Shown here: one piece after another, positions 1 to 64,000 of the stretch
Layout: each line of letters starts with the position of its first letter
How positions within the stretch are numbered: the first letter of the stretch is position 1
Virus record (IMG/VR): IMGVR_UViG_3300033074_001348
Span: 1-64,000 of that record
Direction: 5' to 3' (one strand)
Length of the DNA stretch: 64,000 nt
Origin: a virus
Taxonomy: Duplodnaviria; Caudoviricetes
Notes under the pieces: generated by a model
Told to the model about the DNA's origin: nothing
Databases searched by the model: none
Seen by the model: only the letters and a program-made list of their open reading frames with translations
Made by a program: the position numbers and the translations under genes

Positions 1-59
1 CATAACGGCATCAAAGGCTATACCGGTCTTGCCGCATCATTAATTTTAGGAGCAACAAT

Positions 60-362
60 TTGGCTGATGATACTTATATGAACATAACAACAAAACAGTT
101 AATTCACATTGCGATTAGCAATGATGAGTTTGAGAGCAAATATCCGGGTATAGCACTTTTAATTAAGCCAAAATTGCGGGAGTTCTACAAAAACAACGGA
201 GTCCGAATCTCCTCAGTAATGGAGAAAGCCGAGGCTATTGATAGAAAGTATCACGACGTAGATGGCGAAGGTAAAATGACACTCAAGGAAGGCGCATCAA
301 AAGAGGATTGGGAGAAGGAAAGCGCTGAGCTTTTAAATGAGGAAGTCCGCTTATCAATTTAA
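60..362 (+). CDS. hypothetical protein
   Basis: 100-aa ORF (TTG start) at the head of a run of short, closely spaced or overlapping + strand ORFs. Confidence 0.5.
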   Translation: MADDTYMNITTKQLIHIAISNDEFESKYPGIALLIKPKLREFYKNNGVRISSVMEKAEAIDRKYHDVDGEGKMTLKEGASKEDWEKESAELLNEEVRLSI

Positions 363-363
363 T

Positions 364-561
364 ATGGGCAGAAAGTCGAAGTATAACTGGGACAAACTTT
401 TAGATGCAAAGGAGGGTGAGTGGATTAATTTTGGCAAAGGAGATAGAAACTCTATGCAAATCTGCGCACGAACTTGGCTGCAACGAAGGATGGTCTCGTG
501 GTCGGTTGTCAGCATGTATGACGACGAAAATAATGTATTAATAGCTATATTTGCGTGGTGA
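364..561 (+). CDS. small hypothetical protein (MGRKSKYNW...)
   Basis: ATG at 364 directly after the previous stop; the ORF-track start at 337 overlaps the upstream gene. Confidence 0.5.
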   Translation: MGRKSKYNWDKLLDAKEGEWINFGKGDRNSMQICARTWLQRRMVSWSVVSMYDDENNVLIAIFAW

Positions 562-841
562 AACGATGGATGTATCTATGGAAACTTACCGCGGTGACAG
601 TCATTGTGACCATTCTTGGAATGATAGTATTAAGAGGTTGCATCGGGGTTTAGAGCCCGAGATTAGTGCCAGTGTAGTGAGTAAGGCATTTGCAGCACTT
701 AAAGTCAAGTGGCAGACCGGAGACGAAACGGTAGATGTAAATAATATGGCAATGTACCTGAGTATTTCTCAGGAGTATTCCAAAAAGATAATTGACTATT
801 ACGAGTCACAACATTTTTGCACTAAATTCAAATTGAAATGA
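551..841 (+). CDS. hypothetical protein, possible winged-helix DNA-binding
   Basis: C-terminal pattern VNNMAMYLSISQEYSKKIIDYYESQHF looks wHTH-like; stop overlaps the next ATG. Confidence 0.45.
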   Translation: MRGETMDVSMETYRGDSHCDHSWNDSIKRLHRGLEPEISASVVSKAFAALKVKWQTGDETVDVNNMAMYLSISQEYSKKIIDYYESQHFCTKFKLK

Positions 842-1014
842 CAAAGAAAGAAAAAGAAGAAAAGGTAATGACCTTAAAAGAAAGTTACGCTACACTTTTT
901 GCTCGTGAGTATGAGCGGGTGAATGGTAAGCCATACAAAGGCGAGCCCACATTGGAGGCAGCTAATGGTCGCCCGGAGCTCGTGAAATACTATCAGAATT
1001 GGCTTAACGCATGA
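838..1014 (+). CDS. 58-aa hypothetical protein (not in ORF track)
   Basis: MTKKEKEEKV...WLNA*; ATGA overlaps with both neighbours (838-841, 1011-1014). Confidence 0.6.
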   Translation: MTKKEKEEKVMTLKESYATLFAREYERVNGKPYKGEPTLEAANGRPELVKYYQNWLNA

Positions 1015-1385
1015 GGTTAACTGAAGAGGAAGTAGCTCTTGCGAAGGCGGGAGACGAAATTGCTATCTCCAAACTTATCGAAACGTATGAGTTTATGGTG
1101 AAGAGTCCGGTATATGATGCGGTATTGACAATACTGGTTACGACAGATAGCTGGTGCAAGGAGATTAGAAGTGAACGCCCTGCAATCCTTGGCGAGCAAG
1201 ACTCCAATGACAAAGCCATCGAGCGGGTTAGGAAATTTATGCTTGATCTACCACAGCACGCACTGGACTGCCAAAAACTTCAGGCGACATTAACAGGAGA
1301 TGACATCAAGCAATTGCAGCACGATAGAAAAATTGCGGAGGCTGGAGACAGGGCATTCCCGACACTTAATGGCGATAGAAAATGA
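1011..1385 (+). CDS. possible terminase small subunit
   Basis: 124 aa, helical/coiled-coil, ATGA-coupled directly upstream of TerL; positional inference only. Confidence 0.35.
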   Translation: MRLTEEEVALAKAGDEIAISKLIETYEFMVKSPVYDAVLTILVTTDSWCKEIRSERPAILGEQDSNDKAIERVRKFMLDLPQHALDCQKLQATLTGDDIKQLQHDRKIAEAGDRAFPTLNGDRK

Positions 1386-3448
1386 TTATTGACTTTAATC
1401 AGAAGCCGACTTACAGCAAAGATGTTCAGCATCTGATAGACACCTTTAATCCGCCACCACCAAAATACATTGCAGAGCCCGTGCCGGACTTCAGGATGTT
1501 TGACCATCCCGTAAAAGAGGAGGATCGGTATTGGGAGGAGCAGACCAGAAGATGGTTTGAGGGATACACGACACCAAGCGGCGATTACATCCCACCAAAC
1601 CTCTATTTTCATATCCAAAACAGCACGCTTAAAAACATTAATGGCGACACATTTAAGCCCGACTGGAGAGATACTGACGAGCTGATGGCGGTTTGGTCAT
1701 TAGAGTCGATGCGGGATGGAACAAGTGAGTTGGTGTATAAAAGGCGGGAGGTGGGCGCAACAGCTTTTTATTGCAATCAGGGCTTTTGGGTGATGCGCAT
1801 TAAGCCCGGAAGCCATTGCGCTTATACGTCCGGCAAGGGTCAGAAGGGTATCAGCTCTATGTTTAACGACAAGATACTATTTAGCTACAACCGGTTTCAT
1901 AAGTCAGTGCTGAATACGGTTCCCTATCAGCTCAATAACAGCTCCACCAACACAAGCCTTAAGATCGCCATGAAGGCACTTGTGGATGGATCAATAGATG
2001 AGCGTGTAAGTACTTTGATAGCTAAGGAGACCGACGAAAAACCAGACAGTGTTACTAATATTTCCGGAGATAGAGCGGCTTATGTGTATGTAGATGAGGG
2101 CCCGCTACATAAGAGGTTGGATAAATTTTTAGGATCAATTTTTCCGGTAATTAATCAGGGTCCCGTCAGAACCGGGTTGATGGTAATTGCAGGTACAGTA
2201 GAACCAAGTTTGACCGATGTTCAAATTGCAGGATTTCAAGAGCTCATCAACAGGAGTAAAAATCTCAAATTGCGCACCCGATTTTTGCCCGTTTGGATGG
2301 GCATGTTTACTAAAAATGGGTGGAGTAATAAAGAGGCTGGACTACTTTGGTATGAAGAGCAGGTGAGAATGTTTCAGGACTCCGGCGACTTTGTTGGTCT
2401 GAGAGACTTTAAAATGCAGTATCCGAAAGACGAACAGGATATTTTTGACATGGCTGCCGGTACAATGTTTGAGCCAGATAATATTGAGATACTAAAAAAG
2501 AGAAGAGCCGACATTGTAGATAAAAACGAGGAGGGCCAATACAAGTTAGTCCCAACAGCAAACTTTTTTGAGATGATACCTGACACTAAGCGCAGAGACC
2601 CTGAGAAGGATGGCGGCTTTTGGATGGTAGAGCCCCCGAAAGAGGGGCTAAGCTACTTTCAGGCAATTGACAGCATTAGCTCTGATAAAAAAGATGGAGG
2701 GGAGAAAGGGTCGTGGATCGCTTCAGTTATTTTTAAAGGTTTTGACCCGTTAATGCCAGAGCGCAGCTACGAGCCAGTCTGCGTGTATTTCGAGCGCCCC
2801 CAAACCATTGAGGGCGGGTACCGCAATATTGTCAACCAAATGCGGTACTATAATAAATTTGATGGGATTAAAGAGATCAATTACGAGACAAACGCCTCAG
2901 CGGGCAGTCATTTTGGAACCTACCTTGATAAGGAGGGGCTTTATACTAAATATGCCAATAGGAGAAGGGATGTGTCTGGTAAGGGGTATATCAACACTAA
3001 AAAGAGAGGCACGCCGGTAAACGCCCATACCAGAGAGTGGCAGATTAAGCACGCTAATATATTTTTGAGAAAGTATGCGATGCAATTCAGGAGCCTCATT
3101 GTAATTAACCAATTACTTTTAGATGAGCGCAAAAATGCGGACGTGCGAGACGCCTTCTTGGTGTTTATGACATCCATACCTGACTTTGATAAACCGGTAA
3201 AAAGGGAAGACAAGAAAAGATTTAGAACAAATTTAGTGCTTGTACCAGATGGCAACGGTAAAATGGTGTATAAGTCCGAGCCGATTGAGATTGTGCCTGC
3301 GCAATTAATTGAAGATCAGGACGCATTTTTAGCCTTTGATATGGAGTTAAAGCGTAAGTACGGCTTCGACAAACCGTATCAAAAAGCGAATGGGGAGGAG
3401 CGAGAGAAGTACAATCGGTTAAAAGCGCTTTGTGGTCATGCAGATTAA
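1382..3448 (+). CDS. terL: terminase large subunit (crAss-like type)
   Basis: YKRREVGAT Walker-A-like, YVYVDEGP Walker B, AIDSI nuclease aspartate; lies upstream of portal. Confidence 0.85.
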   Translation: MIIDFNQKPTYSKDVQHLIDTFNPPPPKYIAEPVPDFRMFDHPVKEEDRYWEEQTRRWFEGYTTPSGDYIPPNLYFHIQNSTLKNINGDTFKPDWRDTDELMAVWSLESMRDGTSELVYKRREVGATAFYCNQGFWVMRIKPGSHCAYTSGKGQKGISSMFNDKILFSYNRFHKSVLNTVPYQLNNSSTNTSLKIAMKALVDGSIDERVSTLIAKETDEKPDSVTNISGDRAAYVYVDEGPLHKRLDKFLGSIFPVINQGPVRTGLMVIAGTVEPSLTDVQIAGFQELINRSKNLKLRTRFLPVWMGMFTKNGWSNKEAGLLWYEEQVRMFQDSGDFVGLRDFKMQYPKDEQDIFDMAAGTMFEPDNIEILKKRRADIVDKNEEGQYKLVPTANFFEMIPDTKRRDPEKDGGFWMVEPPKEGLSYFQAIDSISSDKKDGGEKGSWIASVIFKGFDPLMPERSYEPVCVYFERPQTIEGGYRNIVNQMRYYNKFDGIKEINYETNASAGSHFGTYLDKEGLYTKYANRRRDVSGKGYINTKKRGTPVNAHTREWQIKHANIFLRKYAMQFRSLIVINQLLLDERKNADVRDAFLVFMTSIPDFDKPVKREDKKRFRTNLVLVPDGNGKMVYKSEPIEIVPAQLIEDQDAFLAFDMELKRKYGFDKPYQKANGEEREKYNRLKALCGHAD

Positions 3449-3653
3449 ATCGGTACGTAAGGGGCATGGAGATAAATCTATCCTGTTCAAAGTAGGGTTA
3501 TTTGGCATTTGCAGAATCGTGGAGGAGCTAAAGGAATACGTATTTTTTCATGAAAAAACAGCAAAAATTGTGGTGTATCGGTGTTACGACCCAGCAAATA
3601 AATTATTGTATGAGGTAGAGGCAGGGGATGGGCTAATCGTGACGTATGTGTAG
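3438..3653 (+). CDS. 71-aa hypothetical protein, homologous to cassette gene 44545-44793
   Basis: IKSVRKGHG...VYRCYDPANKLLYEVEAGDGLIVTY aligns by eye with IKSIEKGTG...VYNGYDVAGQLLFTIEAMSNLTISY. Confidence 0.6.
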   Translation: MQIKSVRKGHGDKSILFKVGLFGICRIVEELKEYVFFHEKTAKIVVYRCYDPANKLLYEVEAGDGLIVTYV

Positions 3654-3691
3654 TTTCCCATTTTGACACAAAATAATTATTTTTTCCAAAG

Positions 3692-3723
3692 TTTGGAATT
3701 TTCCAAAATTGGGATTATGTTTG
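3692..3723 (+). promoter_or_regulatory. Bacteroidota sigma-type promoter (TTTG-N20-TATGTTTG) for portal
   Basis: TTTG 3692-3695, TAnnTTTG 3716-3723, ATG 4 nt later. Confidence 0.7.
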
Positions 3724-3727
3724 CGGT

Positions 3728-6055
3728 ATGGCAGCTGCAACATTTGAAGTTCCGTCCGGTACGCTAAGATGGGAGCCACCAAATGAACTTGTACGTGAGA
3801 GCGAGAAAACCCCCAATTGGTTTGGTAACTATGGGCGTTGGATTATTAGCACTTTTTACAATCAACCGACAAGCTCCGCATTAGGAACAACCGCCAATCT
3901 TAATAATTTCGGGTTTGTAGATAACGTAGTGGATAACTGGCGTTACATGTTTTGCAAGCAAGAAAACAGGGATTTCAATTACGTTACTACCAATTTCAAT
4001 AATTTAGCCCTTCCTGCGGTTTGGATCAATGGAGGGAAGATTCCTCAATTGATCGATCATTTAGGTGGAATTATACTGGAAAGTATTGATAATATTGAGG
4101 TTACAGCAACTAACCTGTCTGACGATGCGCTTAAAACCAAGCGCATTTTAATTGAAAAATTGCAGGCAGAATTAGAACTAAGGAGCTTGATTTCCCAGAC
4201 GCTTCCACCCGGGGTTAAGTTTCAGCCTGTCAATGACCCTAATCTTGACATACAGGATGAAGATGATATTCAGGAGTATAAAGAATCATGGCAAGATAAA
4301 TATGCTATAATTGCCGAACAAATTGGTGCAAATCAATTACTTCAGGACAATTTAAAAGTAAAGTTCCGTCAAGCCGCCATCGAGCAGTTTGTTGGAGGAA
4401 TCAGCAGCATCATGCCAGAGGTGATTGGAGGCAATGTGGTCAATACTGTAATTCCTGCTTATGAGCGGGTATGGGATAACCGAACCAACGATCCGTATGG
4501 TGATGATGCTATGTTTTGTGGATACATAAAACACAGTGTACCTTATCTTGAGGTTGTTCAAAAATTTCAAGACCAATTAAGTGATGACGACATTCGGGAG
4601 ATCAGGGCACTTGCCTCTTCCGAACAAGGAAAGTGGCAGCCGTGGTTTGACTATTACAATACCGGGTTTGGCTGTAACAACCGATTTTCATGGTGGACTC
4701 GTGACAGCATGGGCAATATGGCAATTTCTTATGCCACCCTGTATTTTATAGCCCCAAGAACATTTCCATTTCAACGCAAGCGCAACCGCTTCGGTAATAT
4801 GCGTGTACGGAAACTGGACGTAGCTAACCCCACAACGGCAAACGAACCTAACGGAGACTGGTCAGGATACGACTTGCATCAGGTAACTATAATTGGCAAT
4901 AAGTATATTGTTAATGAGGGCTATGCCCCAAACACACTTCGCAAGTTTAATAATAAAGGCAAGATTCGGCTGCCCATTCTGACGTTTTTAGGCAATTACT
5001 CGATGGGGTTTGCTAAGGCAATGGTATCTGATCTTCGCCCCAATCAAAACGAGATTGACAGACTAAGTTATTTGATACAGCGAATGACCAGTCAGTCGCA
5101 TGGCAAAAAGTACTGGGTGAATGGCAATAAGTTAGCTACTACCAATAGCGTTGACTTTATTAATGACCTCACCACCATCGGCATCCATGTTGGAACCGGC
5201 ACTACTGGAGAACCAGACGATCCTACCATCAATCAGCGAGCGGTTGAGTTGATAGATATGACCTTAGACCCCAATATCCAGTTGTTGCTCCAATTAAAAG
5301 CGGAGCAGAAGCAGGAGATGGAAGAAAGGGTGTCTGTATCTCGTATCGCACTCGGACAGCAAACCAATACGGTAGGTAAAGGTGTTCAGCAAAACACCAT
5401 TAACCAAAACAGTTATGGTACAGCTCAGATTATGTATGGTTTGATGAAATTTTTCAATGACGTACTGCAATATAATGTCGATTTAAAACAGTTGGTTTAC
5501 AGCCAGAGTGACTCAGTTGAAGAGGGGCTGCTAATAGGTGACACAGGATCAGATTTACTTAAAATACTTGACCCTAAAGAATTTGGCACACAGCCTTTAT
5601 TGGTGTATATGCAGTCAAATTCAATTTTGGATCAACAGCAGCGGGAGTACATTAAAACCATTGCGCTTAGTCAGGCTCAAAATGGAGGGTTAGACTTGGT
5701 TGATTTTATAGAGAACATCTTTTTAGCCAGAACAGCCAAACAGACCGTTCGGGGTCTTAAGCGGGCAAAGAATAAGCAGGTTCGTCAAGTACAGGAGCAA
5801 CAACAAGCTCAAATGGCTGCCGAGCAAAATTTTGAAGCACAACAAACTGAACAACAGATATATGGGGATGGTGTTTTGATACAACTAAAAGAGATAAATG
5901 CCAATTTTCGTGAGGCTATGAAACTGGCGGCAACAAACCCACAAATTGCACAATCTATTGTGCAGATGCAACCAACAATGGAGCAGGTTTTATCCACTAT
6001 GCAGCCGCCTCAGCCGGAGCAGGCTCCAAATGAACCACCACCGACTAACCAATAA
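3728..6055 (+). CDS. portal protein
   Basis: 775 aa, follows TerL, helical core with Q-rich coiled-coil C-terminus as in podoviral/crAss-like portals. Confidence 0.8.
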   Translation: MAAATFEVPSGTLRWEPPNELVRESEKTPNWFGNYGRWIISTFYNQPTSSALGTTANLNNFGFVDNVVDNWRYMFCKQENRDFNYVTTNFNNLALPAVWINGGKIPQLIDHLGGIILESIDNIEVTATNLSDDALKTKRILIEKLQAELELRSLISQTLPPGVKFQPVNDPNLDIQDEDDIQEYKESWQDKYAIIAEQIGANQLLQDNLKVKFRQAAIEQFVGGISSIMPEVIGGNVVNTVIPAYERVWDNRTNDPYGDDAMFCGYIKHSVPYLEVVQKFQDQLSDDDIREIRALASSEQGKWQPWFDYYNTGFGCNNRFSWWTRDSMGNMAISYATLYFIAPRTFPFQRKRNRFGNMRVRKLDVANPTTANEPNGDWSGYDLHQVTIIGNKYIVNEGYAPNTLRKFNNKGKIRLPILTFLGNYSMGFAKAMVSDLRPNQNEIDRLSYLIQRMTSQSHGKKYWVNGNKLATTNSVDFINDLTTIGIHVGTGTTGEPDDPTINQRAVELIDMTLDPNIQLLLQLKAEQKQEMEERVSVSRIALGQQTNTVGKGVQQNTINQNSYGTAQIMYGLMKFFNDVLQYNVDLKQLVYSQSDSVEEGLLIGDTGSDLLKILDPKEFGTQPLLVYMQSNSILDQQQREYIKTIALSQAQNGGLDLVDFIENIFLARTAKQTVRGLKRAKNKQVRQVQEQQQAQMAAEQNFEAQQTEQQIYGDGVLIQLKEINANFREAMKLAATNPQIAQSIVQMQPTMEQVLSTMQPPQPEQAPNEPPPTNQ

Positions 6056-6069
6056 ATGTAAAAAATACA

Positions 6070-7101
6070 ATGGAAATTGAACAACAAGTCGCTACGCAAG
6101 CAGAGGTAAAAGATTTTTCATCGCACCTATCGGATGCAGGGTTAAATTCTGCACCCGCCGTTCCACCGATTACCCCAACGGCCATTGAAGCTCCAATAGC
6201 TCCGGCAGTAGAGCTGCCCGCAACCCCGGCAGTAGAACCGACTGCCCCTGCAACTCCGGCAGCCGAAACTATTGCCACTGAGCCAGCGGTTCCTGCTACC
6301 GAGCAGCCAAATAATGAGCTCGACTTATCGTTGTCTGCCAGTGCAGTTGAATCAACACCTACTACAACAGCAGCAGCGGTTGACTATGGTAAAAAGTATG
6401 AGGAATTAACAAAAAATCCGCAAGCAAAGTTCGTACTGGACTGGATCGAAAGCGGAAAAGATATAGCGGAATTGCCAAATGCGTTTAAAACTATTGACTA
6501 CTCCAAACATGACGTTGACACCCTGACGCAAAATTTAGGGCAACTATACGGTTGGACGCAAGAGCAGATAGACGCACAGAGGGAGCACAACAGTTCTCTT
6601 AGCCCGCTACAAGCGCAGATGCTGAAAGATCAGATGGTGGAAGCCCTGAACAGAGACCAAAACGGTAGGCTTGAACAATCTACGAAGGAGCTCCAAAAGG
6701 AAAGAGACCGTCAGACTCAGATAATGCAACAGGCACAGACCGACGTCGAACAAGAGGCAACAGGGATGATCGGTAAAAGAGTGCACGGGATTGAGTTAAC
6801 TAAAAAGGATGCGGAGGACTTTAAGAAATTCGTGTATGAATTTAACATCCATGACGCAAACGGTAATGTCGATGTAAAAAAACTGCGTAACTGGTTCCTG
6901 GGAGAGCATAAGCTCCCACTGATCCAATCGGAAACCAAGAAAACGGCAGTTGCGGAGGCAACCAGTAAAGTCCTTGATGAAGTAACTCGCCCGTCGGTAA
7001 ATGGAACTGCGGCAACTAAGGTGCCATTACCACAACCAAAACCTGCGCCTCACGAACAAGCCTCGAAGGCTTTAGAAGCCTTCATGAAAGGGCAAAACTA
7101 A
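6070..7101 (+). CDS. capsid scaffolding-like protein
   Basis: Pro/Ala/Thr-rich acidic N-terminus, coiled coil, between portal and capsid. Confidence 0.6.
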   Translation: MEIEQQVATQAEVKDFSSHLSDAGLNSAPAVPPITPTAIEAPIAPAVELPATPAVEPTAPATPAAETIATEPAVPATEQPNNELDLSLSASAVESTPTTTAAAVDYGKKYEELTKNPQAKFVLDWIESGKDIAELPNAFKTIDYSKHDVDTLTQNLGQLYGWTQEQIDAQREHNSSLSPLQAQMLKDQMVEALNRDQNGRLEQSTKELQKERDRQTQIMQQAQTDVEQEATGMIGKRVHGIELTKKDAEDFKKFVYEFNIHDANGNVDVKKLRNWFLGEHKLPLIQSETKKTAVAEATSKVLDEVTRPSVNGTAATKVPLPQPKPAPHEQASKALEAFMKGQN

Positions 7102-7112
7102 CTAACTAAAAA

Positions 7113-8474
7113 ATGTCATTACAGAATCAAAATCCCCAATACAGTCCGCTTATTTCGACGATAGTCAATAACCGGAACTGGGCATCAGGTATGGCGGCTC
7201 TTGGTCGTGGATACTATAAGCCACTTGCGCTGATTGATGCTCTCAACCCAAGTGGTGTTTACTTTACTATCGAATCACCCGACGGATCGGCGCGGTTTGC
7301 TTATCAGGCACGTCAAGAGCCAGTAGCAACCGTTGCTTCAGTAGCACAATCAGGAGCAAACCTTATCCTGACATTTACCGATCCTAACTATTCCGGATTT
7401 CGCCCTAAGTTTATCATGCGTGACAACGTGGGCAACACAGGATATATCGCATCGGTAGCCCCCGGCACAGTAACATTGATGCCAGCTACCTACCCAACTG
7501 CGCTTGTGGCCGCTTCTCACTTCCTTGTAGGGTCAAGCGTTTCCGCTTTGCCGAACGCTGCCGGAAATCAAAACTCATCAGGCGTTGACAACGTGTACCT
7601 CACCAACAGCTACCGCACCAACTGGTCAGCCATTCGCCGTGAGTCGCACACCGTGTCAAGTCGTGACAAGTTTGTATCTTACAAATTTGACGAAACCTAC
7701 TACTCTTGGTTGACTGGAGAGATGGAGATGCTGAATCGTTTTGCTAAAGGTAAAATGTACGACATTATCTATTCTGAGCCCGGACAATTCCAAGGGCTTG
7801 AAGGAACAACCAATCGTTTTGAGGGAACAAAGGCTGCTATCAGAAATCAGGGAGGTCGTTGGATTCCAATGACTACTGCGTTCACGCAAACAGAGTTCGA
7901 GTCTGATCTTGATTGGATCGCATCCAATGACCCTGCGCAATTCCAAAACTACTTGTTCTATGGCGGTCGTGCCGCTTGGTCGAGAGTATGTTCGTTCTAC
8001 CAAACCAACATCACCTTCACTCAATCAGAGCGTGTGATTAATGGTAACAAGGTGAACTTCGATATCATGGAAACCACAATCAAAGGCGTTACCATCAAAT
8101 ACATTGTTGGCGGCATCTTTGACGACAGAATCCTGTTCCCAACCATTTCTACCGTTACGGGCGGCTATCAGGAGAGTATGACATACTTCCTGTTGAACCT
8201 TAACCCGCTGCCGGATGTAAATGGAGGCCCCGCAATTCCAGTAATCCGTAAGTTCGGATTCAACCATAGCCAAGTAACCGGAGGCGCTGAAACGCTCTAC
8301 CGTTACATTCCCGGCATGGTCGGCCCGGGTATTGGCTCATCTACCGGAGGAGGAATGATGAATGGCTACCAAATGACCGCATCACCAGTAATGGGTGCGT
8401 CCTTCCAGATTGCTGAAGATCACGGTTTTGACATTCAGGGTGACGCTTGCGTGTGCCGTTTCTTAACTGCTTAA
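7113..8474 (+). CDS. major capsid protein
   Basis: 453 aa after scaffold, C-ending codon bias typical of highly expressed genes; HK97 fold inferred from position. Confidence 0.75.
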   Translation: MSLQNQNPQYSPLISTIVNNRNWASGMAALGRGYYKPLALIDALNPSGVYFTIESPDGSARFAYQARQEPVATVASVAQSGANLILTFTDPNYSGFRPKFIMRDNVGNTGYIASVAPGTVTLMPATYPTALVAASHFLVGSSVSALPNAAGNQNSSGVDNVYLTNSYRTNWSAIRRESHTVSSRDKFVSYKFDETYYSWLTGEMEMLNRFAKGKMYDIIYSEPGQFQGLEGTTNRFEGTKAAIRNQGGRWIPMTTAFTQTEFESDLDWIASNDPAQFQNYLFYGGRAAWSRVCSFYQTNITFTQSERVINGNKVNFDIMETTIKGVTIKYIVGGIFDDRILFPTISTVTGGYQESMTYFLLNLNPLPDVNGGPAIPVIRKFGFNHSQVTGGAETLYRYIPGMVGPGIGSSTGGGMMNGYQMTASPVMGASFQIAEDHGFDIQGDACVCRFLTA

Positions 8475-8509
8475 TTCAATTAACAACAATTTAAAAAAAC
8501 AGAAAAACA

Positions 8510-9253
8510 ATGCCATCATTATATCCCAATCAATGGTACACTTCGCTTGAGACTGTTCAAGCACTTGCTGCCGACCTTTCTGTTGCGAACGGGCTGATTA
8601 AGTCAGGCAACCCACTGACTGATGTCTGCTACTTCGATTCCATCACAAAGGCTTCGATCACTGCGCCCGTAACAGAGGTGCTTCAGGTAACTACCGTTAC
8701 CCCAACCGCTGTAGCCAGCACGACTTACGGTATCACTATTAGCCAGTATGACTATGCTACCGGCAGTGCTATTGTAAGACAGTACTACTACACTACTGCC
8801 GCTTCAGGAGATACCGCAACGACTATCTGCAACTCTTTCAGAACGCAGATCAACAACGATGCGGTCATTAAGGTTGCTGCAACCGGTGCTGCTACGCTGA
8901 TCCTTACTGCCGAAACAGGGTACCCGCAATTTACTGTCATCTTCACGAATGGTAACGCATCTTTGGCGCAAGCCACAGGTACAGCCGGGGTGGTTGCTGT
9001 AGGTACTACTGCTGCCTTGGCTCGTCAGGGAATTACTCTCCCAAGCGCTTCTTACACACAAATTCACATTGAGTACAACCAAAAAGTAGCCACCAATCTG
9101 AAAGATCAGATTACGCTTGCCTCTGTTTGGGACTTGTATATCTCTCAGGGGGCGACCAACCGTGCCGCTCTTGTGACTGCGTGGACGGAAGAGCTGGGCA
9201 ACCTTGTTCTTGGTGGGGCTGCTGCTTCTATCGAGAACTTTGCCAAAGTGTAA
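8510..9253 (+). CDS. auxiliary capsid / decoration protein
   Basis: 247 aa, T/A/G-rich beta protein directly after MCP and before a terminator. Confidence 0.55.
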   Translation: MPSLYPNQWYTSLETVQALAADLSVANGLIKSGNPLTDVCYFDSITKASITAPVTEVLQVTTVTPTAVASTTYGITISQYDYATGSAIVRQYYYTTAASGDTATTICNSFRTQINNDAVIKVAATGAATLILTAETGYPQFTVIFTNGNASLAQATGTAGVVAVGTTAALARQGITLPSASYTQIHIEYNQKVATNLKDQITLASVWDLYISQGATNRAALVTAWTEELGNLVLGGAAASIENFAKV

Positions 9254-9268
9254 GGTCATATACTTATC

Positions 9269-9303
9269 AAAAAAGCCCTCAATCATTTGGTTGGGGGCTT
9301 TTT
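9269..9303 (+). terminator. intrinsic terminator after capsid operon
   Basis: AAAAAAGCCCTCAATCA...TGGTTGGGGGCTTTTT hairpin with U-tract. Confidence 0.75.
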
Positions 9304-9309
9304 GTTTGC

Positions 9310-9317
9310 TATCTTTG
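9310..9317 (+). promoter_or_regulatory. TAnnTTTG (-7) promoter element
   Basis: TATCTTTG just after the terminator, upstream of ORF 9352. Confidence 0.5.
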
Positions 9318-9351
9318 CTTTCGTATAAGTTCATCTAAACCGTAAAACAAA

Positions 9352-10656
9352 ATGAAAGAAAAAGTAAGAATCTCAAGTCTTATCACCAATACAATATTGT
9401 ATGGTAAGACGCTAATTGATGGTCAGTGGCAAGTCCTAACCGAAGACTTCCAGCAATTAAGCCTCCATGATTTTGAGACCAACAAGGATCATATCGGCAA
9501 GAAAATGTGGACATTCAACTTCAGTGAGGCTGCTAAGTCATTTGACTACGAGTACGACACTAAAGACAAGCCGCTTCTTCCAAAGCCAGAGAAAGGATCA
9601 ACGCCCGAGAAGGAATATCATGATCGAGTGGCTGAGGTAAACGCCTACAATTTAAGGACAGAGGAGTACAATCTGCTTAATCGAAGAAAACGCCTGGCGA
9701 CAACCAACTTTTTTGCCCGCCACGGGTCAATTCAACATAAAACGAATTTTGACAATGGGCACCACACCACATCTCACCCTATTGCAGAAATTGAGATCAT
9801 CACACAGGTAGCTCGAATGAATTATTTGAGTGACCTTAAGGTGGCAAAAGCATTTGTGAAGTTTTCGTCCATGCCGTGGAGGGAGCAGTACGATGCTTCC
9901 ATTTATTACGCCCCTGACACTTTTGGTAAAAGACGGTCAGAGGTTTTGTACCGGGTTATTGGACTAAAAGGACGGGGCACCAAAGAGGCGTTTATGGGAG
10001 GGGTGTTATGGCAGGGCAACAACCTTCATGATTTTCTTAATAATTACGAGAACAACCCAACGGTGGTGATGAAAGTTTACATTTCTAAAGCCATCGAAGG
10101 GAAGTTGCTACAGCGAACAAAAGACGGCATTTACATGAATCAATCGACTTATGTGGGTCGCACCATTGATGAGGCTGTAGTTTACTTCAGCTCCGATCTT
10201 CAGAACTACACTAATTTCATCCAACCGCAAGTTGATAAGTTGTTTGGGTTACCGGAGGATGATTTAACTGAAGACGTGATCGTTCCTGAAGTATCTGACT
10301 TTCGCAAGAAAGAAATTCAGGCGGCAAAATCCGAGGATTGGAAAGAGGAGCGAAGGCGACAAATTAATCAAGCCGAGCAGCTGGGTATCAAAGACCCGAA
10401 TAATTATAAGCAAGCCGATTTACAAAAACTCATTGATGCCGCCCTTGCAAAACAAAGCGCTATTGAGCGACATGAAGCCACCCCAACAGCCCAATTATCG
10501 CAAATGATTGACGACTTGGAGACATTGAATTTGGATAAACTCAAAACCCTTGCAGCATCAGAGGGATTACCCGGGTGGCAGCTCTATAAAGACGTCGATA
10601 AGCTCCGTGAGAAATTAAGAGCACACAGAGAGTCTTTGGATGTTATTAGTGGTTGA
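9352..10656 (+). CDS. conserved structural-module protein of unknown function
   Basis: 434 aa; YVGRTIDEAVVYF motif resembles proteins following MCP in crAss-like phages; small helical C-terminal domains. Confidence 0.5.
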   Translation: MKEKVRISSLITNTILYGKTLIDGQWQVLTEDFQQLSLHDFETNKDHIGKKMWTFNFSEAAKSFDYEYDTKDKPLLPKPEKGSTPEKEYHDRVAEVNAYNLRTEEYNLLNRRKRLATTNFFARHGSIQHKTNFDNGHHTTSHPIAEIEIITQVARMNYLSDLKVAKAFVKFSSMPWREQYDASIYYAPDTFGKRRSEVLYRVIGLKGRGTKEAFMGGVLWQGNNLHDFLNNYENNPTVVMKVYISKAIEGKLLQRTKDGIYMNQSTYVGRTIDEAVVYFSSDLQNYTNFIQPQVDKLFGLPEDDLTEDVIVPEVSDFRKKEIQAAKSEDWKEERRRQINQAEQLGIKDPNNYKQADLQKLIDAALAKQSAIERHEATPTAQLSQMIDDLETLNLDKLKTLAASEGLPGWQLYKDVDKLREKLRAHRESLDVISG

Positions 10657-10668
10657 GCCTAAATTTAA

Positions 10669-10700
10669 TTTGGAAATTACCTAAAGGCGCATTATATTTG
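10669..10700 (+). promoter_or_regulatory. promoter TTTG-N20-TATATTTG
   Basis: TTTG 10669-10672, TATATTTG 10693-10700. Confidence 0.6.
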
Positions 10701-10704
10701 CCTC

Positions 10705-10762
10705 TGGTCGTTTATTACATGGTGTTTTATCACCCCGGGATTGGTCGTCTCGGGGTTTTTTT
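10705..10762 (+). ncRNA. candidate ~58-nt small RNA
   Basis: Bounded by a consensus promoter and a terminator (stem 10732-10740/10748-10756, U-tract); no plausible ORF between them. Confidence 0.4.
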
Positions 10763-10794
10763 ATTACAAAAGTTGGAGGCAATTAAAAGTTTTG

Positions 10795-10802
10795 TATATT
10801 TG
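10795..10802 (+). promoter_or_regulatory. TAnnTTTG promoter element for tmRNA
   Basis: TATATTTG just upstream of the tmRNA acceptor piece. Confidence 0.6.
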
Positions 10803-10806
10803 AGCC

Positions 10807-11139
10807 GTTCATTGATCTTTAATGGATATTTGTTGGACGAGGGTTCGATACCCTCCGCCTCCACTTAAAGCTCGTAGTTGTGCTTAAATTTCAGGTGATT
10901 CAGGAGTGTAAAAAGCGTGTACTGGATTTAAATGGCGAATCATGACCGCAGCCTGAAAGTTATATGGGGGCGACTGGATTCGACAACAAAGGTAAGTTAT
11001 AGGGAGAACGCAAGCCCATAAAAGGCAACAAAAACTCAGGCAAAGTCATCCCTATGTGGGGTCGCAATGCCAACGTTCAGGCAGCAGCTTGATCGTAAAA
11101 AAAAGAAAGACTCACTTTAATCGGTGGGTCTTTTTTTTT
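10807..11139 (+). ncRNA. ssrA: circularly permuted (two-piece) tmRNA
   Basis: T-arm GAGGG-TTCGATA-CCCTC (10839-10855) and CGCCTCCA (10856-10863) lie upstream of 5' GGGGGCG (10966-10972). The 7-bp acceptor stem has G3:U70. CAACAAA pairs with TTTGTTG. Tag frame 11024-11092 = GNKNSGKVIPMWGRNANVQAAA*. Confidence 0.9.
11106..11139 (+). terminator. intrinsic terminator ending tmRNA coding piece
   Basis: AAAGACTCAC...GTGGGTCTTT followed by a T run. Confidence 0.75.
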
Positions 11140-11172
11140 ATTTCATTTTCTCCTTGTAATTCATTTTTCTAT

Positions 11173-11180
11173 TACTTTTG
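11173..11180 (+). promoter_or_regulatory. TAnnTTTG element 4 nt before ATG
   Basis: TACTTTTG-TAGT-ATG. Confidence 0.55.
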
Positions 11181-11184
11181 TAGT

Positions 11185-12057
11185 ATGCCATTCTACGGTA
11201 CAGATGTCAATAACCGTCTCGACCTCATCATCGACAGGGCATACTCACCTTATTTCTCAGCAGCAAAAAGGAACGAAATACTGCGCATAGCAGTACTTAA
11301 TTCTATTGACAACAGGGTGCAGTCAAACGATAACATTACGGTGCAGGATCAATTGTTCGGCATCTACAAGACCAATCAGGTTTTTGTACCCACCAACAAT
11401 ACGGTCAGTATCGCAGCAACCACCGGAGACATTGCCGATTACCTTCATTTGATGAATTTAAGGGCGAAGTTTGTGGTTCCGTATATTTCCAATTACTTGC
11501 TTGCTGCCTCTAACGCCAGCCCTATTGTAGTGGAGTTCAATAGAGCGATTAACGCTCAAAACGGCTCACTACTTCTTTTCTCCGGAGCGTCCGGCAATAC
11601 GAACGTCAATGGGCAGCGATATGTCAAAAAGATTACCCCGTACCGTTTTGCATTGTACTCAGATGCTAATTTAGCCACACCGGTTGCAGGGAATGGAGTC
11701 TACTCAGGTACCGCCACCGCATCACTGGTGAGGTACGATATGAATTATGCTAAGAATTTAAAGTCTAACCGCAAGTTTTCAGTATTGAACGCACCTACTC
11801 CTGAAGACCCGTTTTACGAAATTGGGTCTGGGAGTATTTGCGTGTATCCATTATCACCTCCGTGCTCAGAGGTAACGGTGGATTACATTAGCACACCGGT
11901 ATTTATTGATGTAAACGATAGTGTTACCGATTTATTCGGAATATATAGCGAAGATTTCATTAATTTCATCTTGCAGATGGCAGCCAAACTGATCGGGGAG
12001 ATTACCCGCGACATGGGGTTGATGCAGTCTGCTATATCCGAGATGCAGCAACCATGA
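11185..12057 (+). CDS. head-tail adaptor / ring protein
   Basis: Start corrected to ATG 11185 (MPFYGTDVNNRLDL); helical N- and C-termini with a beta insertion; position before muzzle-like gene. Confidence 0.55.
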   Translation: MPFYGTDVNNRLDLIIDRAYSPYFSAAKRNEILRIAVLNSIDNRVQSNDNITVQDQLFGIYKTNQVFVPTNNTVSIAATTGDIADYLHLMNLRAKFVVPYISNYLLAASNASPIVVEFNRAINAQNGSLLLFSGASGNTNVNGQRYVKKITPYRFALYSDANLATPVAGNGVYSGTATASLVRYDMNYAKNLKSNRKFSVLNAPTPEDPFYEIGSGSICVYPLSPPCSEVTVDYISTPVFIDVNDSVTDLFGIYSEDFINFILQMAAKLIGEITRDMGLMQSAISEMQQP

Positions 12058-12692
12058 CCTTTCCTGAATTATATGAACGCATTGGATCACTCGCAAGTGG
12101 CGGATATCTTACAGAAGATTCCCGTTACGACAAAGGTTATATTTTCAGTCTGGTTAACGCTGCTCGTGCTATCATTGCTACTGAGCGGTTCAAGGCAGAC
12201 ATGGCTATTCCTCCGATCTATTATCAAGAGTATGAGCCGGAGTTTATAAGGCAGGCTCAGGAAACGGATTTATGTTGCTCGGTATTTTATGATTGCCCTG
12301 AAATTATCGGTATCAATAACCTATCATCAGGGCTTGGTTACGTGGGAACCATTGACGGCGTTCCTAAGACATTTGCGGAAGTAGCATCTGAGGCTGAGCT
12401 ATCCATGATTTTACGTGGAAGGGTCACTAAGGTGATGTTGACGCCTTATGTATTGAGAAGCGCCGGCGTTATTCGGGTATTTTACAAAAGTACCATCCAT
12501 CAGTTTAAAATGACCGGGATTTTTGCTGACCCTCGCCAGATACCTACTTATGACATTCAGTTGAGTCAGTACCCTATGGATGAGGGCGATTTCTCAAAAA
12601 TGGACACCTATCTTATGCAGGGGTCTATGAACGCAACAGTAAAGACGATTGCAGACAGAATTGCAAACAGCAAAGATAATACGCAGCCATGA
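12054..12692 (+). CDS. ring / adaptor protein
   Basis: 212 aa, ATGA-coupled, similar helix-beta-helix layout. Confidence 0.5.
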   Translation: MTFPELYERIGSLASGGYLTEDSRYDKGYIFSLVNAARAIIATERFKADMAIPPIYYQEYEPEFIRQAQETDLCCSVFYDCPEIIGINNLSSGLGYVGTIDGVPKTFAEVASEAELSMILRGRVTKVMLTPYVLRSAGVIRVFYKSTIHQFKMTGIFADPRQIPTYDIQLSQYPMDEGDFSKMDTYLMQGSMNATVKTIADRIANSKDNTQP

Positions 12693-13426
12693 CAACCGAT
12701 ATATCAGCCATTATAGATAGAGCCAGACGGAGGTTGGGTATTGAGCAAACTACCATGCACGAGGCCACGCTAAGGCAATATGCAGACGAAGGGGTAAATC
12801 ATTTGCAACTTCTTGACAATTATGTTGTTTCATGTGAAATAATTGACATCGAGTGCGGAAAAGGGGACTTATCTAAATATTGTGACACAGTACTGGCAAT
12901 CAGTCCAATCTCAAACAATAATGGAACTTGCTGCTTATGCTCAGGAGCGGAGCAGTTACAATCTCTTACAGGCTTAAATACCCGAACCTGCTCCTGCCTA
13001 CCGTTTTACGTATCCGATAGTTCGGTATTGATGCAGATGTCATCCTGCGGAACCGGATGCGCCAGTTCGGTAAACATTTATTATACGCAAGGGAGCAAAA
13101 TTATTTTAAATCCAAACGCTTCCGGCCAACTAAAAGTTTACTTTAGGAGCCTAAATGTGGATTCAGATGGCATCATGATAATCGATGAGGACTGGGTACG
13201 TGGAGTTTCTGCTTATGTCGCTTATCAATTTGCATCCTCTGGGTCAAATTTCAACAAATACAACTACCGTCAAATAAAAGGGTGGGAAGCGGAATGGGTG
13301 GCTCAAAAATCATATTGGCAGGGCGTTAGTCAAAAAAAATACACCTACAATAATAAGGCACGATTTGCGGCCATCGCCAACGCTATTGTAACGAACCCAA
13401 TACTCACTCTCGCACCTAACCCCTGA
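12689..13426 (+). CDS. ring / adaptor protein with Cys-rich insertion
   Basis: 245 aa, IIDRARRRLG...LRQYADEG N-terminus typical of adaptors; CCLCSG...CSC...CGTGC cluster. Confidence 0.5.
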   Translation: MTTDISAIIDRARRRLGIEQTTMHEATLRQYADEGVNHLQLLDNYVVSCEIIDIECGKGDLSKYCDTVLAISPISNNNGTCCLCSGAEQLQSLTGLNTRTCSCLPFYVSDSSVLMQMSSCGTGCASSVNIYYTQGSKIILNPNASGQLKVYFRSLNVDSDGIMIIDEDWVRGVSAYVAYQFASSGSNFNKYNYRQIKGWEAEWVAQKSYWQGVSQKKYTYNNKARFAAIANAIVTNPILTLAPNP

Positions 13427-16400
13427 TGGCAAAGCAAAACTCACCTATAGTTGCAGTAAGGTGGAATGCCGGCAAGGGAGGGTTGATATCAGATATCGAC
13501 CCTAAAGACATGCCCAATGGCGGACTTTTTACCACTATACCGGAAAGCGGGGGCTTAAACGTTCGATCTATCGGGGCAGGTACAGGCATTAGTCCGGACT
13601 ACGAGCAAATATTAGGTAACTCGCTGATTGCCACACTTGACCCTATTGCTGCTCAAACCAAACAGTTTCGCATCAGCATCGACACCAGTACCAAGACGGT
13701 AAATAGCGTCATTTCTTTCGACCTGCAAACACCTGACGGGACAACCGGATCGGCAACTACCATCACCTTATTGGCCGGAGACAATTTAGCTACGTGCCTT
13801 ACTAAAATAAAAACCGCCATTGACCTTGCTGCGGCGTTTCTTCCTGTCAGCACCACTACCACCACCGGCACCACTACCGGGTACGTTACATTTGAGTACG
13901 GATCACCCGCATACATCGATTTCCGTCTCTTTGACTTTACCGTTACAGGCGACCTGACTGCATCGTACAGCATTGTAAGAGAAGCAATTGATGAAGGTAT
14001 GGTGGGTGAGTGGAACCTAATTGGTAGCAGTGCCGATACAGGCGATTGCTTCATGGCGTTCACCACTAAAAAAGGTGATACACAAATCGTTGCAGTGAAC
14101 GATTGCTTTGATGACGGGTCAGGAGGCATACAAGTAGAAACTACCGTAGATCATAACTTGGTCAGCAATGAAGTAGTGACCATATCGGGTGTCGAAGGAA
14201 CGATAGAGGCGAATGGCATTTGGTCAGTTACTGTTATTGACGCCACTAACTTTACCCTTCAGCAGTCGGCGTTTGTAAATGCTTATACGACAGGCGGTAC
14301 CGTATTCTCAAAAGTTACGGGTTACGGTCAAATAGGGGTCGTGTATCGAACCAATCCTACTCAGATCAGATACGACAGGCTTTTGGCATCCCGTGAATTT
14401 AACTTCTCGACATACTATCAAATTGATGCGAGGAGCAGCAAGAAAAATGACGGCAAAAAGGGATTTTACTTTACCGACAACAACAATCCTTACCGGGTAT
14501 TCTACTATAAAGGAGCGTACACACCTGACGGCTCGATTACTTCAGGTCAATACATATATGGCGCTATTGACGCTGCCTTACAACTCAACCCTTTTAGCGA
14601 GGGCATAAAGATTGACTTTGTAACACAATTGCAGTCAGGTGGTGCGGTCAGATCAGGAAATAAAAGGTATGCAGTCCGTTTTTTAACCGAGTCTTTTGCT
14701 CCCACTTCATGGACGGATTTGACTAACCCTGTTCCGGTGTATTCCTATAACAATCAGTCAGGGCCGTTCGTGGAAGGTGATGAAGAAAACATTGTCACTC
14801 CAAAAATAAACGTACTGAAAGTCACCAACCCTGTACCGGGCGTGTTCACTTACTGCGAAGTAGCGGCGGTGGAATATGTGGGTATCGCTATTCAAGGAAG
14901 CATCATAGGTAGATACACACTGAACGGGGAATCAGTTCAATACATCAATCACACAGGCAACGAAATTGATGCAACCGACCTTGATGTAGGGCAACTGGTA
15001 GAAGTGCAAAACATCATCGAGAAGGGTCGAAATATAGAGATGTTGGATAGTAGGCTCATTTTAAGCAACCTAACGCCTGCTACATTCCCCGACTTTACGC
15101 CATTTGCCAAGACTTTTCGTTACTCTCTTGAGGTGGAGGATTTGGATACGGTAGGTATTCGCACCACCAATCCCAGTGCAGATATGCAGATTGGTGAGTA
15201 TCAAAATGTTAACAATTTCTACGCTAAGTTATCCCATCTGAGGTACGAGACCTATCGCTATTTCATACGGCTTCGTATGAGAAAGACCGGTTTAATTACT
15301 CCTGCCTTCTATTTGGGTTACGATATTAAGATTGATTTGCCGGTACCCGCTACACCTCCGTACCCGGCTCAACGTGATCCCGGCACATTCACATCTTTCG
15401 ACCTCACCGATACTTACGGCGGTGCACCACCACAACCGCTACCTCCTTTCGCTACCAAAACGAAGTCGATATACATTGATTTCCATGACTTTGACCTCGA
15501 CTTCGAGATTGATGGAGTGCCTGTAAGAGAACTGGCCGACACCATCTACTTTGAGCGAGCGAGAGTTATACCTACCGTTCTTTACAACGCTATGGCTGTC
15601 ATGGGCGTGGGTGGAGCCGTTGGACCTGGAGGTGGAGTGGCAGCCGGGTATTATCTCAGCTATGACTTTGCATCTACCGCCTGTATTGGTCCGTTCCCAT
15701 TCATATCAGGTACCAACTGGTTTACGGCAGGTATATTACCTGCTATTGGTGGCGACAATCCGGATTACCCAAGTTACCCGGGCGGATTTGTTAGGCGCTC
15801 TCAATTCCATATTGCGCCCGACTTATTCTTAAACGGAACGAGTGTAACATTCCAATCCGGCGATCAGATCATTAATTTTGGCAATCCAAAGGCGCAGGCG
15901 GTTGGTAACTACAACATGCTCAAAACTTTCCAAGAGTTTTACGAGGAGTACAATGGGGCTACCGGTCACGCAGATAATACCACTATCGAAATACTGGAAG
16001 TGGAGGCAGGGCAAAATATGGCTCACGGTACTCCGCTGAGTAATGTAGGTGGGCAAAACTATAGCACCAATTTAGGTTGGGGCGCAGGAATAATTGCAAT
16101 CTTCACCCCTACTAAGCGTTATCCATTCTGGGACACCTTTGCTGTACTCACCACCGCAGACGCTACCGACGTCAATCAGGACACCAATACCGACTACGGC
16201 TTTTACGATATCTTATATTACCGGCCATTAACCGATCAGTACGGTGATCCAGAGGATAATGTATGCGAGTGGACGGGTGTTTCATTTGATATTGGAACCA
16301 AGTCGGGAGTTATTGCATCTGGTAATGTCAAGGTATTTGGCGATGTGTGCACTCAGAAATGTTACATCAAGCACCGATACCCTAACAGCAGTTCAACCGG

Positions 16401-17868
16401 ATTTGGTGGCGGCGTTGGATTTTATACTCAGAACAGGGTGAACGGGCAAATGTTCCGCAAACCTACACCCACATCTCCAGACATTTTCCCTGAGCAGAAC
16501 CCGGGTGACTGGTTGACTGCTTCTGAGCCGATTGACCCGAGACTTAACTACAATCAAGGTTATACGTACCAAAATAACGTTACATCCAGCCGCCCATTTG
16601 ACAGTAACGCCACTTATCAAACCGACTGGGGTAATGCGATTGCATGGTCAAACCCTCAAGGTCCGGGCAGCAACACCGACTCACTGCGTATTTTCCTTCC
16701 CAATAACATCAAATTCCTTGATTTCTCTGACGGCTCGATCAACGCAGCCTTTAATATTAACAACGAGTTAGTTACCATACAGGATCGCAACACCCTCAGG
16801 CAATATTTCAATTCCACATCTATCCTCACAACGGTAGAAGGTAGCGAAGCAGTGCTTGGGGATGGTGCTGTATTGAACAGAAAAGGAACAACACTCACCA
16901 AATTTGGTACGCAGCATAAATGGTCTGCATTTACCGGTAAGTCAGAACGAGGTTTTGATGTACTGTATTTTATTGACTGGCAAAATAAGGCAGTATGCAG
17001 GTTAGGTTACAACGGTAACGATACCTTAGAGGAGATTAATGGCATGAAGTCCTTCTTTTCCAATAACTTAACATACGCTTGGGCAAAAGATAAACCCGCA
17101 AATGGACAAGGTATTGCAGGGTTCTTCAATCAAAGATACAGGGAGGCAGGCTGGACGATCCGATCTTACAGAGAGGATATAGCGGAGTGGGCAGGTGACT
17201 CTGTGTACGTAACAGGCGATCCGACTATGTACGGCATGAGCTCAGGATTTGAGAACGTCCCCTCATTTTACATTGCATTGACTGATAACACTGGCGCTCA
17301 GCCTGACATCAGCCCTGATGACTGGGTGCAAGTTTCCTTTACTGACAGTAATTTCTATAATCTATACACGCTGATATTCAGTGAGTTTAAGAATCAGTTC
17401 CAGTCTTTTCACACACCTAAACCTTTAATATATGCTACTTTTGAGAACGGGTATATTACTCCCCGCCCAATAAGCAATACCAGTGAATTGTATCTGGCTA
17501 ACACCGGCTCGAGGTGCGTATGGTATGACGACGACAGTACGGTACTGACTGCTGATGCCCATATTGATGCGGTCATTAATAATCCTCAAGGCAGAAAGAA
17601 TTTCTACAATCTTTCCATCGAGTCCGATCAGGCAATTACCGAAATTACCTGTACCACACCATCGTCCGTAAGCTATACACCTAACAGTGATGCTGAGCAA
17701 AGGGAAGGTAACGAATGGGTAACTCCAATACGGGCCGATGCAAACGACAGTTACATGTGGGGTGATTTTGCAATATTCCGCTTCCGGATGGCATACTCGC
17801 TATACAATAAAATTAACAGTTTTGCTTGCAGGCTCAGAGCCTTTGTGGGCAGACAAACCGACTCATAA
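13426..17868 (+). CDS. tail stabilization / muzzle (nozzle) protein
   Basis: 1480 aa beta-rich, follows the ring genes as in crAss-like tail modules. Confidence 0.6.
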   Translation: MAKQNSPIVAVRWNAGKGGLISDIDPKDMPNGGLFTTIPESGGLNVRSIGAGTGISPDYEQILGNSLIATLDPIAAQTKQFRISIDTSTKTVNSVISFDLQTPDGTTGSATTITLLAGDNLATCLTKIKTAIDLAAAFLPVSTTTTTGTTTGYVTFEYGSPAYIDFRLFDFTVTGDLTASYSIVREAIDEGMVGEWNLIGSSADTGDCFMAFTTKKGDTQIVAVNDCFDDGSGGIQVETTVDHNLVSNEVVTISGVEGTIEANGIWSVTVIDATNFTLQQSAFVNAYTTGGTVFSKVTGYGQIGVVYRTNPTQIRYDRLLASREFNFSTYYQIDARSSKKNDGKKGFYFTDNNNPYRVFYYKGAYTPDGSITSGQYIYGAIDAALQLNPFSEGIKIDFVTQLQSGGAVRSGNKRYAVRFLTESFAPTSWTDLTNPVPVYSYNNQSGPFVEGDEENIVTPKINVLKVTNPVPGVFTYCEVAAVEYVGIAIQGSIIGRYTLNGESVQYINHTGNEIDATDLDVGQLVEVQNIIEKGRNIEMLDSRLILSNLTPATFPDFTPFAKTFRYSLEVEDLDTVGIRTTNPSADMQIGEYQNVNNFYAKLSHLRYETYRYFIRLRMRKTGLITPAFYLGYDIKIDLPVPATPPYPAQRDPGTFTSFDLTDTYGGAPPQPLPPFATKTKSIYIDFHDFDLDFEIDGVPVRELADTIYFERARVIPTVLYNAMAVMGVGGAVGPGGGVAAGYYLSYDFASTACIGPFPFISGTNWFTAGILPAIGGDNPDYPSYPGGFVRRSQFHIAPDLFLNGTSVTFQSGDQIINFGNPKAQAVGNYNMLKTFQEFYEEYNGATGHADNTTIEILEVEAGQNMAHGTPLSNVGGQNYSTNLGWGAGIIAIFTPTKRYPFWDTFAVLTTADATDVNQDTNTDYGFYDILYYRPLTDQYGDPEDNVCEWTGVSFDIGTKSGVIASGNVKVFGDVCTQKCYIKHRYPNSSSTGFGGGVGFYTQNRVNGQMFRKPTPTSPDIFPEQNPGDWLTASEPIDPRLNYNQGYTYQNNVTSSRPFDSNATYQTDWGNAIAWSNPQGPGSNTDSLRIFLPNNIKFLDFSDGSINAAFNINNELVTIQDRNTLRQYFNSTSILTTVEGSEAVLGDGAVLNRKGTTLTKFGTQHKWSAFTGKSERGFDVLYFIDWQNKAVCRLGYNGNDTLEEINGMKSFFSNNLTYAWAKDKPANGQGIAGFFNQRYREAGWTIRSYREDIAEWAGDSVYVTGDPTMYGMSSGFENVPSFYIALTDNTGAQPDISPDDWVQVSFTDSNFYNLYTLIFSEFKNQFQSFHTPKPLIYATFENGYITPRPISNTSELYLANTGSRCVWYDDDSTVLTADAHIDAVINNPQGRKNFYNLSIESDQAITEITCTTPSSVSYTPNSDAEQREGNEWVTPIRADANDSYMWGDFAIFRFRMAYSLYNKINSFACRLRAFVGRQTDS

Positions 17869-17871
17869 TAG

Positions 17872-18945
17872 ATGCCCGAGCAACCGGCTAATTCTTATCA
17901 ACTGAGAAGTTGGAGGCTTTACAAACTACCTCCTGAGACGCCTATTGCAGCAAGGGAAGCAAAACTACTTATTGACGACATCATCGCTACCATTGATGGT
18001 TACAAAACCTCAGTAGGGGGCATTCTCGTTCCCGATACAAAGGGTCAGATTATTACGCATGACGGCACCACCGTTACTTTGCAGAATGTAGGCGCTAACG
18101 GAAGGATACCGGTGGCGGACTCGACTGCAACTAACGGATGGGACTGGAAAGACCCTTCGGTGCTTGGTTTTATGACTGCGCTACTGGTTCGTGAAAACGA
18201 TACCAATGTAGGCAGCAGAACCGCTATCAACTTTATTGATGGCGGCGGCATTACATGGACAATCGTAGATGATGCGCCTAATGGGGAGGTAGAAATATCC
18301 GCTACCGTTTCCATTACGGGAGCCAATCTCACCAAAACAGATGATACTAATGTAACGCTCACTTTGGGCGGCACACCAACAGGCGCACTTCTTAATGCAG
18401 TGAGTTTGACATTAGGGTGGACTGGTCAATTGGCAGTAGGTCGTGGAGGTACAGGACTATCGGCAATAGGTTCTTCATTGCAATTTTTACGGGTAAATTC
18501 GGCAGGCACGGCGCTTGAGTACGCTACATTATCCCGGATGTTTTGCCAATGTTTTTATGGAGATACTGCAACCAACCTTCAGTTAACCAATCAGGCAAAC
18601 GCAGAGAACTTTTTGGCTGCCGTCTCAAGAGATATTACAGTGCTTGACCTGACTACTTATACGCAGTGCAGGTTAGTGACAAGGGTGCAAACTGGCTCCG
18701 CTTCTGCAAATAACCCACGACTAAGACTTCGGTATCATACCGCATTCTCCACCACCGTAACGGACTATGTTGACATAGGGACAAGCGAGGTAGCGACATC
18801 GTTAGCATCCACAGGTCTTGCGGACTCGGGATGGATCAGTTTAGCGACCGGCGCAAAAGCGGATGTTTACGTAACGGTAACACAATTAGGAGGGGATGGC
18901 GCTGCTGACCCTGTTATTGGATTTATTAATGCTTATTTCAGATAA
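17872..18945 (+). CDS. short tail fibre-like protein
   Basis: GQLAVGRGGTG and VGANGRIPVADSTATNGWDW motifs typical of fibre proteins. Confidence 0.5.
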   Translation: MPEQPANSYQLRSWRLYKLPPETPIAAREAKLLIDDIIATIDGYKTSVGGILVPDTKGQIITHDGTTVTLQNVGANGRIPVADSTATNGWDWKDPSVLGFMTALLVRENDTNVGSRTAINFIDGGGITWTIVDDAPNGEVEISATVSITGANLTKTDDTNVTLTLGGTPTGALLNAVSLTLGWTGQLAVGRGGTGLSAIGSSLQFLRVNSAGTALEYATLSRMFCQCFYGDTATNLQLTNQANAENFLAAVSRDITVLDLTTYTQCRLVTRVQTGSASANNPRLRLRYHTAFSTTVTDYVDIGTSEVATSLASTGLADSGWISLATGAKADVYVTVTQLGGDGAADPVIGFINAYFR

Positions 18946-18952
18946 ATTATTA

Positions 18953-18960
18953 TAACTTTG
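18953..18960 (+). promoter_or_regulatory. TAnnTTTG promoter element
   Basis: TAACTTTG upstream of the ejection-protein cluster. Confidence 0.5.
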
Positions 18961-18974
18961 TAAAAACTAAACCA

Positions 18975-19760
18975 ATGGCATTTGAAGTGGTAAAAGTAAT
19001 TTATGGCTTAACTCAAATGAGCAAGGCTAAAAAGGCACTCAATCGACTTGCTAATTGGAAGCCTGAGTTTCGTAGCGGTGAATCTATCTTGCAGGAAGCA
19101 ACCGCCAAAACACCTTACGGGTATACAGCGCAAGAAGATGCCGCTTTTAAAAATAATCTTGCACGACTTAATACGCAACGCTACCGATTGGCTTCACAGA
19201 CAAATCCCAACATGGCGTCCAATATTAATGCCGGAATACAATACGGCAGCATTGGTGCGCTGAACGAGTTTGCTAAAAATGATGCGATTTTAAAGCAGCA
19301 AAAAATTGGGCAACTGGCATCAAGTATCCGCTCTCAGGATAACATGAACGTTCAGAATAAGATCAATCAAAAATCTCAAATGGAGCAGGCATACGGGGAA
19401 GCCTATAAGGCAGGGCTCTCTAATGTAGTGGGCGCACTTGATAGTAAGGTAAATGAATTTAAGTCGGTTGTCGGGTTTATAATCCCGGGAGCGGGCGGAG
19501 CAACTACAGCTACACCATCCACCACTACACAAATGCTTGGAGACATGGTAGGAGGTAAAACGCTTAGCGGTATCAATCAAAACACTTCCGCAGGAATGTC
19601 TATTGGAGCATCCGGGGCAGGCGAGGTCGGTGGTACGCCTTACAATACAAACTGGAAGCCATTTTCATCGATCAACCCGCCTGCATCACCACCACCCGCA
19701 AACCCATATCCAATGTCAGGTTGGATTGCTAACCCTAACCAATATAACCCTTATCAATAA
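18975..19760 (+). CDS. putative ejection (internal virion) protein
   Basis: 261 aa, Gly/Ala/Gln/Asn-rich helical, first of three coupled genes of increasing size. Confidence 0.5.
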   Translation: MAFEVVKVIYGLTQMSKAKKALNRLANWKPEFRSGESILQEATAKTPYGYTAQEDAAFKNNLARLNTQRYRLASQTNPNMASNINAGIQYGSIGALNEFAKNDAILKQQKIGQLASSIRSQDNMNVQNKINQKSQMEQAYGEAYKAGLSNVVGALDSKVNEFKSVVGFIIPGAGGATTATPSTTTQMLGDMVGGKTLSGINQNTSAGMSIGASGAGEVGGTPYNTNWKPFSSINPPASPPPANPYPMSGWIANPNQYNPYQ

Positions 19761-21163
19761 TGGCAGACTCGGTAGGTAAAGGGATAGCACTTGGGGAGCG
19801 GTTTAAATATGACACCACCTCAGGAACGGCAGCGTTTAACAATGCGCTTAACAAGCGATACAACGAGAAAGCTGCTGCCGAAAAAAATGTCGTGGATGCG
19901 CTTGATTTTAAAATTGACTATAAGGAGTGGTTGCCCGTGTATGGGAAAGCTGCTGCCGAAAAACAGGCAGAGCTATACAATAAGTACCTCACTTACAAAA
20001 GCGAAAATAAAGCTACTGCACTGAATCGCATTCAAACCGATTTGTATAATGCTAAGCAGGAATTGGGGAGATTAAAAGGAGATAATGACAGAGCAAAAAC
20101 CTATGTCACTCAAAAAGAAGGATTATTTCGCAATGCAGCTTTAGTCAATGACCTGACCAGCACAGAAACAAACCTTTCTGACATCTCAAAATATAACGAT
20201 GGATATTTTACTAATGTAGGAGCAAATGGGGAATTTGCTTTTCGTCCAGTTCAAGAGATGCAACCCGCCACATTGGTGAAGTATGACGATGGCGATTATG
20301 ATAAGGTACGTGGCAAAACTAAGCAATCCGCAGTTCCCGGTAAAATGGATGTAGAGTACGTTGAAGTACTGAAGCCGGAGGCGGTGAAAAGAAATGCAGA
20401 AGCATTGGCTTTAAATCCTCAATTCAGAGACAATGTATTAATTGCCAATCCTAATTTACTTAAATTATCTCCTCAAGAACAGGTAAAGGCAACATACGAC
20501 GCAGCATTTGAGATCGCTACGAAAATGCAGCGCCCTAATCGAAGCGAATGGAAAATGGCTGATCTACCAAACGCCTCTGGAAGTGGTAGTGATAAGGATA
20601 AGCGTGAGAAGCCGCAAATTAATGGAGAGTTTACCGAATCGTTATTACTAACTAAAGATGACGGCACACGAGAGAGAAGAGATGTTAAATATCCTTGGTC
20701 TGTTGATGTGCCTAATGCAAAGGAAACATCTGTTCCGCTTGACTCACGGGTGATTGACTATGAAACCAATTCATTTTTGAAAGGCGATGATGTAGGCAAG
20801 GTGGTGACATTTAAGCCGAAGAAAATATACCCACAACTGATTAAGTCTACAGGCAATACAGAGCTGTATGTAATCGGAACCGCTCAAGTTGATGTAGAGG
20901 ACAGAAGGAAAGGAAGAATAGTTAAAGAATTTAGTTATAAAGTTCCTTACGATAAGGTAGACGGATCGATAAAAGCATCTAAATACGATCTATCAGAGGT
21001 TGAGGAGAGATTCAAAGAAACAAAGCTCGTTCCCGAGTCTGGAGGTAAAGCCGTTAAACAAATAAAATCATCTGATATTTCAGCACGAGCAAAAGCAGCA
21101 GGCTATACGGATAAGGAGTACAGAAAATTATTAACTGAAAAGGGAGTAAAAATAATTGACTAA
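19760..21163 (+). CDS. putative ejection protein
   Basis: 467 aa, charged helical N-half; TAATG coupling. Confidence 0.5.
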   Translation: MADSVGKGIALGERFKYDTTSGTAAFNNALNKRYNEKAAAEKNVVDALDFKIDYKEWLPVYGKAAAEKQAELYNKYLTYKSENKATALNRIQTDLYNAKQELGRLKGDNDRAKTYVTQKEGLFRNAALVNDLTSTETNLSDISKYNDGYFTNVGANGEFAFRPVQEMQPATLVKYDDGDYDKVRGKTKQSAVPGKMDVEYVEVLKPEAVKRNAEALALNPQFRDNVLIANPNLLKLSPQEQVKATYDAAFEIATKMQRPNRSEWKMADLPNASGSGSDKDKREKPQINGEFTESLLLTKDDGTRERRDVKYPWSVDVPNAKETSVPLDSRVIDYETNSFLKGDDVGKVVTFKPKKIYPQLIKSTGNTELYVIGTAQVDVEDRRKGRIVKEFSYKVPYDKVDGSIKASKYDLSEVEERFKETKLVPESGGKAVKQIKSSDISARAKAAGYTDKEYRKLLTEKGVKIID

Positions 21164-24100
21164 TGGAAGAAGTAGACGAATTTGGAATACCTATTAAAAA
21201 GCAAACATCTGCTCCTGCAAAAGAGGAAGTAGATGAGTTTGGTATTCCTATTAAAAAAAAAGTACCTACTATCCCCGCCTCGTCAAATGGCTCAAGTCTA
21301 ACCCAACCTACAAGTGGCTCAGGCGTTTCCCAATCCCCCGCATATAGCGTAAAGGTTGATGAAGGCCCGATGCGTAAGGGTCAACCTTCCACCGTGAAAG
21401 TTGGTGGAAAAGAATTTGAAGTAGCACCAACTCCTGAATTAACTTCTACGGAGGTAAAATCTACTGCCAATAAACTTTTTAAAACTGCATCACCAATTAC
21501 GCAGACTCCAAAGATTCCACCAAGCCCTGCAATGGAAGGGGTGGTAAAACAAACCGATGAAGTTGCTATCTCGAACTTATCCCCCAAAGCAGCAAGTGGC
21601 AATGAAGATGTTTTAACGGAATACATTTCTACGCTCAATGAAGCCGAACAAAACAGACTACGTGGGAGCAAACTAAATGATGAGCAGTCATTTGAAATTT
21701 TAACAAAAGCGTACGCACCAAGACTTGAACAAGCAGTTATTGATTTATCTATACTGAGAGATCGTGGTGTAGAAAATGATTTAAAAGCTATTGATGAAAG
21801 TCAAAAGCAAATGCAATCGCTCACGCAGTCAATTAGTGCAGATAAAACAGCACTTGTAGATTTGCAAGCTACATTTTTAAAGCAAAAAGGTTATGATAAG
21901 ATTTCTGCGGAGTATAAAAATATTAATAAGCAATTACAGGTAAGTCAAAAACAGATCGCTCCTATTTTACAGGAGCAGCAGCAAATTGAGGCTGCATTAA
22001 AGCAATTTGAGCCACTTATACAGAATGGTAGCTTTGTTGGAAGCGAGCAGGAATACGCAGCCTATCAGGAGGCTTACAATGCTTACGAGCAAATAAGTAA
22101 TAATCCAAAACTTGCCGCTTATAACAACCTTGTTCAAAAACAAAACGATATTGCATCGAATATAAATAGCATGGTAACTCCTGAGTATAAAGCGCAGGAG
22201 GAAAAGCTATTAAATAAAATTAATTCATCTGTTGCTTCGGCAAATACACTGGTTCAAAATTCTCAAGGATTATTAACGCCAGAGAAAGCACAAAATATCG
22301 AACTGTATAAAAAGACCATTGATGAGTATAATGCTATAACCAATAAATTACAAACGGCAAAATCAAAGATGCCTGATGTAATTGAGAAGGAGGCTTATAT
22401 CAATGCTATGAATGCTGCGGTAAAAGAAAATCCTTATTTAAAAGCGTTCGATTTATCAGCAAAAGCTATTGGCGGATTCACCGAGGCGGTTGGTAGTATG
22501 TTAAGTGCTGTTCCAAAGTTTGCAGGCGGACTATCTAATGAATATACTTTTTCTGATAAAGTAGCGGAGTCTATTACAAACTTTTTTGCTCCGGCAATAA
22601 CTAATACGCAAACTACAACGGCAGGTAGACCATCGGCTGCATATCAACCTTTTTACGATAGCGAAACAGATCATATTAATTGGTCGTCACTTCCTGATGA
22701 AATAGCTAATCAGGCAGGTGCATTCGCAGTGCTTGCGGGTAGTGGAGTTCTTGGCGGTATGGCAAAGTTTTCAGAGGTGTCGTCAGTTGTTGTACCGGGC
22801 GCATTAATATCATACAACGATGCCTATCAAACAGGGCGTGAGATTTATGGGGACGATGCATACAGTGCCACCGCTTACGCAACAGCAAGTTCACTTATTA
22901 CAGGTATTACCGAATTGATTATGCCTGATCGTGATATATTAACTGGCGGCTCTGTTGATAAAATGGCAAGAAATTATGTTGCCAATTATGTTAAAAAGGG
23001 AAAACGATTTGCAATAGAACGCTCTCTTGTTGATCTTACCGAAATGATGGGTAAGGAGGTAACGGAGGAGTTTGCAGATAGGTGGAAGGATGTTTTACTA
23101 AAAGGTGTTGTCAATATAACAGGAGGTGACATCGAAAATGATATACCTACCTTAAATGAGCAGTTATCTATCGTAGCATCAACGGCAGCCCTAACAGGTG
23201 GAGTTGGTGCATTTAGTCAGCGTGGTAAAAATTCTAAGGCAAGACAATTAGCGGTATATCAATCGGCAAAAAGCTATCCCGAAACCTTAACCATGCTTAA
23301 TACAATGGAAGCGGAGGGGTATGATGCAGATCGAATTGATACCATAAAATCAGAGGTTACTAATATGTTTGTAACGCTGAAAGAAGTCCCCGCAGATTTA
23401 TCAGCACCAAAAAGAATTGCAATAGCAGAGAAATTAAATACGATCAAAAGGATTGAAGATGCGATGGCAAGTGGCATTTCGCCATTTATTGCAGACAAGA
23501 TGAATGATAGTATTAAGAAAATATCTGATGATATTCAGAATATAATTCTCGATTCCAAGTACGATGAAGCATTTGGCAAAGAAGTGAACGAGGAGATTGT
23601 AAAATCTGAGAGCGCACCCGCCCAAGTGGAGATGCCTGTTATTGAAATTACACCAACCACCGAGGAAATAATAGTGGAGGGGGAAGGTCAGGTCGGGGGT
23701 GAGGCAAAAGAAAATACTATCACTGACTTGAACGCAAAAGGAAAAGAATTGTTTTTTGAAAAACCCATTAGAAAGGAATATCAAGATGGGGTTGAAGGAG
23801 ATAATAAGTACGCTCAAGACAATATTGCCCACAACAAAAAAGTCGATGATTTAATATTGTCAATTAATCAGAACGGGACTCTTGCAGATAGTAACGGAAT
23901 AGAGTATGACGTAGAAGTCACTTCGCAAGGTGTAAGAGTTAGCCCAAAATCGCAGAATGATATTAAGATTTACTCAAAAGGCAAGCGAGTTAGCGGAGAG
24001 ACCCCATTCACTTATGGTTTTAAATTTACCCCTACCCAAGAAAAAGTTGCAACGGAGACTGCTGTCGAACCACCCGCCCAGTCCGACGCGGTCAAAGAGG

Positions 24101-27100
24101 ACACCACCACAACACCAACACCTACTACCGATGAAAAAAGGAACGAAGAAGGGCGGCAAAAAAAATTGCTGACTAAGGAAGCGGAGGTGGCTACTAACAT
24201 TCCCGAAGCACCTCCGCTCACTAAAGTATTCGTAGCTACATCAGGTAATACCATCGAAGAAAATGAGATGGGTAATTTGGTAGTAAAAGGTAAACGTGGA
24301 GGTATTCTCACAGGTAAGGAGCGTGGCAAGGCGATCCGTGAGTACCGAAAAGAAAAGATGACAGGCGGTAAGCGTGTCACATCTGCCGACTTAGAGCGTG
24401 ATAACATTACAGAGCCCGAAGCAGTGCGCTACATTGCAGAGAATAGCACTTCTCCTGAGCAGTTATTGGAGATGATGGCGGTTGTAGAGCCAAAGGATGC
24501 TAAATTGAGTGGCAAAGACTCATTTATTGCCGACAACATGGACGCCATTAGTGCTGAGTCGTGGGCAAAGTTTGGCGACACCAACAGAATTACTCCTGAC
24601 ATTAAAAAGAATTTTATCGGAAAGAATGGTACGGGGATAGATCAAATTGCTCAGGCAGCCTCTTACGCCATGAACCCAGAGGGTGACGGAACAGAGATTA
24701 CGCCAAAGGACGTTATTGATTTTGTTGAGGCTAATCAGAAAGGAATTAAAGAGGCACTTAAAGCCGGTAATGAAGATATGAAAGTTCTGTACGATGCTTT
24801 CGTATCACTTACGGGTCGTGCGCCTACACGGAGTATGATTGCTGATGTGAAAAAAGAAGGTGCTGACAAAAAGATAGAGGAAGATTTTGGTATGGAGCCA
24901 GAGCCTCAGGTCTTTTCAGTCAGTGATTCTCCTCAGATGAAAAAGAGGCGTTTCACTAAGCAGGTGATGGCCGATAAAGCCACTAAAGGAACCACCAAAG
25001 CCAAAATCACTGAAGATGCTATCTATTACTTGGAGCAGAAGAACGAAATGTCAGTTGGTGAGGCTAATAAAATATTGCAGGATGTAGGGATGGATGATGC
25101 TATTGCTATACTAAAAGATGTTGGCAATGGAATTAATGGCGGTGTGCGATCTGTTCTTGGTCAGGTAATTATCAAAGAATTAGAGGCAACAGGTAGGGTT
25201 GACATTGCTATTGACACTCTTAATTGGCTTACTGAAAAAGCAACTGACTCAGGACAATTCATACAGGCGTTTGCACTATGGGGTTATTTAACTCCGGCAG
25301 GGCAAATCAGATCAGCAAAAAGATTAATTGATGAGCAGCGAAAAGATCAGTTTAAGAAAGATAATGAGAAAATTAAGAAAGCGAAACGCATCATTAGAAC
25401 TGTACAAAAAGAAGCTATTGATGAAACGCTTGCAAATGTAGGAGTTGAAAAGAAAGCGGGTATTCGTGTAAATGCAAACACCAAAAGGTCAAGTCCGAGT
25501 TACGGGTCGAAGAATAAACTGATTACAAAAGAGAAGTATGAGAAGTGGAAAGCGAGTCGAAAAGGGAAGTTATTCTCCAATCCACTCGATCCTGAATTAC
25601 TCCCTGCTGCCCTTTACCACCTTGAAGCCTCTGGTCGTAAATTTGCCGACTTCGCTGCCAACTTACTTGATGAATTTGGTTCTGCGGTACGTCCTTACAT
25701 TAAGGATATGTATGCTGCTGCCAAAGAAGAATTGGGCGGTACGGGTTATGATACGGTTGAGGATATGGATCGTGTTATTGCTGAAAGTCAAAATGAAGTA
25801 TGGGCAGAAAGAGCGAAAAAAATTACTGCAAAATTTGATCGTGCTTTAAAGACTAAGAGTGAGAAGTTATTTAATGAAGCAGTAAGTGAATTGCAATCCC
25901 TACCTAACAAAGAGGAGTTATGGGAAAAGTATAAAAACTTTGCTGCGTCAAGACTTAAAAACCTACCTGCTGCACTTTTTGAAAAAGAGGCAAGAGAAAA
26001 ACCTGCGCTGCAAAACTTCACTGATGAACTTGTAAGAGTGTTCCGTGAGAAAATGCAGGAGGCTATGCCGGAAAGCGAAAGTAAATCTACGCCTAAAAAG
26101 ACTCGCAGTAGTACGGAGATAATTGGCGATGCTTTTAAAAATAAAGAGAAGTACGCAGAGGTTTGGGAAGAAGCTCAAAAACAAATGCGGGAAAAGTTTA
26201 CCGAGGATGAGTTGATTGAAATTGATAATTACTTCGGTGCAATACTCGATACTCCGTTCAGTCAAAAGCAAATCGAACGGGTTGTAAAAGACGGACTCAA
26301 GTCTATTGATAAAAAAGTAGCTGACATTGCTCGTGCGCACTTTACGCAGTATGATGCAACCAAGCAAACACTGATTGATAAATTAGTCAATGAGGCTGAT
26401 CTTGATTTTATGCAGGCAAAAGAACTTGGTGATGCAATTAGTAAAGAGTTTGACAGGATCATGGCTTCCAAAAAGTCAGAGATACTGGAGCGAATGTTTC
26501 AGGAGAAGGTTACGACCAAGAAAGGAAAAGTTAAGCACAACCTTGAAACAGAACTTGAGAAGCTACTGAACTTAGGCGCATTTAGCGACGAAGCTATTAT
26601 GAATATGTGGGCAGATGCTAATGGCTACCCAAAACTTACTGAGGAGAATTACAAAGAACTCGAGCGTCTTGCTGCTATTGTTGTTGCTACTCCTGATGGG
26701 ATGAAGAAATTCAAAGCAATACAGGACTTACTTAAATACCAAGCCACTATAAAAGGTGTGAATTGGAAAGAAGTTGGTATGGCGGTTTGGTACGCAAATA
26801 TTCTCTCAGGTTACAATACGCAGCTTGTTAATGCGGTGTCTACTGCTATTAATGTTATGAGTAATTTGATGGTAACTTCTGTTCGTACAAAACTCGGCAA
26901 AGGCGATAGGCGCATGGCGGTTAAAGGGCTTTATGATGGGTTTGCATCAGGGCTTCTTGTAGCAAAAGATGTATTGCAAACTGGGTATAGCCCAATATTT
27001 ACAGGTAAGGTCGAGATGCCTTCCGCTCTTGAGATAAAACGTTTTATGGGCGGCAAATATAATCCTGCAAACTACTTGAAATTTGTTCGTAGAGTTATGG

Positions 27101-28641
27101 TTGCTACCGATGTAATATTTTTTGAGGCAGCCAAAGAGATGCGTGCTTACCAACTGGCAGCAAAAATGGCTCGTGATGAAGGTAAAGTTGATCCTGATTT
27201 AGATACTAAAAACAGAGCACTTGCTATTTTAAATAAAACCGATTTCGATCAGAAAAAGATTATACAGGAAGAGACCATCGAGTATGAGCACGAACTTGAT
27301 CGTATTAACGAAATGGATGTGCCTGCTGCTATGAAAGAGAAGTTGCGTAAGCAAGCACTAAAGGGCAGGTCAAGGCGTATTTTTGAAATTACGCAGCAAA
27401 ACCGTGATTTGAGTATCATAGAGCAGTCTGCTGATTTTGCAGCAAGGTCAACTTATAATTATCCTCCAGAGGGTGCTCTTGGTGCACTTGTGAAGGGAAT
27501 TAATAATTGGCTCAATAAACTGCCGTTCCTTCGTTTCTTTATACCGTTCACCAACATCATTGCCAACGTTGCGAATGAGCAAATAAACTATACGCCACTT
27601 GGGGCGGTGCGTGCATATAAAGGAGGTAGTATAACAGGCAACCGGGCAACCGAGATGTCAGATATGGATAAAGCTGATATGTACACTAAGGCTGCTATTG
27701 GCACAACGTTAATGACGCTCACTTATATCTTAGCAAAAGGTTTTGGAGATGATGATGAGCCGATTTTAGAGATTACCGCGAATGGAACGGGTGACTATGG
27801 TAAAAATTACAACTTAATTAAAGAGGGTTGGCAGCAATACTCCTTTAGATTTAAAAAGCCTGATGGAACATATACTGATTGGATTTCCTACCAGTATTCT
27901 CCACTTCAGGTCGGCTTATCAATGATCGGCAATTTAATGGACTTTGAAAAATACAGAGGCGAAAAAGCAGATGACGAAACAGCACTTAAAAAATTGTCAT
28001 TAGCATTTTCCGCATCAACAAGAACTTTTTTAGATGCAACATTCCTATCAAGTTTAAATGACTTACTCCTTATTGCTACCAATCCTTTTTCAGAGGATGC
28101 GGTGAGTAACTTTACTAAAAGTTTGCAGAACTCAGCTAAAAGTTTTGTGATACCTAACTTATATACGCAAGGTTTTAAGCAAGTTCAGGCATCATTTGAT
28201 ATACCCAATAAAGAGGTTAAGGAAACGAATTTAGGCTGGCTACTCCGTGATATTCCAATTGCAAGGGAAATGTACAACGATCAACTTGACATATTTGGCA
28301 ACCCTGTAATCCCTGATACGGATAAATTCTTTAGCGGGAAAGATGAAGACGCTCCGGTTTATTATGAGGTAGCGGCAGGCCCGTTATTTAACATTAAAAA
28401 GCCAAGCATCAGAACCGTTAAAGTGGAAGACCCGAGTACAGGGGAAATGACTTTCTTAACACCTGACGAATATTACCTGTTTAGTAAGTACAGGGGTGAG
28501 TATTTGAGGGATGAAATAATGAAAACAGTAAAGGCTAAAAAATGGGATGATTTCGATAAAGCGTATGGTACGGCACTGCAAAGAGATGCTACTTATTATG
28601 CGAAAGATAAAATTTACGACTTGCGAGAAACCTATAAATAA
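21163..28641 (+). CDS. large internal virion / ejection protein (2492 aa)
   Basis: Helical; C-terminal PFTNIIANV...WQQYSFRF...WISYQYSP resembles podoviral large ejection/LPD-type C-termini; no NADFDGD/DFDID RNA polymerase motif seen. Confidence 0.6.
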   Translation: MEEVDEFGIPIKKQTSAPAKEEVDEFGIPIKKKVPTIPASSNGSSLTQPTSGSGVSQSPAYSVKVDEGPMRKGQPSTVKVGGKEFEVAPTPELTSTEVKSTANKLFKTASPITQTPKIPPSPAMEGVVKQTDEVAISNLSPKAASGNEDVLTEYISTLNEAEQNRLRGSKLNDEQSFEILTKAYAPRLEQAVIDLSILRDRGVENDLKAIDESQKQMQSLTQSISADKTALVDLQATFLKQKGYDKISAEYKNINKQLQVSQKQIAPILQEQQQIEAALKQFEPLIQNGSFVGSEQEYAAYQEAYNAYEQISNNPKLAAYNNLVQKQNDIASNINSMVTPEYKAQEEKLLNKINSSVASANTLVQNSQGLLTPEKAQNIELYKKTIDEYNAITNKLQTAKSKMPDVIEKEAYINAMNAAVKENPYLKAFDLSAKAIGGFTEAVGSMLSAVPKFAGGLSNEYTFSDKVAESITNFFAPAITNTQTTTAGRPSAAYQPFYDSETDHINWSSLPDEIANQAGAFAVLAGSGVLGGMAKFSEVSSVVVPGALISYNDAYQTGREIYGDDAYSATAYATASSLITGITELIMPDRDILTGGSVDKMARNYVANYVKKGKRFAIERSLVDLTEMMGKEVTEEFADRWKDVLLKGVVNITGGDIENDIPTLNEQLSIVASTAALTGGVGAFSQRGKNSKARQLAVYQSAKSYPETLTMLNTMEAEGYDADRIDTIKSEVTNMFVTLKEVPADLSAPKRIAIAEKLNTIKRIEDAMASGISPFIADKMNDSIKKISDDIQNIILDSKYDEAFGKEVNEEIVKSESAPAQVEMPVIEITPTTEEIIVEGEGQVGGEAKENTITDLNAKGKELFFEKPIRKEYQDGVEGDNKYAQDNIAHNKKVDDLILSINQNGTLADSNGIEYDVEVTSQGVRVSPKSQNDIKIYSKGKRVSGETPFTYGFKFTPTQEKVATETAVEPPAQSDAVKEDTTTTPTPTTDEKRNEEGRQKKLLTKEAEVATNIPEAPPLTKVFVATSGNTIEENEMGNLVVKGKRGGILTGKERGKAIREYRKEKMTGGKRVTSADLERDNITEPEAVRYIAENSTSPEQLLEMMAVVEPKDAKLSGKDSFIADNMDAISAESWAKFGDTNRITPDIKKNFIGKNGTGIDQIAQAASYAMNPEGDGTEITPKDVIDFVEANQKGIKEALKAGNEDMKVLYDAFVSLTGRAPTRSMIADVKKEGADKKIEEDFGMEPEPQVFSVSDSPQMKKRRFTKQVMADKATKGTTKAKITEDAIYYLEQKNEMSVGEANKILQDVGMDDAIAILKDVGNGINGGVRSVLGQVIIKELEATGRVDIAIDTLNWLTEKATDSGQFIQAFALWGYLTPAGQIRSAKRLIDEQRKDQFKKDNEKIKKAKRIIRTVQKEAIDETLANVGVEKKAGIRVNANTKRSSPSYGSKNKLITKEKYEKWKASRKGKLFSNPLDPELLPAALYHLEASGRKFADFAANLLDEFGSAVRPYIKDMYAAAKEELGGTGYDTVEDMDRVIAESQNEVWAERAKKITAKFDRALKTKSEKLFNEAVSELQSLPNKEELWEKYKNFAASRLKNLPAALFEKEAREKPALQNFTDELVRVFREKMQEAMPESESKSTPKKTRSSTEIIGDAFKNKEKYAEVWEEAQKQMREKFTEDELIEIDNYFGAILDTPFSQKQIERVVKDGLKSIDKKVADIARAHFTQYDATKQTLIDKLVNEADLDFMQAKELGDAISKEFDRIMASKKSEILERMFQEKVTTKKGKVKHNLETELEKLLNLGAFSDEAIMNMWADANGYPKLTEENYKELERLAAIVVATPDGMKKFKAIQDLLKYQATIKGVNWKEVGMAVWYANILSGYNTQLVNAVSTAINVMSNLMVTSVRTKLGKGDRRMAVKGLYDGFASGLLVAKDVLQTGYSPIFTGKVEMPSALEIKRFMGGKYNPANYLKFVRRVMVATDVIFFEAAKEMRAYQLAAKMARDEGKVDPDLDTKNRALAILNKTDFDQKKIIQEETIEYEHELDRINEMDVPAAMKEKLRKQALKGRSRRIFEITQQNRDLSIIEQSADFAARSTYNYPPEGALGALVKGINNWLNKLPFLRFFIPFTNIIANVANEQINYTPLGAVRAYKGGSITGNRATEMSDMDKADMYTKAAIGTTLMTLTYILAKGFGDDDEPILEITANGTGDYGKNYNLIKEGWQQYSFRFKKPDGTYTDWISYQYSPLQVGLSMIGNLMDFEKYRGEKADDETALKKLSLAFSASTRTFLDATFLSSLNDLLLIATNPFSEDAVSNFTKSLQNSAKSFVIPNLYTQGFKQVQASFDIPNKEVKETNLGWLLRDIPIAREMYNDQLDIFGNPVIPDTDKFFSGKDEDAPVYYEVAAGPLFNIKKPSIRTVKVEDPSTGEMTFLTPDEYYLFSKYRGEYLRDEIMKTVKAKKWDDFDKAYGTALQRDATYYAKDKIYDLRETYK

Positions 28642-28647
28642 TTTTAA

Positions 28648-28655
28648 TACATTTG
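28648..28655 (+). promoter_or_regulatory. TAnnTTTG element 4 nt before ATG
   Basis: TACATTTG-CTAC-ATG. Confidence 0.55.
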
Positions 28656-28659
28656 CTAC

Positions 28660-29307
28660 ATGGCATTTCAACAATCATTTAAGATGAATCGTGCCTCGGA
28701 TGGGCTGAGTATCATCATTACCGACATTACCGGAGCCTATGATGCCACAACGAACCCAACCGGATACGGCGGCCCGAACCCGGCAGTAGGTGATTTTACT
28801 GCGCTTTCGTTATCGGTTTACCTGCCTGACCCCGTTACATTGCAACCCCAAACTACTCCGGTAGTCATTACGGCAATATACCCTACACTTCCTTCTGAAA
28901 CTAACGGCACCTATACCATTACTTCTACCGCACTGGCAGGAAGCGAGTCTGTGTTAATTGACGGGCTGTATCAGGGCGTAGTCAATGGAACCTATGACAT
29001 CGGGGCTGGCGATGTGGCTATTACGCCCATCACCATTTACAAGCTATTTTATTACATAGCCGAGTGTTGCTGGCAACAAAACAGGCTCGAAACATCGACC
29101 TGCGGTGATAAAGACAAGAACTATAAGCTCAATTTAGGAGGCGGACTGCTACTGCAATTGCAGCCCTACATTAATTCTGAGGCTGTCGTTACGGATAGCT
29201 ATATCGAGCAGTGCGGTGCATGGAACACCGGCGTCAATTTTGTCTTATATCTACAAGAAATTTGCAACGAATTTAACTGCGGAGGGGGCTGCGAGACATG
29301 TCACTAA
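28660..29307 (+). CDS. tail hub-like structural protein
   Basis: DITGAYDATTNPTGYG N-terminal motif, Ig-like body, Cys-rich C-terminus. Confidence 0.45.
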   Translation: MAFQQSFKMNRASDGLSIIITDITGAYDATTNPTGYGGPNPAVGDFTALSLSVYLPDPVTLQPQTTPVVITAIYPTLPSETNGTYTITSTALAGSESVLIDGLYQGVVNGTYDIGAGDVAITPITIYKLFYYIAECCWQQNRLETSTCGDKDKNYKLNLGGGLLLQLQPYINSEAVVTDSYIEQCGAWNTGVNFVLYLQEICNEFNCGGGCETCH

Positions 29308-31151
29308 TGGATCAAACTCGTCTTGGAGAAATTGGGTGTTGTGTAACATCTAAACTTGGCGGCGATTTGATTAATGTGTGGAAAGGGAAATCCGTTACGT
29401 CCTGCGCCACCTCAATGGCATATAAACTGTCTGTACTGAGGAGTTACGTAGAGAATGGGACGGTATTGACCCCGGGCTTTGTGTCTTCCGCAACCCTTGA
29501 CATGAGTGGATTTACCTCTTTTGGGAATCTACTTGGTAATGTGGTTATTAACGGTGTGGTAGTTGGTATTTTACCTGACGATGCTTATGCCGATCTGGAT
29601 GCTGTAATTGATGGGTTTGTAACTGTAATTAATTCTAATCCAATAGGTTACTTTGCTGTAAACAACGGAGATGGGACAATTACTGTTAATGCGCCCAACG
29701 CAGGGTCTCAGGCAAACGGTTTTGAGATCACCATTCAAATCAACCCCACTTTTGTCAGGGTGTCGCAAATTGACTACGACAACAGAGAGTGGAGGCAACC
29801 TATCCATGTAAATGACTCAACGAGCGCACTTTATGGTCATACCATTGTAGCGTCACGTGCAAGTGGAGGTGTCAACCCATTTTACTTAGAAGATATTTAT
29901 AACCATGCCATCAATCAAACGGTGGGCGTGGATTTTTCAACCGGAGCAACCGGGCTCACTCATCGACCCACCGATGACGCTGTATTTACCGGTGCATTTC
30001 AGGGGGCGGGAACGATAGAGCAATTTGACAATACACTCACTCCACTACAGTCGATAGCTTTATCAGGCGTCAACGGTATTGTGTGGGCAGTATATAACTC
30101 CTTTAACAGTTGTTTGTACTTTGCTACCTCCTCCAATAATAAAGTTATTAAGGTAGACCCTACTGGCGTACAAACCGCCATCACTTCCATTACAGGGGTG
30201 AGCCGATTAGCGGTAGATACTTCTACCGGTACAGTATGGGCGGCCGGAACGAACAGTTTGTGGCGAATCAATCCAACTACCAACGTGGCTACTGCCATCC
30301 CGACCGTTGGTGAGGTGCCGGTATATTTAAGTTATTGTCCTGCCGGCAGTGGCAGTATGTTTGTGGCATTCTCAACACCGGGAATTGTTAGGCGGTATAA
30401 CCTTGATGGAACGGTACTTACAAGTACGTTTTATTCTTTAGCCTCGATTGGCTCTGTGATTTACTCTACTGTTTACAACGTGGTATTTGCCGGAACTTCG
30501 GCTATTACGCACGTAATTAAGATGGATGGTACGCTTAAAAATACCATTGCGGACGGATCAGAGAATTATGTAGAAGATATTGATAGGGGTGAAATTATAG
30601 GTTTCAGAGATTCAGGTCTTGGGAATATTGGCTATGTCAATTTCTTTGGACTTGGTACAGACGGAACGGATGTGTTTGATGGAGCACTTGAGGATGGTGT
30701 TGATCCCGTATATCAAACACAAGACGATCAGTGTGTTACACAGACGCAGGTAAGTGGCGCCTATCAGGAGCTCAGCAACGAGTGTCTGACTTGTGGATCA
30801 AATACTTATACGCAAGGAGGCTATATACCACCGGTAACTGGAACCGATGTAATTTATTATGGAATCAGTACCAATTCTGCCCTAAACGCTTCAGGCATTG
30901 CCGCTTTGACCACTATAACCAAGAGTGGCATTGCAGGAACTTACACCTATCCGCTTGGGGGTGCTACAAATTACATCTACTTTGCATACCCAACTATCTT
31001 AGGTATACCAACGAGAATGTATGACCCGGCAACGAATTTTGACATTGCCATGAGTACGTCTTATCAAGTGATTATTAATTATATAACCTACACGGTATAT
31101 CGTTCCTACTACCAACTTGGAGGAGGATTTGATATGACTGTAACAATATAA
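29298..31151 (+). CDS. tail-associated protein with beta-propeller
   Basis: Repeated ~40-aa blades (VWAVYNS..LYFA; LAVDTSTGTVWAAG) and a C-terminal YIYFAYP beta domain. Confidence 0.55.
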   Translation: MSLMDQTRLGEIGCCVTSKLGGDLINVWKGKSVTSCATSMAYKLSVLRSYVENGTVLTPGFVSSATLDMSGFTSFGNLLGNVVINGVVVGILPDDAYADLDAVIDGFVTVINSNPIGYFAVNNGDGTITVNAPNAGSQANGFEITIQINPTFVRVSQIDYDNREWRQPIHVNDSTSALYGHTIVASRASGGVNPFYLEDIYNHAINQTVGVDFSTGATGLTHRPTDDAVFTGAFQGAGTIEQFDNTLTPLQSIALSGVNGIVWAVYNSFNSCLYFATSSNNKVIKVDPTGVQTAITSITGVSRLAVDTSTGTVWAAGTNSLWRINPTTNVATAIPTVGEVPVYLSYCPAGSGSMFVAFSTPGIVRRYNLDGTVLTSTFYSLASIGSVIYSTVYNVVFAGTSAITHVIKMDGTLKNTIADGSENYVEDIDRGEIIGFRDSGLGNIGYVNFFGLGTDGTDVFDGALEDGVDPVYQTQDDQCVTQTQVSGAYQELSNECLTCGSNTYTQGGYIPPVTGTDVIYYGISTNSALNASGIAALTTITKSGIAGTYTYPLGGATNYIYFAYPTILGIPTRMYDPATNFDIAMSTSYQVIINYITYTVYRSYYQLGGGFDMTVTI

Positions 31152-31155
31152 AGAC

Positions 31156-33309
31156 ATGGCACAACCAGGCACAGTCCCAGTATCTGCACCGATAGACACC
31201 TACGCCTCCGGTAATACCTATCCGACTCATAAAGCGAATCGTGGGCTTGGCGGGTACATGACTACTGCTAATTTGACGACTCTTGCTGCAATTTCAGCAG
31301 ATCGCAGGGAGCACGGTATGTGCGTGTATGTCATTTCAGAAGGTAAAGAATATCGCTTAGAAGCAGACTTAACTACTTGGGTAGTTGCTGATCCTGCGGG
31401 GATTGATCCTAATGATCTGATGCTAAAGTCAGTTTATGATCCGAATGATGATGGCTCGGTAGTGAACTCTGACGCCGTGCAAGGCTTTACCGCAGCGCAA
31501 CTTCGGGATCGGTCGACACATACGGGCGTTCAGGCTATTTCAACGGTAACGGGGTTGCAGGCTGCTTTAGATTTGAAGGAAAATCTTGCAAATAAAGGCA
31601 TTGCGAATGGATATGTACCACTGAATGGTGCAATTAAAATTGATAACGCTTTCCTTGATTTCACCATTCCGCTTGATCCAGTTATTGCATGGAATCCGGT
31701 AACCAATACGCCGACTATATCAGACGCAGGTGGGTCGGCAGGAGAAATATACATTGTATATGACTCAGCTAACCCAACTGCAAGGGATTTGGGCTCAGGC
31801 AGTATAAACTGGAACGATGGAGATGCTGCGGTTTTTGACTCAGGAACAAGTACATTTAAGAAAATTGCACAGGTAGGTGTTGGTGTTTCTCAGATCACTA
31901 CTGCATCAGGCGTTCAGACTGGCGCAGTTACTCTAAATAGCACCTCCTATCTAAATGACTCCACCGGCAAGCGCTTTGTAACGGATAACGTACAGGCAGG
32001 TCTCAACGCTTCGCCTAATGCAGTTACCGCAGCCAATCCTGTAGCGACACAAGCTGATCTCGCCTCAATCATCGTGGTGGGTAACGGAGTATTTTTGCCT
32101 GAGTTATACTCTAATGGAGAAACGCTTGGTGACGGAACACTTCGCACATTAACCTCTTTAGGTTATAATAATGGAACGGCAGCAGCAGCATGGCCGAAAG
32201 TAAATTCTGCCTACACGATCAATGTCAATACTATGAGCATTGATTGGATTGCTTGGCAGGAGGCAATGCTCAATATGAGAGATTTAGGCTTCTCTAAAAT
32301 TACTACACCGGGCGGACGTGGGTATTGTCCGAATCAGTCCATCGTCCCTCCGTTCGATCAACTTGCTATCTCCCTGTACCGAAGGAGTAAGAAATTTATT
32401 TTTGACCTTGCTGGAAGCGCCTTTGCAAACCGCACAGGTGCGCCACTCAGAATATTTGATAAGTACCCGGCTAATCAGGCCGAGGCAAACGGATTACAAC
32501 TTGACTATTCCTATACTTTTGAGAACGCTACTTTTTATGGCAACAATAGTGCACTTGAGACCGACTGCGCTATTCGTCTTGGTGGAACTTCAGGCTCCCG
32601 GTTCAAAAATTTGAACTTTGAGCAGTGTGGTATTGGTGCCGATCTTCAGTTTTGCTTGCAGGTAAAAATGGAGGATTGTGAAAGCACAGATCATGGCAAG
32701 TATGGAGTTGCGTTGAGGGATGGTTTATGGAATGGAGCGGGAGCAAATATTGCCCAGTCTAATAATAATATGATACTCGGCTTCCGATCTTATGCCGGAA
32801 CGGGTAAAGCCGCTGAGGCTGCTATTTATCTGAATGGAAACCGAAACACTTATATCAATAATGCAGGGTTTGAAGGCGACTCCGGTTCTGTGCATCAGAT
32901 ATTCTATGATTACAATGGCGCCACGACAGTTAAGAACTTACTAATTCTTGAGAATATTGACTTTGAGAATGCAGGTGCATCACGGGCAGGAGTTCGTGTG
33001 CGCTCTAATTCAGGTCAGATGTTGTGGAGGGCGTTTAATAATCAGGTATCCTCGGCATCTATGCCAGTGTTACTTGAGGCAGAGGAAGCAGGACAACCCG
33101 ATACCAACCCAATCAATATACTTCTTGAGTGGGCAGCCTTCAACCTGAACACTGGATGGAAGCTGCGTAGTGTAGGCTCTCCTGCGTGGACAATAGCAAA
33201 TGTAGAGATGGCAAATAACGGCACTATACTCGATGCTACAAACTGGGCAACCGATAACGGAGGCTCCATACCTGCTGCCGGAAAAGTGAGATACACTTCT
33301 AAACTTTAA
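31156..33309 (+). CDS. tail spike with pectate-lyase-like beta-helix (depolymerase)
   Basis: Fibre-type N-terminus (RREHGMCVYVISEGKEYRL; NKGIANGYVPLN) followed by parallel beta-helix repeats. Confidence 0.7.
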   Translation: MAQPGTVPVSAPIDTYASGNTYPTHKANRGLGGYMTTANLTTLAAISADRREHGMCVYVISEGKEYRLEADLTTWVVADPAGIDPNDLMLKSVYDPNDDGSVVNSDAVQGFTAAQLRDRSTHTGVQAISTVTGLQAALDLKENLANKGIANGYVPLNGAIKIDNAFLDFTIPLDPVIAWNPVTNTPTISDAGGSAGEIYIVYDSANPTARDLGSGSINWNDGDAAVFDSGTSTFKKIAQVGVGVSQITTASGVQTGAVTLNSTSYLNDSTGKRFVTDNVQAGLNASPNAVTAANPVATQADLASIIVVGNGVFLPELYSNGETLGDGTLRTLTSLGYNNGTAAAAWPKVNSAYTINVNTMSIDWIAWQEAMLNMRDLGFSKITTPGGRGYCPNQSIVPPFDQLAISLYRRSKKFIFDLAGSAFANRTGAPLRIFDKYPANQAEANGLQLDYSYTFENATFYGNNSALETDCAIRLGGTSGSRFKNLNFEQCGIGADLQFCLQVKMEDCESTDHGKYGVALRDGLWNGAGANIAQSNNNMILGFRSYAGTGKAAEAAIYLNGNRNTYINNAGFEGDSGSVHQIFYDYNGATTVKNLLILENIDFENAGASRAGVRVRSNSGQMLWRAFNNQVSSASMPVLLEAEEAGQPDTNPINILLEWAAFNLNTGWKLRSVGSPAWTIANVEMANNGTILDATNWATDNGGSIPAAGKVRYTSKL

Positions 33310-33312
33310 CCA

Positions 33313-34731
33313 ATGGGCTGCAACTGTACTGCTAATTTAAGGGCTGATATCATCAAGAGATTTTTTGCAAACGACGCAAGGCGCCATGAGTTTGCATTGG
33401 AATTGATACGGATTGTAGAGTGTCAGCAAACAGTCATGTCGCTCGATTTGCAAGAGTGGTTTCGCATCTATTTTGGCTTCTCAGATATTTTGTTTGAGGA
33501 GTTTTTAGCTTGTGTAATGAAGCGCCAAACTACTATGTCTGCTGAATTGCAAAAAGTAATCCGGTCACGATATTTCCCGACATCTCAGCAAATGGCACTT
33601 GACTTTATAAGGGTGGTGCTTTGTGCGTGCTGCCCGGGGCTTTGCGGAACAGATTTATTTATCATCAATACAAGCAACAATTATACGGTTGATGGGTGGT
33701 ATTTAGACCAGAACGCATCTAATATAGTTTACATGGAATCTGGTGAGATTACCGAAACAGTTCCTTGTGAAAGTGGCATTGCCGAGTACGGGCACTCCGA
33801 TGGGAGGTCGTATGAGTATCCGCATTATTTTAACGGAGGTGTTTGGACTTACTTAATTAAGGTGACGCAAGAACTTGTTTCAGGAACAGAATATAACTTA
33901 ACTGTTGAGCTTGACACTACCTATAATTGGGGCGTTGCTTCGGGGGTATTACAGTATTCTGTTGATAATGGGGCTACATATATTGACATTCGCACGTTTG
34001 AGTATTCGCCATCGTCTTTACCTCCTTATCCATTTACATTTGATGAAGGAACTAATGACTTCATTTTAAGGACTATCGTGACGCTTGAAAATGGCTGTCA
34101 GTTCTTTAATCCTTCTCAATCTCAGGATCAGCCGTTCGCCTGTTACAACTATGTCGAGTTCGAGGACACTACCGGTAATGCGTTCTTAAATTGGACGATC
34201 AACGGAGTGGCTATGGATAACTTTAACGACATGGTGACTTTTTTCAGGGCTCTTGGGGATAATAATGATGGTGGCGTGGGGTATGATTTCACTACTGGAA
34301 ATAAATTATTTTGTTGGTATGTAGGCAATACCACACCACCGGCACTAACGGTACTGGATTTCTTTGGAGACCCCGTTGCTTATACATGGGTTTCCCTTGG
34401 TTGCGGGGCTCCTGTATTGTCGAGCTACGAGACTACATTTACTGTGAGTGACGCTTCTGACTGCGCCATATACACGCTTACATTTTTATCTGGCGCATAC
34501 TTGATATTAACGCAAACTACATCTGGAACTTACTTTACAAGTCCGGGTTACGATGTGGCTATTACTGCTGCTTATGACGATTTGTTAGGTCAAAATATTA
34601 CCGTAGATTTGACGGTGGTTGGGAATGACGTAACTATAAGAGTGAATAACTGCTACATACCTATTGAATCTATGCAATGGGGTAATTCTGATTTGTCGCA
34701 GAGTGGAACCGGAACATTTAGCCCTGTATAA
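33313..34731 (+). CDS. structural/tail-associated protein
   Basis: 472 aa, Cys-rich helical N-terminus then beta-sandwich domains. Confidence 0.45.
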   Translation: MGCNCTANLRADIIKRFFANDARRHEFALELIRIVECQQTVMSLDLQEWFRIYFGFSDILFEEFLACVMKRQTTMSAELQKVIRSRYFPTSQQMALDFIRVVLCACCPGLCGTDLFIINTSNNYTVDGWYLDQNASNIVYMESGEITETVPCESGIAEYGHSDGRSYEYPHYFNGGVWTYLIKVTQELVSGTEYNLTVELDTTYNWGVASGVLQYSVDNGATYIDIRTFEYSPSSLPPYPFTFDEGTNDFILRTIVTLENGCQFFNPSQSQDQPFACYNYVEFEDTTGNAFLNWTINGVAMDNFNDMVTFFRALGDNNDGGVGYDFTTGNKLFCWYVGNTTPPALTVLDFFGDPVAYTWVSLGCGAPVLSSYETTFTVSDASDCAIYTLTFLSGAYLILTQTTSGTYFTSPGYDVAITAAYDDLLGQNITVDLTVVGNDVTIRVNNCYIPIESMQWGNSDLSQSGTGTFSPV

Positions 34732-34732
34732 C

Positions 34733-34858
34733 ATGAAAAAGATTTTAATAGCCATTTTTGCCATACCATTTATGCTCCTGTATAGCATTTTTCTATTTGC
34801 TTGCGGGGTTAGTGCGTCTACTCAAAACAAAACCGATCAATACGACATCTATCTATGA
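34733..34858 (+). CDS. 41-aa membrane peptide, possible lipoprotein
   Basis: MKKILIAIFAIPFMLLYSIFLFAC... hydrophobic stretch ending in a lipobox-like FAC; coupled to the next gene. Confidence 0.4.
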   Translation: MKKILIAIFAIPFMLLYSIFLFACGVSASTQNKTDQYDIYL

Positions 34859-36189
34859 AAAAAACCATCACCATCTTTATTCTGCTCTTTGTTGCATACT
34901 TCGCAGCACAGAGTCAATCTGTCAGGGACGAATATTTTAAAATCGTTGGAAAGCCGACTATTGTTGCGCCCACATTAGGCTCTTACTCGGTTGACTTTAC
35001 CAACAAACAAGTTTGGCGATCCACCTCTAAAACTACCGCACAATGGACGCTTGAAACAGATACCAATATTATTAAAATGTACCTCGGTGGACGGGATGGA
35101 AAAGATGGCGCAGTTGGGCCACAAGGTCCTGCCGGTCGGGACGGAGTTTGTCCAAGTTGCCCTCCAACGAGCGGTGGTGGTATGTCATTCCCTTATAATA
35201 TAGTCGTTGGCACTGGTGATGATGCAGCTACCATGAATGCTGCTATCGCTGCTAACGTGAGTAACAACAAACCAATTTACTTAGTTGGCAATATAAATAC
35301 AGGCATTTTAACAGTTCCTAAAAATGCTTTTCGGCTCACCATAATTGGTTACGGGTCAAAATGGTACGGTGGATTAAAGCGCACTACACCCGCAAATAAT
35401 GGAGAGGCAAACGAATACATTGTCGCTCGCTTCATCATTGAAGGAATCGAATTTGTGGGAAGTCAAAATCAGGTCGCTTTGGATTTAGGGGCATCTTACA
35501 TGAGCGCATACCGTGATTTAAAGTTTGACGGATTTTTGGAAGCGATACATCTGAGATTTGCTCTGAGAACATTAATTGAAAACTGCGAGGCGGTTAATTG
35601 CGTCAACGGATTTATTGCAGACATGGGAAATTGGACGGGTGCGGATAATGCAAACAGTCAATCCAATCACACCACATTTACTGATTGCCGTGCTTATATG
35701 CCATCCAATGGTCAAGTGGCATACGGAATTTATGCAGCTTCCGGTTGCGTGGTTCGGGATTGTATCATTGAAGGATTTGTCGTATCAAAGGGAATTGATT
35801 TTAACGGTAGAAACTCCAATGTGGTTAAAGATTTTACCATTGAAAACGTGCATTTTGAATGTGTGAATGGTGCGACAACCGCATTTATCAACATAGAATC
35901 ATTTGCCGGTGGTACAGTAACTATTAATAAGGCATTTGGGCAACACGCTTCGATGTTTCTAAAAGCAAATAGCACATCAGGACTTGGATTTGTTGACATT
36001 TCCAACGTTCCGTGGTGGGTTGCAAAAGGCGGTAAATATTTCAATACTTCAAATATTACTTTAAACTTTAAATACAACGAAGCATTCAGAGGAATAAACG
36101 CCTCTATGTGGGAAGGTACAGCCCCACAATTATGCGGTGGAAGTGGATGCGGTTACAACCGTTACACCTACACCGATATACCCCGTTAA
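34855..36189 (+). CDS. signal-peptide + collagen-like + beta-helix (pectate lyase-like) protein
   Basis: MKKTITIFILLFVAYFAAQSQS signal peptide, Gly-X-Y triplets (GRDGKDGAVGPQGPAGRDG), beta-helix similar to the tail spike C-terminus. Confidence 0.65.
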   Translation: MKKTITIFILLFVAYFAAQSQSVRDEYFKIVGKPTIVAPTLGSYSVDFTNKQVWRSTSKTTAQWTLETDTNIIKMYLGGRDGKDGAVGPQGPAGRDGVCPSCPPTSGGGMSFPYNIVVGTGDDAATMNAAIAANVSNNKPIYLVGNINTGILTVPKNAFRLTIIGYGSKWYGGLKRTTPANNGEANEYIVARFIIEGIEFVGSQNQVALDLGASYMSAYRDLKFDGFLEAIHLRFALRTLIENCEAVNCVNGFIADMGNWTGADNANSQSNHTTFTDCRAYMPSNGQVAYGIYAASGCVVRDCIIEGFVVSKGIDFNGRNSNVVKDFTIENVHFECVNGATTAFINIESFAGGTVTINKAFGQHASMFLKANSTSGLGFVDISNVPWWVAKGGKYFNTSNITLNFKYNEAFRGINASMWEGTAPQLCGGSGCGYNRYTYTDIPR

Positions 36190-36224
36190 TTATCATACAC
36201 TAACCCCTCAACACCCCCTGTTAG

Positions 36225-36539
36225 ATGGCGTGGCGTATGTCAAAAGAAGCAACTGAGAAAGGAGGCGAATGGCTCTACCGTGCTGTCATGGCTGCGTTCG
36301 TCGTTTCTATGTGGACAAAAATCGACTCTATCGCTGTGATCGAGTCAAGGGTATCTACTCTTGAGCGAAGAACAGATAAGATTGAGGACGCTTTATTTGC
36401 TCCTGCCTTTGATCGTAAAAAACGCATGGAGTCGCATCTTCGTGAGACGGACTCTGTGTATAATGTTTACGTGGAGAATCTTAACGACTCTCAGCATCAA
36501 CTTATTTTGATAGACAGCCTGCTTACTGCATCTAACTAA
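36225..36539 (+). CDS. single-TM lysis-region protein
   Basis: One hydrophobic segment then coiled coil (IESRVSTLERR), upstream of holin. Confidence 0.45.
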   Translation: MAWRMSKEATEKGGEWLYRAVMAAFVVSMWTKIDSIAVIESRVSTLERRTDKIEDALFAPAFDRKKRMESHLRETDSVYNVYVENLNDSQHQLILIDSLLTASN

Positions 36540-36559
36540 CCATTAAAACTATAAAAACT

Positions 36560-36979
36560 ATGAAAACAATTATTGCAATTATTAAGGCTGCGCTCACAAA
36601 GTTCAGCATGATTAACATGACGCAATTTATCGGTATTGCTACCCTGATTGTGTCTTCGTGGCAAGGGGCAAATCTGATTAGCGCATCGGCTGTGCTGCTC
36701 ATTACTTCTGCACTGACGCTCATTCTGAAATTATGGCAAAGCACCAAAGAGCTCGTATCAACCGGCTATCAAATGGACTGGGCGGTATGGCTATCAGGTA
36801 TTGGTGGCTTGGTGATAGGCTTCGTTGATAGCTTCATTACTGACGGCAGCATTATGTCGTGGCTATTTGGGGATAAAGCGAATATTGCTTTAATGATTTA
36901 TATGGCCATTACGATCATACTCCGAACCGGCTTCTCTAACCAGTCCGTCAATTCAGTAAGTGCCCGTAAAGCACGATGA
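36560..36979 (+). CDS. putative holin
   Basis: 139 aa, about 4 hydrophobic segments, basic C-terminus, in the lysis cluster. Confidence 0.6.
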   Translation: MKTIIAIIKAALTKFSMINMTQFIGIATLIVSSWQGANLISASAVLLITSALTLILKLWQSTKELVSTGYQMDWAVWLSGIGGLVIGFVDSFITDGSIMSWLFGDKANIALMIYMAITIILRTGFSNQSVNSVSARKAR

Positions 36980-37527
36980 AGGGTTGGATTCCTCTGACCA
37001 TAACAGGAGTGGTAGCAATATTGTTCCTGTTATGGTACTTTGATCCAAAGGGTAGGTTTACCGAGAAGGTGGACTCAAGAGATACTACTGTCATCAATCT
37101 GCCTCCGGTATCCATATCCATTCCACCCTCTTCGGCTCCATCCATCATCTATCAACCCATTCCGGCAAACGTAGACTCTCTTGCTATTGTAAGGGATTAC
37201 TTTGCCATGCGATCCTATGCCGATAGCAGCGAGAACGATACGGTGAAGATTATGGTGTATGAAAAGGTAGGGCAGAACAAAATTATTGACAGGAGGCTTG
37301 ACTGGAAGTTAAAAATACCGATTACGACTGTAATAGAGCAGCACACAGCGTCAAGAAGGATGCTGCTGATTGGCGGGTCGGTTTACAGGGATAGTCTTAC
37401 CACAGGGCTTTATTTTAACGCTGCGTACAAAAACAAAAGGGATTGGATGTTTATTGGAGGATACGATCCTTTTACAAAAACTGGCATGGGCGGAGTGCTG
37501 ATGCCGATAAAATTAAGAACAGATTAA
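36976..37527 (+). CDS. putative spanin-like protein
   Basis: N-terminal TM, Pro-rich linker, C-terminal beta strands; between holin and endolysin. Confidence 0.45.
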   Translation: MKGWIPLTITGVVAILFLLWYFDPKGRFTEKVDSRDTTVINLPPVSISIPPSSAPSIIYQPIPANVDSLAIVRDYFAMRSYADSSENDTVKIMVYEKVGQNKIIDRRLDWKLKIPITTVIEQHTASRRMLLIGGSVYRDSLTTGLYFNAAYKNKRDWMFIGGYDPFTKTGMGGVLMPIKLRTD

Positions 37528-37540
37528 AACTGGGAGGGGT

Positions 37541-38023
37541 ATGGCAACAGACAGAAAGAAAATTATCGCTGAGTTTGGCGATCCGAGGGCAGACGAAAAG
37601 GCCTTTGTAAAAAAATGGATGGTGGTTTTTAATATCGGTAATCATTTTCCGTCACTACCGTTCAAAAAAGTTTATGTCAATTCGGTGTTGATACCACCAA
37701 TTATTGAGACATTCAAATTACTTTCCACAAGAGGTCTGCTTGGCGAGATCAAAAAATATGACGGCTGTTTTTTGGTTCGGTGCATCAGGGGTTATGAAAA
37801 TCCGTGTGTCCCATCTATTCATTCATGGGGCTTGGCGATTGATTTTAACGCATCAGACAACCCGCTTGGATTAAGCCGTGAGCAATGTATCAAAAAGGGA
37901 TTAAAGCCGTTCTCAGAGGCATTTTTTCAGGTATGGAGAGAAACAGGTTGGGTGGTAGGTTATGACTTTAGCCGTAAAGACGGGATGCACTTTCAATGGA
38001 CTAAGAAGTGGGACACCGCTTAA
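37541..38023 (+). CDS. endolysin, M15 family peptidase
   Basis: SIHSWGLAIDFN and DGMHFQ zinc-binding motifs. Confidence 0.85.
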   Translation: MATDRKKIIAEFGDPRADEKAFVKKWMVVFNIGNHFPSLPFKKVYVNSVLIPPIIETFKLLSTRGLLGEIKKYDGCFLVRCIRGYENPCVPSIHSWGLAIDFNASDNPLGLSREQCIKKGLKPFSEAFFQVWRETGWVVGYDFSRKDGMHFQWTKKWDTA

Positions 38024-38057
38024 AACCGAGAAGGTGTTTCTGAATGTGGTGAAGGGG

Positions 38058-38126
38058 TAATATCACGAACCTTTAACTGGTTGCAAATAAGCCTGTTGAA
38101 GATAAAGCTTCGTATATCTGATGTTA
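38058..38126 (+). repeat. 69-bp direct repeat copy 1 (attI-like anchor of cassette array 1)
   Basis: Identical to 44467-44535; identity ends at GTTA. Confidence 0.9.
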
Positions 38127-38135
38127 TACACAACC

Positions 38136-38879
38136 TTAAAAAGACAGCGTTCCAATTGAAAGTTTTTGACTAATTCTATGGATTGCTTTGTCGTAATAAA
38201 ATGTGTCTTTTTCAATTCCTGTAAGGTGCAAATTCATTTTATCCAATTTGTTTACCTTATCAACCGCCAACGCTATTGAACCACTACCAAAATGCGTATC
38301 AATGATTTTATCACCATTGTTAGCATAGTTTTTCAAAAGCCATTCATAAAGCTGTATTGGTTTTTCGTTGGGGTGTATGCGTTCTTGCTTTTCTTTCATA
38401 TTTTGCTGAAGCATTCCGTGCCATTTCCATTTAAACTTTCTTACCGCTGTTTTAAATGAAGTCCAAGCAAGCTCACAATCGGCAAAATCATTGTTCCCGT
38501 TTTCTTTATCCCAAACTATCCAGCAACTACTATCAATAGGTAATTTTGAAATAAAATGATTTGCACCCCAAACAATTTGATTTTTAGAAATTCTGCGTAA
38601 TTCATTCCAATATTCAGATTCAGGAGCTGTTAAATCATTTCCTGAATAAGCCTTATAATCTTTGCTTTTTGCCATTACGCTACGAGTGTGATTTTTTGAG
38701 CCATCTTCGCCAATTCCATACGGAACATCTACTATTGCTAAATCAAATTGTTTATCCTCAAAATCTCGCATTTTATCCAAGCAATCCGAAAGATATACGT
38801 CCAAAAAAGGCTGTGTATAACATCGGTTTGCCGTAATGGCGGTTGAAGTGCTACTATTGAGCTTTTGTGCTGTATTCAT
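38136..38879 (-). CDS. DNA methyltransferase, N6/N4 family (cassette 1)
   Basis: DLAIVDVPYG (motif IV variant), HPNEKP, IIDTHFGSGS (motif I). Confidence 0.85.
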   Translation of the reverse strand: MNTAQKLNSSTSTAITANRCYTQPFLDVYLSDCLDKMRDFEDKQFDLAIVDVPYGIGEDGSKNHTRSVMAKSKDYKAYSGNDLTAPESEYWNELRRISKNQIVWGANHFISKLPIDSSCWIVWDKENGNNDFADCELAWTSFKTAVRKFKWKWHGMLQQNMKEKQERIHPNEKPIQLYEWLLKNYANNGDKIIDTHFGSGSIALAVDKVNKLDKMNLHLTGIEKDTFYYDKAIHRISQKLSIGTLSF

Positions 38880-38948
38880 CTTTTCTACTTTTATTTAACT
38901 TTTGTACTAAATTGTCCGCCACTAACGGCAAGCCGTGAACCGTTAGGC
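38815..38948 (+). repeat. attC-like site E1
   Basis: GTATAAC...GGTTTGCCGTAATGGCGG / CCGCCACTAACGGCAAGCC...GTTAGGC. Confidence 0.8.
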
Positions 38949-38957
38949 GTAATGCCA

Positions 38958-39581
38958 TTAGCGTATCCATTCAATAGTTGGTTTGCCGACATAATCCTTG
39001 TCCCAAACATACCAAGCATAAGCAATCATACCGCTATTCTTCATTTTTACCCCACCTTTGTATAAAGTAACTCGTTTGCTAAATTGGTAAACAGTTTTTA
39101 GAGGAAATTCCTTGTCCTGAAACATCTCATATCTGCTCTCACTTTCCAACCAAACAGTTTTTAAAAACATAGCAATCTTCTTTCTACCTTGCTTTTTTGC
39201 TTTCAATACAAAGTCAAGTGCTAATTTGTAAGGTGGGTTTGTAACTATGTTATCAGCAACTAAATCACTTTGCAAAAAATCAAGTTGTTCACCATATCCT
39301 CTATTTATCAAGTCGGTGCTAATAACTTCAAATCCTTTGTTTTTAAAAACTTCGCTTATATCTCCTTCGCCACAAGCACATTCCCAAATATTTCCGCTAA
39401 AAACTTCTCGTTTCAAAAGTTCTTCTACTGCATAAGGTGGTGTGGGGTAAAAATCCTCCGCTTCACGTTCTCCATTATTTCTGCTCGAACCAACTATTGA
39501 TAGAGCTTTCGTGGAAGGCACTACGCCTAACACGGGTTTGGCAAAATTGCCGTTTTCGTTTTCAAATAAACTTTCTGTCAT
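38958..39581 (-). CDS. adenine DNA methyltransferase (cassette 2)
   Basis: DFYPTP, WECACGEG motif I, IVTNPPY motif IV. Confidence 0.85.
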   Translation of the reverse strand: MTESLFENENGNFAKPVLGVVPSTKALSIVGSSRNNGEREAEDFYPTPPYAVEELLKREVFSGNIWECACGEGDISEVFKNKGFEVISTDLINRGYGEQLDFLQSDLVADNIVTNPPYKLALDFVLKAKKQGRKKIAMFLKTVWLESESRYEMFQDKEFPLKTVYQFSKRVTLYKGGVKMKNSGMIAYAWYVWDKDYVGKPTIEWIR

Positions 39582-39650
39582 AATATCATCTTTTGTTTTT
39601 CAATTTAACTTTTGTGTTCGGCAACTTCGCCAAGCCCGATACCGTTAGCG
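39525..39650 (+). repeat. attC-like site E2
   Basis: GCCTAAC-A-CGGGTTTGGCAAAATTGCCG / CGGCAACTTCGCCAAGCCCG-ATACC-GTTAGCG. Confidence 0.85.
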
Positions 39651-39668
39651 GTAATGCCAACAGACACC

Positions 39669-40169
39669 CTAAAATGGCAATCCATCGGACGGACTTTTAT
39701 TGTCATCATAATTTATTTTAGGCAACCTATCAGGGTTATCAAAAATATTTCCATCTACCTGCATATCACTACCGAAATAATCAATCATTGGAACTAAACT
39801 GCTATGGTTTTTGTAGTAAGAATTATCAATGCACCAACATCCAGTATCTTTATTGTAAACAACAGGATAATAACCAACAATTTTATTTCCTTCTTCGTCC
39901 GTTTCTTCATCTCTTAAAAAATCGCCTTCATAAATTAAGTTGCCAGCCCTATCTGAAACCATTGTGCAAATTGATATTCCAGTAGTATAGCTATCTACTA
40001 AAATATGGTCGCCAGTTCCAAGTTCTTCATTATCTCTTACTATGAAGTTTTGGTTTACGCCTCTATCGCAATTATTGTATAAGTCGCCAAAAACCCATAA
40101 TCCGTTTGACTTTGCTCTGTAATGTGTATTTATCATTTGTTTAAATTTAATCATTTTAACAAGGCACAT
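39669..40169 (-). CDS. YopX family protein (cassette 3)
   Basis: WVFGDL, DRAGNLIYEGD, VDGNIFDNPDRL. Confidence 0.75.
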   Translation of the reverse strand: MCLVKMIKFKQMINTHYRAKSNGLWVFGDLYNNCDRGVNQNFIVRDNEELGTGDHILVDSYTTGISICTMVSDRAGNLIYEGDFLRDEETDEEGNKIVGYYPVVYNKDTGCWCIDNSYYKNHSSLVPMIDYFGSDMQVDGNIFDNPDRLPKINYDDNKSPSDGLPF

Positions 40170-40171
40170 AC

Positions 40172-40302
40172 CGCTAACATAGTGTTGCCAAAATGGGGGC
40201 AGAAGTGCATTTAATGAACATTTGTACTGTGTTCAGCAGTAGTGCTTTTAATGGGTTTTTGTGCTATAAATCCCCCACTTCGGCAACACTCGACCGTTAT
40301 GA
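40172..40302 (+). repeat. attC-like site E3
   Basis: CGCTAAC-AT-AGTGTTGCCAAAATGGGGG / CCCCCACTTCGGCAACACT-CGACC-GTTATGA. Confidence 0.85.
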
Positions 40303-40515
40303 GAAATGCTCAGACTGAACTTCCTCAATCAAGTAAAACTTCTCCCACATACTTTTTGCCCACTCTTCGGCTTGGTGTCTATGTTGAAACACCGCTATAA
40401 TTTTATTACTCCCAATATCCAAACGTTCTGCATCTGGAATGACTGCAAAAGCACTTCTCATAACAGCCGTTTGCTGCAATGGCGGGTTCTGTGGTAAATT
40501 TGATGTTTCTTGCAT
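40297..40515 (-). CDS. hypothetical protein (cassette 4)
   Basis: Stop TAA is the TTA of the GTTA core; starts in the E4 loop, alternative ATG at 40461. Confidence 0.6.
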   Translation of the reverse strand: MQETSNLPQNPPLQQTAVMRSAFAVIPDAERLDIGSNKIIAVFQHRHQAEEWAKSMWEKFYLIEEVQSEHFS

Positions 40516-40589
40516 TTTATTAAATTTTGTGGTTAAACGAAAGTCAGTGCTTGTAATCCGCCACTGGCAGCAATGCTTTTACGTTATGA
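40458..40589 (+). repeat. attC-like site E4
   Basis: TCATAAC...TTGCTGCAATGGCGG / CCGCCACTGGCAGCAA...GTTATGA. Confidence 0.8.
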
Positions 40590-40620
40590 GAAATTTTAAA
40601 AACCTTTCCCCCGCACCGTT

Positions 40621-41004
40621 CTAATCATCATCTTGCGTTGACAAAGAAAATGTTTCACCATCTTCAATATTCATAATTTTGACACCGCAAGAACCGTATT
40701 CAGCAATCCACATTGGGGTATTTTCATCCATATAAAAATCACCGCCTTTGTATCCCGTAAAAGTTTGTCCTAAACATTCATTTTTTAGTTGTTCAACCAA
40801 ACTTGCAACGGTTCTTGTTCCGCTTCCTTTTTCAAGTGCTAAATCTGAATAATATCCACGATATGAATGTGGTTCACATACGTTTTCAATTTCTTTGTCT
40901 TGTGGTAGTTTTTCAAGTTCTGAAATAAATCTACCAAGTGTCATTTGTGATAAAGAACGTTCTGCTCTCCATCCTTTGCTTAATTCATTAAATAATTCTT
41001 GCAT
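40621..41004 (-). CDS. hypothetical phage protein (cassette 5)
   Basis: MTLGRFISELEKLP...PHSYRGYYSDLA...GYKGGDF; start set at ATG 41004. Confidence 0.65.
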   Translation of the reverse strand: MQELFNELSKGWRAERSLSQMTLGRFISELEKLPQDKEIENVCEPHSYRGYYSDLALEKGSGTRTVASLVEQLKNECLGQTFTGYKGGDFYMDENTPMWIAEYGSCGVKIMNIEDGETFSLSTQDDD

Positions 41005-41052
41005 AATATTTTGTTTTTTAAATGCCCACCCTAAAAGGTTTTTAAAACTATC

Positions 41053-41146
41053 CCATAACACGGGTTTGGCAAAATGCCGCAGGACAGTTAGTGCTAAATT
41101 TCAAGTTTCAAGTAGCGGCACTTCGCAAAGCCCGAAACCGTTATGT
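41053..41146 (+). repeat. attC-like site E5 (94-bp class)
   Basis: CCATAAC-A-CGGGTTTGGCAAAATGCCGC / GCGGCACTTCGCAAAGCCCG-AAACC-GTTATGT. Confidence 0.85.
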
Positions 41147-41158
41147 GAGATTGCTAAA

Positions 41159-41377
41159 TTATCGTTTATAATAATGTTTTCTAACACCTAAACCTTCTGA
41201 TTTTAAATGCTTAAAATTTAATCTTTCTTTTAAGTTATCAAATTGTCTTGAGGTAATGCTGTGTTTTTTAATATCATTTGAATTTCTTAATTCATAAATA
41301 GTTCTTTTATTATATTGTATCTGTACTAAAACATCATTATCTTCTAATAATTTTTCTAATTCTTTTATTGTCATCAC
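41159..41377 (-). CDS. hypothetical protein (cassette 6)
   Basis: 72 aa, fills the space between E5 and E6. Confidence 0.6.
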   Translation of the reverse strand: MMTIKELEKLLEDNDVLVQIQYNKRTIYELRNSNDIKKHSITSRQFDNLKERLNFKHLKSEGLGVRKHYYKR

Positions 41378-41403
41378 ATTTTGTTTTAAAAACCCACAAC
41401 CTC

Positions 41404-41536
41404 ACATAACAAGTGTTTGGCAAAAAAGCGGGTTCGGTTATTAATTTAATGTTTGTTTTATATTTGAATGTTTAGTAATTAATCGGAAATTCCGTTTTTT
41501 CTTTCCGCTTCTTCGCCAAGCACTCGGACGTTACCT
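41404..41536 (+). repeat. attC-like site E6
   Basis: ACATAAC-A-AGTGTTTGGCAAAAAAGCGG / CCGCTTCTTCGCCAAGCACT-CGGAC-GTTACCT. Confidence 0.85.
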
Positions 41537-41908
41537 GCTACCTTTCAGACGCTCAATTTCGGAAAGCAGACTATCAACGATTAACAGGCTTTTTTCAACC
41601 CACTCAACAGGCACATCGTCCTCTAAAAATTTCTTATGGGTTTCAGTATAGTGGTCGTGGCTAATTAAACCAAGTGAACAAACCAGCCCTTTGCTATCAG
41701 GTGCAGTTAATGCCCAATGCTTCAAACTAAATTCCCTGCCAGTTCTTGAATTGACATAGGGCAATTCATAGCATTTATGCCACTTCCAACTATCAGGTAA
41801 TTGATTTCTGAGTTTCATAATTTCCTCTACCGATAAGGCAGCAGGTAACACGGGTTTGGCAAAATCGGGGCTTCCGGCTTCATTTGAAATTATTTCTTTC
41901 TCTTTCAT
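41531..41908 (-). CDS. hypothetical protein (cassette 7)
   Basis: Stop in the GTTA core; N-terminus ...DFAKPVLP read through the left arm of half-site E7. Confidence 0.6.
   Translation of the reverse strand: MKEKEIISNEAGSPDFAKPVLPAALSVEEIMKLRNQLPDSWKWHKCYELPYVNSRTGREFSLKHWALTAPDSKGLVCSLGLISHDHYTETHKKFLEDDVPVEWVEKSLLIVDSLLSEIERLKGSR
41843..41908 (+). repeat. truncated attC-like half site E7
   Basis: Left arm TAACACGGGTTTGGCAAAAT identical to E2/E5; no right arm found. Confidence 0.7.
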
Positions 41909-41919
41909 TGGTGAGGTTA

Positions 41920-42156
41920 TTATCTTGAATGATACGGCGACATATAAGGATATTTGTAAGTTATATAAGTATTAAAATCACAAGGCATGACACCAATAAA
42001 CTGCGTAGGTTGAGAATCTTCATACTTACGCCTTTTATCAATAATTGATGCTATTTTTGAATTAACACCCATTAAATCGCCATCGTAAAATCGAACTAAA
42101 ATATAGGGATTAGCAGCACACGCTTTCCTTAATTGACCTACTGTTAAAGTTTTCAT
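41920..42156 (-). CDS. hypothetical protein
   Basis: 78 aa from ATG 42156 (MKTLTVGQLRK). Confidence 0.55.
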   Translation of the reverse strand: MKTLTVGQLRKACAANPYILVRFYDGDLMGVNSKIASIIDKRRKYEDSQPTQFIGVMPCDFNTYITYKYPYMSPYHSR

Positions 42157-42205
42157 CTCATTTATTTTAAACAACCCCAAAGCCAGAACGATGGGGGTGG
42201 GTTAG

Positions 42206-42442
42206 TTAGTAATTTATTACAATTTCAGTTTCGGTAACTTCTTTTATTTTAGGTCGGGCGTTCCTTGCTTCAATTACACAAGGAACTAAAACCATCTCTT
42301 CATACCAAACATCATCGTTTTTATTCATATTAAATCCCTTGTATCTATTGTCAGCACCAAACAAAGTAATATATTTTCCGTCATATTCTAAACGGTAATC
42401 ACCTGCGTAATGCGGTAATATTGGTAGTCTTACTTCTTTCAT
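42206..42442 (-). CDS. hypothetical protein
   Basis: 78 aa from ATG 42442 (MKEVRLP). Confidence 0.55.
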   Translation of the reverse strand: MKEVRLPILPHYAGDYRLEYDGKYITLFGADNRYKGFNMNKNDDVWYEEMVLVPCVIEARNARPKIKEVTETEIVINY

Positions 42443-42495
42443 AATTTTAGTATAAATAACAAACCCCCAAGCCAAAGACAAGAGGGCTTGTCGGG

Positions 42496-42915
42496 TTAGT
42501 CTTCGTTAAAAAAATCTTCTATATTAGGATTGTTATTCCAGTTTTCGATCTTACCGTTTTCATCAATTTTAACAACGATATAATCCCCGTAAGACTCTCG
42601 ATATAAATCCAATATATTGGGAACATAACCGTCTTTTGTAAGAACGGTATTACCTTCTGAATCCAATAAGTGGTAAATCCCATCATCGCAAACTTTGTAA
42701 TGAACATCAGCAGTGACACCTTTCTTCCAATTTGTAATAATTCCAGAATCAATATCAATATTTAATTTCCATCGATCCATTTCTTTGCATGGGATTAAAT
42801 CGCCATGTAAATCATCGACTCCATTAATTGAGCCGTCTTCCCAGTAGCGTACACCTGCATCCACTAACAAGGTTTTAATTTCGACTTCCTTTTCGATTTT
42901 GATTTTTGCTTTCAT
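42496..42915 (-). CDS. conserved hypothetical phage protein
   Basis: 139 aa; VRYWEDGSING...VHYKVCDDG...YVP...YGDYI...IDENGKIENW. Confidence 0.65.
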   Translation of the reverse strand: MKAKIKIEKEVEIKTLLVDAGVRYWEDGSINGVDDLHGDLIPCKEMDRWKLNIDIDSGIITNWKKGVTADVHYKVCDDGIYHLLDSEGNTVLTKDGYVPNILDLYRESYGDYIVVKIDENGKIENWNNNPNIEDFFNED

Positions 42916-43031
42916 AGTAAATGTATAAACAACGAACCCCTCTAAGCCGGGAAGACAGAGAGGGGTTCAGTATGTGAATTAGGCTGATCGCCTGAGATTC
43001 CAATTTGGTGCATCTTCCCGGATTGCAGGGG

Positions 43032-43039
43032 CAAATATA
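43032..43039 (-). promoter_or_regulatory. TAnnTTTG promoter element (leftward)
   Basis: CAAATATA = TATATTTG on the minus strand, back-to-back with a rightward element. Confidence 0.55.
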
Positions 43040-43061
43040 CAAACAATTGTATAAGAAACAA

Positions 43062-43069
43062 TACATTTG
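43062..43069 (+). promoter_or_regulatory. TAnnTTTG promoter element (rightward)
   Basis: TACATTTG upstream of ATG 43084. Confidence 0.55.
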
Positions 43070-43083
43070 TAAAAAAAAATAAC

Positions 43084-44469
43084 ATGAAACTTAAAATCCT
43101 CGCAGCATCCTTTATTATCGGCTTGTCGGTTGTAACTTATAATGCAGTAAACTACGACCCCGTTCCATCCATTATAGAAGCACTCAGGGAAGGCAAGTCC
43201 GTAACGCTCGACTCTGGGGTGGTTTACAATTTTACGGGCTATAAGAACCTCCCAGTAACATCGGAATTTAACTTGAATGGGGCAACTATTAAAGCCGATT
43301 CGATGCTCCAAGCCGAATTTAATGACAACCAATACTTATTTTTATTGGATGGCGGCTACATTCATTCTGGAGCAATTATCGGCGCATCAGGCAAGGTGTA
43401 CAATGCTAAGGCGGGGTATTTTGGGGCTATTCAGGTAATGACGGGTGGTAAAATAAGGTCGGTAAACTTTAAGAATTGCGACAAATGGGCTATTCGGGTC
43501 TTTGGTGATCGATGGTCACATAATGACACAACCTTTATTACATCATGCGTTTTCGATTCAATACCTCGTGACGGATCGGGATATGGTACATGGAATCAGC
43601 ATGGTGTGGTTATAGTCGATTCCTGTAAATTCAATTTCCTGCGTCATGCTTTTGATTGTGGTAGTGAAGGTAACTTAACGGTAATTCAAAACTGCGAGTT
43701 TCGTAATTGCTTTTACATTCCAATTCATCAGCATCGGTATGTAGGTGATTCGGTCGGGGTTGGATTGACGGTGCGTAATTGTAAGTTTTACGATACCTAC
43801 ATGCCCCTTGATATTGGATTGCCGTTTAAAGGCATGAACAGAATTGATAGCAACTATTTTGCCGGCAACTATATTGGTCGCATGGGTCGTGATACGATAC
43901 CCATTGGCACAAACTATATGAACGGTAAAGGCATGATATCTGCTCCTGAAATTATTGGAAGAAATAGCTATAAGGTGGGCGAGAAAATGTCACTAAAGAT
44001 TGACAAGACTGGTTTTTGGAATAACGGTGTAACGAACAGGCAGACGACAACTACATTCAATTATCCAATGGTAAAAGTCTATAGCGTTCACACGGGTGGC
44101 ATTGCTGACACCATGACCGTTATTTGCTCTGATACGGGAATCTATACGTCCATGCGGGTTTTAGCAACCTGCGATATTGAATTTTGGAGTGGCGATAAAG
44201 CGGTTGGAGTGGTGAAAAAAGGAAAGGCGTATGACTATAAATTTTACTACTTCAAGGCGGATGTCAAGATCAAAATTAAAGGCAATCTTATAGGTGTAGA
44301 TCGGGCGACATTCAACGTGGCAGACGGTTATAGGGCGTTACGGGTTCGTACGAATGTCGGGGTGCTGCATCTTGATAATCTATGCTACAACGGATGGTAT
44401 GACACCTATGAGTTTGGACTTAAGACGAAGGTCAAGCAAGTGGGTGAGTGGGTGGAGGTCGGGAAATAA
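43084..44469 (+). CDS. exported right-handed beta-helix protein (polysaccharide lyase-like)
   Basis: N-terminal hydrophobic MKLKILAASFIIGLSVV, beta-helix repeats (ITSCVFD, VDSCKFN, IQNCEFR, VRNCKFY); stop TAA is the first 3 nt of repeat copy 2. Confidence 0.7.
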   Translation: MKLKILAASFIIGLSVVTYNAVNYDPVPSIIEALREGKSVTLDSGVVYNFTGYKNLPVTSEFNLNGATIKADSMLQAEFNDNQYLFLLDGGYIHSGAIIGASGKVYNAKAGYFGAIQVMTGGKIRSVNFKNCDKWAIRVFGDRWSHNDTTFITSCVFDSIPRDGSGYGTWNQHGVVIVDSCKFNFLRHAFDCGSEGNLTVIQNCEFRNCFYIPIHQHRYVGDSVGVGLTVRNCKFYDTYMPLDIGLPFKGMNRIDSNYFAGNYIGRMGRDTIPIGTNYMNGKGMISAPEIIGRNSYKVGEKMSLKIDKTGFWNNGVTNRQTTTTFNYPMVKVYSVHTGGIADTMTVICSDTGIYTSMRVLATCDIEFWSGDKAVGVVKKGKAYDYKFYYFKADVKIKIKGNLIGVDRATFNVADGYRALRVRTNVGVLHLDNLCYNGWYDTYEFGLKTKVKQVGEWVEVGK

Positions 44470-44535
44470 TATCACGAACCTTTAACTGGTTGCAAATAAG
44501 CCTGTTGAAGATAAAGCTTCGTATATCTGATGTTA
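44467..44535 (+). repeat. 69-bp direct repeat copy 2 (attI-like anchor of cassette array 2)
   Basis: Identical to 38058-38126. Confidence 0.9.
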
Positions 44536-44544
44536 GCCGCAAGC

Positions 44545-44793
44545 CTAAGCGACATCGTAACTAATAGTTAGGTTTGACATTGCCTCAATTGTAAAAAGCA
44601 ACTGACCTGCCACATCATAACCATTGTAAACTGTTATCGTAAGGTCGTTATGATACCCTTTGCCGATAGTCTTTTCTTCTTCTTTAATTTCGTGTATCTT
44701 ATCGCCAAATGCAGCATATTGGTACTTGTCGTTTACGGCAAAGTAAGTTGAGCCTTCGCCAGTTCCTTTTTCAATTGATTTTATTCGTTTCAT
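44545..44793 (-). CDS. hypothetical protein (cassette 8)
   Basis: 82 aa; similar to 3438-3653. Confidence 0.6.
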   Translation of the reverse strand: MKRIKSIEKGTGEGSTYFAVNDKYQYAAFGDKIHEIKEEEKTIGKGYHNDLTITVYNGYDVAGQLLFTIEAMSNLTISYDVA

Positions 44794-44821
44794 TTTTATT
44801 TGTGTTGTGAGAAAGGCCAGC

Positions 44822-44915
44822 GGCTAACAGCGGTTTTGCGTCAGGCGGCAGACAGTTGGTGCAAACTTGAAACATCCTATAAGCCGCCCGAACGCAAAGC
44901 CGCAAAACGTTATCG
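44822..44915 (+). repeat. attC-like site E8 (94-bp class)
   Basis: GGCTAAC-A-GCGGTTTTGCGTCAGGCGGC / GCCGCCCGAACGCAAAGCCGC-AAAAC-GTTATCG. Confidence 0.85.
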
Positions 44916-45245
44916 GCTATTTAGAAAATCCCAAAGTTCACCAGCATTTGACATTGGAATATTTTTACCATTATCTGTAACTTTTAAACGATAGTTTTCT
45001 TGTCCAAAATCTAATTCCCAACAGAAATACTCAATCCAACTTTGACCCATTGGACAAAGTGCAGTATCATTCATTGCGACTTGCAAAACTTCTAATAAAG
45101 CATTTTGCAAGTAATGATTTTTAGGTAATAGATTAGCTGTAAAACTTTCGGGAAACGCTTTGCCTAAATTTTCAGAAACAGAAATATCATATTTAATTTG
45201 TTCCTGTATTGCTTCAATTGATTTTATAAAAAGTTGTTTATCCAT
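44910..45245 (-). CDS. hypothetical protein (cassette 9, gene 2)
   Basis: Stop in the GTTA core; WIEYFCWELDFG motif. Confidence 0.65.
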   Translation of the reverse strand: MDKQLFIKSIEAIQEQIKYDISVSENLGKAFPESFTANLLPKNHYLQNALLEVLQVAMNDTALCPMGQSWIEYFCWELDFGQENYRLKVTDNGKNIPMSNAGELWDFLNSR

Positions 45246-45489
45246 TTTTATCTTCTTTTAAGTGGTTATATTGACCAGTAGCGTATTGGTGCAAGTTAGT
45301 TTCGTTGTATAGGCTACAAATACTTGACAATGCTTCTAACTCATCATTATTATTTTCAATCCATTCATCAATACTTTCTTCCTCATCAAAAGCATCTTTA
45401 ACAGCAGCCTTTACACCTTTTCTGACAAAGTTTTTTATTGCTCTTAAATCCGATTTTGTTAATGTTACATTTACATATTCTAATTCCAT
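45238..45489 (-). CDS. hypothetical protein (cassette 9, gene 1)
   Basis: 83 aa, overlaps the next gene's start. Confidence 0.55.
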   Translation of the reverse strand: MELEYVNVTLTKSDLRAIKNFVRKGVKAAVKDAFDEEESIDEWIENNNDELEALSSICSLYNETNLHQYATGQYNHLKEDKNG

Positions 45490-45531
45490 ATTTTGACATT
45501 TTAATTTTAAAGTTTACGACTTAAAAACAGC

Positions 45532-45662
45532 CGATAACAAGGGTTTGAACGCAAGTGGGGCAGATGTGATACTATCAACATCAGTGGTTCATTCATCATT
45601 TGTACTACTATCAACATTAGTGCTACAAATCCCCACCTGCGTCAAGCCCAAAAACGTTAAGT
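45532..45662 (+). repeat. attC-like site E9
   Basis: CGATAAC-AA-GGGTTTGAACGCAAGTGGGG / CCCCACCTGCGTCAAGCCC-AAAAAC-GTTAAGT. Confidence 0.8.
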
Positions 45663-45701
45663 GCAATAAAATTTTTAATAATTATTTTTCCCACCGCACA
45701 G

Positions 45702-45974
45702 TTAAAAGTTAGGAGTGTTAATTTTAAATGGAATATCTACTCCTAATTCCATCAGTCTCGACCTTGCGTCCCTTATTGTTATCTCCGCATCCGTAATTTG
45801 ATTTTTAAGGTTTTCGATTTCTTCTTCGGTTTGTATTTCGTCGGTTTCCATGTCTCCGCATCTTCTACATATCACAGTATCGGGAAACCACTTAACTGAT
45901 TCAGTACCTTCATACAGCTCAAATATTTCACCGCATTTCTGGCACGGTGTAGGCATTTCAAATTCTTTTTTCAT
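45702..45974 (-). CDS. zinc-finger + coiled-coil protein
   Basis: CQKC...CRRC then heptad repeats. Confidence 0.55.
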   Translation of the reverse strand: MKKEFEMPTPCQKCGEIFELYEGTESVKWFPDTVICRRCGDMETDEIQTEEEIENLKNQITDAEITIRDARSRLMELGVDIPFKINTPNF

Positions 45975-45997
45975 CTTCTCAATTTTTAGCTATTAGG

Positions 45998-46246
45998 TTA
46001 TGGTTTAAACCCATCCTGTCTTTCGCCTGTAACCTGAAAGTATTTACTTGGCTCAGACTTCAGCCACAAACAAAGCTTTACGAAGGTTTCCATGTCAAAG
46101 GATTTTCGGTTTTCTATTCTTGAAATGGTCGAGGCTGAAACTCCTGCAATTTTAGCAGCTTCACGGATTGTTGTTTCAAGTTCAATTACCCTTTGAGTTA
46201 TCAGGTCTTTTCGGAATAGGTCGTAGTTAAATTTCAGGTCTTTCAT
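45998..46246 (-). CDS. XRE-family HTH regulator
   Basis: TIREAAKIAGVSASTISRIEN. Confidence 0.8.
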   Translation of the reverse strand: MKDLKFNYDLFRKDLITQRVIELETTIREAAKIAGVSASTISRIENRKSFDMETFVKLCLWLKSEPSKYFQVTGERQDGFKP

Positions 46247-46249
46247 AGG

Positions 46250-46861
46250 TTATGGTTTGGGTTGTAGGGAATCTAACAATTTTTGAACCTTATCAATCCA
46301 ATCTTTACACATTTTAACAGCCCATCCCGGTAAATGCGTTCCTCTTTGAATTTTTAAGTGCTGTTCATGCTGATAAATTAATCCTTTTACAAACACACCT
46401 GATTGCTCTAAATATGATGCACTCGATCTAAAATTATCTACTTTTAAAACAGTGATAAATTCCTCAATTTCAAGTACTGCTTTTTTATAGTTATCAAGCA
46501 CTTCAAATTCCGTTGTACGCTTAATTAATTTTACGGATTCCTCCAAAGCAGATAGTAATGGATTTTCCTGCGAATACAGTTCTAATGGCACATATTCAGG
46601 CTCATCTATTTTTGCGTTCTCCTCCCCGACCATTTTCTTTAAAATCGCAATGCCTTCGGATAGGGGGAGGATGCGGGTGAATAGAGTTAAAGCTAATTTC
46701 TCATCACTCAACCACCAATATCTATTGTAAATGTCGAAGCCCCAAAAACAGTCAGTAATGATGTCGTGATGTCCACTTGCTTTTTTAAACAGAGGAATAA
46801 AAGCTACTAATTCATCTGTTGTACCGCTGCGCATGTCGCAGCAGAATGGTTGTGTTTTCAT
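46250..46861 (-). CDS. hypothetical protein
   Basis: 203-aa ORF in a coupled leftward operon. Confidence 0.5.
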   Translation of the reverse strand: MKTQPFCCDMRSGTTDELVAFIPLFKKASGHHDIITDCFWGFDIYNRYWWLSDEKLALTLFTRILPLSEGIAILKKMVGEENAKIDEPEYVPLELYSQENPLLSALEESVKLIKRTTEFEVLDNYKKAVLEIEEFITVLKVDNFRSSASYLEQSGVFVKGLIYQHEQHLKIQRGTHLPGWAVKMCKDWIDKVQKLLDSLQPKP

Positions 46862-47061
46862 GATTTATAAATTATAAATGTGAATAGGATTAATATTGCA
46901 ACTATACCCATCATCATCAAATTAACTGCGAGGTATCTACTGTATGAACCAAATTTCTGACCAAGCCACTTCCCAAAAGAGAATAGCGGACATGATAATA
47001 TTAAAATGATATATAAAATAAGCAGTAAAGCAAACTCAGCTATCAATAATGGTTGTGTCAT
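46858..47061 (-). CDS. small two-TM membrane protein
   Basis: Two hydrophobic segments in 67 aa. Confidence 0.5.
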   Translation of the reverse strand: MTQPLLIAEFALLLILYIILILSCPLFSFGKWLGQKFGSYSRYLAVNLMMMGIVAILILFTFIIYKS

Positions 47062-47171
47062 AACTTCATTTTTTTATCGTGTGCATAACACCATCCATCC
47101 AACAGTTTCGTCACGCCAAACTCCTGTAAATCCGTATGCCTTTCTACCTTTTGGAACTTTAATTTTCTTGC

Positions 47172-47378
47172 TCATACCCTCCCTTTCCTCCTCCCTTTAT
47201 TTATCATTCTCACAATACGGCACTCGCTCAACCCTGTGAGTTCTGATATTTTCCATACGTCCTCCATTCGGATTCTTCCGGGGTCTTCAAAAAGTCGGTA
47301 AACTTGCCTCCTTGAAACTTTAAGTTCTTTGGCAAACTGGTTTATGGTGAGCTGCTTTGTTATGAATTTTTTGAGCAT
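47172..47378 (-). CDS. HTH DNA-binding protein
   Basis: TINQFAKELKVSRRQVYRLFED. Confidence 0.7.
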   Translation of the reverse strand: MLKKFITKQLTINQFAKELKVSRRQVYRLFEDPGRIRMEDVWKISELTGLSECRIVRMINKGRRKGRV

Positions 47379-47382
47379 AGGG

Positions 47383-48114
47383 TTAATAATTTTTAGCCAG
47401 TTGATTTATTACTTCTGATCCGTAAGCGTTTTTGGTAAGATTAATAAATTTGTGTACAGTCATTTTATCGCTCAGGTCGATGTCATGCTCTTTTATGAAA
47501 TTATCTTTCCCAATAGAACAACTTCCCGTCAAAGTGGTGTGCCACTTATAAAACTCAGATGCTAAATATTCGTCCGTTCCATTAAATTGCGCAATAAAAT
47601 CAGCAATTCGATCTTCAAGTGGGCGATTCTCATTATACTTCTGTTGAGCCTCCGAAATTGCTTTTTCTATTGTTTCCCCATGCGCAAAGAAATTACCTAC
47701 TTTGGCGATATAGCAGTCTTGTAAGGTCAAATCACTTTTAATGATTGCACCTTTAGCAACTTGCCCCTTTACAGAATAAATAATAGTTGGAACGCCATCA
47801 ATGTAATGAACGGGATAGTTGGTGTATTTTTTTAAGTCGTAACCGTCACCGGAACCGTAACCGGAACCGGAACCGTCACCGGAACCGTAACCGTAACCGG
47901 AACCGGAACCGTAACCGTCACCGTAACCGTCACCGGAACCGTCACCGGAACCGTAACCGTAACCGTCACCGGAACCGTCACCGGAACCGTCACCGGAACC
48001 GTAACCGGAACCGGAACCGTAACCGTCACCGTAACCGTCACCGGAACCGTAACCGGAACCGTAACCGGAACCGTCACCGTCACTTACTTTCAAAAACTCT
48101 GTTATTGCTTCCAT
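47383..48114 (-). CDS. (S/Y/D)-Gly repeat phage protein
   Basis: Start at ATG 48114; GDGSGYG repeats then WHTTLTGSC C-terminal domain. Confidence 0.7.
   Translation of the reverse strand: MEAITEFLKVSDGDGSGYGSGYGSGDGYGDGYGSGSGYGSGDGSGDGSGDGYGYGSGDGSGDGYGDGYGSGSGYGYGSGDGSGSGYGSGDGYDLKKYTNYPVHYIDGVPTIIYSVKGQVAKGAIIKSDLTLQDCYIAKVGNFFAHGETIEKAISEAQQKYNENRPLEDRIADFIAQFNGTDEYLASEFYKWHTTLTGSCSIGKDNFIKEHDIDLSDKMTVHKFINLTKNAYGSEVINQLAKNY
47839..48084 (-). repeat. in-frame 6-bp tandem repeat (~41 units)
   Basis: Units GTAACC/GTCACC/GGAACC on +, encoding YG/DG/SG on -. Confidence 0.9.
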
Positions 48115-48386
48115 TCTTTTTGTTTTAAAAGATTTGCGGTTGCATTTGCGGTGCATTCAATTATTTGAATCGGGTGTGCAATTTCCATTTTTGGAACAGT
48201 TACAGTTAATCTACTGCCACTACCAACTCCTGATTGGCTAATTTGCTCTACAGCAGCAGCACCTTCCCAGTAATGAATTTTACGCACATTTTTCATAATA
48301 ACAGACTTTTCTGTCTTAGATTCAATTTGACCAAAGAACACTCCGGCTCTATCGGCTCTTACAATGTAGTAGTTTTCGTTTTCCAT
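48102..48386 (-). CDS. conserved small phage protein (DUF6948-like)
   Basis: YIVRADRAGVFFG...RKIHYWEGAA; family name recalled, not verified. Confidence 0.55.
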   Translation of the reverse strand: MENENYYIVRADRAGVFFGQIESKTEKSVIMKNVRKIHYWEGAAAVEQISQSGVGSGSRLTVTVPKMEIAHPIQIIECTANATANLLKQKEWKQ

Positions 48387-48410
48387 ATTAGTAGTATTAT
48401 TTAGTTTGTG

Positions 48411-48539
48411 CAAACATATACACATTTAGCCCCTAAAACAAGTAAAAAGTAAAAATAAAAATAATCTGACTGATAATCAAAGAGATAATTTTATTTTTGG
48501 CAAAGTGTGTACCATTAGGCACAAATTAGTGTATATTTG
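48411..48539. promoter_or_regulatory. divergent promoter region
   Basis: TATGTTTG on - (48418-48411) and TATATTTG on + (48532-48539) at the strand switch. Confidence 0.6.
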
Positions 48540-48563
48540 CGGGAAACGAAAAAATAAAAGATT

Positions 48564-48755
48564 ATGAAAACAAAGGAAGAGTTATCGCTTATTACAAACA
48601 CTTATGACGGAGCCTTAATTGATTACTCAATAACGGAATCGATTAATTTCTCTTCACCAATCTTTACTCCCAGAAAGCACACCAAGCAGTCTTACGCTGC
48701 TCAAAATCGTGCTGCAAAGAAAAGAAGGAAGTTTAACGCCAAAAGACCTAAATAA
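48564..48755 (+). CDS. small basic hypothetical protein
   Basis: 63 aa, first ORF after the promoter, basic C-terminus. Confidence 0.45.
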   Translation: MKTKEELSLITNTYDGALIDYSITESINFSSPIFTPRKHTKQSYAAQNRAAKKRRKFNAKRPK

Positions 48756-48912
48756 AGCCATGCGCACCAACAGAACGATCTTACAAGAGATCAAAACGAC
48801 CTCCAAACTACTGGATGAAGCCACCTTATTAGGACGGCAAAAAGAAGCAATCCAATATTCGGACAAATACGAACAGTTGATGGTTGAATTGAGGGGGAGG
48901 ATGAGGGGATGA
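48709..48912 (+). CDS. hypothetical coiled-coil protein
   Basis: 67 aa, ATGA-coupled to the next gene. Confidence 0.4.
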   Translation: MLQRKEGSLTPKDLNKAMRTNRTILQEIKTTSKLLDEATLLGRQKEAIQYSDKYEQLMVELRGRMRG

Positions 48913-49562
48913 CACAAAGTCAATTTTGCTTGCAATTTTCTGAAGTGATAGACATTCCAGAAGCGCACATGAAAGCCTTTGTAGTATGCAACAGCTCGCC
49001 TACGCAAATATTTTATAAACTAAAAGACAAGATATTAACAAAGTTTGGTCACGAGAATGACTATGACTTACAGATCATTAAGCAAACCTGCTGGTCGTGC
49101 GAAGGCACAGGCAAATTTAAGAGCGACTGGAAGCCAACAGAGGCTTGTTGGAATTGCCTTGGCGATGGAATTTATAAAACCAAAAAAATCGTATTAGAGC
49201 GGTGGTTATTGAATGACAATCTATTTCATAAACCACTTGGTGAGTTAAGTGGAAATTTGGTGGTTAAATATGACCCTTTTGAGCACCCTCGGTCTATTTC
49301 ATTTTCCGGTGTTATCAGAAATGAAATTCAAGGTTACATCAGGCACGATAAAATGGAAGGAAATCCCCAATATTGCCTATACTATCTCATGTGGCATTAT
49401 GACAGAGATATGTTTTGGAGGTACTTGACTTGCGATGTTAATGGATATTATAAAAAAGAAAGGATTAAGTTTCAGCGGCTACTCAGGAAGTATAATCCAC
49501 TTGCCGCTATTTCACAGTTTCTACAAGTCAAAAAACAGGAAGTTGATGATTTACCATTTTAG
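48909..49562 (+). CDS. protein with CxxCxGxG zinc finger
   Basis: CWSCEGTG and CWNCLGDG (DnaJ-type repeats). Confidence 0.6.
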   Translation: MTQSQFCLQFSEVIDIPEAHMKAFVVCNSSPTQIFYKLKDKILTKFGHENDYDLQIIKQTCWSCEGTGKFKSDWKPTEACWNCLGDGIYKTKKIVLERWLLNDNLFHKPLGELSGNLVVKYDPFEHPRSISFSGVIRNEIQGYIRHDKMEGNPQYCLYYLMWHYDRDMFWRYLTCDVNGYYKKERIKFQRLLRKYNPLAAISQFLQVKKQEVDDLPF

Positions 49563-49573
49563 CCCTTAATATC

Positions 49574-49765
49574 ATGATCGAACACTACAACAAGCAACTA
49601 ACTGCCCGTAACGAAGTAATTCCGCACCAAACTAATGACACTATCATTGGAGGCGTTAACGAGGTCATGGTGCAGGCTATACGGGACTATGTGAAAGTGC
49701 ATGGCTTTCCGACTGAAAGCGACTATCAAAGACAACTGTCAAAAGTAAAAATCAGAAGATCATGA
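49574..49765 (+). CDS. hypothetical protein
   Basis: 63 aa, coupled to the next gene. Confidence 0.45.
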   Translation: MIEHYNKQLTARNEVIPHQTNDTIIGGVNEVMVQAIRDYVKVHGFPTESDYQRQLSKVKIRRS

Positions 49766-50022
49766 GCGAAATCACCGAAACCCTTGACCTATTTGATACC
49801 ACCGGAGACGGAAAGAAAATTCCTATTAAAGTGTACCTTAACGTAGACACCGACCAGATTCAAAATGTTCACATAAGGGAGTTTGTCACTAAGTTAGAAT
49901 ATGGCAATATCATTATGACATTTCAGGAATTTGAAAAGGCAGACTTGGGAGGCTCTCAGGAGATAGCGGGTGACATCTATATTTATTTGTATGATAATTA
50001 TGTAAGGAAGGATCATAAATAA
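49762..50022 (+). CDS. hypothetical protein
   Basis: 86 aa. Confidence 0.5.
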   Translation: MSEITETLDLFDTTGDGKKIPIKVYLNVDTDQIQNVHIREFVTKLEYGNIIMTFQEFEKADLGGSQEIAGDIYIYLYDNYVRKDHK

Positions 50023-50026
50023 CATC

Positions 50027-50314
50027 ATGAGCCACTCAAGAGAACCAATAAAAGCAACTTGCCCTGATATTGATAAATACATCAAGTGGATAAAAATGGA
50101 AATAGTAAAAGACCGTGATTTAAAGAACATGGATCAGGATGAACTCTTTAACGCTGCATCGTCAATGTCCTCACAACTAAGTAGCTGCATTGACTATCTT
50201 GAAGAGTTGCGAGAATCAAATAGTACACTAAGGGAATGGGTCGTAGAAGAGGCTGAAAAAGCCGATGAGTTTGAACGCAAAATTTATGAATTAGAACTAA
50301 AATTAGGAATATGA
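50027..50314 (+). CDS. hypothetical coiled-coil protein
   Basis: 95 aa, TCPDID motif then heptads. Confidence 0.55.
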   Translation: MSHSREPIKATCPDIDKYIKWIKMEIVKDRDLKNMDQDELFNAASSMSSQLSSCIDYLEELRESNSTLREWVVEEAEKADEFERKIYELELKLGI

Positions 50315-50419
50315 ACTGGTACATCGGACAAGATATCGTGGCACCCCTCGACCCAATAAAAGAAGCCATATCGAACCTTATTGAAGAAACATTAACAGTT
50401 AAAACTAATCTATAAACTC

Positions 50420-51199
50420 ATGACAAATCAAACAGGGCGCATCAGTCAGCGCAAAACAAGTCAGACTGGCTCCACATTGCCGGAGATCGGCAAGATTAAG
50501 GTAGGGGAAAAGCGTGAAAATTCAAAGGGTGTAGAATACCCTACCTCGCTTGATTACTTTAAGGCAACAGGCAACTTTGCTGCTGCGTTCAATGCGCAGT
50601 ACGGGCAGAACCCTAAATCACTTACGGTAGCATTTATCAGTGATGATCTCAATGAGGTCTGTAACGAGCGATACGAGTGTTGGGATAAAGGGAAGCGATG
50701 GGGATGGGGTGATGGAGAAACGTTTACCGTATGGGATGGAAAGGCCTATAAAGAGGGCATTGAAAAGACAGACCCGATGGTGACCAGTAAGAAGTGGGAT
50801 ACCATGCTTACGCTGCGTTTTGTGCTGCTTGATATGCGTGGCATCTTGGGATACTGGACGTTCCAATCGAAGGGAAAGTCAACCTCAATTCCATCTATTG
50901 TGAAGGCATTTGACTATGTGAAAGAACGTGCGAGTACCATTATTGGGTTCCCCTTTCAGTTGGTGGTTGAAAAGAAGGTGGGTTACAATCCCGGAGACCC
51001 TAAAAGCTATCCAATGGTTACGCTTGTGCCTTGCTTTACCGAAGAGGCTATCGAAAAGGTGCATAATTACTTGGAGCAAGGAGGCGCAGCCAATCGCCTG
51101 AGCGCTAAATTTGTGAAGGCTCAGGAGGCGTTGGTGGAGCATCAATCTAAAATAATGCTACCAGAGAACACGGTAAATCCTGAGCAGCATGAAGGTTGA
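50420..51199 (+). CDS. recombination directionality factor-like (Gp3-like) protein
   Basis: LPEIGKIKVGEKR...YPTSLDYF N-terminus; adjacent to an exonuclease. Confidence 0.5.
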   Translation: MTNQTGRISQRKTSQTGSTLPEIGKIKVGEKRENSKGVEYPTSLDYFKATGNFAAAFNAQYGQNPKSLTVAFISDDLNEVCNERYECWDKGKRWGWGDGETFTVWDGKAYKEGIEKTDPMVTSKKWDTMLTLRFVLLDMRGILGYWTFQSKGKSTSIPSIVKAFDYVKERASTIIGFPFQLVVEKKVGYNPGDPKSYPMVTLVPCFTEEAIEKVHNYLEQGGAANRLSAKFVKAQEALVEHQSKIMLPENTVNPEQHEG

Positions 51200-52178
51200 A
51201 CTGGTTAATACGGACTTTTTTGATCGGGATGCGATACGGCTTCCCGACTATAAGGTAGGTAGGGTATCGTATGGTAATGGGCGTAGCTACATCCGGATTA
51301 TTGACGGAGATATTGAGCGTCCGTTCCGGTTATACACCTCCTTAACGACTGCCATCAACACCTGCGCTCCCATGAATCAAGGATTGCTTGAATGGAATGT
51401 GAAGCATGGACTGAAAGAGGCGGGAAGGCTGCTGAAGATTGCACAATTTTATGGTACTTATTTGCACGTGAAGATTGGTGAGTTTTTAATGGTCGGCAGT
51501 CTTAATTTAGATGAATTAGAGGAAGGAGTGCAAAACTACCTCTCCACACAAGACTTTTGGCAGCCTGAATGCGCTGAGTGGGCAGAAAACTTAAAGTATG
51601 ACCTGATTGCGTTTGCCCAGTTTTGTGCCGATTACAAGGTAAAGGTGATGGGAATTGAGTATGTGCTACTTTCTGATCGGTTCGGGTTTGGAACACCGAT
51701 CGATCTTGTTTGTAAAATGGATGTACCAACTACCGGATTTTATGGTGAGGTGTATAAAAGTGGGGATAGAAAAGGTGAACCTAAGCAAACTACGCAGCCT
51801 ATTGCCAAAACCGTTATCATCAATTTTAAGTCAGGCAGACACGGGTTTTATCCCAACAATGGCATACAGGCTATTGCTGAGAAGATGTTGTGGGAAGAGA
51901 ATTTCCCCGAGATTGCACTCGAAGGGGCTTACAACTGGTCGCCAAAAGAGTGGAAAATTACACCTTCCTACAACCTGAAGGATTGGGTTGGAGAGGTGAG
52001 TGAGACTGAGGTTGAGCACATCATGGGGTTGGCTAAAATCAGATTTGGTGAGCAGGCTATGGAGAAAGAGTACCTATCTGTATCGGGTATGATTTACAGG
52101 GGCAAAGAGCCTGCCTGCGTGTCAAAAATCGGGATTGAGGAGTATTGTAGAAAGAACTTTAGCGTGTTATTGTCATGA
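51189..52178 (+). CDS. PD-(D/E)xK exonuclease
   Basis: GTYLH, IEYVL, GTPIDLV, INFKSG catalytic pattern. Confidence 0.7.
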   Translation: MKVELVNTDFFDRDAIRLPDYKVGRVSYGNGRSYIRIIDGDIERPFRLYTSLTTAINTCAPMNQGLLEWNVKHGLKEAGRLLKIAQFYGTYLHVKIGEFLMVGSLNLDELEEGVQNYLSTQDFWQPECAEWAENLKYDLIAFAQFCADYKVKVMGIEYVLLSDRFGFGTPIDLVCKMDVPTTGFYGEVYKSGDRKGEPKQTTQPIAKTVIINFKSGRHGFYPNNGIQAIAEKMLWEENFPEIALEGAYNWSPKEWKITPSYNLKDWVGEVSETEVEHIMGLAKIRFGEQAMEKEYLSVSGMIYRGKEPACVSKIGIEEYCRKNFSVLLS

Positions 52179-52516
52179 GAAAAATACAACTATCCTCCAA
52201 TTCAGAGGACTTCATACGGAGTAACTGGTACAAGATGCCTATGTCGCAAATAGCGGCTCATTTAGGCATTGCGGTCAGTACGGTGAGGTGTTTTATCAAC
52301 AGGCACGCAAAAGAGGCGCACGGGGCTCCTAATAGCGTCTGCGAGACGTGCGTTTATCCGATCAGCTATGCAAGGCATCGTGTGGAGGATATGCTGGCAA
52401 GATTACAGGCGTTAAAAACCCGGGACGTGCGCATTTATAACGAAATTGAGTACATGAGAAAATGGTTGCAACATGTGTCTGAGCTGACGGTAATAGAGCA
52501 GGGGGATGGGTGTTGA
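52175..52516 (+). CDS. HTH-containing hypothetical protein
   Basis: MPMSQIAAHLGIAVSTVRCFI. Confidence 0.55.
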   Translation: MRKIQLSSNSEDFIRSNWYKMPMSQIAAHLGIAVSTVRCFINRHAKEAHGAPNSVCETCVYPISYARHRVEDMLARLQALKTRDVRIYNEIEYMRKWLQHVSELTVIEQGDGC

Positions 52517-52531
52517 CCCTCTCCCACCAAC

Positions 52532-52571
52532 AAAAAGCCCGGATACAACTTAGTTCCGGGCTTTCTCTTTT
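52532..52571. terminator. bidirectional terminator between convergent genes
   Basis: AAAAAGCCCGGA...TCCGGGCTTTCTCTTTT. Confidence 0.7.
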
Positions 52572-52978
52572 TAGAATGGGAGGTCATTGTCGGGTGGTTC
52601 CTGAGATGATGGAGGCGCAGCGGTGGTGGCGGGTGTAGCATCTCCTCCGCTGCTCTTAACCCTTTTGGCGATCATCGGCCAGTCCATATCAGCCTTAATC
52701 TCCGTTACATTTTTCTCTACTCCGTCTTTATTATTGAACTTGCGGTAATTGATCTCACCGGAAACGGTAACGACATCCCCTTTACTGGCGGTCTTGGCGA
52801 CATACTCCGCTGTCTTGCCCCAGAAAATAACGTTGTGCCATTCTGTTTTATCTACCCATTCCTCACCCTTTTTGATGCGAGAGGTGGTTGCTACTGAGAG
52901 GCTCACCATGTTGGTTGATCCTGCTACTCTTAGTTCGGGGTCTTTACCCACGTGTCCACATAGAAATACTTTGTTCAT
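52571..52978 (-). CDS. ssb: single-stranded DNA-binding protein
   Basis: MNKVFLCGHVGKDPELR...TEWHNVIFWGKTAE...C-terminal DLPF. Confidence 0.9.
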   Translation of the reverse strand: MNKVFLCGHVGKDPELRVAGSTNMVSLSVATTSRIKKGEEWVDKTEWHNVIFWGKTAEYVAKTASKGDVVTVSGEINYRKFNNKDGVEKNVTEIKADMDWPMIAKRVKSSGGDATPATTAAPPSSQEPPDNDLPF

Positions 52979-53041
52979 AGGTTTTATATAGTTTAAGTTA
53001 ATTAGTTAGCCTTACGCTTCTAACGAGCGGGATAATTAGTT

Positions 53042-53716
53042 TTAAGGTGTCGTGCATGGTGCCTCTATTCTCTGTATAAGCCTCCAAACAGTTGATGCGC
53101 TCCATTTGCCACCTTTTGAGGTATGGAACCCTTTGTTATTGAGCTCCTCTGCAACTTTATCATAGGCAAGACCCTGCTTTTTGAGCAGTGTGGCGTGTGC
53201 TGCTGCTCGTTCGTTGTCGGGAGAGAGTCGGGCTTTCTCTGCCTGTACTCTTGCGCCAATGACACGACCGGATTGACTAAATTTTTCAGGATTACCCAAT
53301 GCGACGCCTTGCTTTTTGAGCGCCATTAGTGCTGCTTTGGTTCTGATGGAGATGAGCTCCCGCTCCCTCTCGGCAAAAGCAAAGTAAAGGGTTAGCATGA
53401 ACCGGTCAGGTTTGCCGGGTAGGTCGCAAAACTCAATTTGACCGGGTAGCCAATCAAGTACCGTCAGTCCATCTTTTACATCACGGCTCAATCTGTCTAC
53501 TTTAGCGACTACAAGCGTATAGCCGTTTGTTTTGCAGCACTCAATCGCCTGTTTTAGTATGGGTCGGTCGGTAATGGTTTTAGCCGATTCCACTTCGATA
53601 AATTCCTGTTCTAATTCAGGGTAGAAACGGGCAACAATTTGCTGCTGCGCTTCCAGTCCCAGTCCTGAGTCCCCCTGCTTCTTGGTGGATACTCGGTAGT
53701 ATGCTACGTATTTCAT
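53042..53716 (-). CDS. serine recombinase (resolvase domain + short DNA-binding C-terminus)
   Basis: YYRVSTKKQ catalytic Ser, DRPIL, VVAKVDRLSR, FAERERELISIRTKA. Confidence 0.9.
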   Translation of the reverse strand: MKYVAYYRVSTKKQGDSGLGLEAQQQIVARFYPELEQEFIEVESAKTITDRPILKQAIECCKTNGYTLVVAKVDRLSRDVKDGLTVLDWLPGQIEFCDLPGKPDRFMLTLYFAFAERERELISIRTKAALMALKKQGVALGNPEKFSQSGRVIGARVQAEKARLSPDNERAAAHATLLKKQGLAYDKVAEELNNKGFHTSKGGKWSASTVWRLIQRIEAPCTTP

Positions 53717-53907
53717 GACTCAGGAACGTATTTAAAGTATGGGTATTTTTCAGATAATGATTTTTGACACTCACACTTAGGGCATTGGTGGATGTATTTA
53801 GGTGGTGAGGTGAGTTGGGTTCTGCCTGTAAACTCCATATTTACCACGTTGCAATTTGGGCACCCGTAGTGCACCTCGATTGTTTTTACTTCTGTTTCTT
53901 TTTCCAT
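53713..53907 (-). CDS. small zinc-ribbon protein
   Basis: CPNC...CPKC. Confidence 0.55.
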   Translation of the reverse strand: MEKETEVKTIEVHYGCPNCNVVNMEFTGRTQLTSPPKYIHQCPKCECQKSLSEKYPYFKYVPES

Positions 53908-53917
53908 GTCAGTTGTG

Positions 53918-54199
53918 TTATGTTACTTCAAAATATTTTAGATAATACTCTTGCTCATCATCCGACTTGCCCTTGATGCAGATAATATCGTTAGGGGAAA
54001 GCAGTAGGTTTAAGGTGTGTATGTCAATGTACAGGTAGGCTCGTGGCGTTACTTTAACTGCGTAACAGGGTGTTCCGTGTAATTCGAGCACCTCTACCGT
54101 CTCAAGCACACACCATCCAAACCTACCCTCATCGTCACGGGTAGCAACGATACTAATCGTGTCGCCTGATTGGATGAAATTGCCCCGCCAGTCGGTCAT
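53918..54199 (-). CDS. hypothetical protein
   Basis: 93 aa, DWRGNFIQSGDTI N-terminus. Confidence 0.5.
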   Translation of the reverse strand: MTDWRGNFIQSGDTISIVATRDDEGRFGWCVLETVEVLELHGTPCYAVKVTPRAYLYIDIHTLNLLLSPNDIICIKGKSDDEQEYYLKYFEVT

Positions 54200-54200
54200 G

Positions 54201-54338
54201 CTACTTAAGTGCTGCTAATGCTTTTTGCAACAAAATGTCAACCATTTGACTGAAAGACCTTTTTTCCTTTTCTGCTATTTTCTTTACTGAGCGAACAGTA
54301 TCGCTATCAATCGTTGCCGATATTACTTCTTTAGGCAT
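54201..54338 (-). CDS. ribbon-helix-helix regulator (45 aa, not in ORF track)
   Basis: MPKEVISATIDSDTVRSVKKIAEKEKRSFSQMVDILLQKAL. Confidence 0.7.
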   Translation of the reverse strand: MPKEVISATIDSDTVRSVKKIAEKEKRSFSQMVDILLQKALAALK

Positions 54339-54359
54339 TTGTTGTATTTTAAGATTAAG

Positions 54360-54433
54360 TTTCGATTAATGGATTTGAACCAATGACCCCCGCATTATCA
54401 GTACGGTGCTCTACCAGACTGAGCTAAATCGAA
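54360..54433 (-). tRNA. tRNA-Ile (GAT)
   Basis: Cloverleaf: TTCGATT/AATCGAA acceptor, anticodon arm CCGTA-CTGATAA-TGCGG, GGTTCAAATCC T-arm; CCA not encoded. Confidence 0.9.
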
Positions 54434-54435
54434 AG

Positions 54436-54508
54436 TTGTCCTGTTAGGGGTCGAACCTAAACTCTCCTGAACCAAAATCAGACGTGTTGCCAATTACACC
54501 ACAGGACA
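54436..54508 (-). tRNA. tRNA-Gln (TTG)
   Basis: TGTCCTG/CAGGACA acceptor, anticodon arm TCTGA-TTTTGGT-TCAGG, GGTTCGACCC T-arm. Confidence 0.9.
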
Positions 54509-54516
54509 AAGCCTTA

Positions 54517-54888
54517 CTATCTAAGCATATTCTCAAGTTGCTTAATAGACTTGCCTTTCAAGGACTCGTCTTGCTTTTCAGCAATAAGCGAAATGATTTT
54601 TTTGTTGTGCTCTTTGATTTCCTGAGCCTCTGCCATCGCTTCTTGCTCTGCAACCAATGTGTTGAGAATGTCAATCACTAAATCGAAGCGCAATTTAGCG
54701 GTTTTATCTTTCGTAGATGTTTTCACTAAGAAAGATTTTTTGGCAGACTGCTTGTGCTCAATCTCGAGAGATACGGCTAAAGCGTCGAGTTCATCAAGGG
54801 ATAAATCCCATAATTGTTCTACTGATAAGAGTCCTTTAGTGGTTTGGAATCTTAGTTTTTGCTGACTTGCTAATTTGAAGTTGTCCAT
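54517..54888 (-). CDS. conserved hypothetical protein
   Basis: KLRFQTTKGLLSVEQLWDL motif then coiled coil; directly downstream of the 699-aa gene. Confidence 0.65.
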   Translation of the reverse strand: MDNFKLASQQKLRFQTTKGLLSVEQLWDLSLDELDALAVSLEIEHKQSAKKSFLVKTSTKDKTAKLRFDLVIDILNTLVAEQEAMAEAQEIKEHNKKIISLIAEKQDESLKGKSIKQLENMLR

Positions 54889-54892
54889 GTTC

Positions 54893-56992
54893 TTAGAATT
54901 TAATTTTTATTACTCGTTTATGTGATCCTTGAAGTTTTACTATCAACTCATCTCTAACTGTTGCGTTAAAGCCAAGTCCTGAAAGTTGTTTATCTGATGG
55001 CGGTATCATATTAGTTGCTCCTAATACCTCTAAAACTTTACGATGTTGCGCTAATTCGGGTAGTAAATTTTCATTATGAAAACCCCTGATAGGTACAGGC
55101 GACTTACAACCGTCAAGCATAAAGAAATAATGTTTATTGCCGACATTGTTTTCACCCCAATGATTAGGCGAAAGGCACACTAAATTTACTTTATGGAACT
55201 GGTTTGTTTCAAGCCCGTAAAGTTCTTTAGATGCGGAGCTTTCAGGTAAGTGGTGCTTTATATCCATTTTACCATCCTTAACTATAACGGTAGCTACCAT
55301 TACAACCTGACCACCTGCAAGGGGATTGGCATAATGGTAGTTGAATACATTACCATCAAACTCTATTTCAACCTTAAATCCCCTGTTGGCACTTCCGCAG
55401 TAATTTCTTACATAGAAGTGATACTCCATATCCTTTAACTTGTCCTGCCAAGTAATATTTTCAATTCCTACTTTTGCAGGGCGAATCATATCTACATCAA
55501 GCCATCCTCCGGTGAACTGTGATTTTTTATTCCCGAAAAAGATTTCAGAGGCTCTTGATTCTCTGCAATGCAGGTCAAGATCAACAATACCTAATGTTTC
55601 CGCATCATTCCATTGGAGTGAGCATCTTAAAACACCTTCGATTTTACCTCCGGCATTTTTCACATTCTCTTTTATCTGCGACTTGCCTGCTAAGTTGCCG
55701 TTAAAAGTCCACGAGTAGTTATTGTTCCACTTGAATATAGGCTTTGAGTCCTCGTTTGCCGTTGTTAATGAAACTAAGTTGCCAGACTGCGAGTTAGATA
55801 AAAAGGCTTCTACTGCGGTGCAGGTAGGTAGAATGTCTTTCATGAATTTATCAATAGAGACTTCCTCTACTCCATCAAATTCGCTTCTTTTATGGTGAGT
55901 TGAGGTTGATTTCACTCCGTCAAAAATAGAGACGGACTTCATTTTACCATCTCCTACATTGGCGTGCAATATCTCCGATACTTTAATGTCGTCAATAGTG
56001 GCAAATCTCCTGTTAAATGATGCTTCAAAACCATTCTCCTCTACAAATTGTTTTGCTTCTTCAATTTGTTTTTTAGTGATAGGCGCAGTAGCTTTCATGT
56101 AGTTTGCAGGATCGACCCGCTTATTCCATGACTGGCAGGCTTTATTAAGTTCTTCACCCTCTGAGAGTTCGCTGCATAGCGTTCCGATTAATTCATTTTT
56201 AAACTTGGCGAATGGTAGCTTGTAAGATTTTACCCAACACCACGAGTCTCTTTGAGTTGCGGGCAGTAAGTTATACTCTTGTTTTAAAGGAATAATTTGC
56301 TCAATCTTAAACAGGTGGGTCGCTCCATCAAGTAGTGACCCTTGATTAATTAAGTCCTTTACTAAATAAAGCGTGTCAAGCGAAATAGTTTCCATTGTTT
56401 TTTGGAAAACGTTTTTAGCGTCACGATACTGCCCCATAATAGACTCAACAGATACTCCGGTTGTATCAACAAATTGCCTGTCAACGAATAGGTGCATATG
56501 GTTGAATGTGCGAACTTCGTTTGGCTTTACTACTCCATATTTCTCTGCTTCTTCTTTGGTGTACCTCTTAACATTACTTGCTACACCCAACTGAAACCCC
56601 TTACTTGATTTGCTGCAAGATTCGTATGGTAATGAGTTTAACTCAGTAAGTGTTTCAAAGAAAACTTCTGTAATTGTCGACGCTTTGATTTTGCTTGAAA
56701 GAATGCGTGATGTGGCAGCAAATTCTTCATCACAGTCGACGTCAAACATGGTTTCGATTTGGTAGTCGCCATTTACAGAAACGATATTACCATACCTGCG
56801 AATAAAATTTTTGCAGTGGTTGCAATTTTTTGTTGTGCTATTTGGGTCTCTAAAAACTGGGTTGTTTTCTTTTAGGAAAGAACTTATGTATAAGTCCCAA
56901 ACTTCCTGTCCTGTTAATGCGACTCGAAATAATTTGCCGCTTGTTTGCATAGAGGCAAATTTAGCTTGTAATTTTTTGTTAAAGTCAATCAT
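54893..56992 (-). CDS. large conserved hypothetical protein (699 aa)
   Basis: CNHCKNFIRRYG Cys motif; C-terminal SLQWN..DLDLHC resembles TerD/YfaP-like domains. Confidence 0.65.
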   Translation of the reverse strand: MIDFNKKLQAKFASMQTSGKLFRVALTGQEVWDLYISSFLKENNPVFRDPNSTTKNCNHCKNFIRRYGNIVSVNGDYQIETMFDVDCDEEFAATSRILSSKIKASTITEVFFETLTELNSLPYESCSKSSKGFQLGVASNVKRYTKEEAEKYGVVKPNEVRTFNHMHLFVDRQFVDTTGVSVESIMGQYRDAKNVFQKTMETISLDTLYLVKDLINQGSLLDGATHLFKIEQIIPLKQEYNLLPATQRDSWCWVKSYKLPFAKFKNELIGTLCSELSEGEELNKACQSWNKRVDPANYMKATAPITKKQIEEAKQFVEENGFEASFNRRFATIDDIKVSEILHANVGDGKMKSVSIFDGVKSTSTHHKRSEFDGVEEVSIDKFMKDILPTCTAVEAFLSNSQSGNLVSLTTANEDSKPIFKWNNNYSWTFNGNLAGKSQIKENVKNAGGKIEGVLRCSLQWNDAETLGIVDLDLHCRESRASEIFFGNKKSQFTGGWLDVDMIRPAKVGIENITWQDKLKDMEYHFYVRNYCGSANRGFKVEIEFDGNVFNYHYANPLAGGQVVMVATVIVKDGKMDIKHHLPESSASKELYGLETNQFHKVNLVCLSPNHWGENNVGNKHYFFMLDGCKSPVPIRGFHNENLLPELAQHRKVLEVLGATNMIPPSDKQLSGLGFNATVRDELIVKLQGSHKRVIKIKF

Positions 56993-57017
56993 GGTCGTAG
57001 TGGTTTAATTAATTATG

Positions 57018-57025
57018 CAAATATA
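57018..57025 (-). promoter_or_regulatory. TAnnTTTG promoter element
   Basis: TATATTTG on -, about 25 nt before ATG 56992. Confidence 0.55.
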
Positions 57026-57237
57026 TGTATATCTATTTGAAATAAACAAGAGCTATGCGAAATAAATTTATTAACATTTCAATCCGGCTCTTCTTACTTC
57101 CGCCTCCTCCTTTGTATCGAACGGTATAATCTTCCCGCCAAATCTTACAGGAGTCCATCTGCCGTTACGTTTGACCTCGATGCGATACTTGGTAAGGGTG
57201 CGAGCTTCGGATGCGTTGTAGGGTACGGTGCGGGTGG

Positions 57238-57447
57238 TCATTTTGTTTGCTCTTTCTTCTCTATGGTTTTCCAAATGTCTGGAAATTCGGCGGTATTTGC
57301 CTCGGGTATGTACCACTCTCCATCATCAAAGTAAATGAATCCTTCGTTGCGGTAGGGAGTTTCGGAGCCGATGTCAAAATCATCGAAGGTGACTGCATCG
57401 CCGTGTTTTATAGGTGTTCCGTCCGGGTATTTAGGGTGGAGTGGCAT
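57238..57447 (-). CDS. YopX C-terminal-like small protein
   Basis: MPLHPKYPDGTPIKHGDAV...IYFDDGEW; start set at ATG 57447. Confidence 0.45.
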   Translation of the reverse strand: MPLHPKYPDGTPIKHGDAVTFDDFDIGSETPYRNEGFIYFDDGEWYIPEANTAEFPDIWKTIEKKEQTK

Positions 57448-57448
57448 G

Positions 57449-57754
57449 TTATTGGATAGGTAATTTGTGATAGTTGAGTGTGCCGTTGGTTCTAAGTCGG
57501 AATTGAACGTAAATGTTGGCTTTGTCGTCGGTGTGGAAGCCGGTAACGATGACGTGGTTGACGCCAATGTACTTTAAGTCGAAAACCGCTTTGCCTTCTT
57601 GCTGCATCTTTAATAGCTGCGTGTGCGTGTTATGGGCAGCAGCAATGGCGATGTCATGGTGCCGTAATGTAATGGCTTCGGATCGGAGTAACGACTGGAT
57701 GCGGTGTATACGTTTAGTCAGCCAGATGTCCGGTGTGGTTTCGTGGGTCATCAT
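57449..57754 (-). CDS. hypothetical protein
   Basis: 101 aa in the leftward early operon. Confidence 0.45.
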   Translation of the reverse strand: MMTHETTPDIWLTKRIHRIQSLLRSEAITLRHHDIAIAAAHNTHTQLLKMQQEGKAVFDLKYIGVNHVIVTGFHTDDKANIYVQFRLRTNGTLNYHKLPIQ

Positions 57755-57775
57755 AATTGTCCGTTGATATGCTCA

Positions 57776-58012
57776 TCAATATCCTGTTCCTTCACTTTGT
57801 TCCCATCCTTGTTCAGGAGGGCTGCTTTGCCCCAAAGGATGATCGCTATTAATGCGGTTGCCAATATGCAAATCAGGGCTGCTAATGTCTGCTTGGTTGG
57901 TGGGTCTTGCGTTATTTCTAATATCATAGATATGTTGATTTAATTCGAGTAGTAAATTGTCGGGCATGGATGCTACCTGACTGATTTGTATGAGTAGTTC
58001 GAGGGTGGTCAT
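57776..58012 (-). CDS. hypothetical protein
   Basis: 78 aa, ATGA-coupled. Confidence 0.4.
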   Translation of the reverse strand: MTTLELLIQISQVASMPDNLLLELNQHIYDIRNNARPTNQADISSPDLHIGNRINSDHPLGQSSPPEQGWEQSEGTGY

Positions 58013-58374
58013 TTCAGCCCCCCTTCCATGACTAATTGTACCTGCAATTCTTTGCTGATCGTGATTGACCCGTCCCCGTTTTCCGGTATTTCAGTAAGTT
58101 GTTCGAGTGCGGACTTGGGGAGTGGTGGTAAGGTCATTCCAATTTGCCAGTTGCTGGCGGATGGGTCGTCAGATAAAAATGCCCACGCAACAAGATCGCC
58201 TTTTAATTGTATTAAAAATGGAAATGAGATGAGTCCTATAGCTCCTGTTGAAAGAACCCATTCAGTAGGTTTGTGTCCGCTTTTATACCTCGCTTTAGGT
58301 CTTTCCCGTTCAATGGTTTGTAGTAGGTCGAGTTCTTCCTCTTTGTTGGTTACGATAAATGATTGTGTTTTCAT
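58009..58374 (-). CDS. hypothetical protein
   Basis: 121 aa. Confidence 0.5.
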   Translation of the reverse strand: MKTQSFIVTNKEEELDLLQTIERERPKARYKSGHKPTEWVLSTGAIGLISFPFLIQLKGDLVAWAFLSDDPSASNWQIGMTLPPLPKSALEQLTEIPENGDGSITISKELQVQLVMEGGLK

Positions 58375-58394
58375 GGCTCGTTTATTTTTGGGTG

Positions 58395-59039
58395 TTATTT
58401 ACTCTCCTCTTTTAATTCCAATTCAGCGCACCTTTTCATGTCCTCCATTGCGATTTCGTTTGAGTCAAAAAACCTTGTCGGAGGCACTTTAATGGGGCTT
58501 GACGCTTTATAAATCTGCATTGCAGCAAATAAAGTTGAGGTTTCTTCTTCTAATTTTTTACCTTCTTCTCCTGCCAGTACCACAACCCAACCCGCCCGGC
58601 AATGTGTAGTGTCGCAGGTGTGCCAATTGCCCATATTAAGCGCATCAGGTTTTGAAACGGCTTCTAAAATCTGTGTGTGGATATTTGGAATTACCGGAAT
58701 CATAGGTATTTTACTATCGGATTCTTTAACGTTTTTTAATCCGTAACAGTCGGAACAGCCGTAACAGCGGTAACAGCGGTAACAGTCGGAACAGTCGGAA
58801 CAGTCGGAACAGCGGGAACAGTAGGAACAGCCGTAACAGTCGGAACAGCCGTAACAGTCGGAACAGCGGGAACAGCGGAAACAGTCGGAACAGTCGGAAC
58901 AGTTCCAGCACCCTTTATTGGTTTCATTTTCAGTTAAATAATTCGGATTTTGATCTGCAAACTCTTGCGATACTCCGTTAATTTCCAAGTCCTCTCTATT
59001 CAGAAAAGCTGAATAGTCTTTAAAGATTTGTGTTTTCAT
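58395..59039 (-). CDS. CxxCxx repeat phage protein
   Basis: 19 Cys-X-X triplets followed by WHTCDTTHCRAGW domain. Confidence 0.7.
   Translation of the reverse strand: MKTQIFKDYSAFLNREDLEINGVSQEFADQNPNYLTENETNKGCWNCSDCSDCFRCSRCSDCYGCSDCYGCSYCSRCSDCSDCSDCYRCYRCYGCSDCYGLKNVKESDSKIPMIPVIPNIHTQILEAVSKPDALNMGNWHTCDTTHCRAGWVVVLAGEEGKKLEEETSTLFAAMQIYKASSPIKVPPTRFFDSNEIAMEDMKRCAELELKEESK
58740..58910 (-). repeat. in-frame 9-bp tandem repeat (19 units)
   Basis: AACAGTCGG/AACAGCCGT/AACAGCGG(T/G)-type units on +. Confidence 0.9.
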
Positions 59040-59365
59040 TGGGTCGTTATGGTTTTTTTAAAATTGTAGTGGTGTCATCACATTAGTTTTAATTCATAAA
59101 TACTTCGATTGTCGTTTAAATTACTGGACTGGGCTGCAAGTTTCTTTGTGGAAATTACGTACAGGCAACCTTCTACTTCAAACACTTCGCCTAATTTTAT
59201 TTTAGGTACTCCGAATTTATCATCGCCTTGTTTGTCCTTGTCTTTCATGGTGTAAATGTAAACCACTTTTTAAGTGTGGTCAATGGATTATTTTAAGGAT
59301 TTGTTGGATTATACTACTGATCTCAGGACGAGTCGGTCTCAATGGGTGGCTATCCGCATTTACGT

Positions 59366-59521
59366 TTACCCTGCGAAACTATCCAGTAGTTTTTTAATCG
59401 CTGCATCTGCCTCCTTAAATTTATGTGTAGGCAGGCAATATGTTTTCTTGGTTGTGCCTTCGGGGTATTTTTTGGGTTTACCGCAAGTTGGGTGAACAAA
59501 TTGGGTGTGTGCGGGTTTCAT
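59366..59521 (-). CDS. 51-aa hypothetical protein (not in ORF track)
   Basis: MKPAHTQFVHPTCGKPKKYPEG...SFAG*, preceded by the CCACTA leader motif. Confidence 0.45.
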   Translation of the reverse strand: MKPAHTQFVHPTCGKPKKYPEGTTKKTYCLPTHKFKEADAAIKKLLDSFAG

Positions 59522-59542
59522 TTTATAGGTTTTAGTGGTGGG

Positions 59543-61102
59543 TTAAATACTAAATAATATCTCTGCGGTCTGGTGGTTTGCCGTCTGTCCTTTCCTTTCC
59601 TGCTTTTGCTTGGTCTTCTCAGGTAGCGGATAACCTTTTAATTTTGATACTCGTTGGTTAAACTTTGCCCAGATTTCTTCATCGGTGAACTCAAAGTGCA
59701 TTGTTCCTTTTTTGTAGGCCCTTACCTTAAAGAATGCCCAATTAAAAGGCTCTCCGTAAATTGGCCGTCCTGTCTCGGTTGTGTGTGGGATTCCTTTTTT
59801 TTGAAGTTCTGCCGATCTGCTAAACATTCCATTATAATGAATATCACTACTAAAATACTCTACACCATTTGCAGTATATAAACGGTGTTCATAGCGGCAA
59901 TGATTAGCTAAACTGCCATACTTTTCCCAACTATCACCAGTTAAGTAACAGATAGCTTTTACCATGTCTTCCATAAAATTCCAGTTATTACCGTATGTAT
60001 TACAAAGGTGCGCACCTGAATGGTAGCGGTCAATCTCGCACATTCTTGGTATTATAAATTTACGATTTAACAGGTACATACTATTGGTTTTCCATCCTTC
60101 TAAATTCATACGGTTTTCGTCTGCGTGGCTGGTAACTTTATCAAACACTGAAACGATTGCTTTATCCATTCGCTGCTCGGTTGTTCCCACAATAATTTGT
60201 AGCATGTTGTAGATATTATGCATGGTAAACGGTATTTTTACCTGCGTTTCAATAAACTTGTTGAGGTCTTCTCTCAGGCTTTGCGTAGCTGTTCGCTCTA
60301 AGTCCATCTTTTTAAATATAAACTCCCATCCTGCTTTCTGCATCTCTTTTTTAAACTCGTTACGGGTCAATTCCTTTTTATCGGATTTTATAGTCATTCC
60401 GGCTTTGCAATGAAAGAAACCTGAAGTAATATTTTCCAGTTCGATTGCCGTATCGAGCTGCTTGTCGTAAATCTTTACGGCTGCTACATATCTGTTTACC
60501 AAGTCACGCACAGCATTGTAGCTCATTATTCCGTAGCTTCCTGCCTCTTGCGGCTCTTCATCCATCAGGAAACCGGAAAACTCTTCTTCTCTGCTTTCGC
60601 CCTGCTTTTTTATACGAATTAGAGCTACTTCAACAAAGGTGTGCCGTTCACTCTCGGCAAAGCATTTTCCAAGCTCCTCAAAACTTCCATACATATCAAC
60701 TATTGAGCGTAGCTCCTCACGCTGTTTAGTATAGGTATTTTTTACGGTGCTAAGGTTACAAAGTGCTATAATGTCACATCCTGCTGGCGCAATGTTGTAG
60801 GCGTGTAAAATATGCTTTTCGTCTGCGTTAAATGGCGGATTCATAACAATAAATTGCACATGGCTGATTTGATCGGACGTAACTGTGAAAAAATCGTCTG
60901 CAATTATTTTGCAGGGTATTAATTTCTGCAACTGCGTGTCAATTTCGCAGGCGTTCACGTTTGCCCCTGCCGATTGCAAGGCTCGGACTATATCACCCTT
61001 GCCTGCTGATGGTTCTAAAACATTGCAACCCTCTAAATGTATGCCCGCTAACATTTGACTGATTACGTCGGCTGGCGTTGGGTAAAATTGACTGTTAAAC
61101 AT
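59543..61102 (-). CDS. methyltransferase fused to DUF4942-like domain
   Basis: FYPTP, VLEPSAGKG, VMNPPF; C-terminal AYKKGTMHFEF. Confidence 0.8.
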   Translation of the reverse strand: MFNSQFYPTPADVISQMLAGIHLEGCNVLEPSAGKGDIVRALQSAGANVNACEIDTQLQKLIPCKIIADDFFTVTSDQISHVQFIVMNPPFNADEKHILHAYNIAPAGCDIIALCNLSTVKNTYTKQREELRSIVDMYGSFEELGKCFAESERHTFVEVALIRIKKQGESREEEFSGFLMDEEPQEAGSYGIMSYNAVRDLVNRYVAAVKIYDKQLDTAIELENITSGFFHCKAGMTIKSDKKELTRNEFKKEMQKAGWEFIFKKMDLERTATQSLREDLNKFIETQVKIPFTMHNIYNMLQIIVGTTEQRMDKAIVSVFDKVTSHADENRMNLEGWKTNSMYLLNRKFIIPRMCEIDRYHSGAHLCNTYGNNWNFMEDMVKAICYLTGDSWEKYGSLANHCRYEHRLYTANGVEYFSSDIHYNGMFSRSAELQKKGIPHTTETGRPIYGEPFNWAFFKVRAYKKGTMHFEFTDEEIWAKFNQRVSKLKGYPLPEKTKQKQERKGQTANHQTAEILFSI

Positions 61103-62222
61103 TGGCGGCTTCTCCTTTCTGTATTTTTACTATTTGCATGGTACAGGGTTGTAACTGTCCGTAAATTTGTAAATCTGTTTCTTCAAAGAAGTTCATACAC
61201 TGTTTTACTTCTTCCCTTAACCTATCCTTTATAGTCTCCTGTGCTTGTTTAATTTCTTTCAATAGATCAATAACTTGCTGCTGATTTGTTATTGGAAATA
61301 TCCAACCTGCACCGCATGACAATCGAAAATTAAATTTCCCTCCAAGTGCTTTCAACTGTTCTTTTATTTCTCTGGTGCCCTCGCCTATTACCGCTATTGA
61401 TTTATCGCTGTATTTTATCACGGCAATAGTTTGACCTTCTTTGAGTGTGGGCGCTGCTGGTCGTTCTATGGTTTCGATTGGGCTTTCCTTCGGTTCAAAT
61501 GTCAATACCTCATCCCCGTCTATTATCTCAACTGCTTTAAGTGTTGCTCCTGCTGGTATGGTTGCGGCTGCAAATATTTGGTAGGCTCTGCGCTCAATTT
61601 CGTATTGTTGTAACTGATCACCCCACCTTGCTGTTAATTGGTTAGTAATAAATTCCCGTGTTTTGTCGCTCATTGTTCTTCGCTCCTGCACATATTTAAC
61701 CTGTGGTATGTCGTCCCGGCTGTTTGAGTAGTCATAAGAATCTGTCATGCCGTCAAAGTGTCCGTATTGGTACGCTCCGGAAATGTTTTCAACCATTGAA
61801 GTGGTCGGGCCGTCTGTCCATTCTACATGAACACTATTTCCCCCTGAATATGAATTTGAAGTAACCGAAAATTTAACATCTGGAAACGCTGCTTTTAATT
61901 TCTCCCTGATTTGCTGCGCTGCGTGTGCGTGTGAACTTTTATGTCCTTTGTTGCGTTCTTTCTGTTCGGCTTTCCATACTTCGAAGCGGTCTGTATTTGC
62001 TTTGTGCGTGTCCATGTCTTCCATCAGCCTTTCAATTGTCCTGTATCTAACAAAGTGGTAATGATTGGCGGCATTGCCTTTGAATGCCTTTAAAATTAGC
62101 TCATTGGGGTGGTGAAAAAATACCCGATCTTTGTAATCGGTTCGGATATATCCTGAATTTACAAGGGCTGTGAACTGATAGTCACGTGACTGGTTGCGCT
62201 GTTCTTTAGTTAATAGTCTCAT
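61095..62222 (-). CDS. large-polyvalent-protein-associated (LPD29-like) domain protein
   Basis: IREKLKAAFPDVKFSV...WTDGPT...GHFDGMTD; C-terminal KALGGKFNFRL..GAGWIF module. Confidence 0.65.
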   Translation of the reverse strand: MRLLTKEQRNQSRDYQFTALVNSGYIRTDYKDRVFFHHPNELILKAFKGNAANHYHFVRYRTIERLMEDMDTHKANTDRFEVWKAEQKERNKGHKSSHAHAAQQIREKLKAAFPDVKFSVTSNSYSGGNSVHVEWTDGPTTSMVENISGAYQYGHFDGMTDSYDYSNSRDDIPQVKYVQERRTMSDKTREFITNQLTARWGDQLQQYEIERRAYQIFAAATIPAGATLKAVEIIDGDEVLTFEPKESPIETIERPAAPTLKEGQTIAVIKYSDKSIAVIGEGTREIKEQLKALGGKFNFRLSCGAGWIFPITNQQQVIDLLKEIKQAQETIKDRLREEVKQCMNFFEETDLQIYGQLQPCTMQIVKIQKGEAANV

Positions 62223-62292
62223 TTGGTCGTTACGTTTAAGTTAATACCGTATCACATGATACGGTTTCGGGCTATTTGCCTTCATCAGTTAA

Positions 62293-62943
62293 CTATTGGT
62301 TATCTCCCCACAATTTAACAGCGTTTTTCAGTAGCTTTTCAAGTTCATTAACTTCCTTTTTAGCGTAGGTAAGTGAGAAGGAGTGCGAACGCTCAACTTT
62401 TCCGGTCTTTAAGTCTTCGTGCTTTTGCTTTGCCTGTTGTAATTTGTATTCGTAGTATTCAATACATTCAGGCATTGACAAGTTTATAATGGTTGTGCGG
62501 TCTTCCCAGTAATCGGCCTTACTCTTTATTTGTTCCGCCTTGCGCTGAAATTGCATCGCTTTATCCATGCGGTTGTGATTGCGTTCTATTAATGCTCTAT
62601 GTCTTTTCTCGCTGTGATGTCCTATTTTAATAGGTTCACCCAGTACTAAAAAGTCACGGCCTTCATGTGATGCTTTCCAATAATTATCGCTTTTCTTCTC
62701 TGCGTTTTGTGCTGCGTTTTCAATTCGCTCTAACTTTCTTTTAGCGTGTTCCTGTGCATTGAAACCGTCTGCCCTAACAATGGAATAAAAATAATGTCCG
62801 TCTTTTGTGCCGATATAATTAAACACTATGCAGTCGTTTTCTTTTCCGTATTTTGTTGTTACCGGAATAATTGCGCCTTTTTCGTGCTTTTCTGTACATT
62901 TTGCCAAAAATACATTTGGCAGGTATTTGTGATAAGTGTTCAT
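62293..62943 (-). CDS. DUF3560-like protein
   Basis: GEPIKIGHHSEKRHRA motif. Confidence 0.7.
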   Translation of the reverse strand: MNTYHKYLPNVFLAKCTEKHEKGAIIPVTTKYGKENDCIVFNYIGTKDGHYFYSIVRADGFNAQEHAKRKLERIENAAQNAEKKSDNYWKASHEGRDFLVLGEPIKIGHHSEKRHRALIERNHNRMDKAMQFQRKAEQIKSKADYWEDRTTIINLSMPECIEYYEYKLQQAKQKHEDLKTGKVERSHSFSLTYAKKEVNELEKLLKNAVKLWGDNQ

Positions 62944-62976
62944 AGTTGTATTTTTTTAGTGGTTTAAATATTGTTT

Positions 62977-63276
62977 TTAAAATTCGGTTTCGTTGTCAAA
63001 AAATTCAAGTTCTGATAAGTCGCTTAATAATTCCATGCCATCAGTATGGTATGGACTATATTCACACTGGTAATATTTTACTCCTCCATACTCGATATAA
63101 TTGGCATCTTTTCCGGTTGCCTCTTTATAAAATTCTTTGGAGTAATTTTCTTTAATGTGCTTTTTAGTAAAATACTGCGTACAATCTACTGTATGAAATT
63201 GTCCAGAGAAGTGCGGCCTTAATATTTCATCACCATTGAAATAAAGTGCGCCTTTGATAATTGTTTTGGTTTCCAT
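62977..63276 (-). CDS. hypothetical protein
   Basis: 99 aa with a shared upstream leader motif. Confidence 0.55.
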   Translation of the reverse strand: METKTIIKGALYFNGDEILRPHFSGQFHTVDCTQYFTKKHIKENYSKEFYKEATGKDANYIEYGGVKYYQCEYSPYHTDGMELLSDLSELEFFDNETEF

Positions 63277-63338
63277 GTTTTTAGTGGATTAAATATTGTT
63301 TGTTGTTTGTTTATTTTTATAATGGTTTAACTTGTTTG

Positions 63339-63500
63339 TTATGAATACAATTCTAATGATAATCCCCCGGCAATAATTAAATGAATCGTGCCGCCGCCAT
63401 TTCTTGGGCTGCGATAAATGCTCGCATTGTACGCACGTTTTCCATACAATTCCTTAAATGCATCTCTAAGCATTTTGTCAGTTATTTTGTCTGTTTTCAT
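63339..63500 (-). CDS. 53-aa hypothetical protein (not in ORF track)
   Basis: MKTDKITDKMLRDAFKELYG...LELYS*. Confidence 0.4.
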   Translation of the reverse strand: MKTDKITDKMLRDAFKELYGKRAYNASIYRSPRNGGGTIHLIIAGGLSLELYS

Positions 63501-63538
63501 GTCGTTGTTTTTTAGTTGTTATATTGTTTTTTGGGTGT

Positions 63539-64000
63539 TTAGGATAATTTATTGACTAATAATTTAGCCGATCTTAATGACTTGTGATTGCTATATAGTT
63601 CATTGTCTTTCATTACACTGTGGGTATATTCCGGTGTTAAGTGGGTACATTGAACGATGCTAAAATGTGCGTTATGATAATTTGGCAGCTGAAACAAAAC
63701 ATATCCTGTTGCAATATCTTTTATCTTTACTATGCAGTTGTCTAAAAGTGCCGGCCCGCCTAAACTTCCTTTACTGCGAATAAGTATAGGGATTTTAAAG
63801 GTTCCGCCGTAGCTTCTCCCAATTCTTCCGATTGTGTCGTGTTCTTCGTTCCAATCCTTTCCGGTTTTGGTATCTCCTAAATATATTTTTAGTCTTCTTT
63901 GGCTTTTAATTGCCTCGTCCAATATTCTGCATACTTCATCATTTGTATCAATGTGAAACGCCGTTCCGTTATCTGATACCTTGTATTGTTTTCCGTTTAA
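63539..64000 (-). CDS. hypothetical phage protein, 5'-truncated by window edge
   Basis: Frame stays open to position 64000 (LNGKQYKVSDNGTAFH...RLKIYLGDTKTGKDW). Confidence 0.6.
   Translation of the reverse strand, partial: LNGKQYKVSDNGTAFHIDTNDEVCRILDEAIKSQRRLKIYLGDTKTGKDWNEEHDTIGRIGRSYGGTFKIPILIRSKGSLGGPALLDNCIVKIKDIATGYVLFQLPNYHNAHFSIVQCTHLTPEYTHSVMKDNELYSNHKSLRSAKLLVNKLS

Follow-up and report, generated by a model that had tools for sequence, protein, structure and literature searches.

A phage genome likely carries two orphan arrays of integron-type mobile cassettes from a large system restricted to Bacteroidota and their phages

The window, i.e. the whole stretch of 64,000 nucleotides that we analysed from the Caudoviricetes record IMGVR_UViG_3300033074_001348, likely carries two orphan arrays of integron-type mobile cassettes, which belong to an extensive system confined to Bacteroidota and their phages. 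Our data directly support the structure of the sites, the cassette boundaries, the recurrence of cassettes in phages that are otherwise unrelated, and both the linkage of the recombinase to the arrays and its polarity. The window has nine units, seven cassettes in array 1 and two in array 2, which are bounded by eight full hairpin sites, one half site and two identical E1 elements; the hairpin sites are all where a sequence-only reading of this DNA had placed them. The features are listed below, with each full hairpin site given from the start of its TAAC to the end of its GTTA, and with a slash marking the cassette boundary.

38056-38126, + strand: E1a, putative attI-like element, left end of array 1; runs from the endolysin stop codon to ...GTATATCTGAT/GTTA
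38124-38942, - strand: cassette 1, N6/N4 DNA methyltransferase (PF01555, phrog_23224), ORF 38136-38879, full site 38818-38945
38943-39644, - strand: cassette 2, DNA methyltransferase (phrog_799 at 3.9e-63), ORF 38958-39581, full site 39528-39647
39645-40296, - strand: cassette 3, YopX-like protein (PF09643), ORF 39669-40169, full site 40175-40299
40297-40583, - strand: cassette 4, 72-aa ORF 40297-40515 with its start within the loop, full site 40461-40586
40584-41140, - strand: cassette 5, phrog_12889 protein, ORF 40621-41061, full site of the short form 41056-41143
41141-41530, - strand: cassette 6, 72-aa ORF 41159-41377, full site 41407-41533
41531-41908, - strand: cassette 7, 125-aa ORF 41531-41908, half site 41846-41908 (truncated, left arm and loop only)
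44467-44535, + strand: E1b, second putative attI-like copy at the left end of array 2, directly after a 461-aa + strand gene
44533-44909, - strand: cassette 8, 82-aa ORF 44545-44793, full site of the short form 44825-44912
44910-45656, - strand: cassette 9, ORFs 44910-45245 (phrog_28377) and 45238-45489, full site 45535-45659

The methyltransferases and the YopX-like protein agree with the phage-type cargo that the sequence-only reading had named. The ORF of cassette 4 has no protein-family match.

In the inner stem of the sites, 13/18 pairs show double compensatory changes in a covariation test. Pairing of the outer boxes joins the two ends of a unit, not the two sides of a site. It had been noticed earlier that the two ends of a unit match each other; the six sequence pairs quoted for this are correct, and the boxes pair across all nine units. 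At position 11, counted from the C of AAC, all nine units read T in their reverse-complemented start and C in their end. A strict unit scan for this arrangement (GTTA+11 ... 11+TAAC with the position-11 mismatch) returned seven units, all on the + strand and all inside the region, compared with an average of 0.1 in shuffled genomes, and the two remaining units deviate from the strict pattern by a 1-nt indel in the box only. The window sites score 67-124 bits with our site model R1, the same range as the viral and bacterial matches of the family. For example, the site of cassette 1 scores 122.5 bits, its boxes pair at 14/15 positions and its loop has an in-frame ATG at 38879, and the site of cassette 3 scores 107.2 bits with a 1-nt indel in its box pairing. 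The site spacer is 1 nt on one side versus 5 nt on the other, and the total length of ~85 or ~125 nt is set by the loop, which holds two to three direct repeats of a GTGCTAAA-like motif. A strand orientation read from 'extra bases' in one arm, which are a matter of spacer length and not extrahelical bases, was overturned by the flank co-inheritance test given below.

The family of these sites is large, and it spans Bacteroidota phages and Bacteroidota chromosomes. A 20-base site pattern has at least 120 matches in the viral collection and at least 120 in the genome collection. The sequence-only reading had proposed running a site model on phages and their hosts, and model R1 gave 333 matches in 80 viral loci and 115 in 49 bacterial loci. 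Over 297 site pairs, the outer boxes pair at 8.0/11 positions across the unit, compared with 3.6/11 in the same-site control, and position 11 matches in only 2% of the pairs. The reverse-complemented unit start has T at this position in 293/296 units; at the unit end it is C in 239, G in 36, A in 14 and T in only 7. The AAC/GTT triplets within TAACA / CGTTA are the only invariant parts of the sites. The window carries the same signature, i.e. TAACA...CGTTA hairpins, outer boxes that pair over the unit with a mismatch at position 11, and cassette limits at G/TTA.

Two cassettes of the window recur in phage records that otherwise share nothing with it. Cassette 2 (the unit plus its 39528-39647 hairpin) recurs in L019 at 97.6% over the unit and 94% over 724 nt of unit and core, and cassette 6 recurs in L054 at 93% over the unit and 88% over 424 nt of unit and core (blastn). 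In both cases the homology begins at the upstream G/TTA, stops at the cassette's own GTTA and breaks on both sides. Of the core pairs that are at least 85% identical, 55 share only the left flank and 0 share only the right one, a count that rules out the hairpin 3' of a gene as the cassette site of that gene; the position of the crossover cannot be narrowed further than to the shared CGTTA. These breaks support the earlier suggestion of cassettes with an insertion boundary at G/TT. A fixed gene order in related phages, with no gain or loss of whole cassettes at G/TT, had been set as the outcome that would contradict this suggestion, and we found the opposite: besides the two recurrences, the closest relative (L001) has two units where the window has seven, and the second array is absent from it. 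Protein-anchored searches for relatives gave a single related contig, L001/L122, and the only match in a near-identity search of the phage collection is an 81% methyltransferase fragment in Nonlabens phage P12024L. Among 303 cassettes only five cassette families recur, too few for a comparison of cassette order, and no two arrays in this sample share at least two cassettes.

An alternative hypothesis could be that ordinary homologous recombination between conserved cores moves the units, as for the PeSL modules of T4-type phages, with no need of a dedicated enzyme. It could account for a 45-member cluster of 112-nt cores that are 85-96% identical and attached to differing units, for a 20-nt left arm that is identical in three window sites, and for the half site, whose ortholog in L001 (~8965-9030) has the same MKEKE... 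leader fused to a different gene (DUF4326-like). However, most cores preserve structure through compensatory changes rather than sequence, the breaks are one-sided and fall exactly at GTTA in the 55-to-0 count, the self-complementary ends and the fixed mismatch would be left unexplained, and the arrays come with a linked, dedicated recombinase. We consider this hypothesis improbable as the general explanation. Still, cassette genesis or homologous exchange within the conserved cores must also occur, because some breaks fall at TAAC, namely at the half site, in the 45-member cluster, and in L007 and L061, which share a core plus the unit to its right (break at TAAC and not at GTTA). Homologous recombination between cores is probably a secondary route beside the integron-type mobility.

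The orientation of the genes differs between phages and bacteria. Antisense to the TAACA...CGTTA strand are 215/234 phage units (92%), including all nine units of the window, whereas 53/62 bacterial units (85%) are sense to it. In 90/162 long-site cassettes an in-frame ATG in the loop opens into the unit, compared with 5 and 5 in the other two frames, and many phage cassette genes appear from these reading frames to start inside the hairpin loop. The circularised site of cassette 2 is predicted to fold into one continuous hairpin of -25.0 kcal/mol on the site strand and -29.6 kcal/mol on the gene-sense strand, which has a G·U-type wobble at position 11. The better fold of the gene-sense strand, its wobble, the loop ATGs in frame with the genes and the position of the sites between co-transcribed genes would also suit intercistronic elements of the RNA level, which would serve the processing, stability or translation start of an early polycistronic mRNA without any DNA mobility, the paired unit ends closing each processed cistron. 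This explanation is very improbable in our view, considering that the bacterial sites have the opposite orientation relative to their genes, that the homology breaks between unrelated phages are cassette-precise, that the linked tyrosine recombinase keeps a strict polarity towards the arrays, and that a search of 36000-48000 against Rfam (E up to 1) gave no match. A secondary role of the hairpins in translation alongside recombination is possible.

The recombinase linked to the arrays is a compact Xer/XerA-like tyrosine recombinase of 266-281 aa, closest to XerA/XerC/XerD and with the catalytic R, K, HxxR, H and Y residues conserved. It lies to the left of all sites in 14/14 loci holding both and in 5/5 whole viral records. 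It is near an array in 3/5 bacterial genomes, and in the bacterial arrays it is co-directional with the cassettes. Over all array-bearing viral records it is present in 9/49, and it is absent from 22/25 of those at least 90% complete. It scores 209 bits against TIGR02249, with a cut-off of 265, and no protein above this cut-off was found in any genome examined. Judging from the 24 profile positions that it has where IntI4 (2a3v) has 66 residues, the segment carrying I2, the linked recombinase is without the integron-specific I2 insert.

No tyrosine recombinase and no homolog of the family recombinase was found in the genome of the window phage, and E1 occupies the left (attI) end of the arrays instead. 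Because the phage encodes no recombinase for these sites, its arrays are orphan, and because the enzyme is missing both here and from most of the nearly complete array-bearing records, it would presumably be supplied in trans. The sequence-only reading had proposed a platform for capturing and shuffling cassettes; the mobility of the cassettes is supported by our comparison, but the platform is not self-sufficient, having an orphan array and no recombinase of its own. The sole site-specific recombinase found in the 77-kb genome is a small serine recombinase (53042-53716, - strand; PF00239, 82.7 bits), which is conserved in the close relative L001 and might be thought to move the cassettes. We rejected it on co-occurrence, as it is found in only 2/49 array-bearing viral records and in 0/25 of those at least 90% complete, and it lies ~8 kb from array 2. 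Serine recombinases are not known to act on folded hairpin sites, and it is scarcely credible that this one moves the cassettes.

The two copies of E1 are 100% identical over a 69-nt stretch (match at 44467-44535) and diverge directly after GTTA. At the 3' end they are similar to the junctions next to the recombinase in recombinase-linked arrays (...ATAT-n-GAT(A/C)/GTTA), and the hairpin predicted for E1 is weak. This resemblance suggests that E1 may be an attI-like docking site. On the TAACA...CGTTA strand (+ in the window), a cassette runs from TTA through an outer box, the gene, the complementary outer box and TAAC to the hairpin core and a final G; in phage cassettes the gene is antisense to this strand, with the hairpin 5' of the gene. 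In the mechanism that we propose, recombination between the G/TTA of two sites would release a cassette circle, in which the outer boxes would pair and lengthen the hairpin by ~15 bp, leaving the invariant A at position 11 mismatched. The circle would then be inserted at the G/TTA of another site or of an attI-like site (here E1). The enzyme would be the compact Xer/XerA-like tyrosine recombinase without the I2 insert of IntI, encoded at the attI end by hosts and by about a fifth of the array-bearing phage records. Because the window phage encodes none, its cassettes would be mobile only with an enzyme provided by a host or by another phage in the same cell. We infer four parts of this scheme, i.e. 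the folded single-stranded substrate, the circle formation, the catalysis in trans and the docking role of E1.

DNA-modification enzymes (methylases, Mom and TET-associated glycosyltransferases) were found in at least 39/140 sampled phage cassette ORFs, and among the products of the bacterial cassettes are GmrSD modification-dependent restriction enzymes, DarT, HEPN proteins and toxins. With a phage cargo rich in DNA-modification genes and a bacterial cargo that includes restriction and toxin genes, the system may explain the fast turnover of anti-restriction and defence genes in these lineages. It seems to be a relative of the integron that has hardly been described and that serves both phage and host in their arms race, and the cassette arrays with a Xer-like recombinase in Bacteroidota and their phages are apparently undescribed as a class. 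We lean, by a modest margin of belief, towards a broader proposal: Bacteroidota and their phages would share a second, independent type of integron, with an I2-less Xer-like enzyme and with a mismatch in the outer helix replacing extrahelical bases as the landmark. In hosts its cargo would be restriction, toxin and abortive-infection genes, and in phages DNA-modification genes in inverted cassettes, with reading frames placed to begin inside the hairpin; orphan arrays like those of the window would be recharged on meeting the enzyme. In the integron field, the gain of the I2 helix by IntI is regarded as the step that enabled recombination of single-stranded hairpin sites (PMC7790495); if our proposal is true, widespread hairpin cassettes with an I2-less Xer-like recombinase would be a second solution or the ancestral state. 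Bacteroidota are listed among the clades without integrons by IntegronFinder (Darracq et al., 10.1101/2024.07.02.601686), and integron-type gene capture would then extend to a phylum reported as integron-free by standard tools and, on a large scale, to virulent phages, with a single recombination system supplying hosts and phages alike in the arms race. As a structure-specific recombination tool, the compact sites and their enzyme could also be useful.

Among known systems, Xer/dif and the single-stranded elements using Xer, e.g. the CTX phage, are similar in that the enzyme is closest to XerA/XerC/XerD and in that the folded site would resemble two ~11 bp binding arms around a short central region. 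Xer enzymes without I2 that act on folded single-stranded DNA have been discussed (Escudero et al. 2020, PMC7790495). Unlike our arrays, dif sites and those elements have no multi-cassette gene arrays, no attI-like end and no cassette-specific outer boxes.

In the PeSL (promoter-early stem-loop) modules of T4-type phages, small accessory genes are bracketed by repeated stem-loops in hyperplastic regions and are thought to be mobile as units. PeSL shuffling uses repeat homology, whereas here we have a covarying structure, site-specific breaks at G/TTA and a linked dedicated recombinase.

Phage CALINs have been published (Qi et al. 2023, PMC9892861), including that of Polaribacter phage P12002L with two methyltransferase cassettes. 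Two sites were given for P12002L, with a maximum of four per phage CALIN, and they were read as classical attC; only IntI1 was tested, with which P12002L_attC1, the sole site of the family shape that has been put to experiment, did not recombine, and this says nothing about a Xer-like enzyme. That study describes no Xer-like recombinase, no family size, no inverted cassettes and no fixed mismatch. P12002L is likewise a virulent Flavobacteriia phage whose methyltransferase genes are flanked by attC-like sites where the late genes meet the early ones, its attC1 has the TAACA...CGTTA shape, and the ends of its gp35 unit (29237-30011) pair with the position-11 mismatch. Model R1 has no match on P12002L, and a looser unit scan gave seven units compared with 0.8 by chance; by this signature P12002L is a diverged, distant relative.

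Classical integrons and CALINs are similar to our arrays in many aspects. Their cassettes have one or two genes and one imperfect-palindrome site that keeps its structure over its sequence, with AAC...GTT triplets, a G/TT boundary in the right-hand box, a cassette start pairing with the site of the same cassette, an unpaired spacer and a variable loop; a tyrosine recombinase stands at a fixed end beside an attI-like junction, and many arrays are recombinase-free. Sedentary chromosomal integrons, e.g. with the VCRs of Vibrio, also have homogeneous cores across unrelated cassettes, and here too the bacterial cargo has defence and toxin genes. In the descriptive sense the window arrays are a CALIN, with two or more sites in a stretch of a few kb and no recombinase for them in the genome. 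They could hence be viewed as a classical integron fragment, with ordinary attC sites captured from and recombined by IntI-type integrases; the attC-like design, the naming of the two P12002L sites by Qi et al. 2023 (PMC9892861) and the diverged units of that phage all favour this view. We find it unlikely nonetheless, and clearly so. The linked enzyme falls short of the TIGR02249 cut-off and of the I2-carrying segment of IntI4, the R-box consensus RYYYAAC is found in 34/421 sites (8%) and GTTRRRY in 28/421 (7%), the ~15 bp outer helix with its obligatory position-11 mismatch and the 1-nt versus 5-nt spacer are foreign to attC, P12002L_attC1 failed with IntI1, and the phylum is among those without IntegronFinder integrons. 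The loop direct repeats and the inverted phage genes, with the site 5' of the gene and often an in-frame ATG, set our arrays further apart. Of the features that define a classical integron, the structure-conserved imperfect palindrome and the G/TT boundary with complementary ends are present, and the top-strand ORF with a 3' site is seen in the bacterial arrays (53/62) but not in the phages; IntI with I2 and the RYYYAAC/GTTRRRY boxes are absent. Because several of these defining tests failed, the system is not a classical integron, and 'integron-like' is the right wording for it.

The arrays of the window appear, with good support from sequence comparison, to be orphans within a large integron-like cassette system common to Bacteroidota and their phages. 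The window covers the leading 64 kb of a 77,312-bp IMG/VR record rated complete by CheckV. The relevant features are as follows.

Within 38056-45659: eight full hairpin sites, TAACA-arm-loop-arm-CGTTA, 88-128 nt
41846-41908: half site, one copy, distal
38056-38126 and 44467-44535: E1 (copies E1a and E1b), 100% identical to each other and distinct from the hairpin sites
53042-53716, - strand: small serine recombinase, 224 aa (PF00239, 82.7 bits)

The eight full sites and one half site reported in the sequence-only reading were borne out, and every detail of that description that we checked was correct. When aligned, the eight full sites show an inner stem of 18 pairs with compensatory double changes in 13 of them. 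The stretch of 11-15 nt beyond each GTTA is reverse-complementary, across the gene, to the bases outside the next TAAC, and not to those outside the TAAC of the same window site, so that the boxes pair across the gene and not across the site, as the claimed match between the two ends of each unit had stated. A strict scan for such units found 7, all on the + strand within the region, versus 0.1 in shuffled genomes, and two further window units depart from the signature by a 1-nt box indel alone. Counting from the C of AAC, all nine window units have T at position 11 of the reverse-complemented start and C at that position of the end. The genes of these units are all on the - strand.

A motif like (T/A)GTGCTAAAnTTnAA occurs as two or three direct repeats in long loops and once in short sites, e.g. 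at 38845-38920, 40205-40270 and 45565-45630 of the window and at 6760-6835 of the Arundinibacter roseus contig L252. Their conservation extends from phage to bacterial sites, and they are a candidate binding place for the recombinase or an accessory protein. We also observed G+C-rich inverted repeats (CCCCTCTAAGCCGGGAAGA / TCTTCCCGGATTGCAGGGG, and CCCCAAAGCCAGAACGATGGGGG) at 42937-43031 and 42170-42210, and at 9515-9552 and 9850-9945 of L001, the closest relative, in which they are conserved. Placed in the divergent promoter region and in gaps between small early genes, they resemble terminators or regulatory hairpins separate from the cassette sites. Two large + strand proteins, at 43084-44469 (461 aa) and 34855-36189 (444 aa), have 72-88% identity in L001 and no PHROG match; the gene of the former is the only + strand gene between the two arrays, with its own promoter region and E1b on either side.

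The window sites are part of a very large family: a 20-base pattern derived from three of them has at least 120 matches in the viral collection and at least 120 in the species-representative genome collection. Among the matches listed, nearly all titled genome records are Bacteroidota, and these include Flavobacterium, Chitinophaga, Algoriphagus, Chryseobacterium, Riemerella, Cytophagales and Sphingobacteriales. A custom covariance model (R1, built from the eight window sites), which the sequence-only reading had proposed for phages and hosts, matched in both, at 333 sites across 80 viral loci and 115 sites across 49 bacterial ones, frequently grouped as arrays of 7-13. The site lengths are bimodal, at ~125 nt and ~85 nt. 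Family-wide, 8.0 of 11 outer box positions pair across the unit versus 3.6 of 11 in the same-site control, and position 11 is matched in just 2% of the box pairs. On the TAACA...CGTTA strand, 293 of 296 units have A as the base after GTTA+6, set opposite C, G or A and almost never opposite T, which makes position 11 an obligatory mismatch and more than a wobble.

Since the complementary ends cannot assign which adjoining hairpin travels with the gene, we tested this by comparison. Two phage records share cassettes with the window: L019 has the methyltransferase unit 2 (97.6% unit identity; 94% over 724 nt by blastn, unit plus core) and L054 has unit 6 (93%; 88% over 424 nt). In both, the homology starts at G|TTA of the upstream site, spans the gene, TAAC and the entire next hairpin core, and ends at the GTTA of that core; the breaks agree with the claimed signature of insertion at G/TT. 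The rest of these 24-kb and 36-kb records has no resemblance to the 30-50 kb region of the window. Among all core pairs of viral loci at ≥85% identity, 55 have co-inherited the left flank alone and 5 both flanks, against 0 for the right flank alone. These breaks and counts together define the cassette, on the TAACA...CGTTA strand, as TTA, box, gene, box', TAAC, core, G, which is the layout of an integron cassette. When cassette 2 is circularised in silico, its site folds into a single continuous hairpin. Site structure and cassette comparison thus give good support to the integron-like cassette system that had been claimed, which we consider real, with recombination inferred from these sequences.

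The other 588 core pairs have neither flank in common and come chiefly from a single cluster, whose 45 nearly identical 112-nt cores are attached to differing boxes and genes; this homogeneity resembles that of the VCR repeats of Vibrio chromosomal integrons. It implies that cassettes also arise, or are exchanged, inside conserved cores. The half site at 41846-41908 is orthologous to ~8965-9030 of L001, and the leader that it encodes (MKEKE..., about 21 codons) is common to both but joined to a 125-aa protein in the window and to a DUF4326-like 160-aa protein in L001; the unit was swapped out between the two while the half site remained. Between loci L007 and L061 the homology breaks at TAAC. 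This break and the half-site fusion argue for exchange inside conserved cores, beyond the prediction of the simple model.

Short hairpins with a common loop motif CATTAAAACGA were seen in L257 (~2360-2400), L259 (~2390-2430), L007 (~600-650) and Polaribacter phage P12002L (30005-30060), and they include P12002L_attC1 of Qi et al. Some are 'empty cassettes' (GTTA, box, CATTAAAACGA, box', TAAC) adjoining the recombinase. They may represent a second site class, or a seed for cassette formation.

We found no tyrosine recombinase in the window's genome, and a profile of the family enzyme against its six-frame ORFs gave a best E of 0.27. The best IntI-like match adjoins an array in three of five bacterial genomes, and a homolog (36-48% identity) is found in 9 of 49 array-bearing viral records, immediately left of the array in all five such records examined. 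In 14/14 fetched loci with both, the recombinase is left of every site, the nearest being 0.5-2.2 kb off. In phages the enzyme has 266-281 aa, with a 266-aa example at L260:1498-2298. Its catalytic R, K, HxxR, H and Y residues are retained, and the best solved relatives are archaeal XerA proteins. The alignment to IntI4 falls into two pieces, with 24 profile positions versus 66 IntI4 residues between them, indicating that the insert bearing the IntI-specific I2 is absent; scores are under the NCBIfam cut-offs for both IntI and XerA. The Arundinibacter enzyme (L252 3224-5281) is longer, at 558 aa, of which about 285 form an N-terminal extension without a family match. Directly after it, ahead of the first cassette, comes an ssb gene; attC folding in classical integrons is reported to be under SSB control (PMC5737091).

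The serine recombinase of the window is conserved in the contig of L001, and was ruled out as the cassette enzyme, being present in just 2 of the 49 array-bearing viral records.

In loci with a recombinase, the proximal first cassette begins at a junction ...ATAT-n-GAT(A/C)|GTTA. E1 ends in ...GTATATCTGAT|GTTA and is placed at the corresponding end of both window arrays, and hence we read it as a putative attI-like docking site; no other fetched locus has it.

The phage arrays are the inverted form of the bacterial ones. In bacterial contigs the gene is on the TAACA...CGTTA strand in 53 of 62 units, with the recombinase mostly on the same strand, while 215 of 234 viral units are antisense to it and the recombinase is likewise on the opposite strand, so that recombinase and cassette genes are co-directional in both. 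The hairpin of an antisense phage gene therefore lies 5' of it. We counted loop ATGs open through the arm in 162 non-redundant long-site phage cassettes: 90 have one in the frame of the gene, compared with 5 and 5 in the other two frames; short phage sites do not have this pattern. It is seen in window cassettes 1, 2, 4 and 7, whose loop ATGs are at 38879, 39581, 40515 and 41908, and in the pair shared with L019 the in-frame ATG is retained in both although the loop centre has diverged. For the two window methyltransferases the match to known families starts no earlier than residue 25-29, and hence the hairpin arm would supply a variable leader of about 20 residues.

The methyltransferase and YopX cargo noted earlier was confirmed by family matches. 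The window cassettes encode two DNA methyltransferases, a YopX-like protein and two proteins of PHROG families with unknown function; the remaining four ORFs are small and match no family. In a random sample of 140 phage cassette ORFs, 30 are N6/N4 methylases and at least 9 more have other DNA-modification functions: MT-A70, C5, D12, Dam, Mom or TET-associated glycosyltransferase. The 72 cassette ORFs of bacterial loci (L124-L243 and L252) include four GmrSD modification-dependent restriction enzymes, C5 methylases, DarT, a RiboL-PSP HEPN protein, HigB and ParE toxins and type I R-M parts. This restriction and toxin cargo is the counterpart of the DNA-modification cargo of the phages.

Bacteroidota are counted among the integron-bearing phyla in a review (PMC8618304), and are listed among clades without integrons, per IntegronFinder, by Darracq et al. 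(10.1101/2024.07.02.601686). Qi et al. (2023) reported 17 phage CALINs, i.e. attC clusters without integrase, of at most 4 sites each, including P12002L with its methyltransferase cassettes; attC1 of this phage was the single site failing with IntI1 (PMC9892861). We found that attC1 shares the shape of the window family and that the gp35 unit bears the end signature; R1 has no match in P12002L. In the literature, as far as our incomplete coverage extends, we found no description of the Xer-like recombinase, the family size, the position-11 mismatch or the inversion of phage cassettes. Membership in the classical integrons fails on the integrase, the R-box consensus (fitted by 7-8% of the family sites), the phage gene orientation and the extra site features, whereas in design and cassette logic the window system agrees with integrons.

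Follow-up and report, generated by a model that had tools for sequence, protein, structure and literature searches.

A duplicated 69-bp sequence as a probable attI-type site at the head of two integrase-less, integron-like arrays in a Bacteroidota phage

Why would a phage genome carry the same 69 bases twice, each time at the start of a string of leftward genes? The window analyzed here, 64,000 nt of IMG/VR virus record IMGVR_UViG_3300033074_001348 (Caudoviricetes), raises this question. An earlier note on this DNA had reported the repeat and proposed it as an attI-like docking site, and sequence comparison bears out the repeat: the 69 bases at 38058-38126 and 44467-44535 are identical. The complete phage genome, at 77,312 bp, contains the 69-mer exactly twice. 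As had been described, identity stops after GATGTTA at the 3' end, where copy 1 continues with TACACAACC and copy 2 with GCCGCAAGCC. An extended repeat of 82 nt and 94% identity was considered and rejected because the likeness beyond the 69-mer is just the family-level likeness of cassette starts. Judged from sequence comparisons, the 69-mer is probably a recombination site of the attI type (double-stranded and without a hairpin) that serves two integron-like arrays, neither with an integrase, in a Bacteroidota phage. The features of the locus are as follows.

37541..38023, + strand: endolysin (Peptidase_M15_4); no other intact + strand gene lies between it and copy 1
38022..38060, + strand: 12-codon relic, the C-terminus of an older lysis-module gene, KTEKVFLNVVKG and stop, read directly from the sequence
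38058..38126, + strand: 69-mer copy 1, head of array 1; putative crossover at G38123/T38124
38105..38126, + strand: attI-like core of copy 1; TTCGTATAT, a 5-nt spacer, and GTTA
38124..41916, + strand reading, antisense (- strand) ORFs: array 1, seven cassettes with final G at 38942, 39644, 40296, 40583, 41140, 41530, and 41916
41846-41916: Eg, the last attC of array 1; degenerate, forms no hairpin
43084..44469, + strand: 461-aa ORF (the "beta-helix" gene of the earlier note), converging on array 2
44467..44535, + strand: 69-mer copy 2, head of array 2; putative crossover at G44532/T44533
44514..44535, + strand: attI-like core of copy 2; motif match as for copy 1
44533..45656, + strand: array 2, two cassettes
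44533-44909: array 2 cassette 1, 82-aa ORF
44910-45656: array 2 cassette 2, 111-aa and 83-aa ORFs

Both copies had been described as sites where a + strand gene converges on an array. At copy 1 the endolysin does come before the 69-mer, but its ORF ends at 38023, 35 nt upstream. The TAA at 38058-38060, which forms the first bases of copy 1, is the stop of the lysis-module relic and not of the endolysin. This lysis-module gene is intact in the relative L017, where its end reads KTEKVYLNVVKG followed by the stop TAG. Copy 2 behaves as claimed, with its first three bases, TAA, supplying the stop of the ORF at 43084-44469. This 461-aa ORF gave no match in a Pfam search and is part of the conserved backbone rather than of a cassette. 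An identical endolysin protein is found on many contigs (10 of 120 index blocks examined), and the array differs between contigs.

The proposal that the 6.4-kb segment between the copies arrived as an island through this site is not supported by L017, L143, and L146, which do not have the 69-mer and yet keep the same module, three small genes and the beta-helix gene, at the same place. The junction that a deletion between the copies would leave (38123|44533) is seen in no contig. Compared with L017, the window shows an exact 63-bp difference at both sites. Of the "primary insertion site" proposal, two parts are borne out, in that the 69-mer occupies the attI end of each array and that cassettes truly begin at its GTT; primacy over other sites and binding by an integrase are putative. 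L017 itself carries arrays at both places without the 69-mer, reading ...TAG|TTA directly. The idea that the 63 bp are an ORF-less cassette inserted at TAG|TT was rejected because their left end is TA|ATAT, not G|TT.

The polarity of the arrays was established from the cassettes themselves. On the + strand, each cassette reads TTRRRY, an antisense ORF, RYYYAAC, a hairpin, and G. The cassette unit is defined by the match between window positions 38943-39647 and positions 10594-11314 of L035, which are 94-97% identical. Where one cassette is present in two contexts (the window versus L035, and L084 versus L122), the hairpin stays on the right and the break falls at GTTA on both sides. These shared cassettes fix the array polarity and thus place the 69-mer in the attI position of an integron. 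They also exclude the classical minus-strand polarity with sense ORFs, which was considered on the basis of the longer hairpin arm beside the ORF stop. Fold tests show that the array elements, Eg excepted, are clear hairpins, unlike the 69-mer. The minus strand folds better in five of seven hairpins, which fits the expectation for the bottom strand. With seven and two attC-type elements in the two arrays and no tyrosine recombinase in the genome, the locus classifies as a CALIN, an integrase-less attC cluster. Since the ORFs in the cassettes run against the direction of the array, the 69-mer need not carry a cassette promoter. The genes in the window cassettes include two DNA methyltransferases, and a Tad4-domain gene is present in one sister strain.

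The earlier note had proposed listing what follows the GTT of the 69-mer in other genomes. Across the window and its strain-level relatives, seven different bona fide cassettes are found at one G|TT, so the 69-mer behaves as a landing site for accessory genes. Following an identical or 94%-identical 69-mer, the sequence continues with GTTATACACAACC in the window, GTTATACGCAAGC in L138, GTTGTGCGGCATGG in L139, GTTAGGTGCAAT in L141, and GTTATAAGCAATGCC in L145. At site 2 the window continues with GTTAGCCGCAAGCC, and L286, with the same upstream gene and an identical 69-mer, continues with another cassette, GTTATGTGCC. In every checkable case, the first bases of the cassette complement the inverse core of the hairpin that follows. 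Individual cassettes can be followed between contexts. L145 carries the second cassette of array 2 in its array 1, where it is 99.6% identical. The 82-aa cassette that begins array 2 is present in eight other contexts, always with the junction GTTAGCCGC, and is joined variously to the 69-mer, two attCs, and three other non-hairpin heads, one of which directly adjoins a Phage_integrase gene in L281. Distal cassette 7 moves as a unit and is common to the window and L139 at 99%, whereas the head-proximal cassettes differ, which fits an age order along the array; preferential insertion at the head would be read from this single comparison. Among close relatives, cassettes are present in 5/5 with the 69-mer and attC hairpins in 0/3 without it.

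The 3' end of the 69-mer reads ...TTCGTATAT-CTGAT-G|TTA, and G|TT is where the first cassette attaches. These last ∼20 nt (TTCGTATAT-N5-GTTA) fit a motif that precedes the first cassette of ∼50 unrelated arrays, some of which adjoin genes for IntI-like tyrosine recombinases in genomes of Bacteroidota. The 8-mer (G/T)CG(T/G)nTA(T/G) is located at -14 in 28/49 array heads of other contigs, and the 69-mer carries TCGTATAT at -13, one nucleotide off the most frequent position. When scored with a position weight matrix built from array heads of other contigs, with the window left out, the two 69-mer cores rank second and third of the 661 GTTA sites in their own genome; the heads in the matrix were picked by the analyst's own rule, and the head motif is degenerate. 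Two words resembling CTG(G)TTG, together with a weak inverted repeat, lie in the upstream ∼45 bp.

A search for tyrosine recombinases (PF00589) gave no match anywhere in the complete 77-kb genome. Because the phage lacks such a gene, no enzyme is tied to the 69-mer, and we infer that a host enzyme would act in trans. Candidates are available: in Flavobacterium silvisoli and two MAGs, genes for IntI-like tyrosine recombinases adjoin array heads that belong to this attC family. In L262, the IntI-like gene next to a head spans 301-2043. One head beside an IntI-like gene reads GGCGTATAGCCGAAC|GTTA, and two of the four heads adjoining integrase genes score low with the matrix. The 69-mer itself is known from this phage lineage only and, across the viral loci and public scans, is never located beside an integrase.

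Based on these data, our working model is that the Bacteroidota host would supply an IntI-like tyrosine recombinase that acts in trans during infection. The recombinase would join a circular cassette, through the bottom (minus) strand of its attC in folded form, to the 3'-terminal ∼20 bp of the 69-mer, setting the new cassette beside the 69-mer and shifting older cassettes outward. The distal 20 bp would serve as the recognition motif common to other array heads, and the upstream ∼45 bp might be a spacer or contain sites for accessory binding. The acting enzyme, a preference for this site over others, and the spread of the same 63 bp to both heads are all putative elements of this model.

Could the 69-mer instead be what remains of an attC, a degenerate anchor hairpin from a fossil first cassette, with the arrays growing by attC x attC recombination at GTTA? 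Its minus strand reads TAAC, a 5-nt unpaired ATCAG, stem, loop, and stem, and the same unpaired 5-nt stretch precedes GTTA in true attCs. The L145 variant of the 69-mer has ATAAC where the window has ATATC, giving it a proper attC-like inverse core, and CALINs, as arrays without attI, must grow by attC x attC. In the window, however, the inverse core is ATATC, R''/R' pairing is impossible, and the left end TAATATC is unable to pair with GTTATAC or GTTAGCC. The statement in the earlier note that the 69-mer is not a hairpin is broadly right: it forms a weak imperfect stem only (ACGAAcCTTT ... AAAGcTTCGT, -7 to -10 kcal/mol), no better than shuffles (z between -0.3 and -1.5). An arm-alignment scan for attC-type hairpins with 3-4 nt arm asymmetry, whose ungapped version was too strict, detected 307 members of the family and missed the 69-mer. 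Its arms have no sequence in common with the attC family, and its 3' end fits the non-hairpin head motif. We therefore consider a degenerate attC unlikely. The weak inverted repeat, together with the position of each copy between a + late gene and a - gene string, would also suit an element that regulates or insulates convergent units, for example a terminator or protein-binding site, next to which cassette variation is incidental. A role as a mere terminator had been named in the earlier note as the alternative, but terminator prediction gave no intrinsic site within the two copies, and the fold does not reach significance. The stem is rich in AT, its loop spans 29 nt, and a T run is absent. 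Relatives manage without the 69-mer, and seven cassettes at one exact G|TT are left unexplained, which makes a purely regulatory element a remote prospect.

Two further explanations treat the 69-mer as part of a mobile or resolving system. The 63 bp between TA and GTTA could be a MITE-like or hairpin mobile element inserted twice at TA|GTTA and with no role in capture. The exact 63-bp difference from L017 at both places, the imperfect terminal inverted repeats ATATCACGAAC / GCTTCGTATAT, and the 100% identity of the two copies point in this direction. Against it, a target-site duplication is absent, both copies lie exactly at array heads, and presence of the element follows cassette presence among close relatives. 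The genome holds two copies only, and none was found outside the lineage: exact IMG/VR scans with each half of the 69-mer gave no match, and short-query BLAST against 1.26 Mb of related viral loci returned chance words only. Such an element is very unlikely, though marginally less so than the regulatory one. The direct orientation of the copies also brings to mind res-like sites at which the phage's small serine recombinase (53042-53716) would delete or invert the 6.4-kb segment, and the phage does encode a Resolvase-domain protein of 224 aa as well as one that is Gp3-like. L017, though, has the serine recombinase without the 69-mer, PF00239 is present in just 2/24 array-bearing viral contigs, the short dyad around a central dinucleotide that such sites usually have is missing, and the deletion product is not observed. 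We regard res-like sites as extremely improbable.

The attI-type reading invites a broader interpretation, which we put forward only tentatively and hold to be possible rather than probable. Here, a portable attI module copied to both heads would provide efficient landing pads for host-integron cassettes in an integrase-less, probably virulent phage, and would be one visible part of a large integron clade in Bacteroidota that is essentially undescribed. Such a clade would be marked by antisense cassettes starting inside their own attC and by a short common attI motif. Its IntI-like enzymes would fall under the curated cut-off, and it would span >120 viral contigs and >120 bacterial genomes. 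IntegronFinder 2.0 reported almost no complete integrons in Bacteroidota. If an integrase-less phage keeps landing sites for cassettes, it could borrow a host recombinase to renew its accessory genes; strain-level renewal of methyltransferase and Tad4-type genes would, if true, bear directly on the phage-host arms race. The 69-mer also offers a concrete, testable site (∼20 bp + 45 bp) and candidate enzymes for the Bacteroidota integron clade.

Parts of this picture have precedents, since the literature already describes integrase-less attC clusters from virulent phages as well as a prophage CALIN headed by attI. Similar to known attI sites (e.g., attI1 of class 1 integrons), the 69-mer is a non-hairpin site that starts the array, receives the first cassette at the G|TT of a GTTRRRY-type core, and carries, a few bases 5' of that core, a short putative recognition element; cassettes near the head are likewise more variable than distal ones. 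The 69-mer differs in that it has no adjacent intI, in a genome without tyrosine recombinase, and in that two identical copies serve two arrays. Sequence likeness to attI1 is limited to GATGTTA.

The closest phage system is the CALIN of Polaribacter phage P12002L, which has the same layout, in which DNA methyltransferase cassettes run leftward after the lysis module. Its attCs belong to the family described here (short hairpins, ATTAAAACGA loop), the core/inverse-core pairs match, and the integrase is again absent. One P12002L attC was recombined by IntI1 (Front Microbiol 2023, PMC9892861); the available portion of that account discusses attC sites and no head site. The 69-mer is absent from P12002L. 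The present phage carries nine cassettes split between two arrays, with turnover among strains at a defined head. An INPHARED search in near mode gave a methyltransferase of Nonlabens phage P12024L as its sole match, and a distant-mode search with an attC gave none. The published prophage resembles our phage in that the same attI starts two arrays in one phage genome, but it has its own integron integrase and a known Shewanella attI, while here the integrase is missing and the site is lineage-specific. Lastly, the accessible part of one report describes an integron integrase that inserts cassettes outside attI/attC (bioRxiv 10.1101/2022.09.11.507474). Relative to the non-canonical sites covered there, L017-type heads, which read ...GGTAG|TTA at the stop codon, look like minimal sites, whereas the 69-mer is longer, conserved, duplicated, and equipped with the head motif in place of a minimal GTT.

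The 69-bp repeat that heads array 1 (38124-41916, seven integron-style cassettes) and array 2 (44533-45656, two cassettes) occurs twice in the complete genome (77,312 bp; CheckV 100% complete; IMG/VR record). Direct comparison of 38058-38126 with 44467-44535 showed 69 identical bases, identity stopping after GATGTTA, as the earlier note had described. That note had also held that the 69-mer is not a hairpin like the array elements and that copy 2 supplies the stop codon of the beta-helix gene; both points were borne out by a weak predicted fold (-7 to -10 kcal/mol; z of -0.3 to -1.5 versus shuffles) and by the TAA of ORF 43084-44469. Its placement of copy 1 behind a plus-strand gene was correct in part. 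The endolysin ORF stops at 38023, before copy 1, and the TAA of copy 1 instead closes a 12-codon relic (KTEKVFLNVVKG, then the stop) of a different lysis-module gene, which is intact in the relative L017 and stops there with TAG.

An identical endolysin protein is found on many contigs, and after ...GGGGTA two states are seen, with or without the 69-mer. Where it is present, a different cassette begins in each contig at G^TT (caret, junction), its first bases corresponding to the inverse core of the hairpin that comes next. The expectation that variable cassettes would follow the GTT elsewhere was thus confirmed in four sister strains, listed below, and in metagenome contig L286, in which the beta-helix gene and an identical 69-mer are followed by GTTATGTGCC, as compared to GTTAGCCGC in the window.

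Sequence following the 69-mer.
Window, copy 1: GTTATACACAACC
L138: GTTATACGCAAGC
L139: GTTGTGCGGCATGG
L141: GTTAGGTGCAAT
L145 (94% variant of the 69-mer): GTTATAAGCAATGCC

Four other contigs (L140, L144, L147, L148) end inside or at the 69-mer, which is assembler behaviour at a repeat with variable flanks. Three close relatives (L142, L143, L146) lack the 69-mer, and no attC hairpins (the cassette hairpin sites) were found in them. Cassette 7, farthest from the head, is common to the window and L139 at 99% and holds the second position in the L139 array, while the head-proximal cassettes of the two are not alike. The 111-aa + 83-aa cassette of array 2 was found in array 1 of L145 (99.6% identity). 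Eight other contigs carry the 82-aa cassette (44533-44909), and in every one the junction is at GTTAGCCGC. The sequences to which it is joined comprise the 69-mer, a pair of distinct attCs, and three further sequences that form no hairpin; of these three, the one in L281 has a tyrosine recombinase gene immediately after it. Upstream of the 69-mer variant in L145, two copies of the 17-nt flank AATGTGGTGAAGGGGTA enclose a unit of ∼190 nt that contains a 73-aa ORF (3225-3470).

Hairpins, scanned as YAAC...GTTR pairs with complementary arms, are confined to 38.8-45.7 kb of the phage genome, and each array ORF is bordered by extended core and inverse-core boxes, the signature of a cassette. The arm word TAACACGGGTTTGGCAAAA occurs, among the matches listed, in at least 120 IMG/VR contigs and at least 120 Bacteroidota genome contigs. 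In 115 viral loci, 307 hairpins were found; arm lengths differ by 3-4 nt with a strongly bimodal distribution, and in 349 of the 370 unambiguous cases the ORF is on the strand whose 5' arm is the longer one. A first reading with classical polarity (minus strand as top strand, sense ORFs) was overturned by shared-cassette comparisons. Window 38926-39647 matches L035 10594-11314 from CGTTAGGCG through the ORF and right-hand hairpin, ending at GTTA, and L084 versus L122 gave the same pattern. Based on these boundaries, the plus-strand cassette reads TTRRRY, antisense ORF, RYYYAAC, hairpin, G, which places the 69-mer at the attI end of each array and makes the minus strand the bottom strand. Five of seven hairpins fold better on the minus strand. 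Several cassette ORFs begin within their own attC loop and read through the arm (38877-38879, 39579-39581, 41906-41908); with this polarity their start codon moves with the cassette. The cassettes include two DNA methyltransferases, and a sister-strain array carries a Tad4-domain protein (PF25186; L141 4004-4348), which suggests counter-defence cargo. Array 1 closes with one atypical element.

41846-41916: element Eg, a degenerate non-hairpin attC that bounds array 1 on its right and is retained there in the window, L017, and L138

Three unrelated ORF bodies are fused to the leader that Eg encodes (MKEKE..FAKPVL), implying that exchange would also occur at the AAC box of Eg.

For each array in other contigs, the matching core of the first hairpin was sought leftward and the sequence upstream was taken as the head. 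The 50 non-redundant heads, the window's included, have T/A at -9/-8, C at -13, A at -4, and A at -1; of the 49 from other contigs, 28 have the 8-mer (G/T)CG(T/G)nTA(T/G) at -14, and the 69-mer carries TCGTATAT at -13. Using a matrix trained without the window, the two 69-mer sites rank second and third among the genome's 661 GTTA sites. This is moderate evidence for a head-motif match, with the motif being degenerate and part of the scoring done on heads from which the matrix was trained. The 8-mer was seen ∼14 nt before GTTA at array heads of about 50 viral loci (e.g., L041, L049, L058) and of L262 and L272, is often half of a short palindrome, and is found next to IntI-like genes of Bacteroidota genomes too.

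Set against L017 (75-82% identity), the window is longer by exactly 63 bases in both places, the extra sequence lying between TA and GTTA; L017 reads ...GGGGTAG^TTAATCC and ...GGAGGTAG^TTAGCC there. Because no core junction is present at the left end (TA^ATAT), the extra bases do not match a simple ORF-less cassette insertion. The 63 bp may have been gained twice, copied from head to head, or lost in L017; ATAAC in the L145 variant, in place of ATATC, hints at an attC ancestry. The proposal that a 6.4-kb island arrived through the 69-mer was not supported by comparison: L017, L143, and L146 lack the 69-mer, yet in each of them the trio of small genes and the beta-helix gene occupy the same position. 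Judged by this co-location, the module is backbone and not an arrival via the 69-mer. Nor was a contig found linking endolysin and 69-mer to array 2, the predicted copy-to-copy junction. Ahead of each of the three fixed small genes, in the stretch from array 1 to the beta-helix gene, is a short GC hairpin (CCCC.AAGCC...GGGG; 42160-42215, 42445-42500, 42925-42975), and these hairpins are kept in the same three relatives.

The tyrosine recombinase profile PF00589 has no match in the phage genome (77,312 bp). Domain matches in the window identified two other proteins.

53042-53716, minus strand: Resolvase-domain protein, 224 aa, with the start of a Recombinase domain
50420-51199, plus strand: Gp3-like (recombination directionality factor-like) protein

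The window also contains a predicted circularly permuted tmRNA (Rfam RF04321, 66.9 bits, 10806-11092, plus strand; ARAGORN, 10774-11381) within the structural region, and a 12/18-nt periodic repeat (47796-48113; units GGAACCGT/GTAACCGT) coding for a Gly/Ser/Tyr/Asp-rich stretch of ORF 47383-48156 (minus strand). A tyrosine recombinase is present in 6 of 24 array-bearing viral contigs (2 of 9 among those at least 90% complete) and a serine recombinase in two of the 24; the latter is also on L017's contig. In five array-bearing bacterial genomes, the best matches to the integron-integrase profile TIGR02249 (204-222 bits) are under the 265 cut-off, NF040815 scores reach 222.6, and IntI-like genes adjoin the arrays in three.

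IntI-like tyrosine recombinases adjoining arrays (TIGR02249, 204-222 bits).
L262, 301-2043
L269, 1207-2316
L271, 1198-2337

The IntI-like gene of Flavobacterium silvisoli runs in the same direction as the array, and its product is extended at the N terminus by roughly 300 aa; the head G^TT lies 49 nt past the stop codon of this gene. A Cyclobacteriaceae chromosome has an IntI-like gene that ends in GGCGTATAG, with CCGAAC^GTTA next. We infer that a host IntI-like recombinase acting in trans is the candidate cognate enzyme of the 69-mer.

The 69-mer has the position and junction of an attI, does not adjoin intI, and lacks the features of an attC; sequence comparison validates it as an attI-like head site by position and junction, with an integrase as its putative binding partner. 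IntegronFinder 2.0 reports almost no complete integrons in Bacteroidetes. In a Shewanella prophage, one attI sequence is described as heading both an integron and a CALIN. The published record already includes CALINs of virulent phages, Polaribacter phage P12002L among them (PMC9892861), and the layout and attC family of P12002L are the same as in this phage.

Follow-up and report, generated by a model that had tools for sequence, protein, structure and literature searches.

Inverted integron-type cassettes with candidate start codons in attC-like hairpin loops of a Bacteroidota phage

Introduction

A 64,000-nucleotide stretch of a Caudoviricetes genome (IMG/VR record IMGVR_UViG_3300033074_001348, positions 1 to 64,000; referred to here as the window) carries a series of small genes separated by hairpins that resemble the attC sites of integrons, with several start codons placed inside the hairpin loops. 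This arrangement raises the question of which hairpin travels with which gene, and whether a recombination site could at the same time serve as a translation start. Clusters of attC sites in phages have been published before, with 17 CALINs reported and treated as ordinary integron parts; P12002L_attC1 of a Polaribacter phage was the only site there that IntI1 failed to recombine (Qi 2023, PMC9892861).

Results

The window contains two integron-type arrays, of seven and two units, with nine attC-like sites between 38.8 and 45.7 kb. Eight of these are complete imperfect hairpins of 88-128 nt that share one architecture (H1, 38818-38945; H2, 39528-39647; H3, 40175-40299; H4, 40461-40586; H5, 41056-41143; H6, 41406-41533; H8, 44825-44912; H9, 45535-45659; all given from TAAC to GTTA on the + strand), and the ninth, H7 (41846-41919), is degenerate, with a single arm left. 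Read on the - strand, the hairpins run from TAAC through a bulge of 4-6 nt, a stem of 3-5 bp, one mismatch and a long stem into the loop and then return to GTTA. Their DNA-fold z-scores range from -1.1 to -4.6, and the arm TAACACGGGTTTGGCAAAA occurs in 4 copies in the window compared with 0.02 expected by chance. All eight complete sites are bounded by TAAC and GTTA and fall within the 57-141 nt size range of attC sites; the full 7-mer consensus (R'' RYYYAAC, R' GTTRRRY) is satisfied by only some, so that a strict regular expression returns few matches. The fold departs from that of attC: it does have a spacer and a variable loop, but the spacer bulges to one side, with 4-6 nt facing 1-2 nt, and fold analysis found no extrahelical bases in the L region, which holds a single mismatch. 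An Rfam scan of 36000-50000 with an E-value limit of 1 gave no match. Provided that the sites count as attC, the arrays would classify as CALINs (a group of seven sites spanning 3.1 kb and a pair spanning 0.8 kb), as no PF00589 match, and hence no tyrosine recombinase, was found anywhere in the 77-kb phage.

Each array abuts a putative docking (attI-like) site on the + strand. Site 1 (38058-38123) ends at the G of GTTA (38123-38126), and its copy, site 2 (44467-44532), is identical to it through GATGTTA and diverges beyond. On the - strand of site 1, TAAC is followed by an ATAT..TAC motif that is also found at those ends of bacterial and phage arrays that adjoin recombinase genes. Cassette 1 (38124-38942) comprises an N6/N4 DNA methyltransferase ORF (38136-38879; Pfam PF01555) and H1, and its ends are complementary (inverted repeat I7). 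It is followed by cassette 2 (38943-39644), with a second DNA methyltransferase ORF (38958-39581; phrog_799, 3.9e-63), H2 and I22; cassette 3 (39645-40296), with a YopX-like ORF (39669-40169 or 39669-40154; Pfam PF09643) and H3; and cassette 4 (40297-40583), with a 72-aa ORF (40297-40515), H4 and I1. The hairpin of cassette 5 (40584-41140; ORF 40621-41004, phrog_12889, and H5) recurs together with its downstream flank in at least eight other viral contigs, the upstream neighbours differing. Array 1 ends with cassette 6 (41141-41530; 71-aa ORF 41159-41374 and H6) and cassette 7 (41531-41919; ORF 41531-41908), whose hairpin H7 has lost one arm. Array 2 adds cassette 8 (44533-44909; 82-aa ORF 44545-44793, H8 and I3) and cassette 9 (44910-45656), which carries two ORFs (44910-45245, phrog_28377, and 45238-45489) with H9. 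As first described, the stop codon TAA of three genes coincides with the TTA of a GTTA core, at 40297 (H3), 41531 (H6) and 44910 (H8).

Every cassette gene of both arrays lies on the - strand, as do all ORFs from 38136 to 42915. The initial annotation had counted ten - strand cassette ORFs facing the attI-like site; strand and direction hold, but the count does not, since only seven genes of array 1 are bounded by hairpins; between the ORFs at 41920-42915 there are short GC-rich stem-loops that are not attC-like. The classical order of gene followed by attC is not found: all nine units read away from their own hairpin and toward the docking site. We compared gene orientation with that in chromosomal arrays carrying the same arms, and the inversion first noticed in the window proved to be a property of the phages, the bacterial genes facing the classical way. 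Among 111 phage sites examined, the genes on both sides follow the arm strand in 58 and oppose it in 0 (58/58 of those with both flanks scorable), whereas at bacterial sites both oppose it in 51 and follow it in 3. The inverted layout recurs in many related phages.

Four cassette ORFs begin at an ATG within a hairpin loop, as previously noted: at 38879 (H1), 39581 (H2), 40515 (H4) and 41908 (in the loop remnant of H7). Their frames continue through the arms, giving ...ITANRCY..., ...FAKPVL... (cassettes 2 and 7) and ...QQTAVM..., while ORFs 3, 5 and 6 start outside their own hairpins. At 62 of 124 phage sites, compared with 8 of 101 bacterial sites, the loop holds an ATG whose frame runs on through the arm and stays open for 70 codons or more, and the long ORFs opened in this way represent about 24 unrelated protein families. 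The loop ATGs lie at -26 or -27 from the arm, and this shift of 1 nt tracks the two reading frames used. The GenBank annotation of the Flavobacterium phage filifjonk9-1 likewise places methylase starts inside hairpins. The proposal that the attC-like site doubles as translation start and N-terminal coding sequence gains comparative support from in-frame loop ATGs across these families; from the sequence comparison we infer that the loop ATGs may be used for translation.

The alternative that survives best, although we regard it as rather unlikely, accepts the cassettes and their inversion but lets translation start just downstream of the hairpins, for example at TTG 38804, GTG 39533 or 39521, ATG 40461 or ATG 41818, leaving the loop ATGs unused or as short coupling leaders. 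The profile homology of both methylases would fit it, beginning at about residue 25-29, past the hairpin-encoded part, and the N-terminal extensions that the hairpins encode lie outside the conserved protein folds, which speaks against the loop starts. For cassette 1 it is correct that no other ATG precedes the conserved region; that statement passes over TTG 38804, which is residue 26 of ORF1, close to the start of PHROG methylase homology at residue 28-29. In ORF4, a second ATG (40461) lies within the R box and could also serve as a start. In a locus elsewhere (L247), the loop ATG of a hairpin of the same H1 type opens just a 38-codon leader ORF overlapping the ATG of the next gene, so that a loop ATG is not always fused to a gene. 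In H2, a mini-ORF of 3 codons that begins at ATG 39589 overlaps the ATG at 39581. Against this reading, by chance alone most such frames would be closed, yet among sites having a loop ATG the frame stays open for at least 70 codons in 62 of 89 phage sites compared with 8 of 89 bacterial sites; the number of unrelated families and the match between the two ATG positions and the two frames likewise argue for use of the loop start.

Related loci delimit the mobile unit. Between the Flavobacterium phages filifjonk9-1 and mumin6-1, the indels are whole units of a gene with its 5' hairpin, and their ends fall in GTTA / GTTATAAG. In pairs of IMG/VR loci, the hairpin and the downstream gene are kept while the upstream neighbour has changed in 106 cases, the reverse occurring in only 1; the break-points of these loci are sharply focused, at -3 to -5 from the C of the coding-strand 5' TAAC. 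Of 75 ORFs upstream of sites, 17 stop exactly on TAA|C, the others ahead of it and 0 beyond it, and no ORF of the window crosses a cassette boundary when the hairpin is assigned to the gene 3' of it, compared with four under classical polarity. A boundary at G|TT agrees with the break-point mapping, with the indel ends of the related phages and with inverted repeats I1, I3, I7, I22, I23 and I25, through which the start of a cassette is complementary to the stretch ahead of its own R''; a circular intermediate would be expected to have such matching ends. Judged from these sequence comparisons, a gene moves together with its 5' hairpin, and on the + strand the cut falls at G|TTA. This bears out the non-classical polarity proposed at the outset: the break-points map to the 5' TAAC of the coding strand (GTTA on the + strand) and not to the opposite end of the hairpin, the + strand TAA|C, where classical polarity would have placed the crossover.

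The site family extends well beyond this phage, with more than 120 exact arm matches in Bacteroidota genomes. In F. silvisoli, an array of at least 10 units, each an ORF followed by a hairpin, lies downstream of a gene for a 580-aa recombinase whose best NCBIfam match is the integron integrase (TIGR02249) and whose best PDB match is VchIntIA. Homologues of this recombinase are encoded within 8 kb of an arm at 15 of 120 bacterial loci and at 4 viral loci, and in the four viral loci and F. silvisoli the gene sits at the docking-site end of the array. The recombinases linked to these sites fall short of the TIGR02249 cut-off, and the part that would align to VchIntIA residues 175-245, the IntI-specific domain, is missing from them. 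The arrays are accordingly not complete integrons: the phage has no adjacent IntI, and the linked recombinases elsewhere are without the IntI-specific additional domain. By sequence, the hairpin arms are nevertheless common to the phage and to recombinase-linked bacterial arrays. As the phage itself carries no tyrosine recombinase, we infer that a host enzyme would act on its sites.

Promoters had been proposed at the far ends of the leftward blocks, and matches to the Bacteroidetes-type TTG-N19/20-TAnnTTTG pattern are indeed located there on the - strand, at 43032-43061 (TTG-N19-TATATTTG), ahead of the block terminating in array 1, and at 48411-48441, ahead of the one terminating in array 2. 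A regular-expression scan yielded 18 matches in the genome compared with 5.5 in shuffles; inside the arrays, TTG-N17-21-TAnnTTTG had no match on the - strand, and the sole match within a hairpin (40471-40502) is on the + strand. Sigma-70-type matches did not exceed the shuffle level.

In T4-type phages, promoter-early stem-loops (PeSL) are mobile regulatory cassettes with promoters that are thought to use homologous recombination. By analogy, the hairpins could be RNA or DNA regulatory modules (mRNA stabilisers, processing sites or translation enhancers) moved by homologous or microhomology recombination and no site-specific recombinase. PeSL are similar in that they, too, are stem-loops placed at the 5' end of small accessory genes and border shuffled modules; the hairpins here do lie in gene 5' leaders, their highly conserved arms could act as portable homology, and no site-specific tyrosine recombinase was found in the Muminvirus phages either. 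We nonetheless hold such an origin to be distinctly improbable. The indel ends share only 4-8 nt (GTTA / GTTATAAG) with an otherwise unrelated docking site, the break-points are focused on TAAC, both ends of each cassette are complementary, and the same arms form arrays beside genes for IntI/Xer-like recombinases, both in bacteria and in four viral contigs. Unlike PeSL, moreover, the hairpins have integron-type R boxes and carry no Bacteroidetes promoter on the gene strand that could drive the downstream gene.

Classical polarity, in which the hairpin would belong to the gene upstream on the - strand, insertion would occur at the right-hand end and the hairpin ORF starts would be annotation artefacts, is already disfavoured and in our estimate very unlikely: automated tools orient the similar P12002L_attC1 in this way (primer orientation, supplement of PMC9892861) and, of the two arms, the longer is the 5' one on the - strand, which matches the top strand of a classical attC, but the 106:1 linkage and the Muminvirus indels point the other way, the left ends of both arrays share an identical docking sequence adjoined elsewhere by the recombinase gene, and four ORFs would straddle cassette boundaries.

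Discussion

We consider it probable that the arrays consist of inverted phage cassettes with the hairpin 5' of the gene, mobilised by Xer/IntI-like recombination, transcribed from far-end promoters and translated from loop ATGs. On the + strand a unit would read TTA, the - strand gene, TAAC, the hairpin and a final G; in the direction of the gene, its own attC-like hairpin would come first, followed by the gene, ending at or before the TAA of the TAA|C of the next site. Cassettes would come and go through site-specific recombination at G|TTA (+ strand), new ones entering at the conserved docking site, which lies 3'-most in a leftward phage operon. An IntI/Xer-like tyrosine recombinase would be responsible, supplied by the host for this phage; some related phages encode one themselves. 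With transcription from the promoters at 43032 and 48411, the newest cassette would be promoter-distal if the docking site acts as attI; the extra cassette of filifjonk9-1, which sits directly at the docking site, fits this idea. The variable loop carries an A-rich leader and an ATG, from which cassettes 1, 2, 4 and 7 are most likely translated through the 3' arm, yielding a hairpin-encoded N-terminal extension of about 20-25 residues.

In class 1 integrons, short ORFs in attI1 (ORF-11 and ORF-18) aid translation of cassettes that lack their own initiation region. There, too, a start codon in a recombination site feeds ribosomes into a cassette gene, by fusion or coupling; the attI start, however, serves only the first cassette, whereas phage cassettes may each carry their own start in the attC loop. 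Sedentary chromosomal integrons, for example the Vibrio cholerae repeats, share with the phage arrays the unrelated small genes between near-identical hairpins, the long arrays, the complementary cassette ends, the cut at G|TT and a tyrosine recombinase gene at one array end. They differ in the direction of the genes, in having extrahelical bases where the phage hairpins instead show the asymmetric bulge of 4-6 nt facing 1-2 nt, and in a recombinase that includes the VchIntIA 175-245 region. The previously reported phage arrays (PMC9892861) also combine attC-type hairpins with small genes, several DNA methyltransferases among them, in lytic phages without an integrase, and attC1 of the Flavobacteriaceae phage P12002L shows the same order of TAAC, bulge, stem and GTTA; gene inversion, loop start codons, a docking site and a link to Bacteroidota chromosomal arrays were not reported there. 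In the literature searched, we found no description of the systematic inversion or of the loop starts.

On balance we lean toward a wider reading as a 'mirror-image' integron, which would use the arms of host arrays and presumably the same Xer/IntI-like recombinase, with all phage genes, including that for the recombinase in those phages that have one, on the opposite strand, and with the loop evolved into a portable start and N-terminal 'head' fused in frame to unrelated genes. In the bacterial arrays of this site family, recombinase gene and cassettes point the same way. Were this reading true, phages would own a separate cassette pool with methyltransferases among its contents, insertion at the operon tail would spare essential genes, and phage cassettes captured by a host array would lie antisense to the host cassette genes. 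One point that counts against the main account is that a single hairpin core is found between many differing left and right flanks; the homogeneity of the hairpins needs an explanation of its own.

Attachment-site-like hairpins separate the small genes of the phage

The phage record spans 77,312 bp in full and was rated complete by CheckV; the window is its first 64 kb. A plus-strand run of structural and lysis genes ends with an endolysin-like gene (37541-38023), after which small minus-strand genes lie in blocks, separated by eight complete hairpins and one half-site. Among cultured phages, this region has its closest relatives in the Flavobacterium phages of the genus Muminvirus, in which arrays of the same kind are present. 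Read on the minus strand, the hairpins (H1 to H9) consist of TAAC, a bulge of 4-6 nt, a stem of 3-5 bp, one mismatch and a long stem, followed by a variable loop, the return strands, 1-2 nt and GTTA. The stem bases vary from site to site with pairing retained (CGGG/CCCG, GCGG/CCGC, GAGTG/CACT(A/T)), and the bases just after GTTA pair with those before the TAAC of the same segment (inverted repeats I1, I3, I7, I22, I23 and I25), as would be expected if the segment together with one hairpin had once been circular. Judged by G-T pairs, a bias towards the minus strand as the folding strand is mixed across the sites.

An Rfam scan of 36-50 kb with E up to 1 returned zero matches, so the sites are not covered by any model of that library. 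With a strict RYYYAAC...GTTRRRY regular expression and two purpose-built hairpin detectors, several true sites went unrecognised and false ones were called; the site calls are therefore based on manual anatomy, folds and the exact 19-nt arm, the conserved hairpin strand. The arm of the H1 type occurs in one other contig only. The initial annotation had counted ten inverted cassette ORFs; their orientation stands, but three minus-strand ORFs between 41920 and 42915 are not bounded by attC-like sites. Their spacers are short GC-rich stem-loops (AACCCC...GGGGTT) unlike such sites, so that array 1 comprises seven cassettes and array 2 two. The stop codon of one of these ORFs (41920-42180) immediately adjoins the TAAC of the degenerate hairpin H7 (41846-41919).

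The mobile unit comprises a hairpin and its downstream gene

The Muminvirus phages filifjonk9-1 and mumin6-1 are 99.6-100% identical in the regions flanking two indels, one of a single unit and the other of three, each unit being a minus-strand gene with a hairpin on its right, at the 5' side of the gene. The ends of the indels fall in GTTATAAG and AACGTTA, and the single extra unit is placed right at a site that has no hairpin and is otherwise unrelated to the hairpin. In IMG/VR, exact matches to the 19-nt arm TTTTGCCAAACCCGTGTTA number more than 120. Among these viral loci, to which the linkage counts refer (in bacteria one 118-nt hairpin type is near-identical everywhere), 106 pairs of sites from different contigs have the downstream flank and hairpin core in common and differ upstream, as compared to one pair with the reverse linkage, upstream kept and downstream changed. 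In 47 of the 64 pairs whose hairpin cores are near-identical, the upstream flanks diverge 3-5 nt ahead of the C of the 5' TAAC. Two independent comparisons, indels and linkage, thus identify the unit as the hairpin plus the downstream gene, in support of the non-classical polarity proposed in the initial annotation, and the indels and break-points together place the cut between TAA and C on the gene strand, which is between G and TTA on the plus strand. With boundaries drawn in this way no ORF in the window crosses a cassette border, versus four with classical boundaries. In a wider sample, the upstream ORF ends exactly on the cut in 17 of 75 cases, before it in the rest and beyond it in none.

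To describe gene orientation, we determined for every match to the 19-nt arm which strand is coding in the 450 nt to its left and to its right. Both flanks are coded on the arm strand at 58 of the 111 viral sites scored and on the opposite strand at none, versus 3 and 51, respectively, of 81 bacterial sites. The bacterial arrays thus have the reverse ORF orientation, and gene inversion in the phages is systematic. Relative to the hairpin, the docking or attI side does not differ between the groups; what is flipped is solely the direction of the genes, including the recombinase gene at loci that have one.

Hairpin loops carry predicted translation starts

That the cassette ORFs lie on the minus strand with ATGs in hairpin loops was confirmed with minor corrections. 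The ATGs are located at 38879 (H1 loop), 39581 (H2 loop), 40515 (H4 loop) and 41908 (loop remnant of H7), with the arm read in frame as ITANRCY, FAKPVL, QQTAVM and FAKPVL, respectively, while ORFs 3, 5 and 6, numbered by cassette, start outside their own hairpins. The TAA stop coincides with the TTA of the GTTA core in three genes (ends at 40297, 41531 and 44910), as had also been noticed initially. Other possible starts are TTG 38804 for ORF1 and ATG 40461 for ORF4, H2 holds a three-codon ORF overlapping ATG 39581, and the PHROG profile homology of both methylases (ORF1 and ORF2) begins at residues 25-29, past the hairpin-encoded part.

Across the sites collected, 62 of 124 in viruses versus 8 of 101 in bacteria have a loop ATG from which a frame of 70 or more codons runs through the arm. 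Such ATGs mostly precede the arm by 26 or 27 nt, and the arm is read as FAKPVL from the former and as FCQTRV from the latter position. With the hairpin-encoded residues trimmed off, blastp sorts the viral ORFs of 70 or more codons that lie downstream into 59 families, about 24 of which have the in-frame loop ATG. At locus L247 (767-1130), an H1-type hairpin near-identical to that of the window has a loop ATG opening a 38-codon leader ORF, the stop of which overlaps the ATG of the following gene. On this comparative evidence the loop appears to serve as a portable region for initiation, whether through fusion or through coupling, and the comparisons argue strongly, though short of proof, that the loop ATGs are used. 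Two Muminvirus genomes carry an annotated 34-aa 'hypothetical protein' wholly inside a hairpin (L001, 2733-2837; L002, 2321-2425), which probably represents a leader ORF or else an artefact of annotation.

Arrays are predicted to form the distal ends of leftward operons

Matches to the Bacteroidetes promoter consensus TTG-N17-21-TAnnTTTG number 18 genome-wide versus 5.5 in shuffled sequences. Minus-strand matches lie upstream of the two leftward blocks, at 43032-43061 and 48411-48441, which supports the far-end promoters inferred in the initial annotation. The same consensus scan gave no match on the minus (gene) strand within the arrays, hairpins included; the sole match inside a hairpin (H4, 40471-40502, plus strand) is antisense to the cassette genes. 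Intrinsic-terminator-like sites showed no enrichment. With promoters at the far end and none within, the arrays would constitute the distal ends of leftward operons, with the docking sites at the 3' ends of these operons.

The 66-nt docking sites lie in an 82-nt direct repeat at 38058 and 44467, the first 69 nt of which are identical, through GATGTTA, past which the copies part ways into the first cassette of the respective array. A 27-nt piece of the docking site matches no other IMG/VR contig, which marks the docking sequence as particular to this phage. At seven junctions compared (38058-38126 of the window, 1590-1680 of the Muminvirus genome L002, the Flavobacterium silvisoli attI at 8040-8110 of contig 13 (L244), and the recombinase-bearing viral loci L014, L032, L121 and L006), an ATAT..TA(C/A)-like motif comes within 2-6 nt after TAAC, most clearly in five; the resemblance is suggestive, and the motif could represent a common attI core. 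A lone plus-strand gene between the arrays (43084-44469, 461 aa, with a signal-peptide-like N-terminus and no Pfam match) terminates exactly at the second repeat copy, so that the 6.4 kb from one repeat to the other may have arisen by duplication or insertion of the whole block.

Relation to integrons

We file the system as integron-type cassettes, or CALINs, in phages, in a variant with inverted genes and predicted loop starts. It departs from the integron definition in three respects: the orientation of the genes, the lack of extrahelical bases and the lack of an integrase carrying the IntI-specific domain. In the integron model, a promoter-proximal platform captures promoterless genes that are all directed away from attI. 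In contrast, the phages use the same type of recombination site reversed, across hundreds of viral contigs, insertion would occur at the operon tail, and each cassette has its own predicted translation start inside the site. CALINs were described in virulent phages, including the Polaribacter phage P12002L with methylase cassettes, whose attC1, the sole site not recombined by IntI1, shares the architecture of the hairpins in the window (Qi et al., 2023; PMC9892861). In the literature searched, we found no description of gene inversion or loop starts. The DNA methyltransferase cassettes are plausible counter-measures to host restriction; if they act in this way, the arrays would offer lytic phages a concrete route for exchanging such genes.

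The same sites occur in Bacteroidota, linked to tyrosine recombinases

Among GTDB genomes, too, exact matches to the 19-nt arm number more than 120, nearly all of them in Bacteroidota (Flavobacteriales, Chitinophagales, Cytophagales, Sphingobacteriales and Saprospiraceae), and the 118-nt hairpin core is nearly invariant at these sites. In F. silvisoli, a chromosomal array of at least ten units, each a gene followed by a hairpin (L244, 6302-19580), lies downstream of and on the same strand as the gene for a 580-aa IntI/Xer-like tyrosine recombinase with an N-terminal extension of about 290 aa. The best NCBIfam match of this protein is the integron integrase TIGR02249 (221.7 bits versus a cut-off of 265) and its best PDB match is VchIntIA, in an alignment that skips VchIntIA residues 175-245, which we take to be the part holding the IntI-specific domain, the query having only 29 residues there. 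The first F. silvisoli cassette encodes a Drt4-like antiviral reverse transcriptase.

Of 120 bacterial loci, 15 have a homologue of the recombinase within 8 kb of the arm, with 34-44% identity in full-length matches, and each of the five genomes searched in full contains a homologue. The viral loci L014, L032, L121 and L006 encode short homologues of 267-294 aa directly after the last cassette, on the gene strand. The whole 77,312-bp record contains no tyrosine recombinase, and the enzyme acting on this phage would come from the host. Its serine recombinase (53042-53716, minus strand; 224 aa, short, with only the start of the 'Recombinase' domain) was rejected as the cassette enzyme, both because it is absent from annotated Muminvirus genomes bearing the same arrays and because serine recombinases use double-stranded sites as substrates. 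Together with a Gp3-like recombination directionality factor 2 kb away (50420-51199, plus strand), it may represent a decayed or unusual integration module.

For Bacteroidetes, IntegronFinder 2.0 reported In0 elements and a single complete integron only (PMC9024848). Bacteroidota may have a large integron-like system in common with their phages, one that could escape standard surveys; the recombinases linked to the sites fall short of the NCBIfam cut-off for integron integrases and are devoid of the IntI-specific domain. One bacterial genome (CP058707.1) has the 19-nt arm ten times, in exact or near-exact form, on one strand over 326 kb (3,556,648-3,882,406), which may be a very large sedentary array, and a recombinase homologue at 3.986 Mb.
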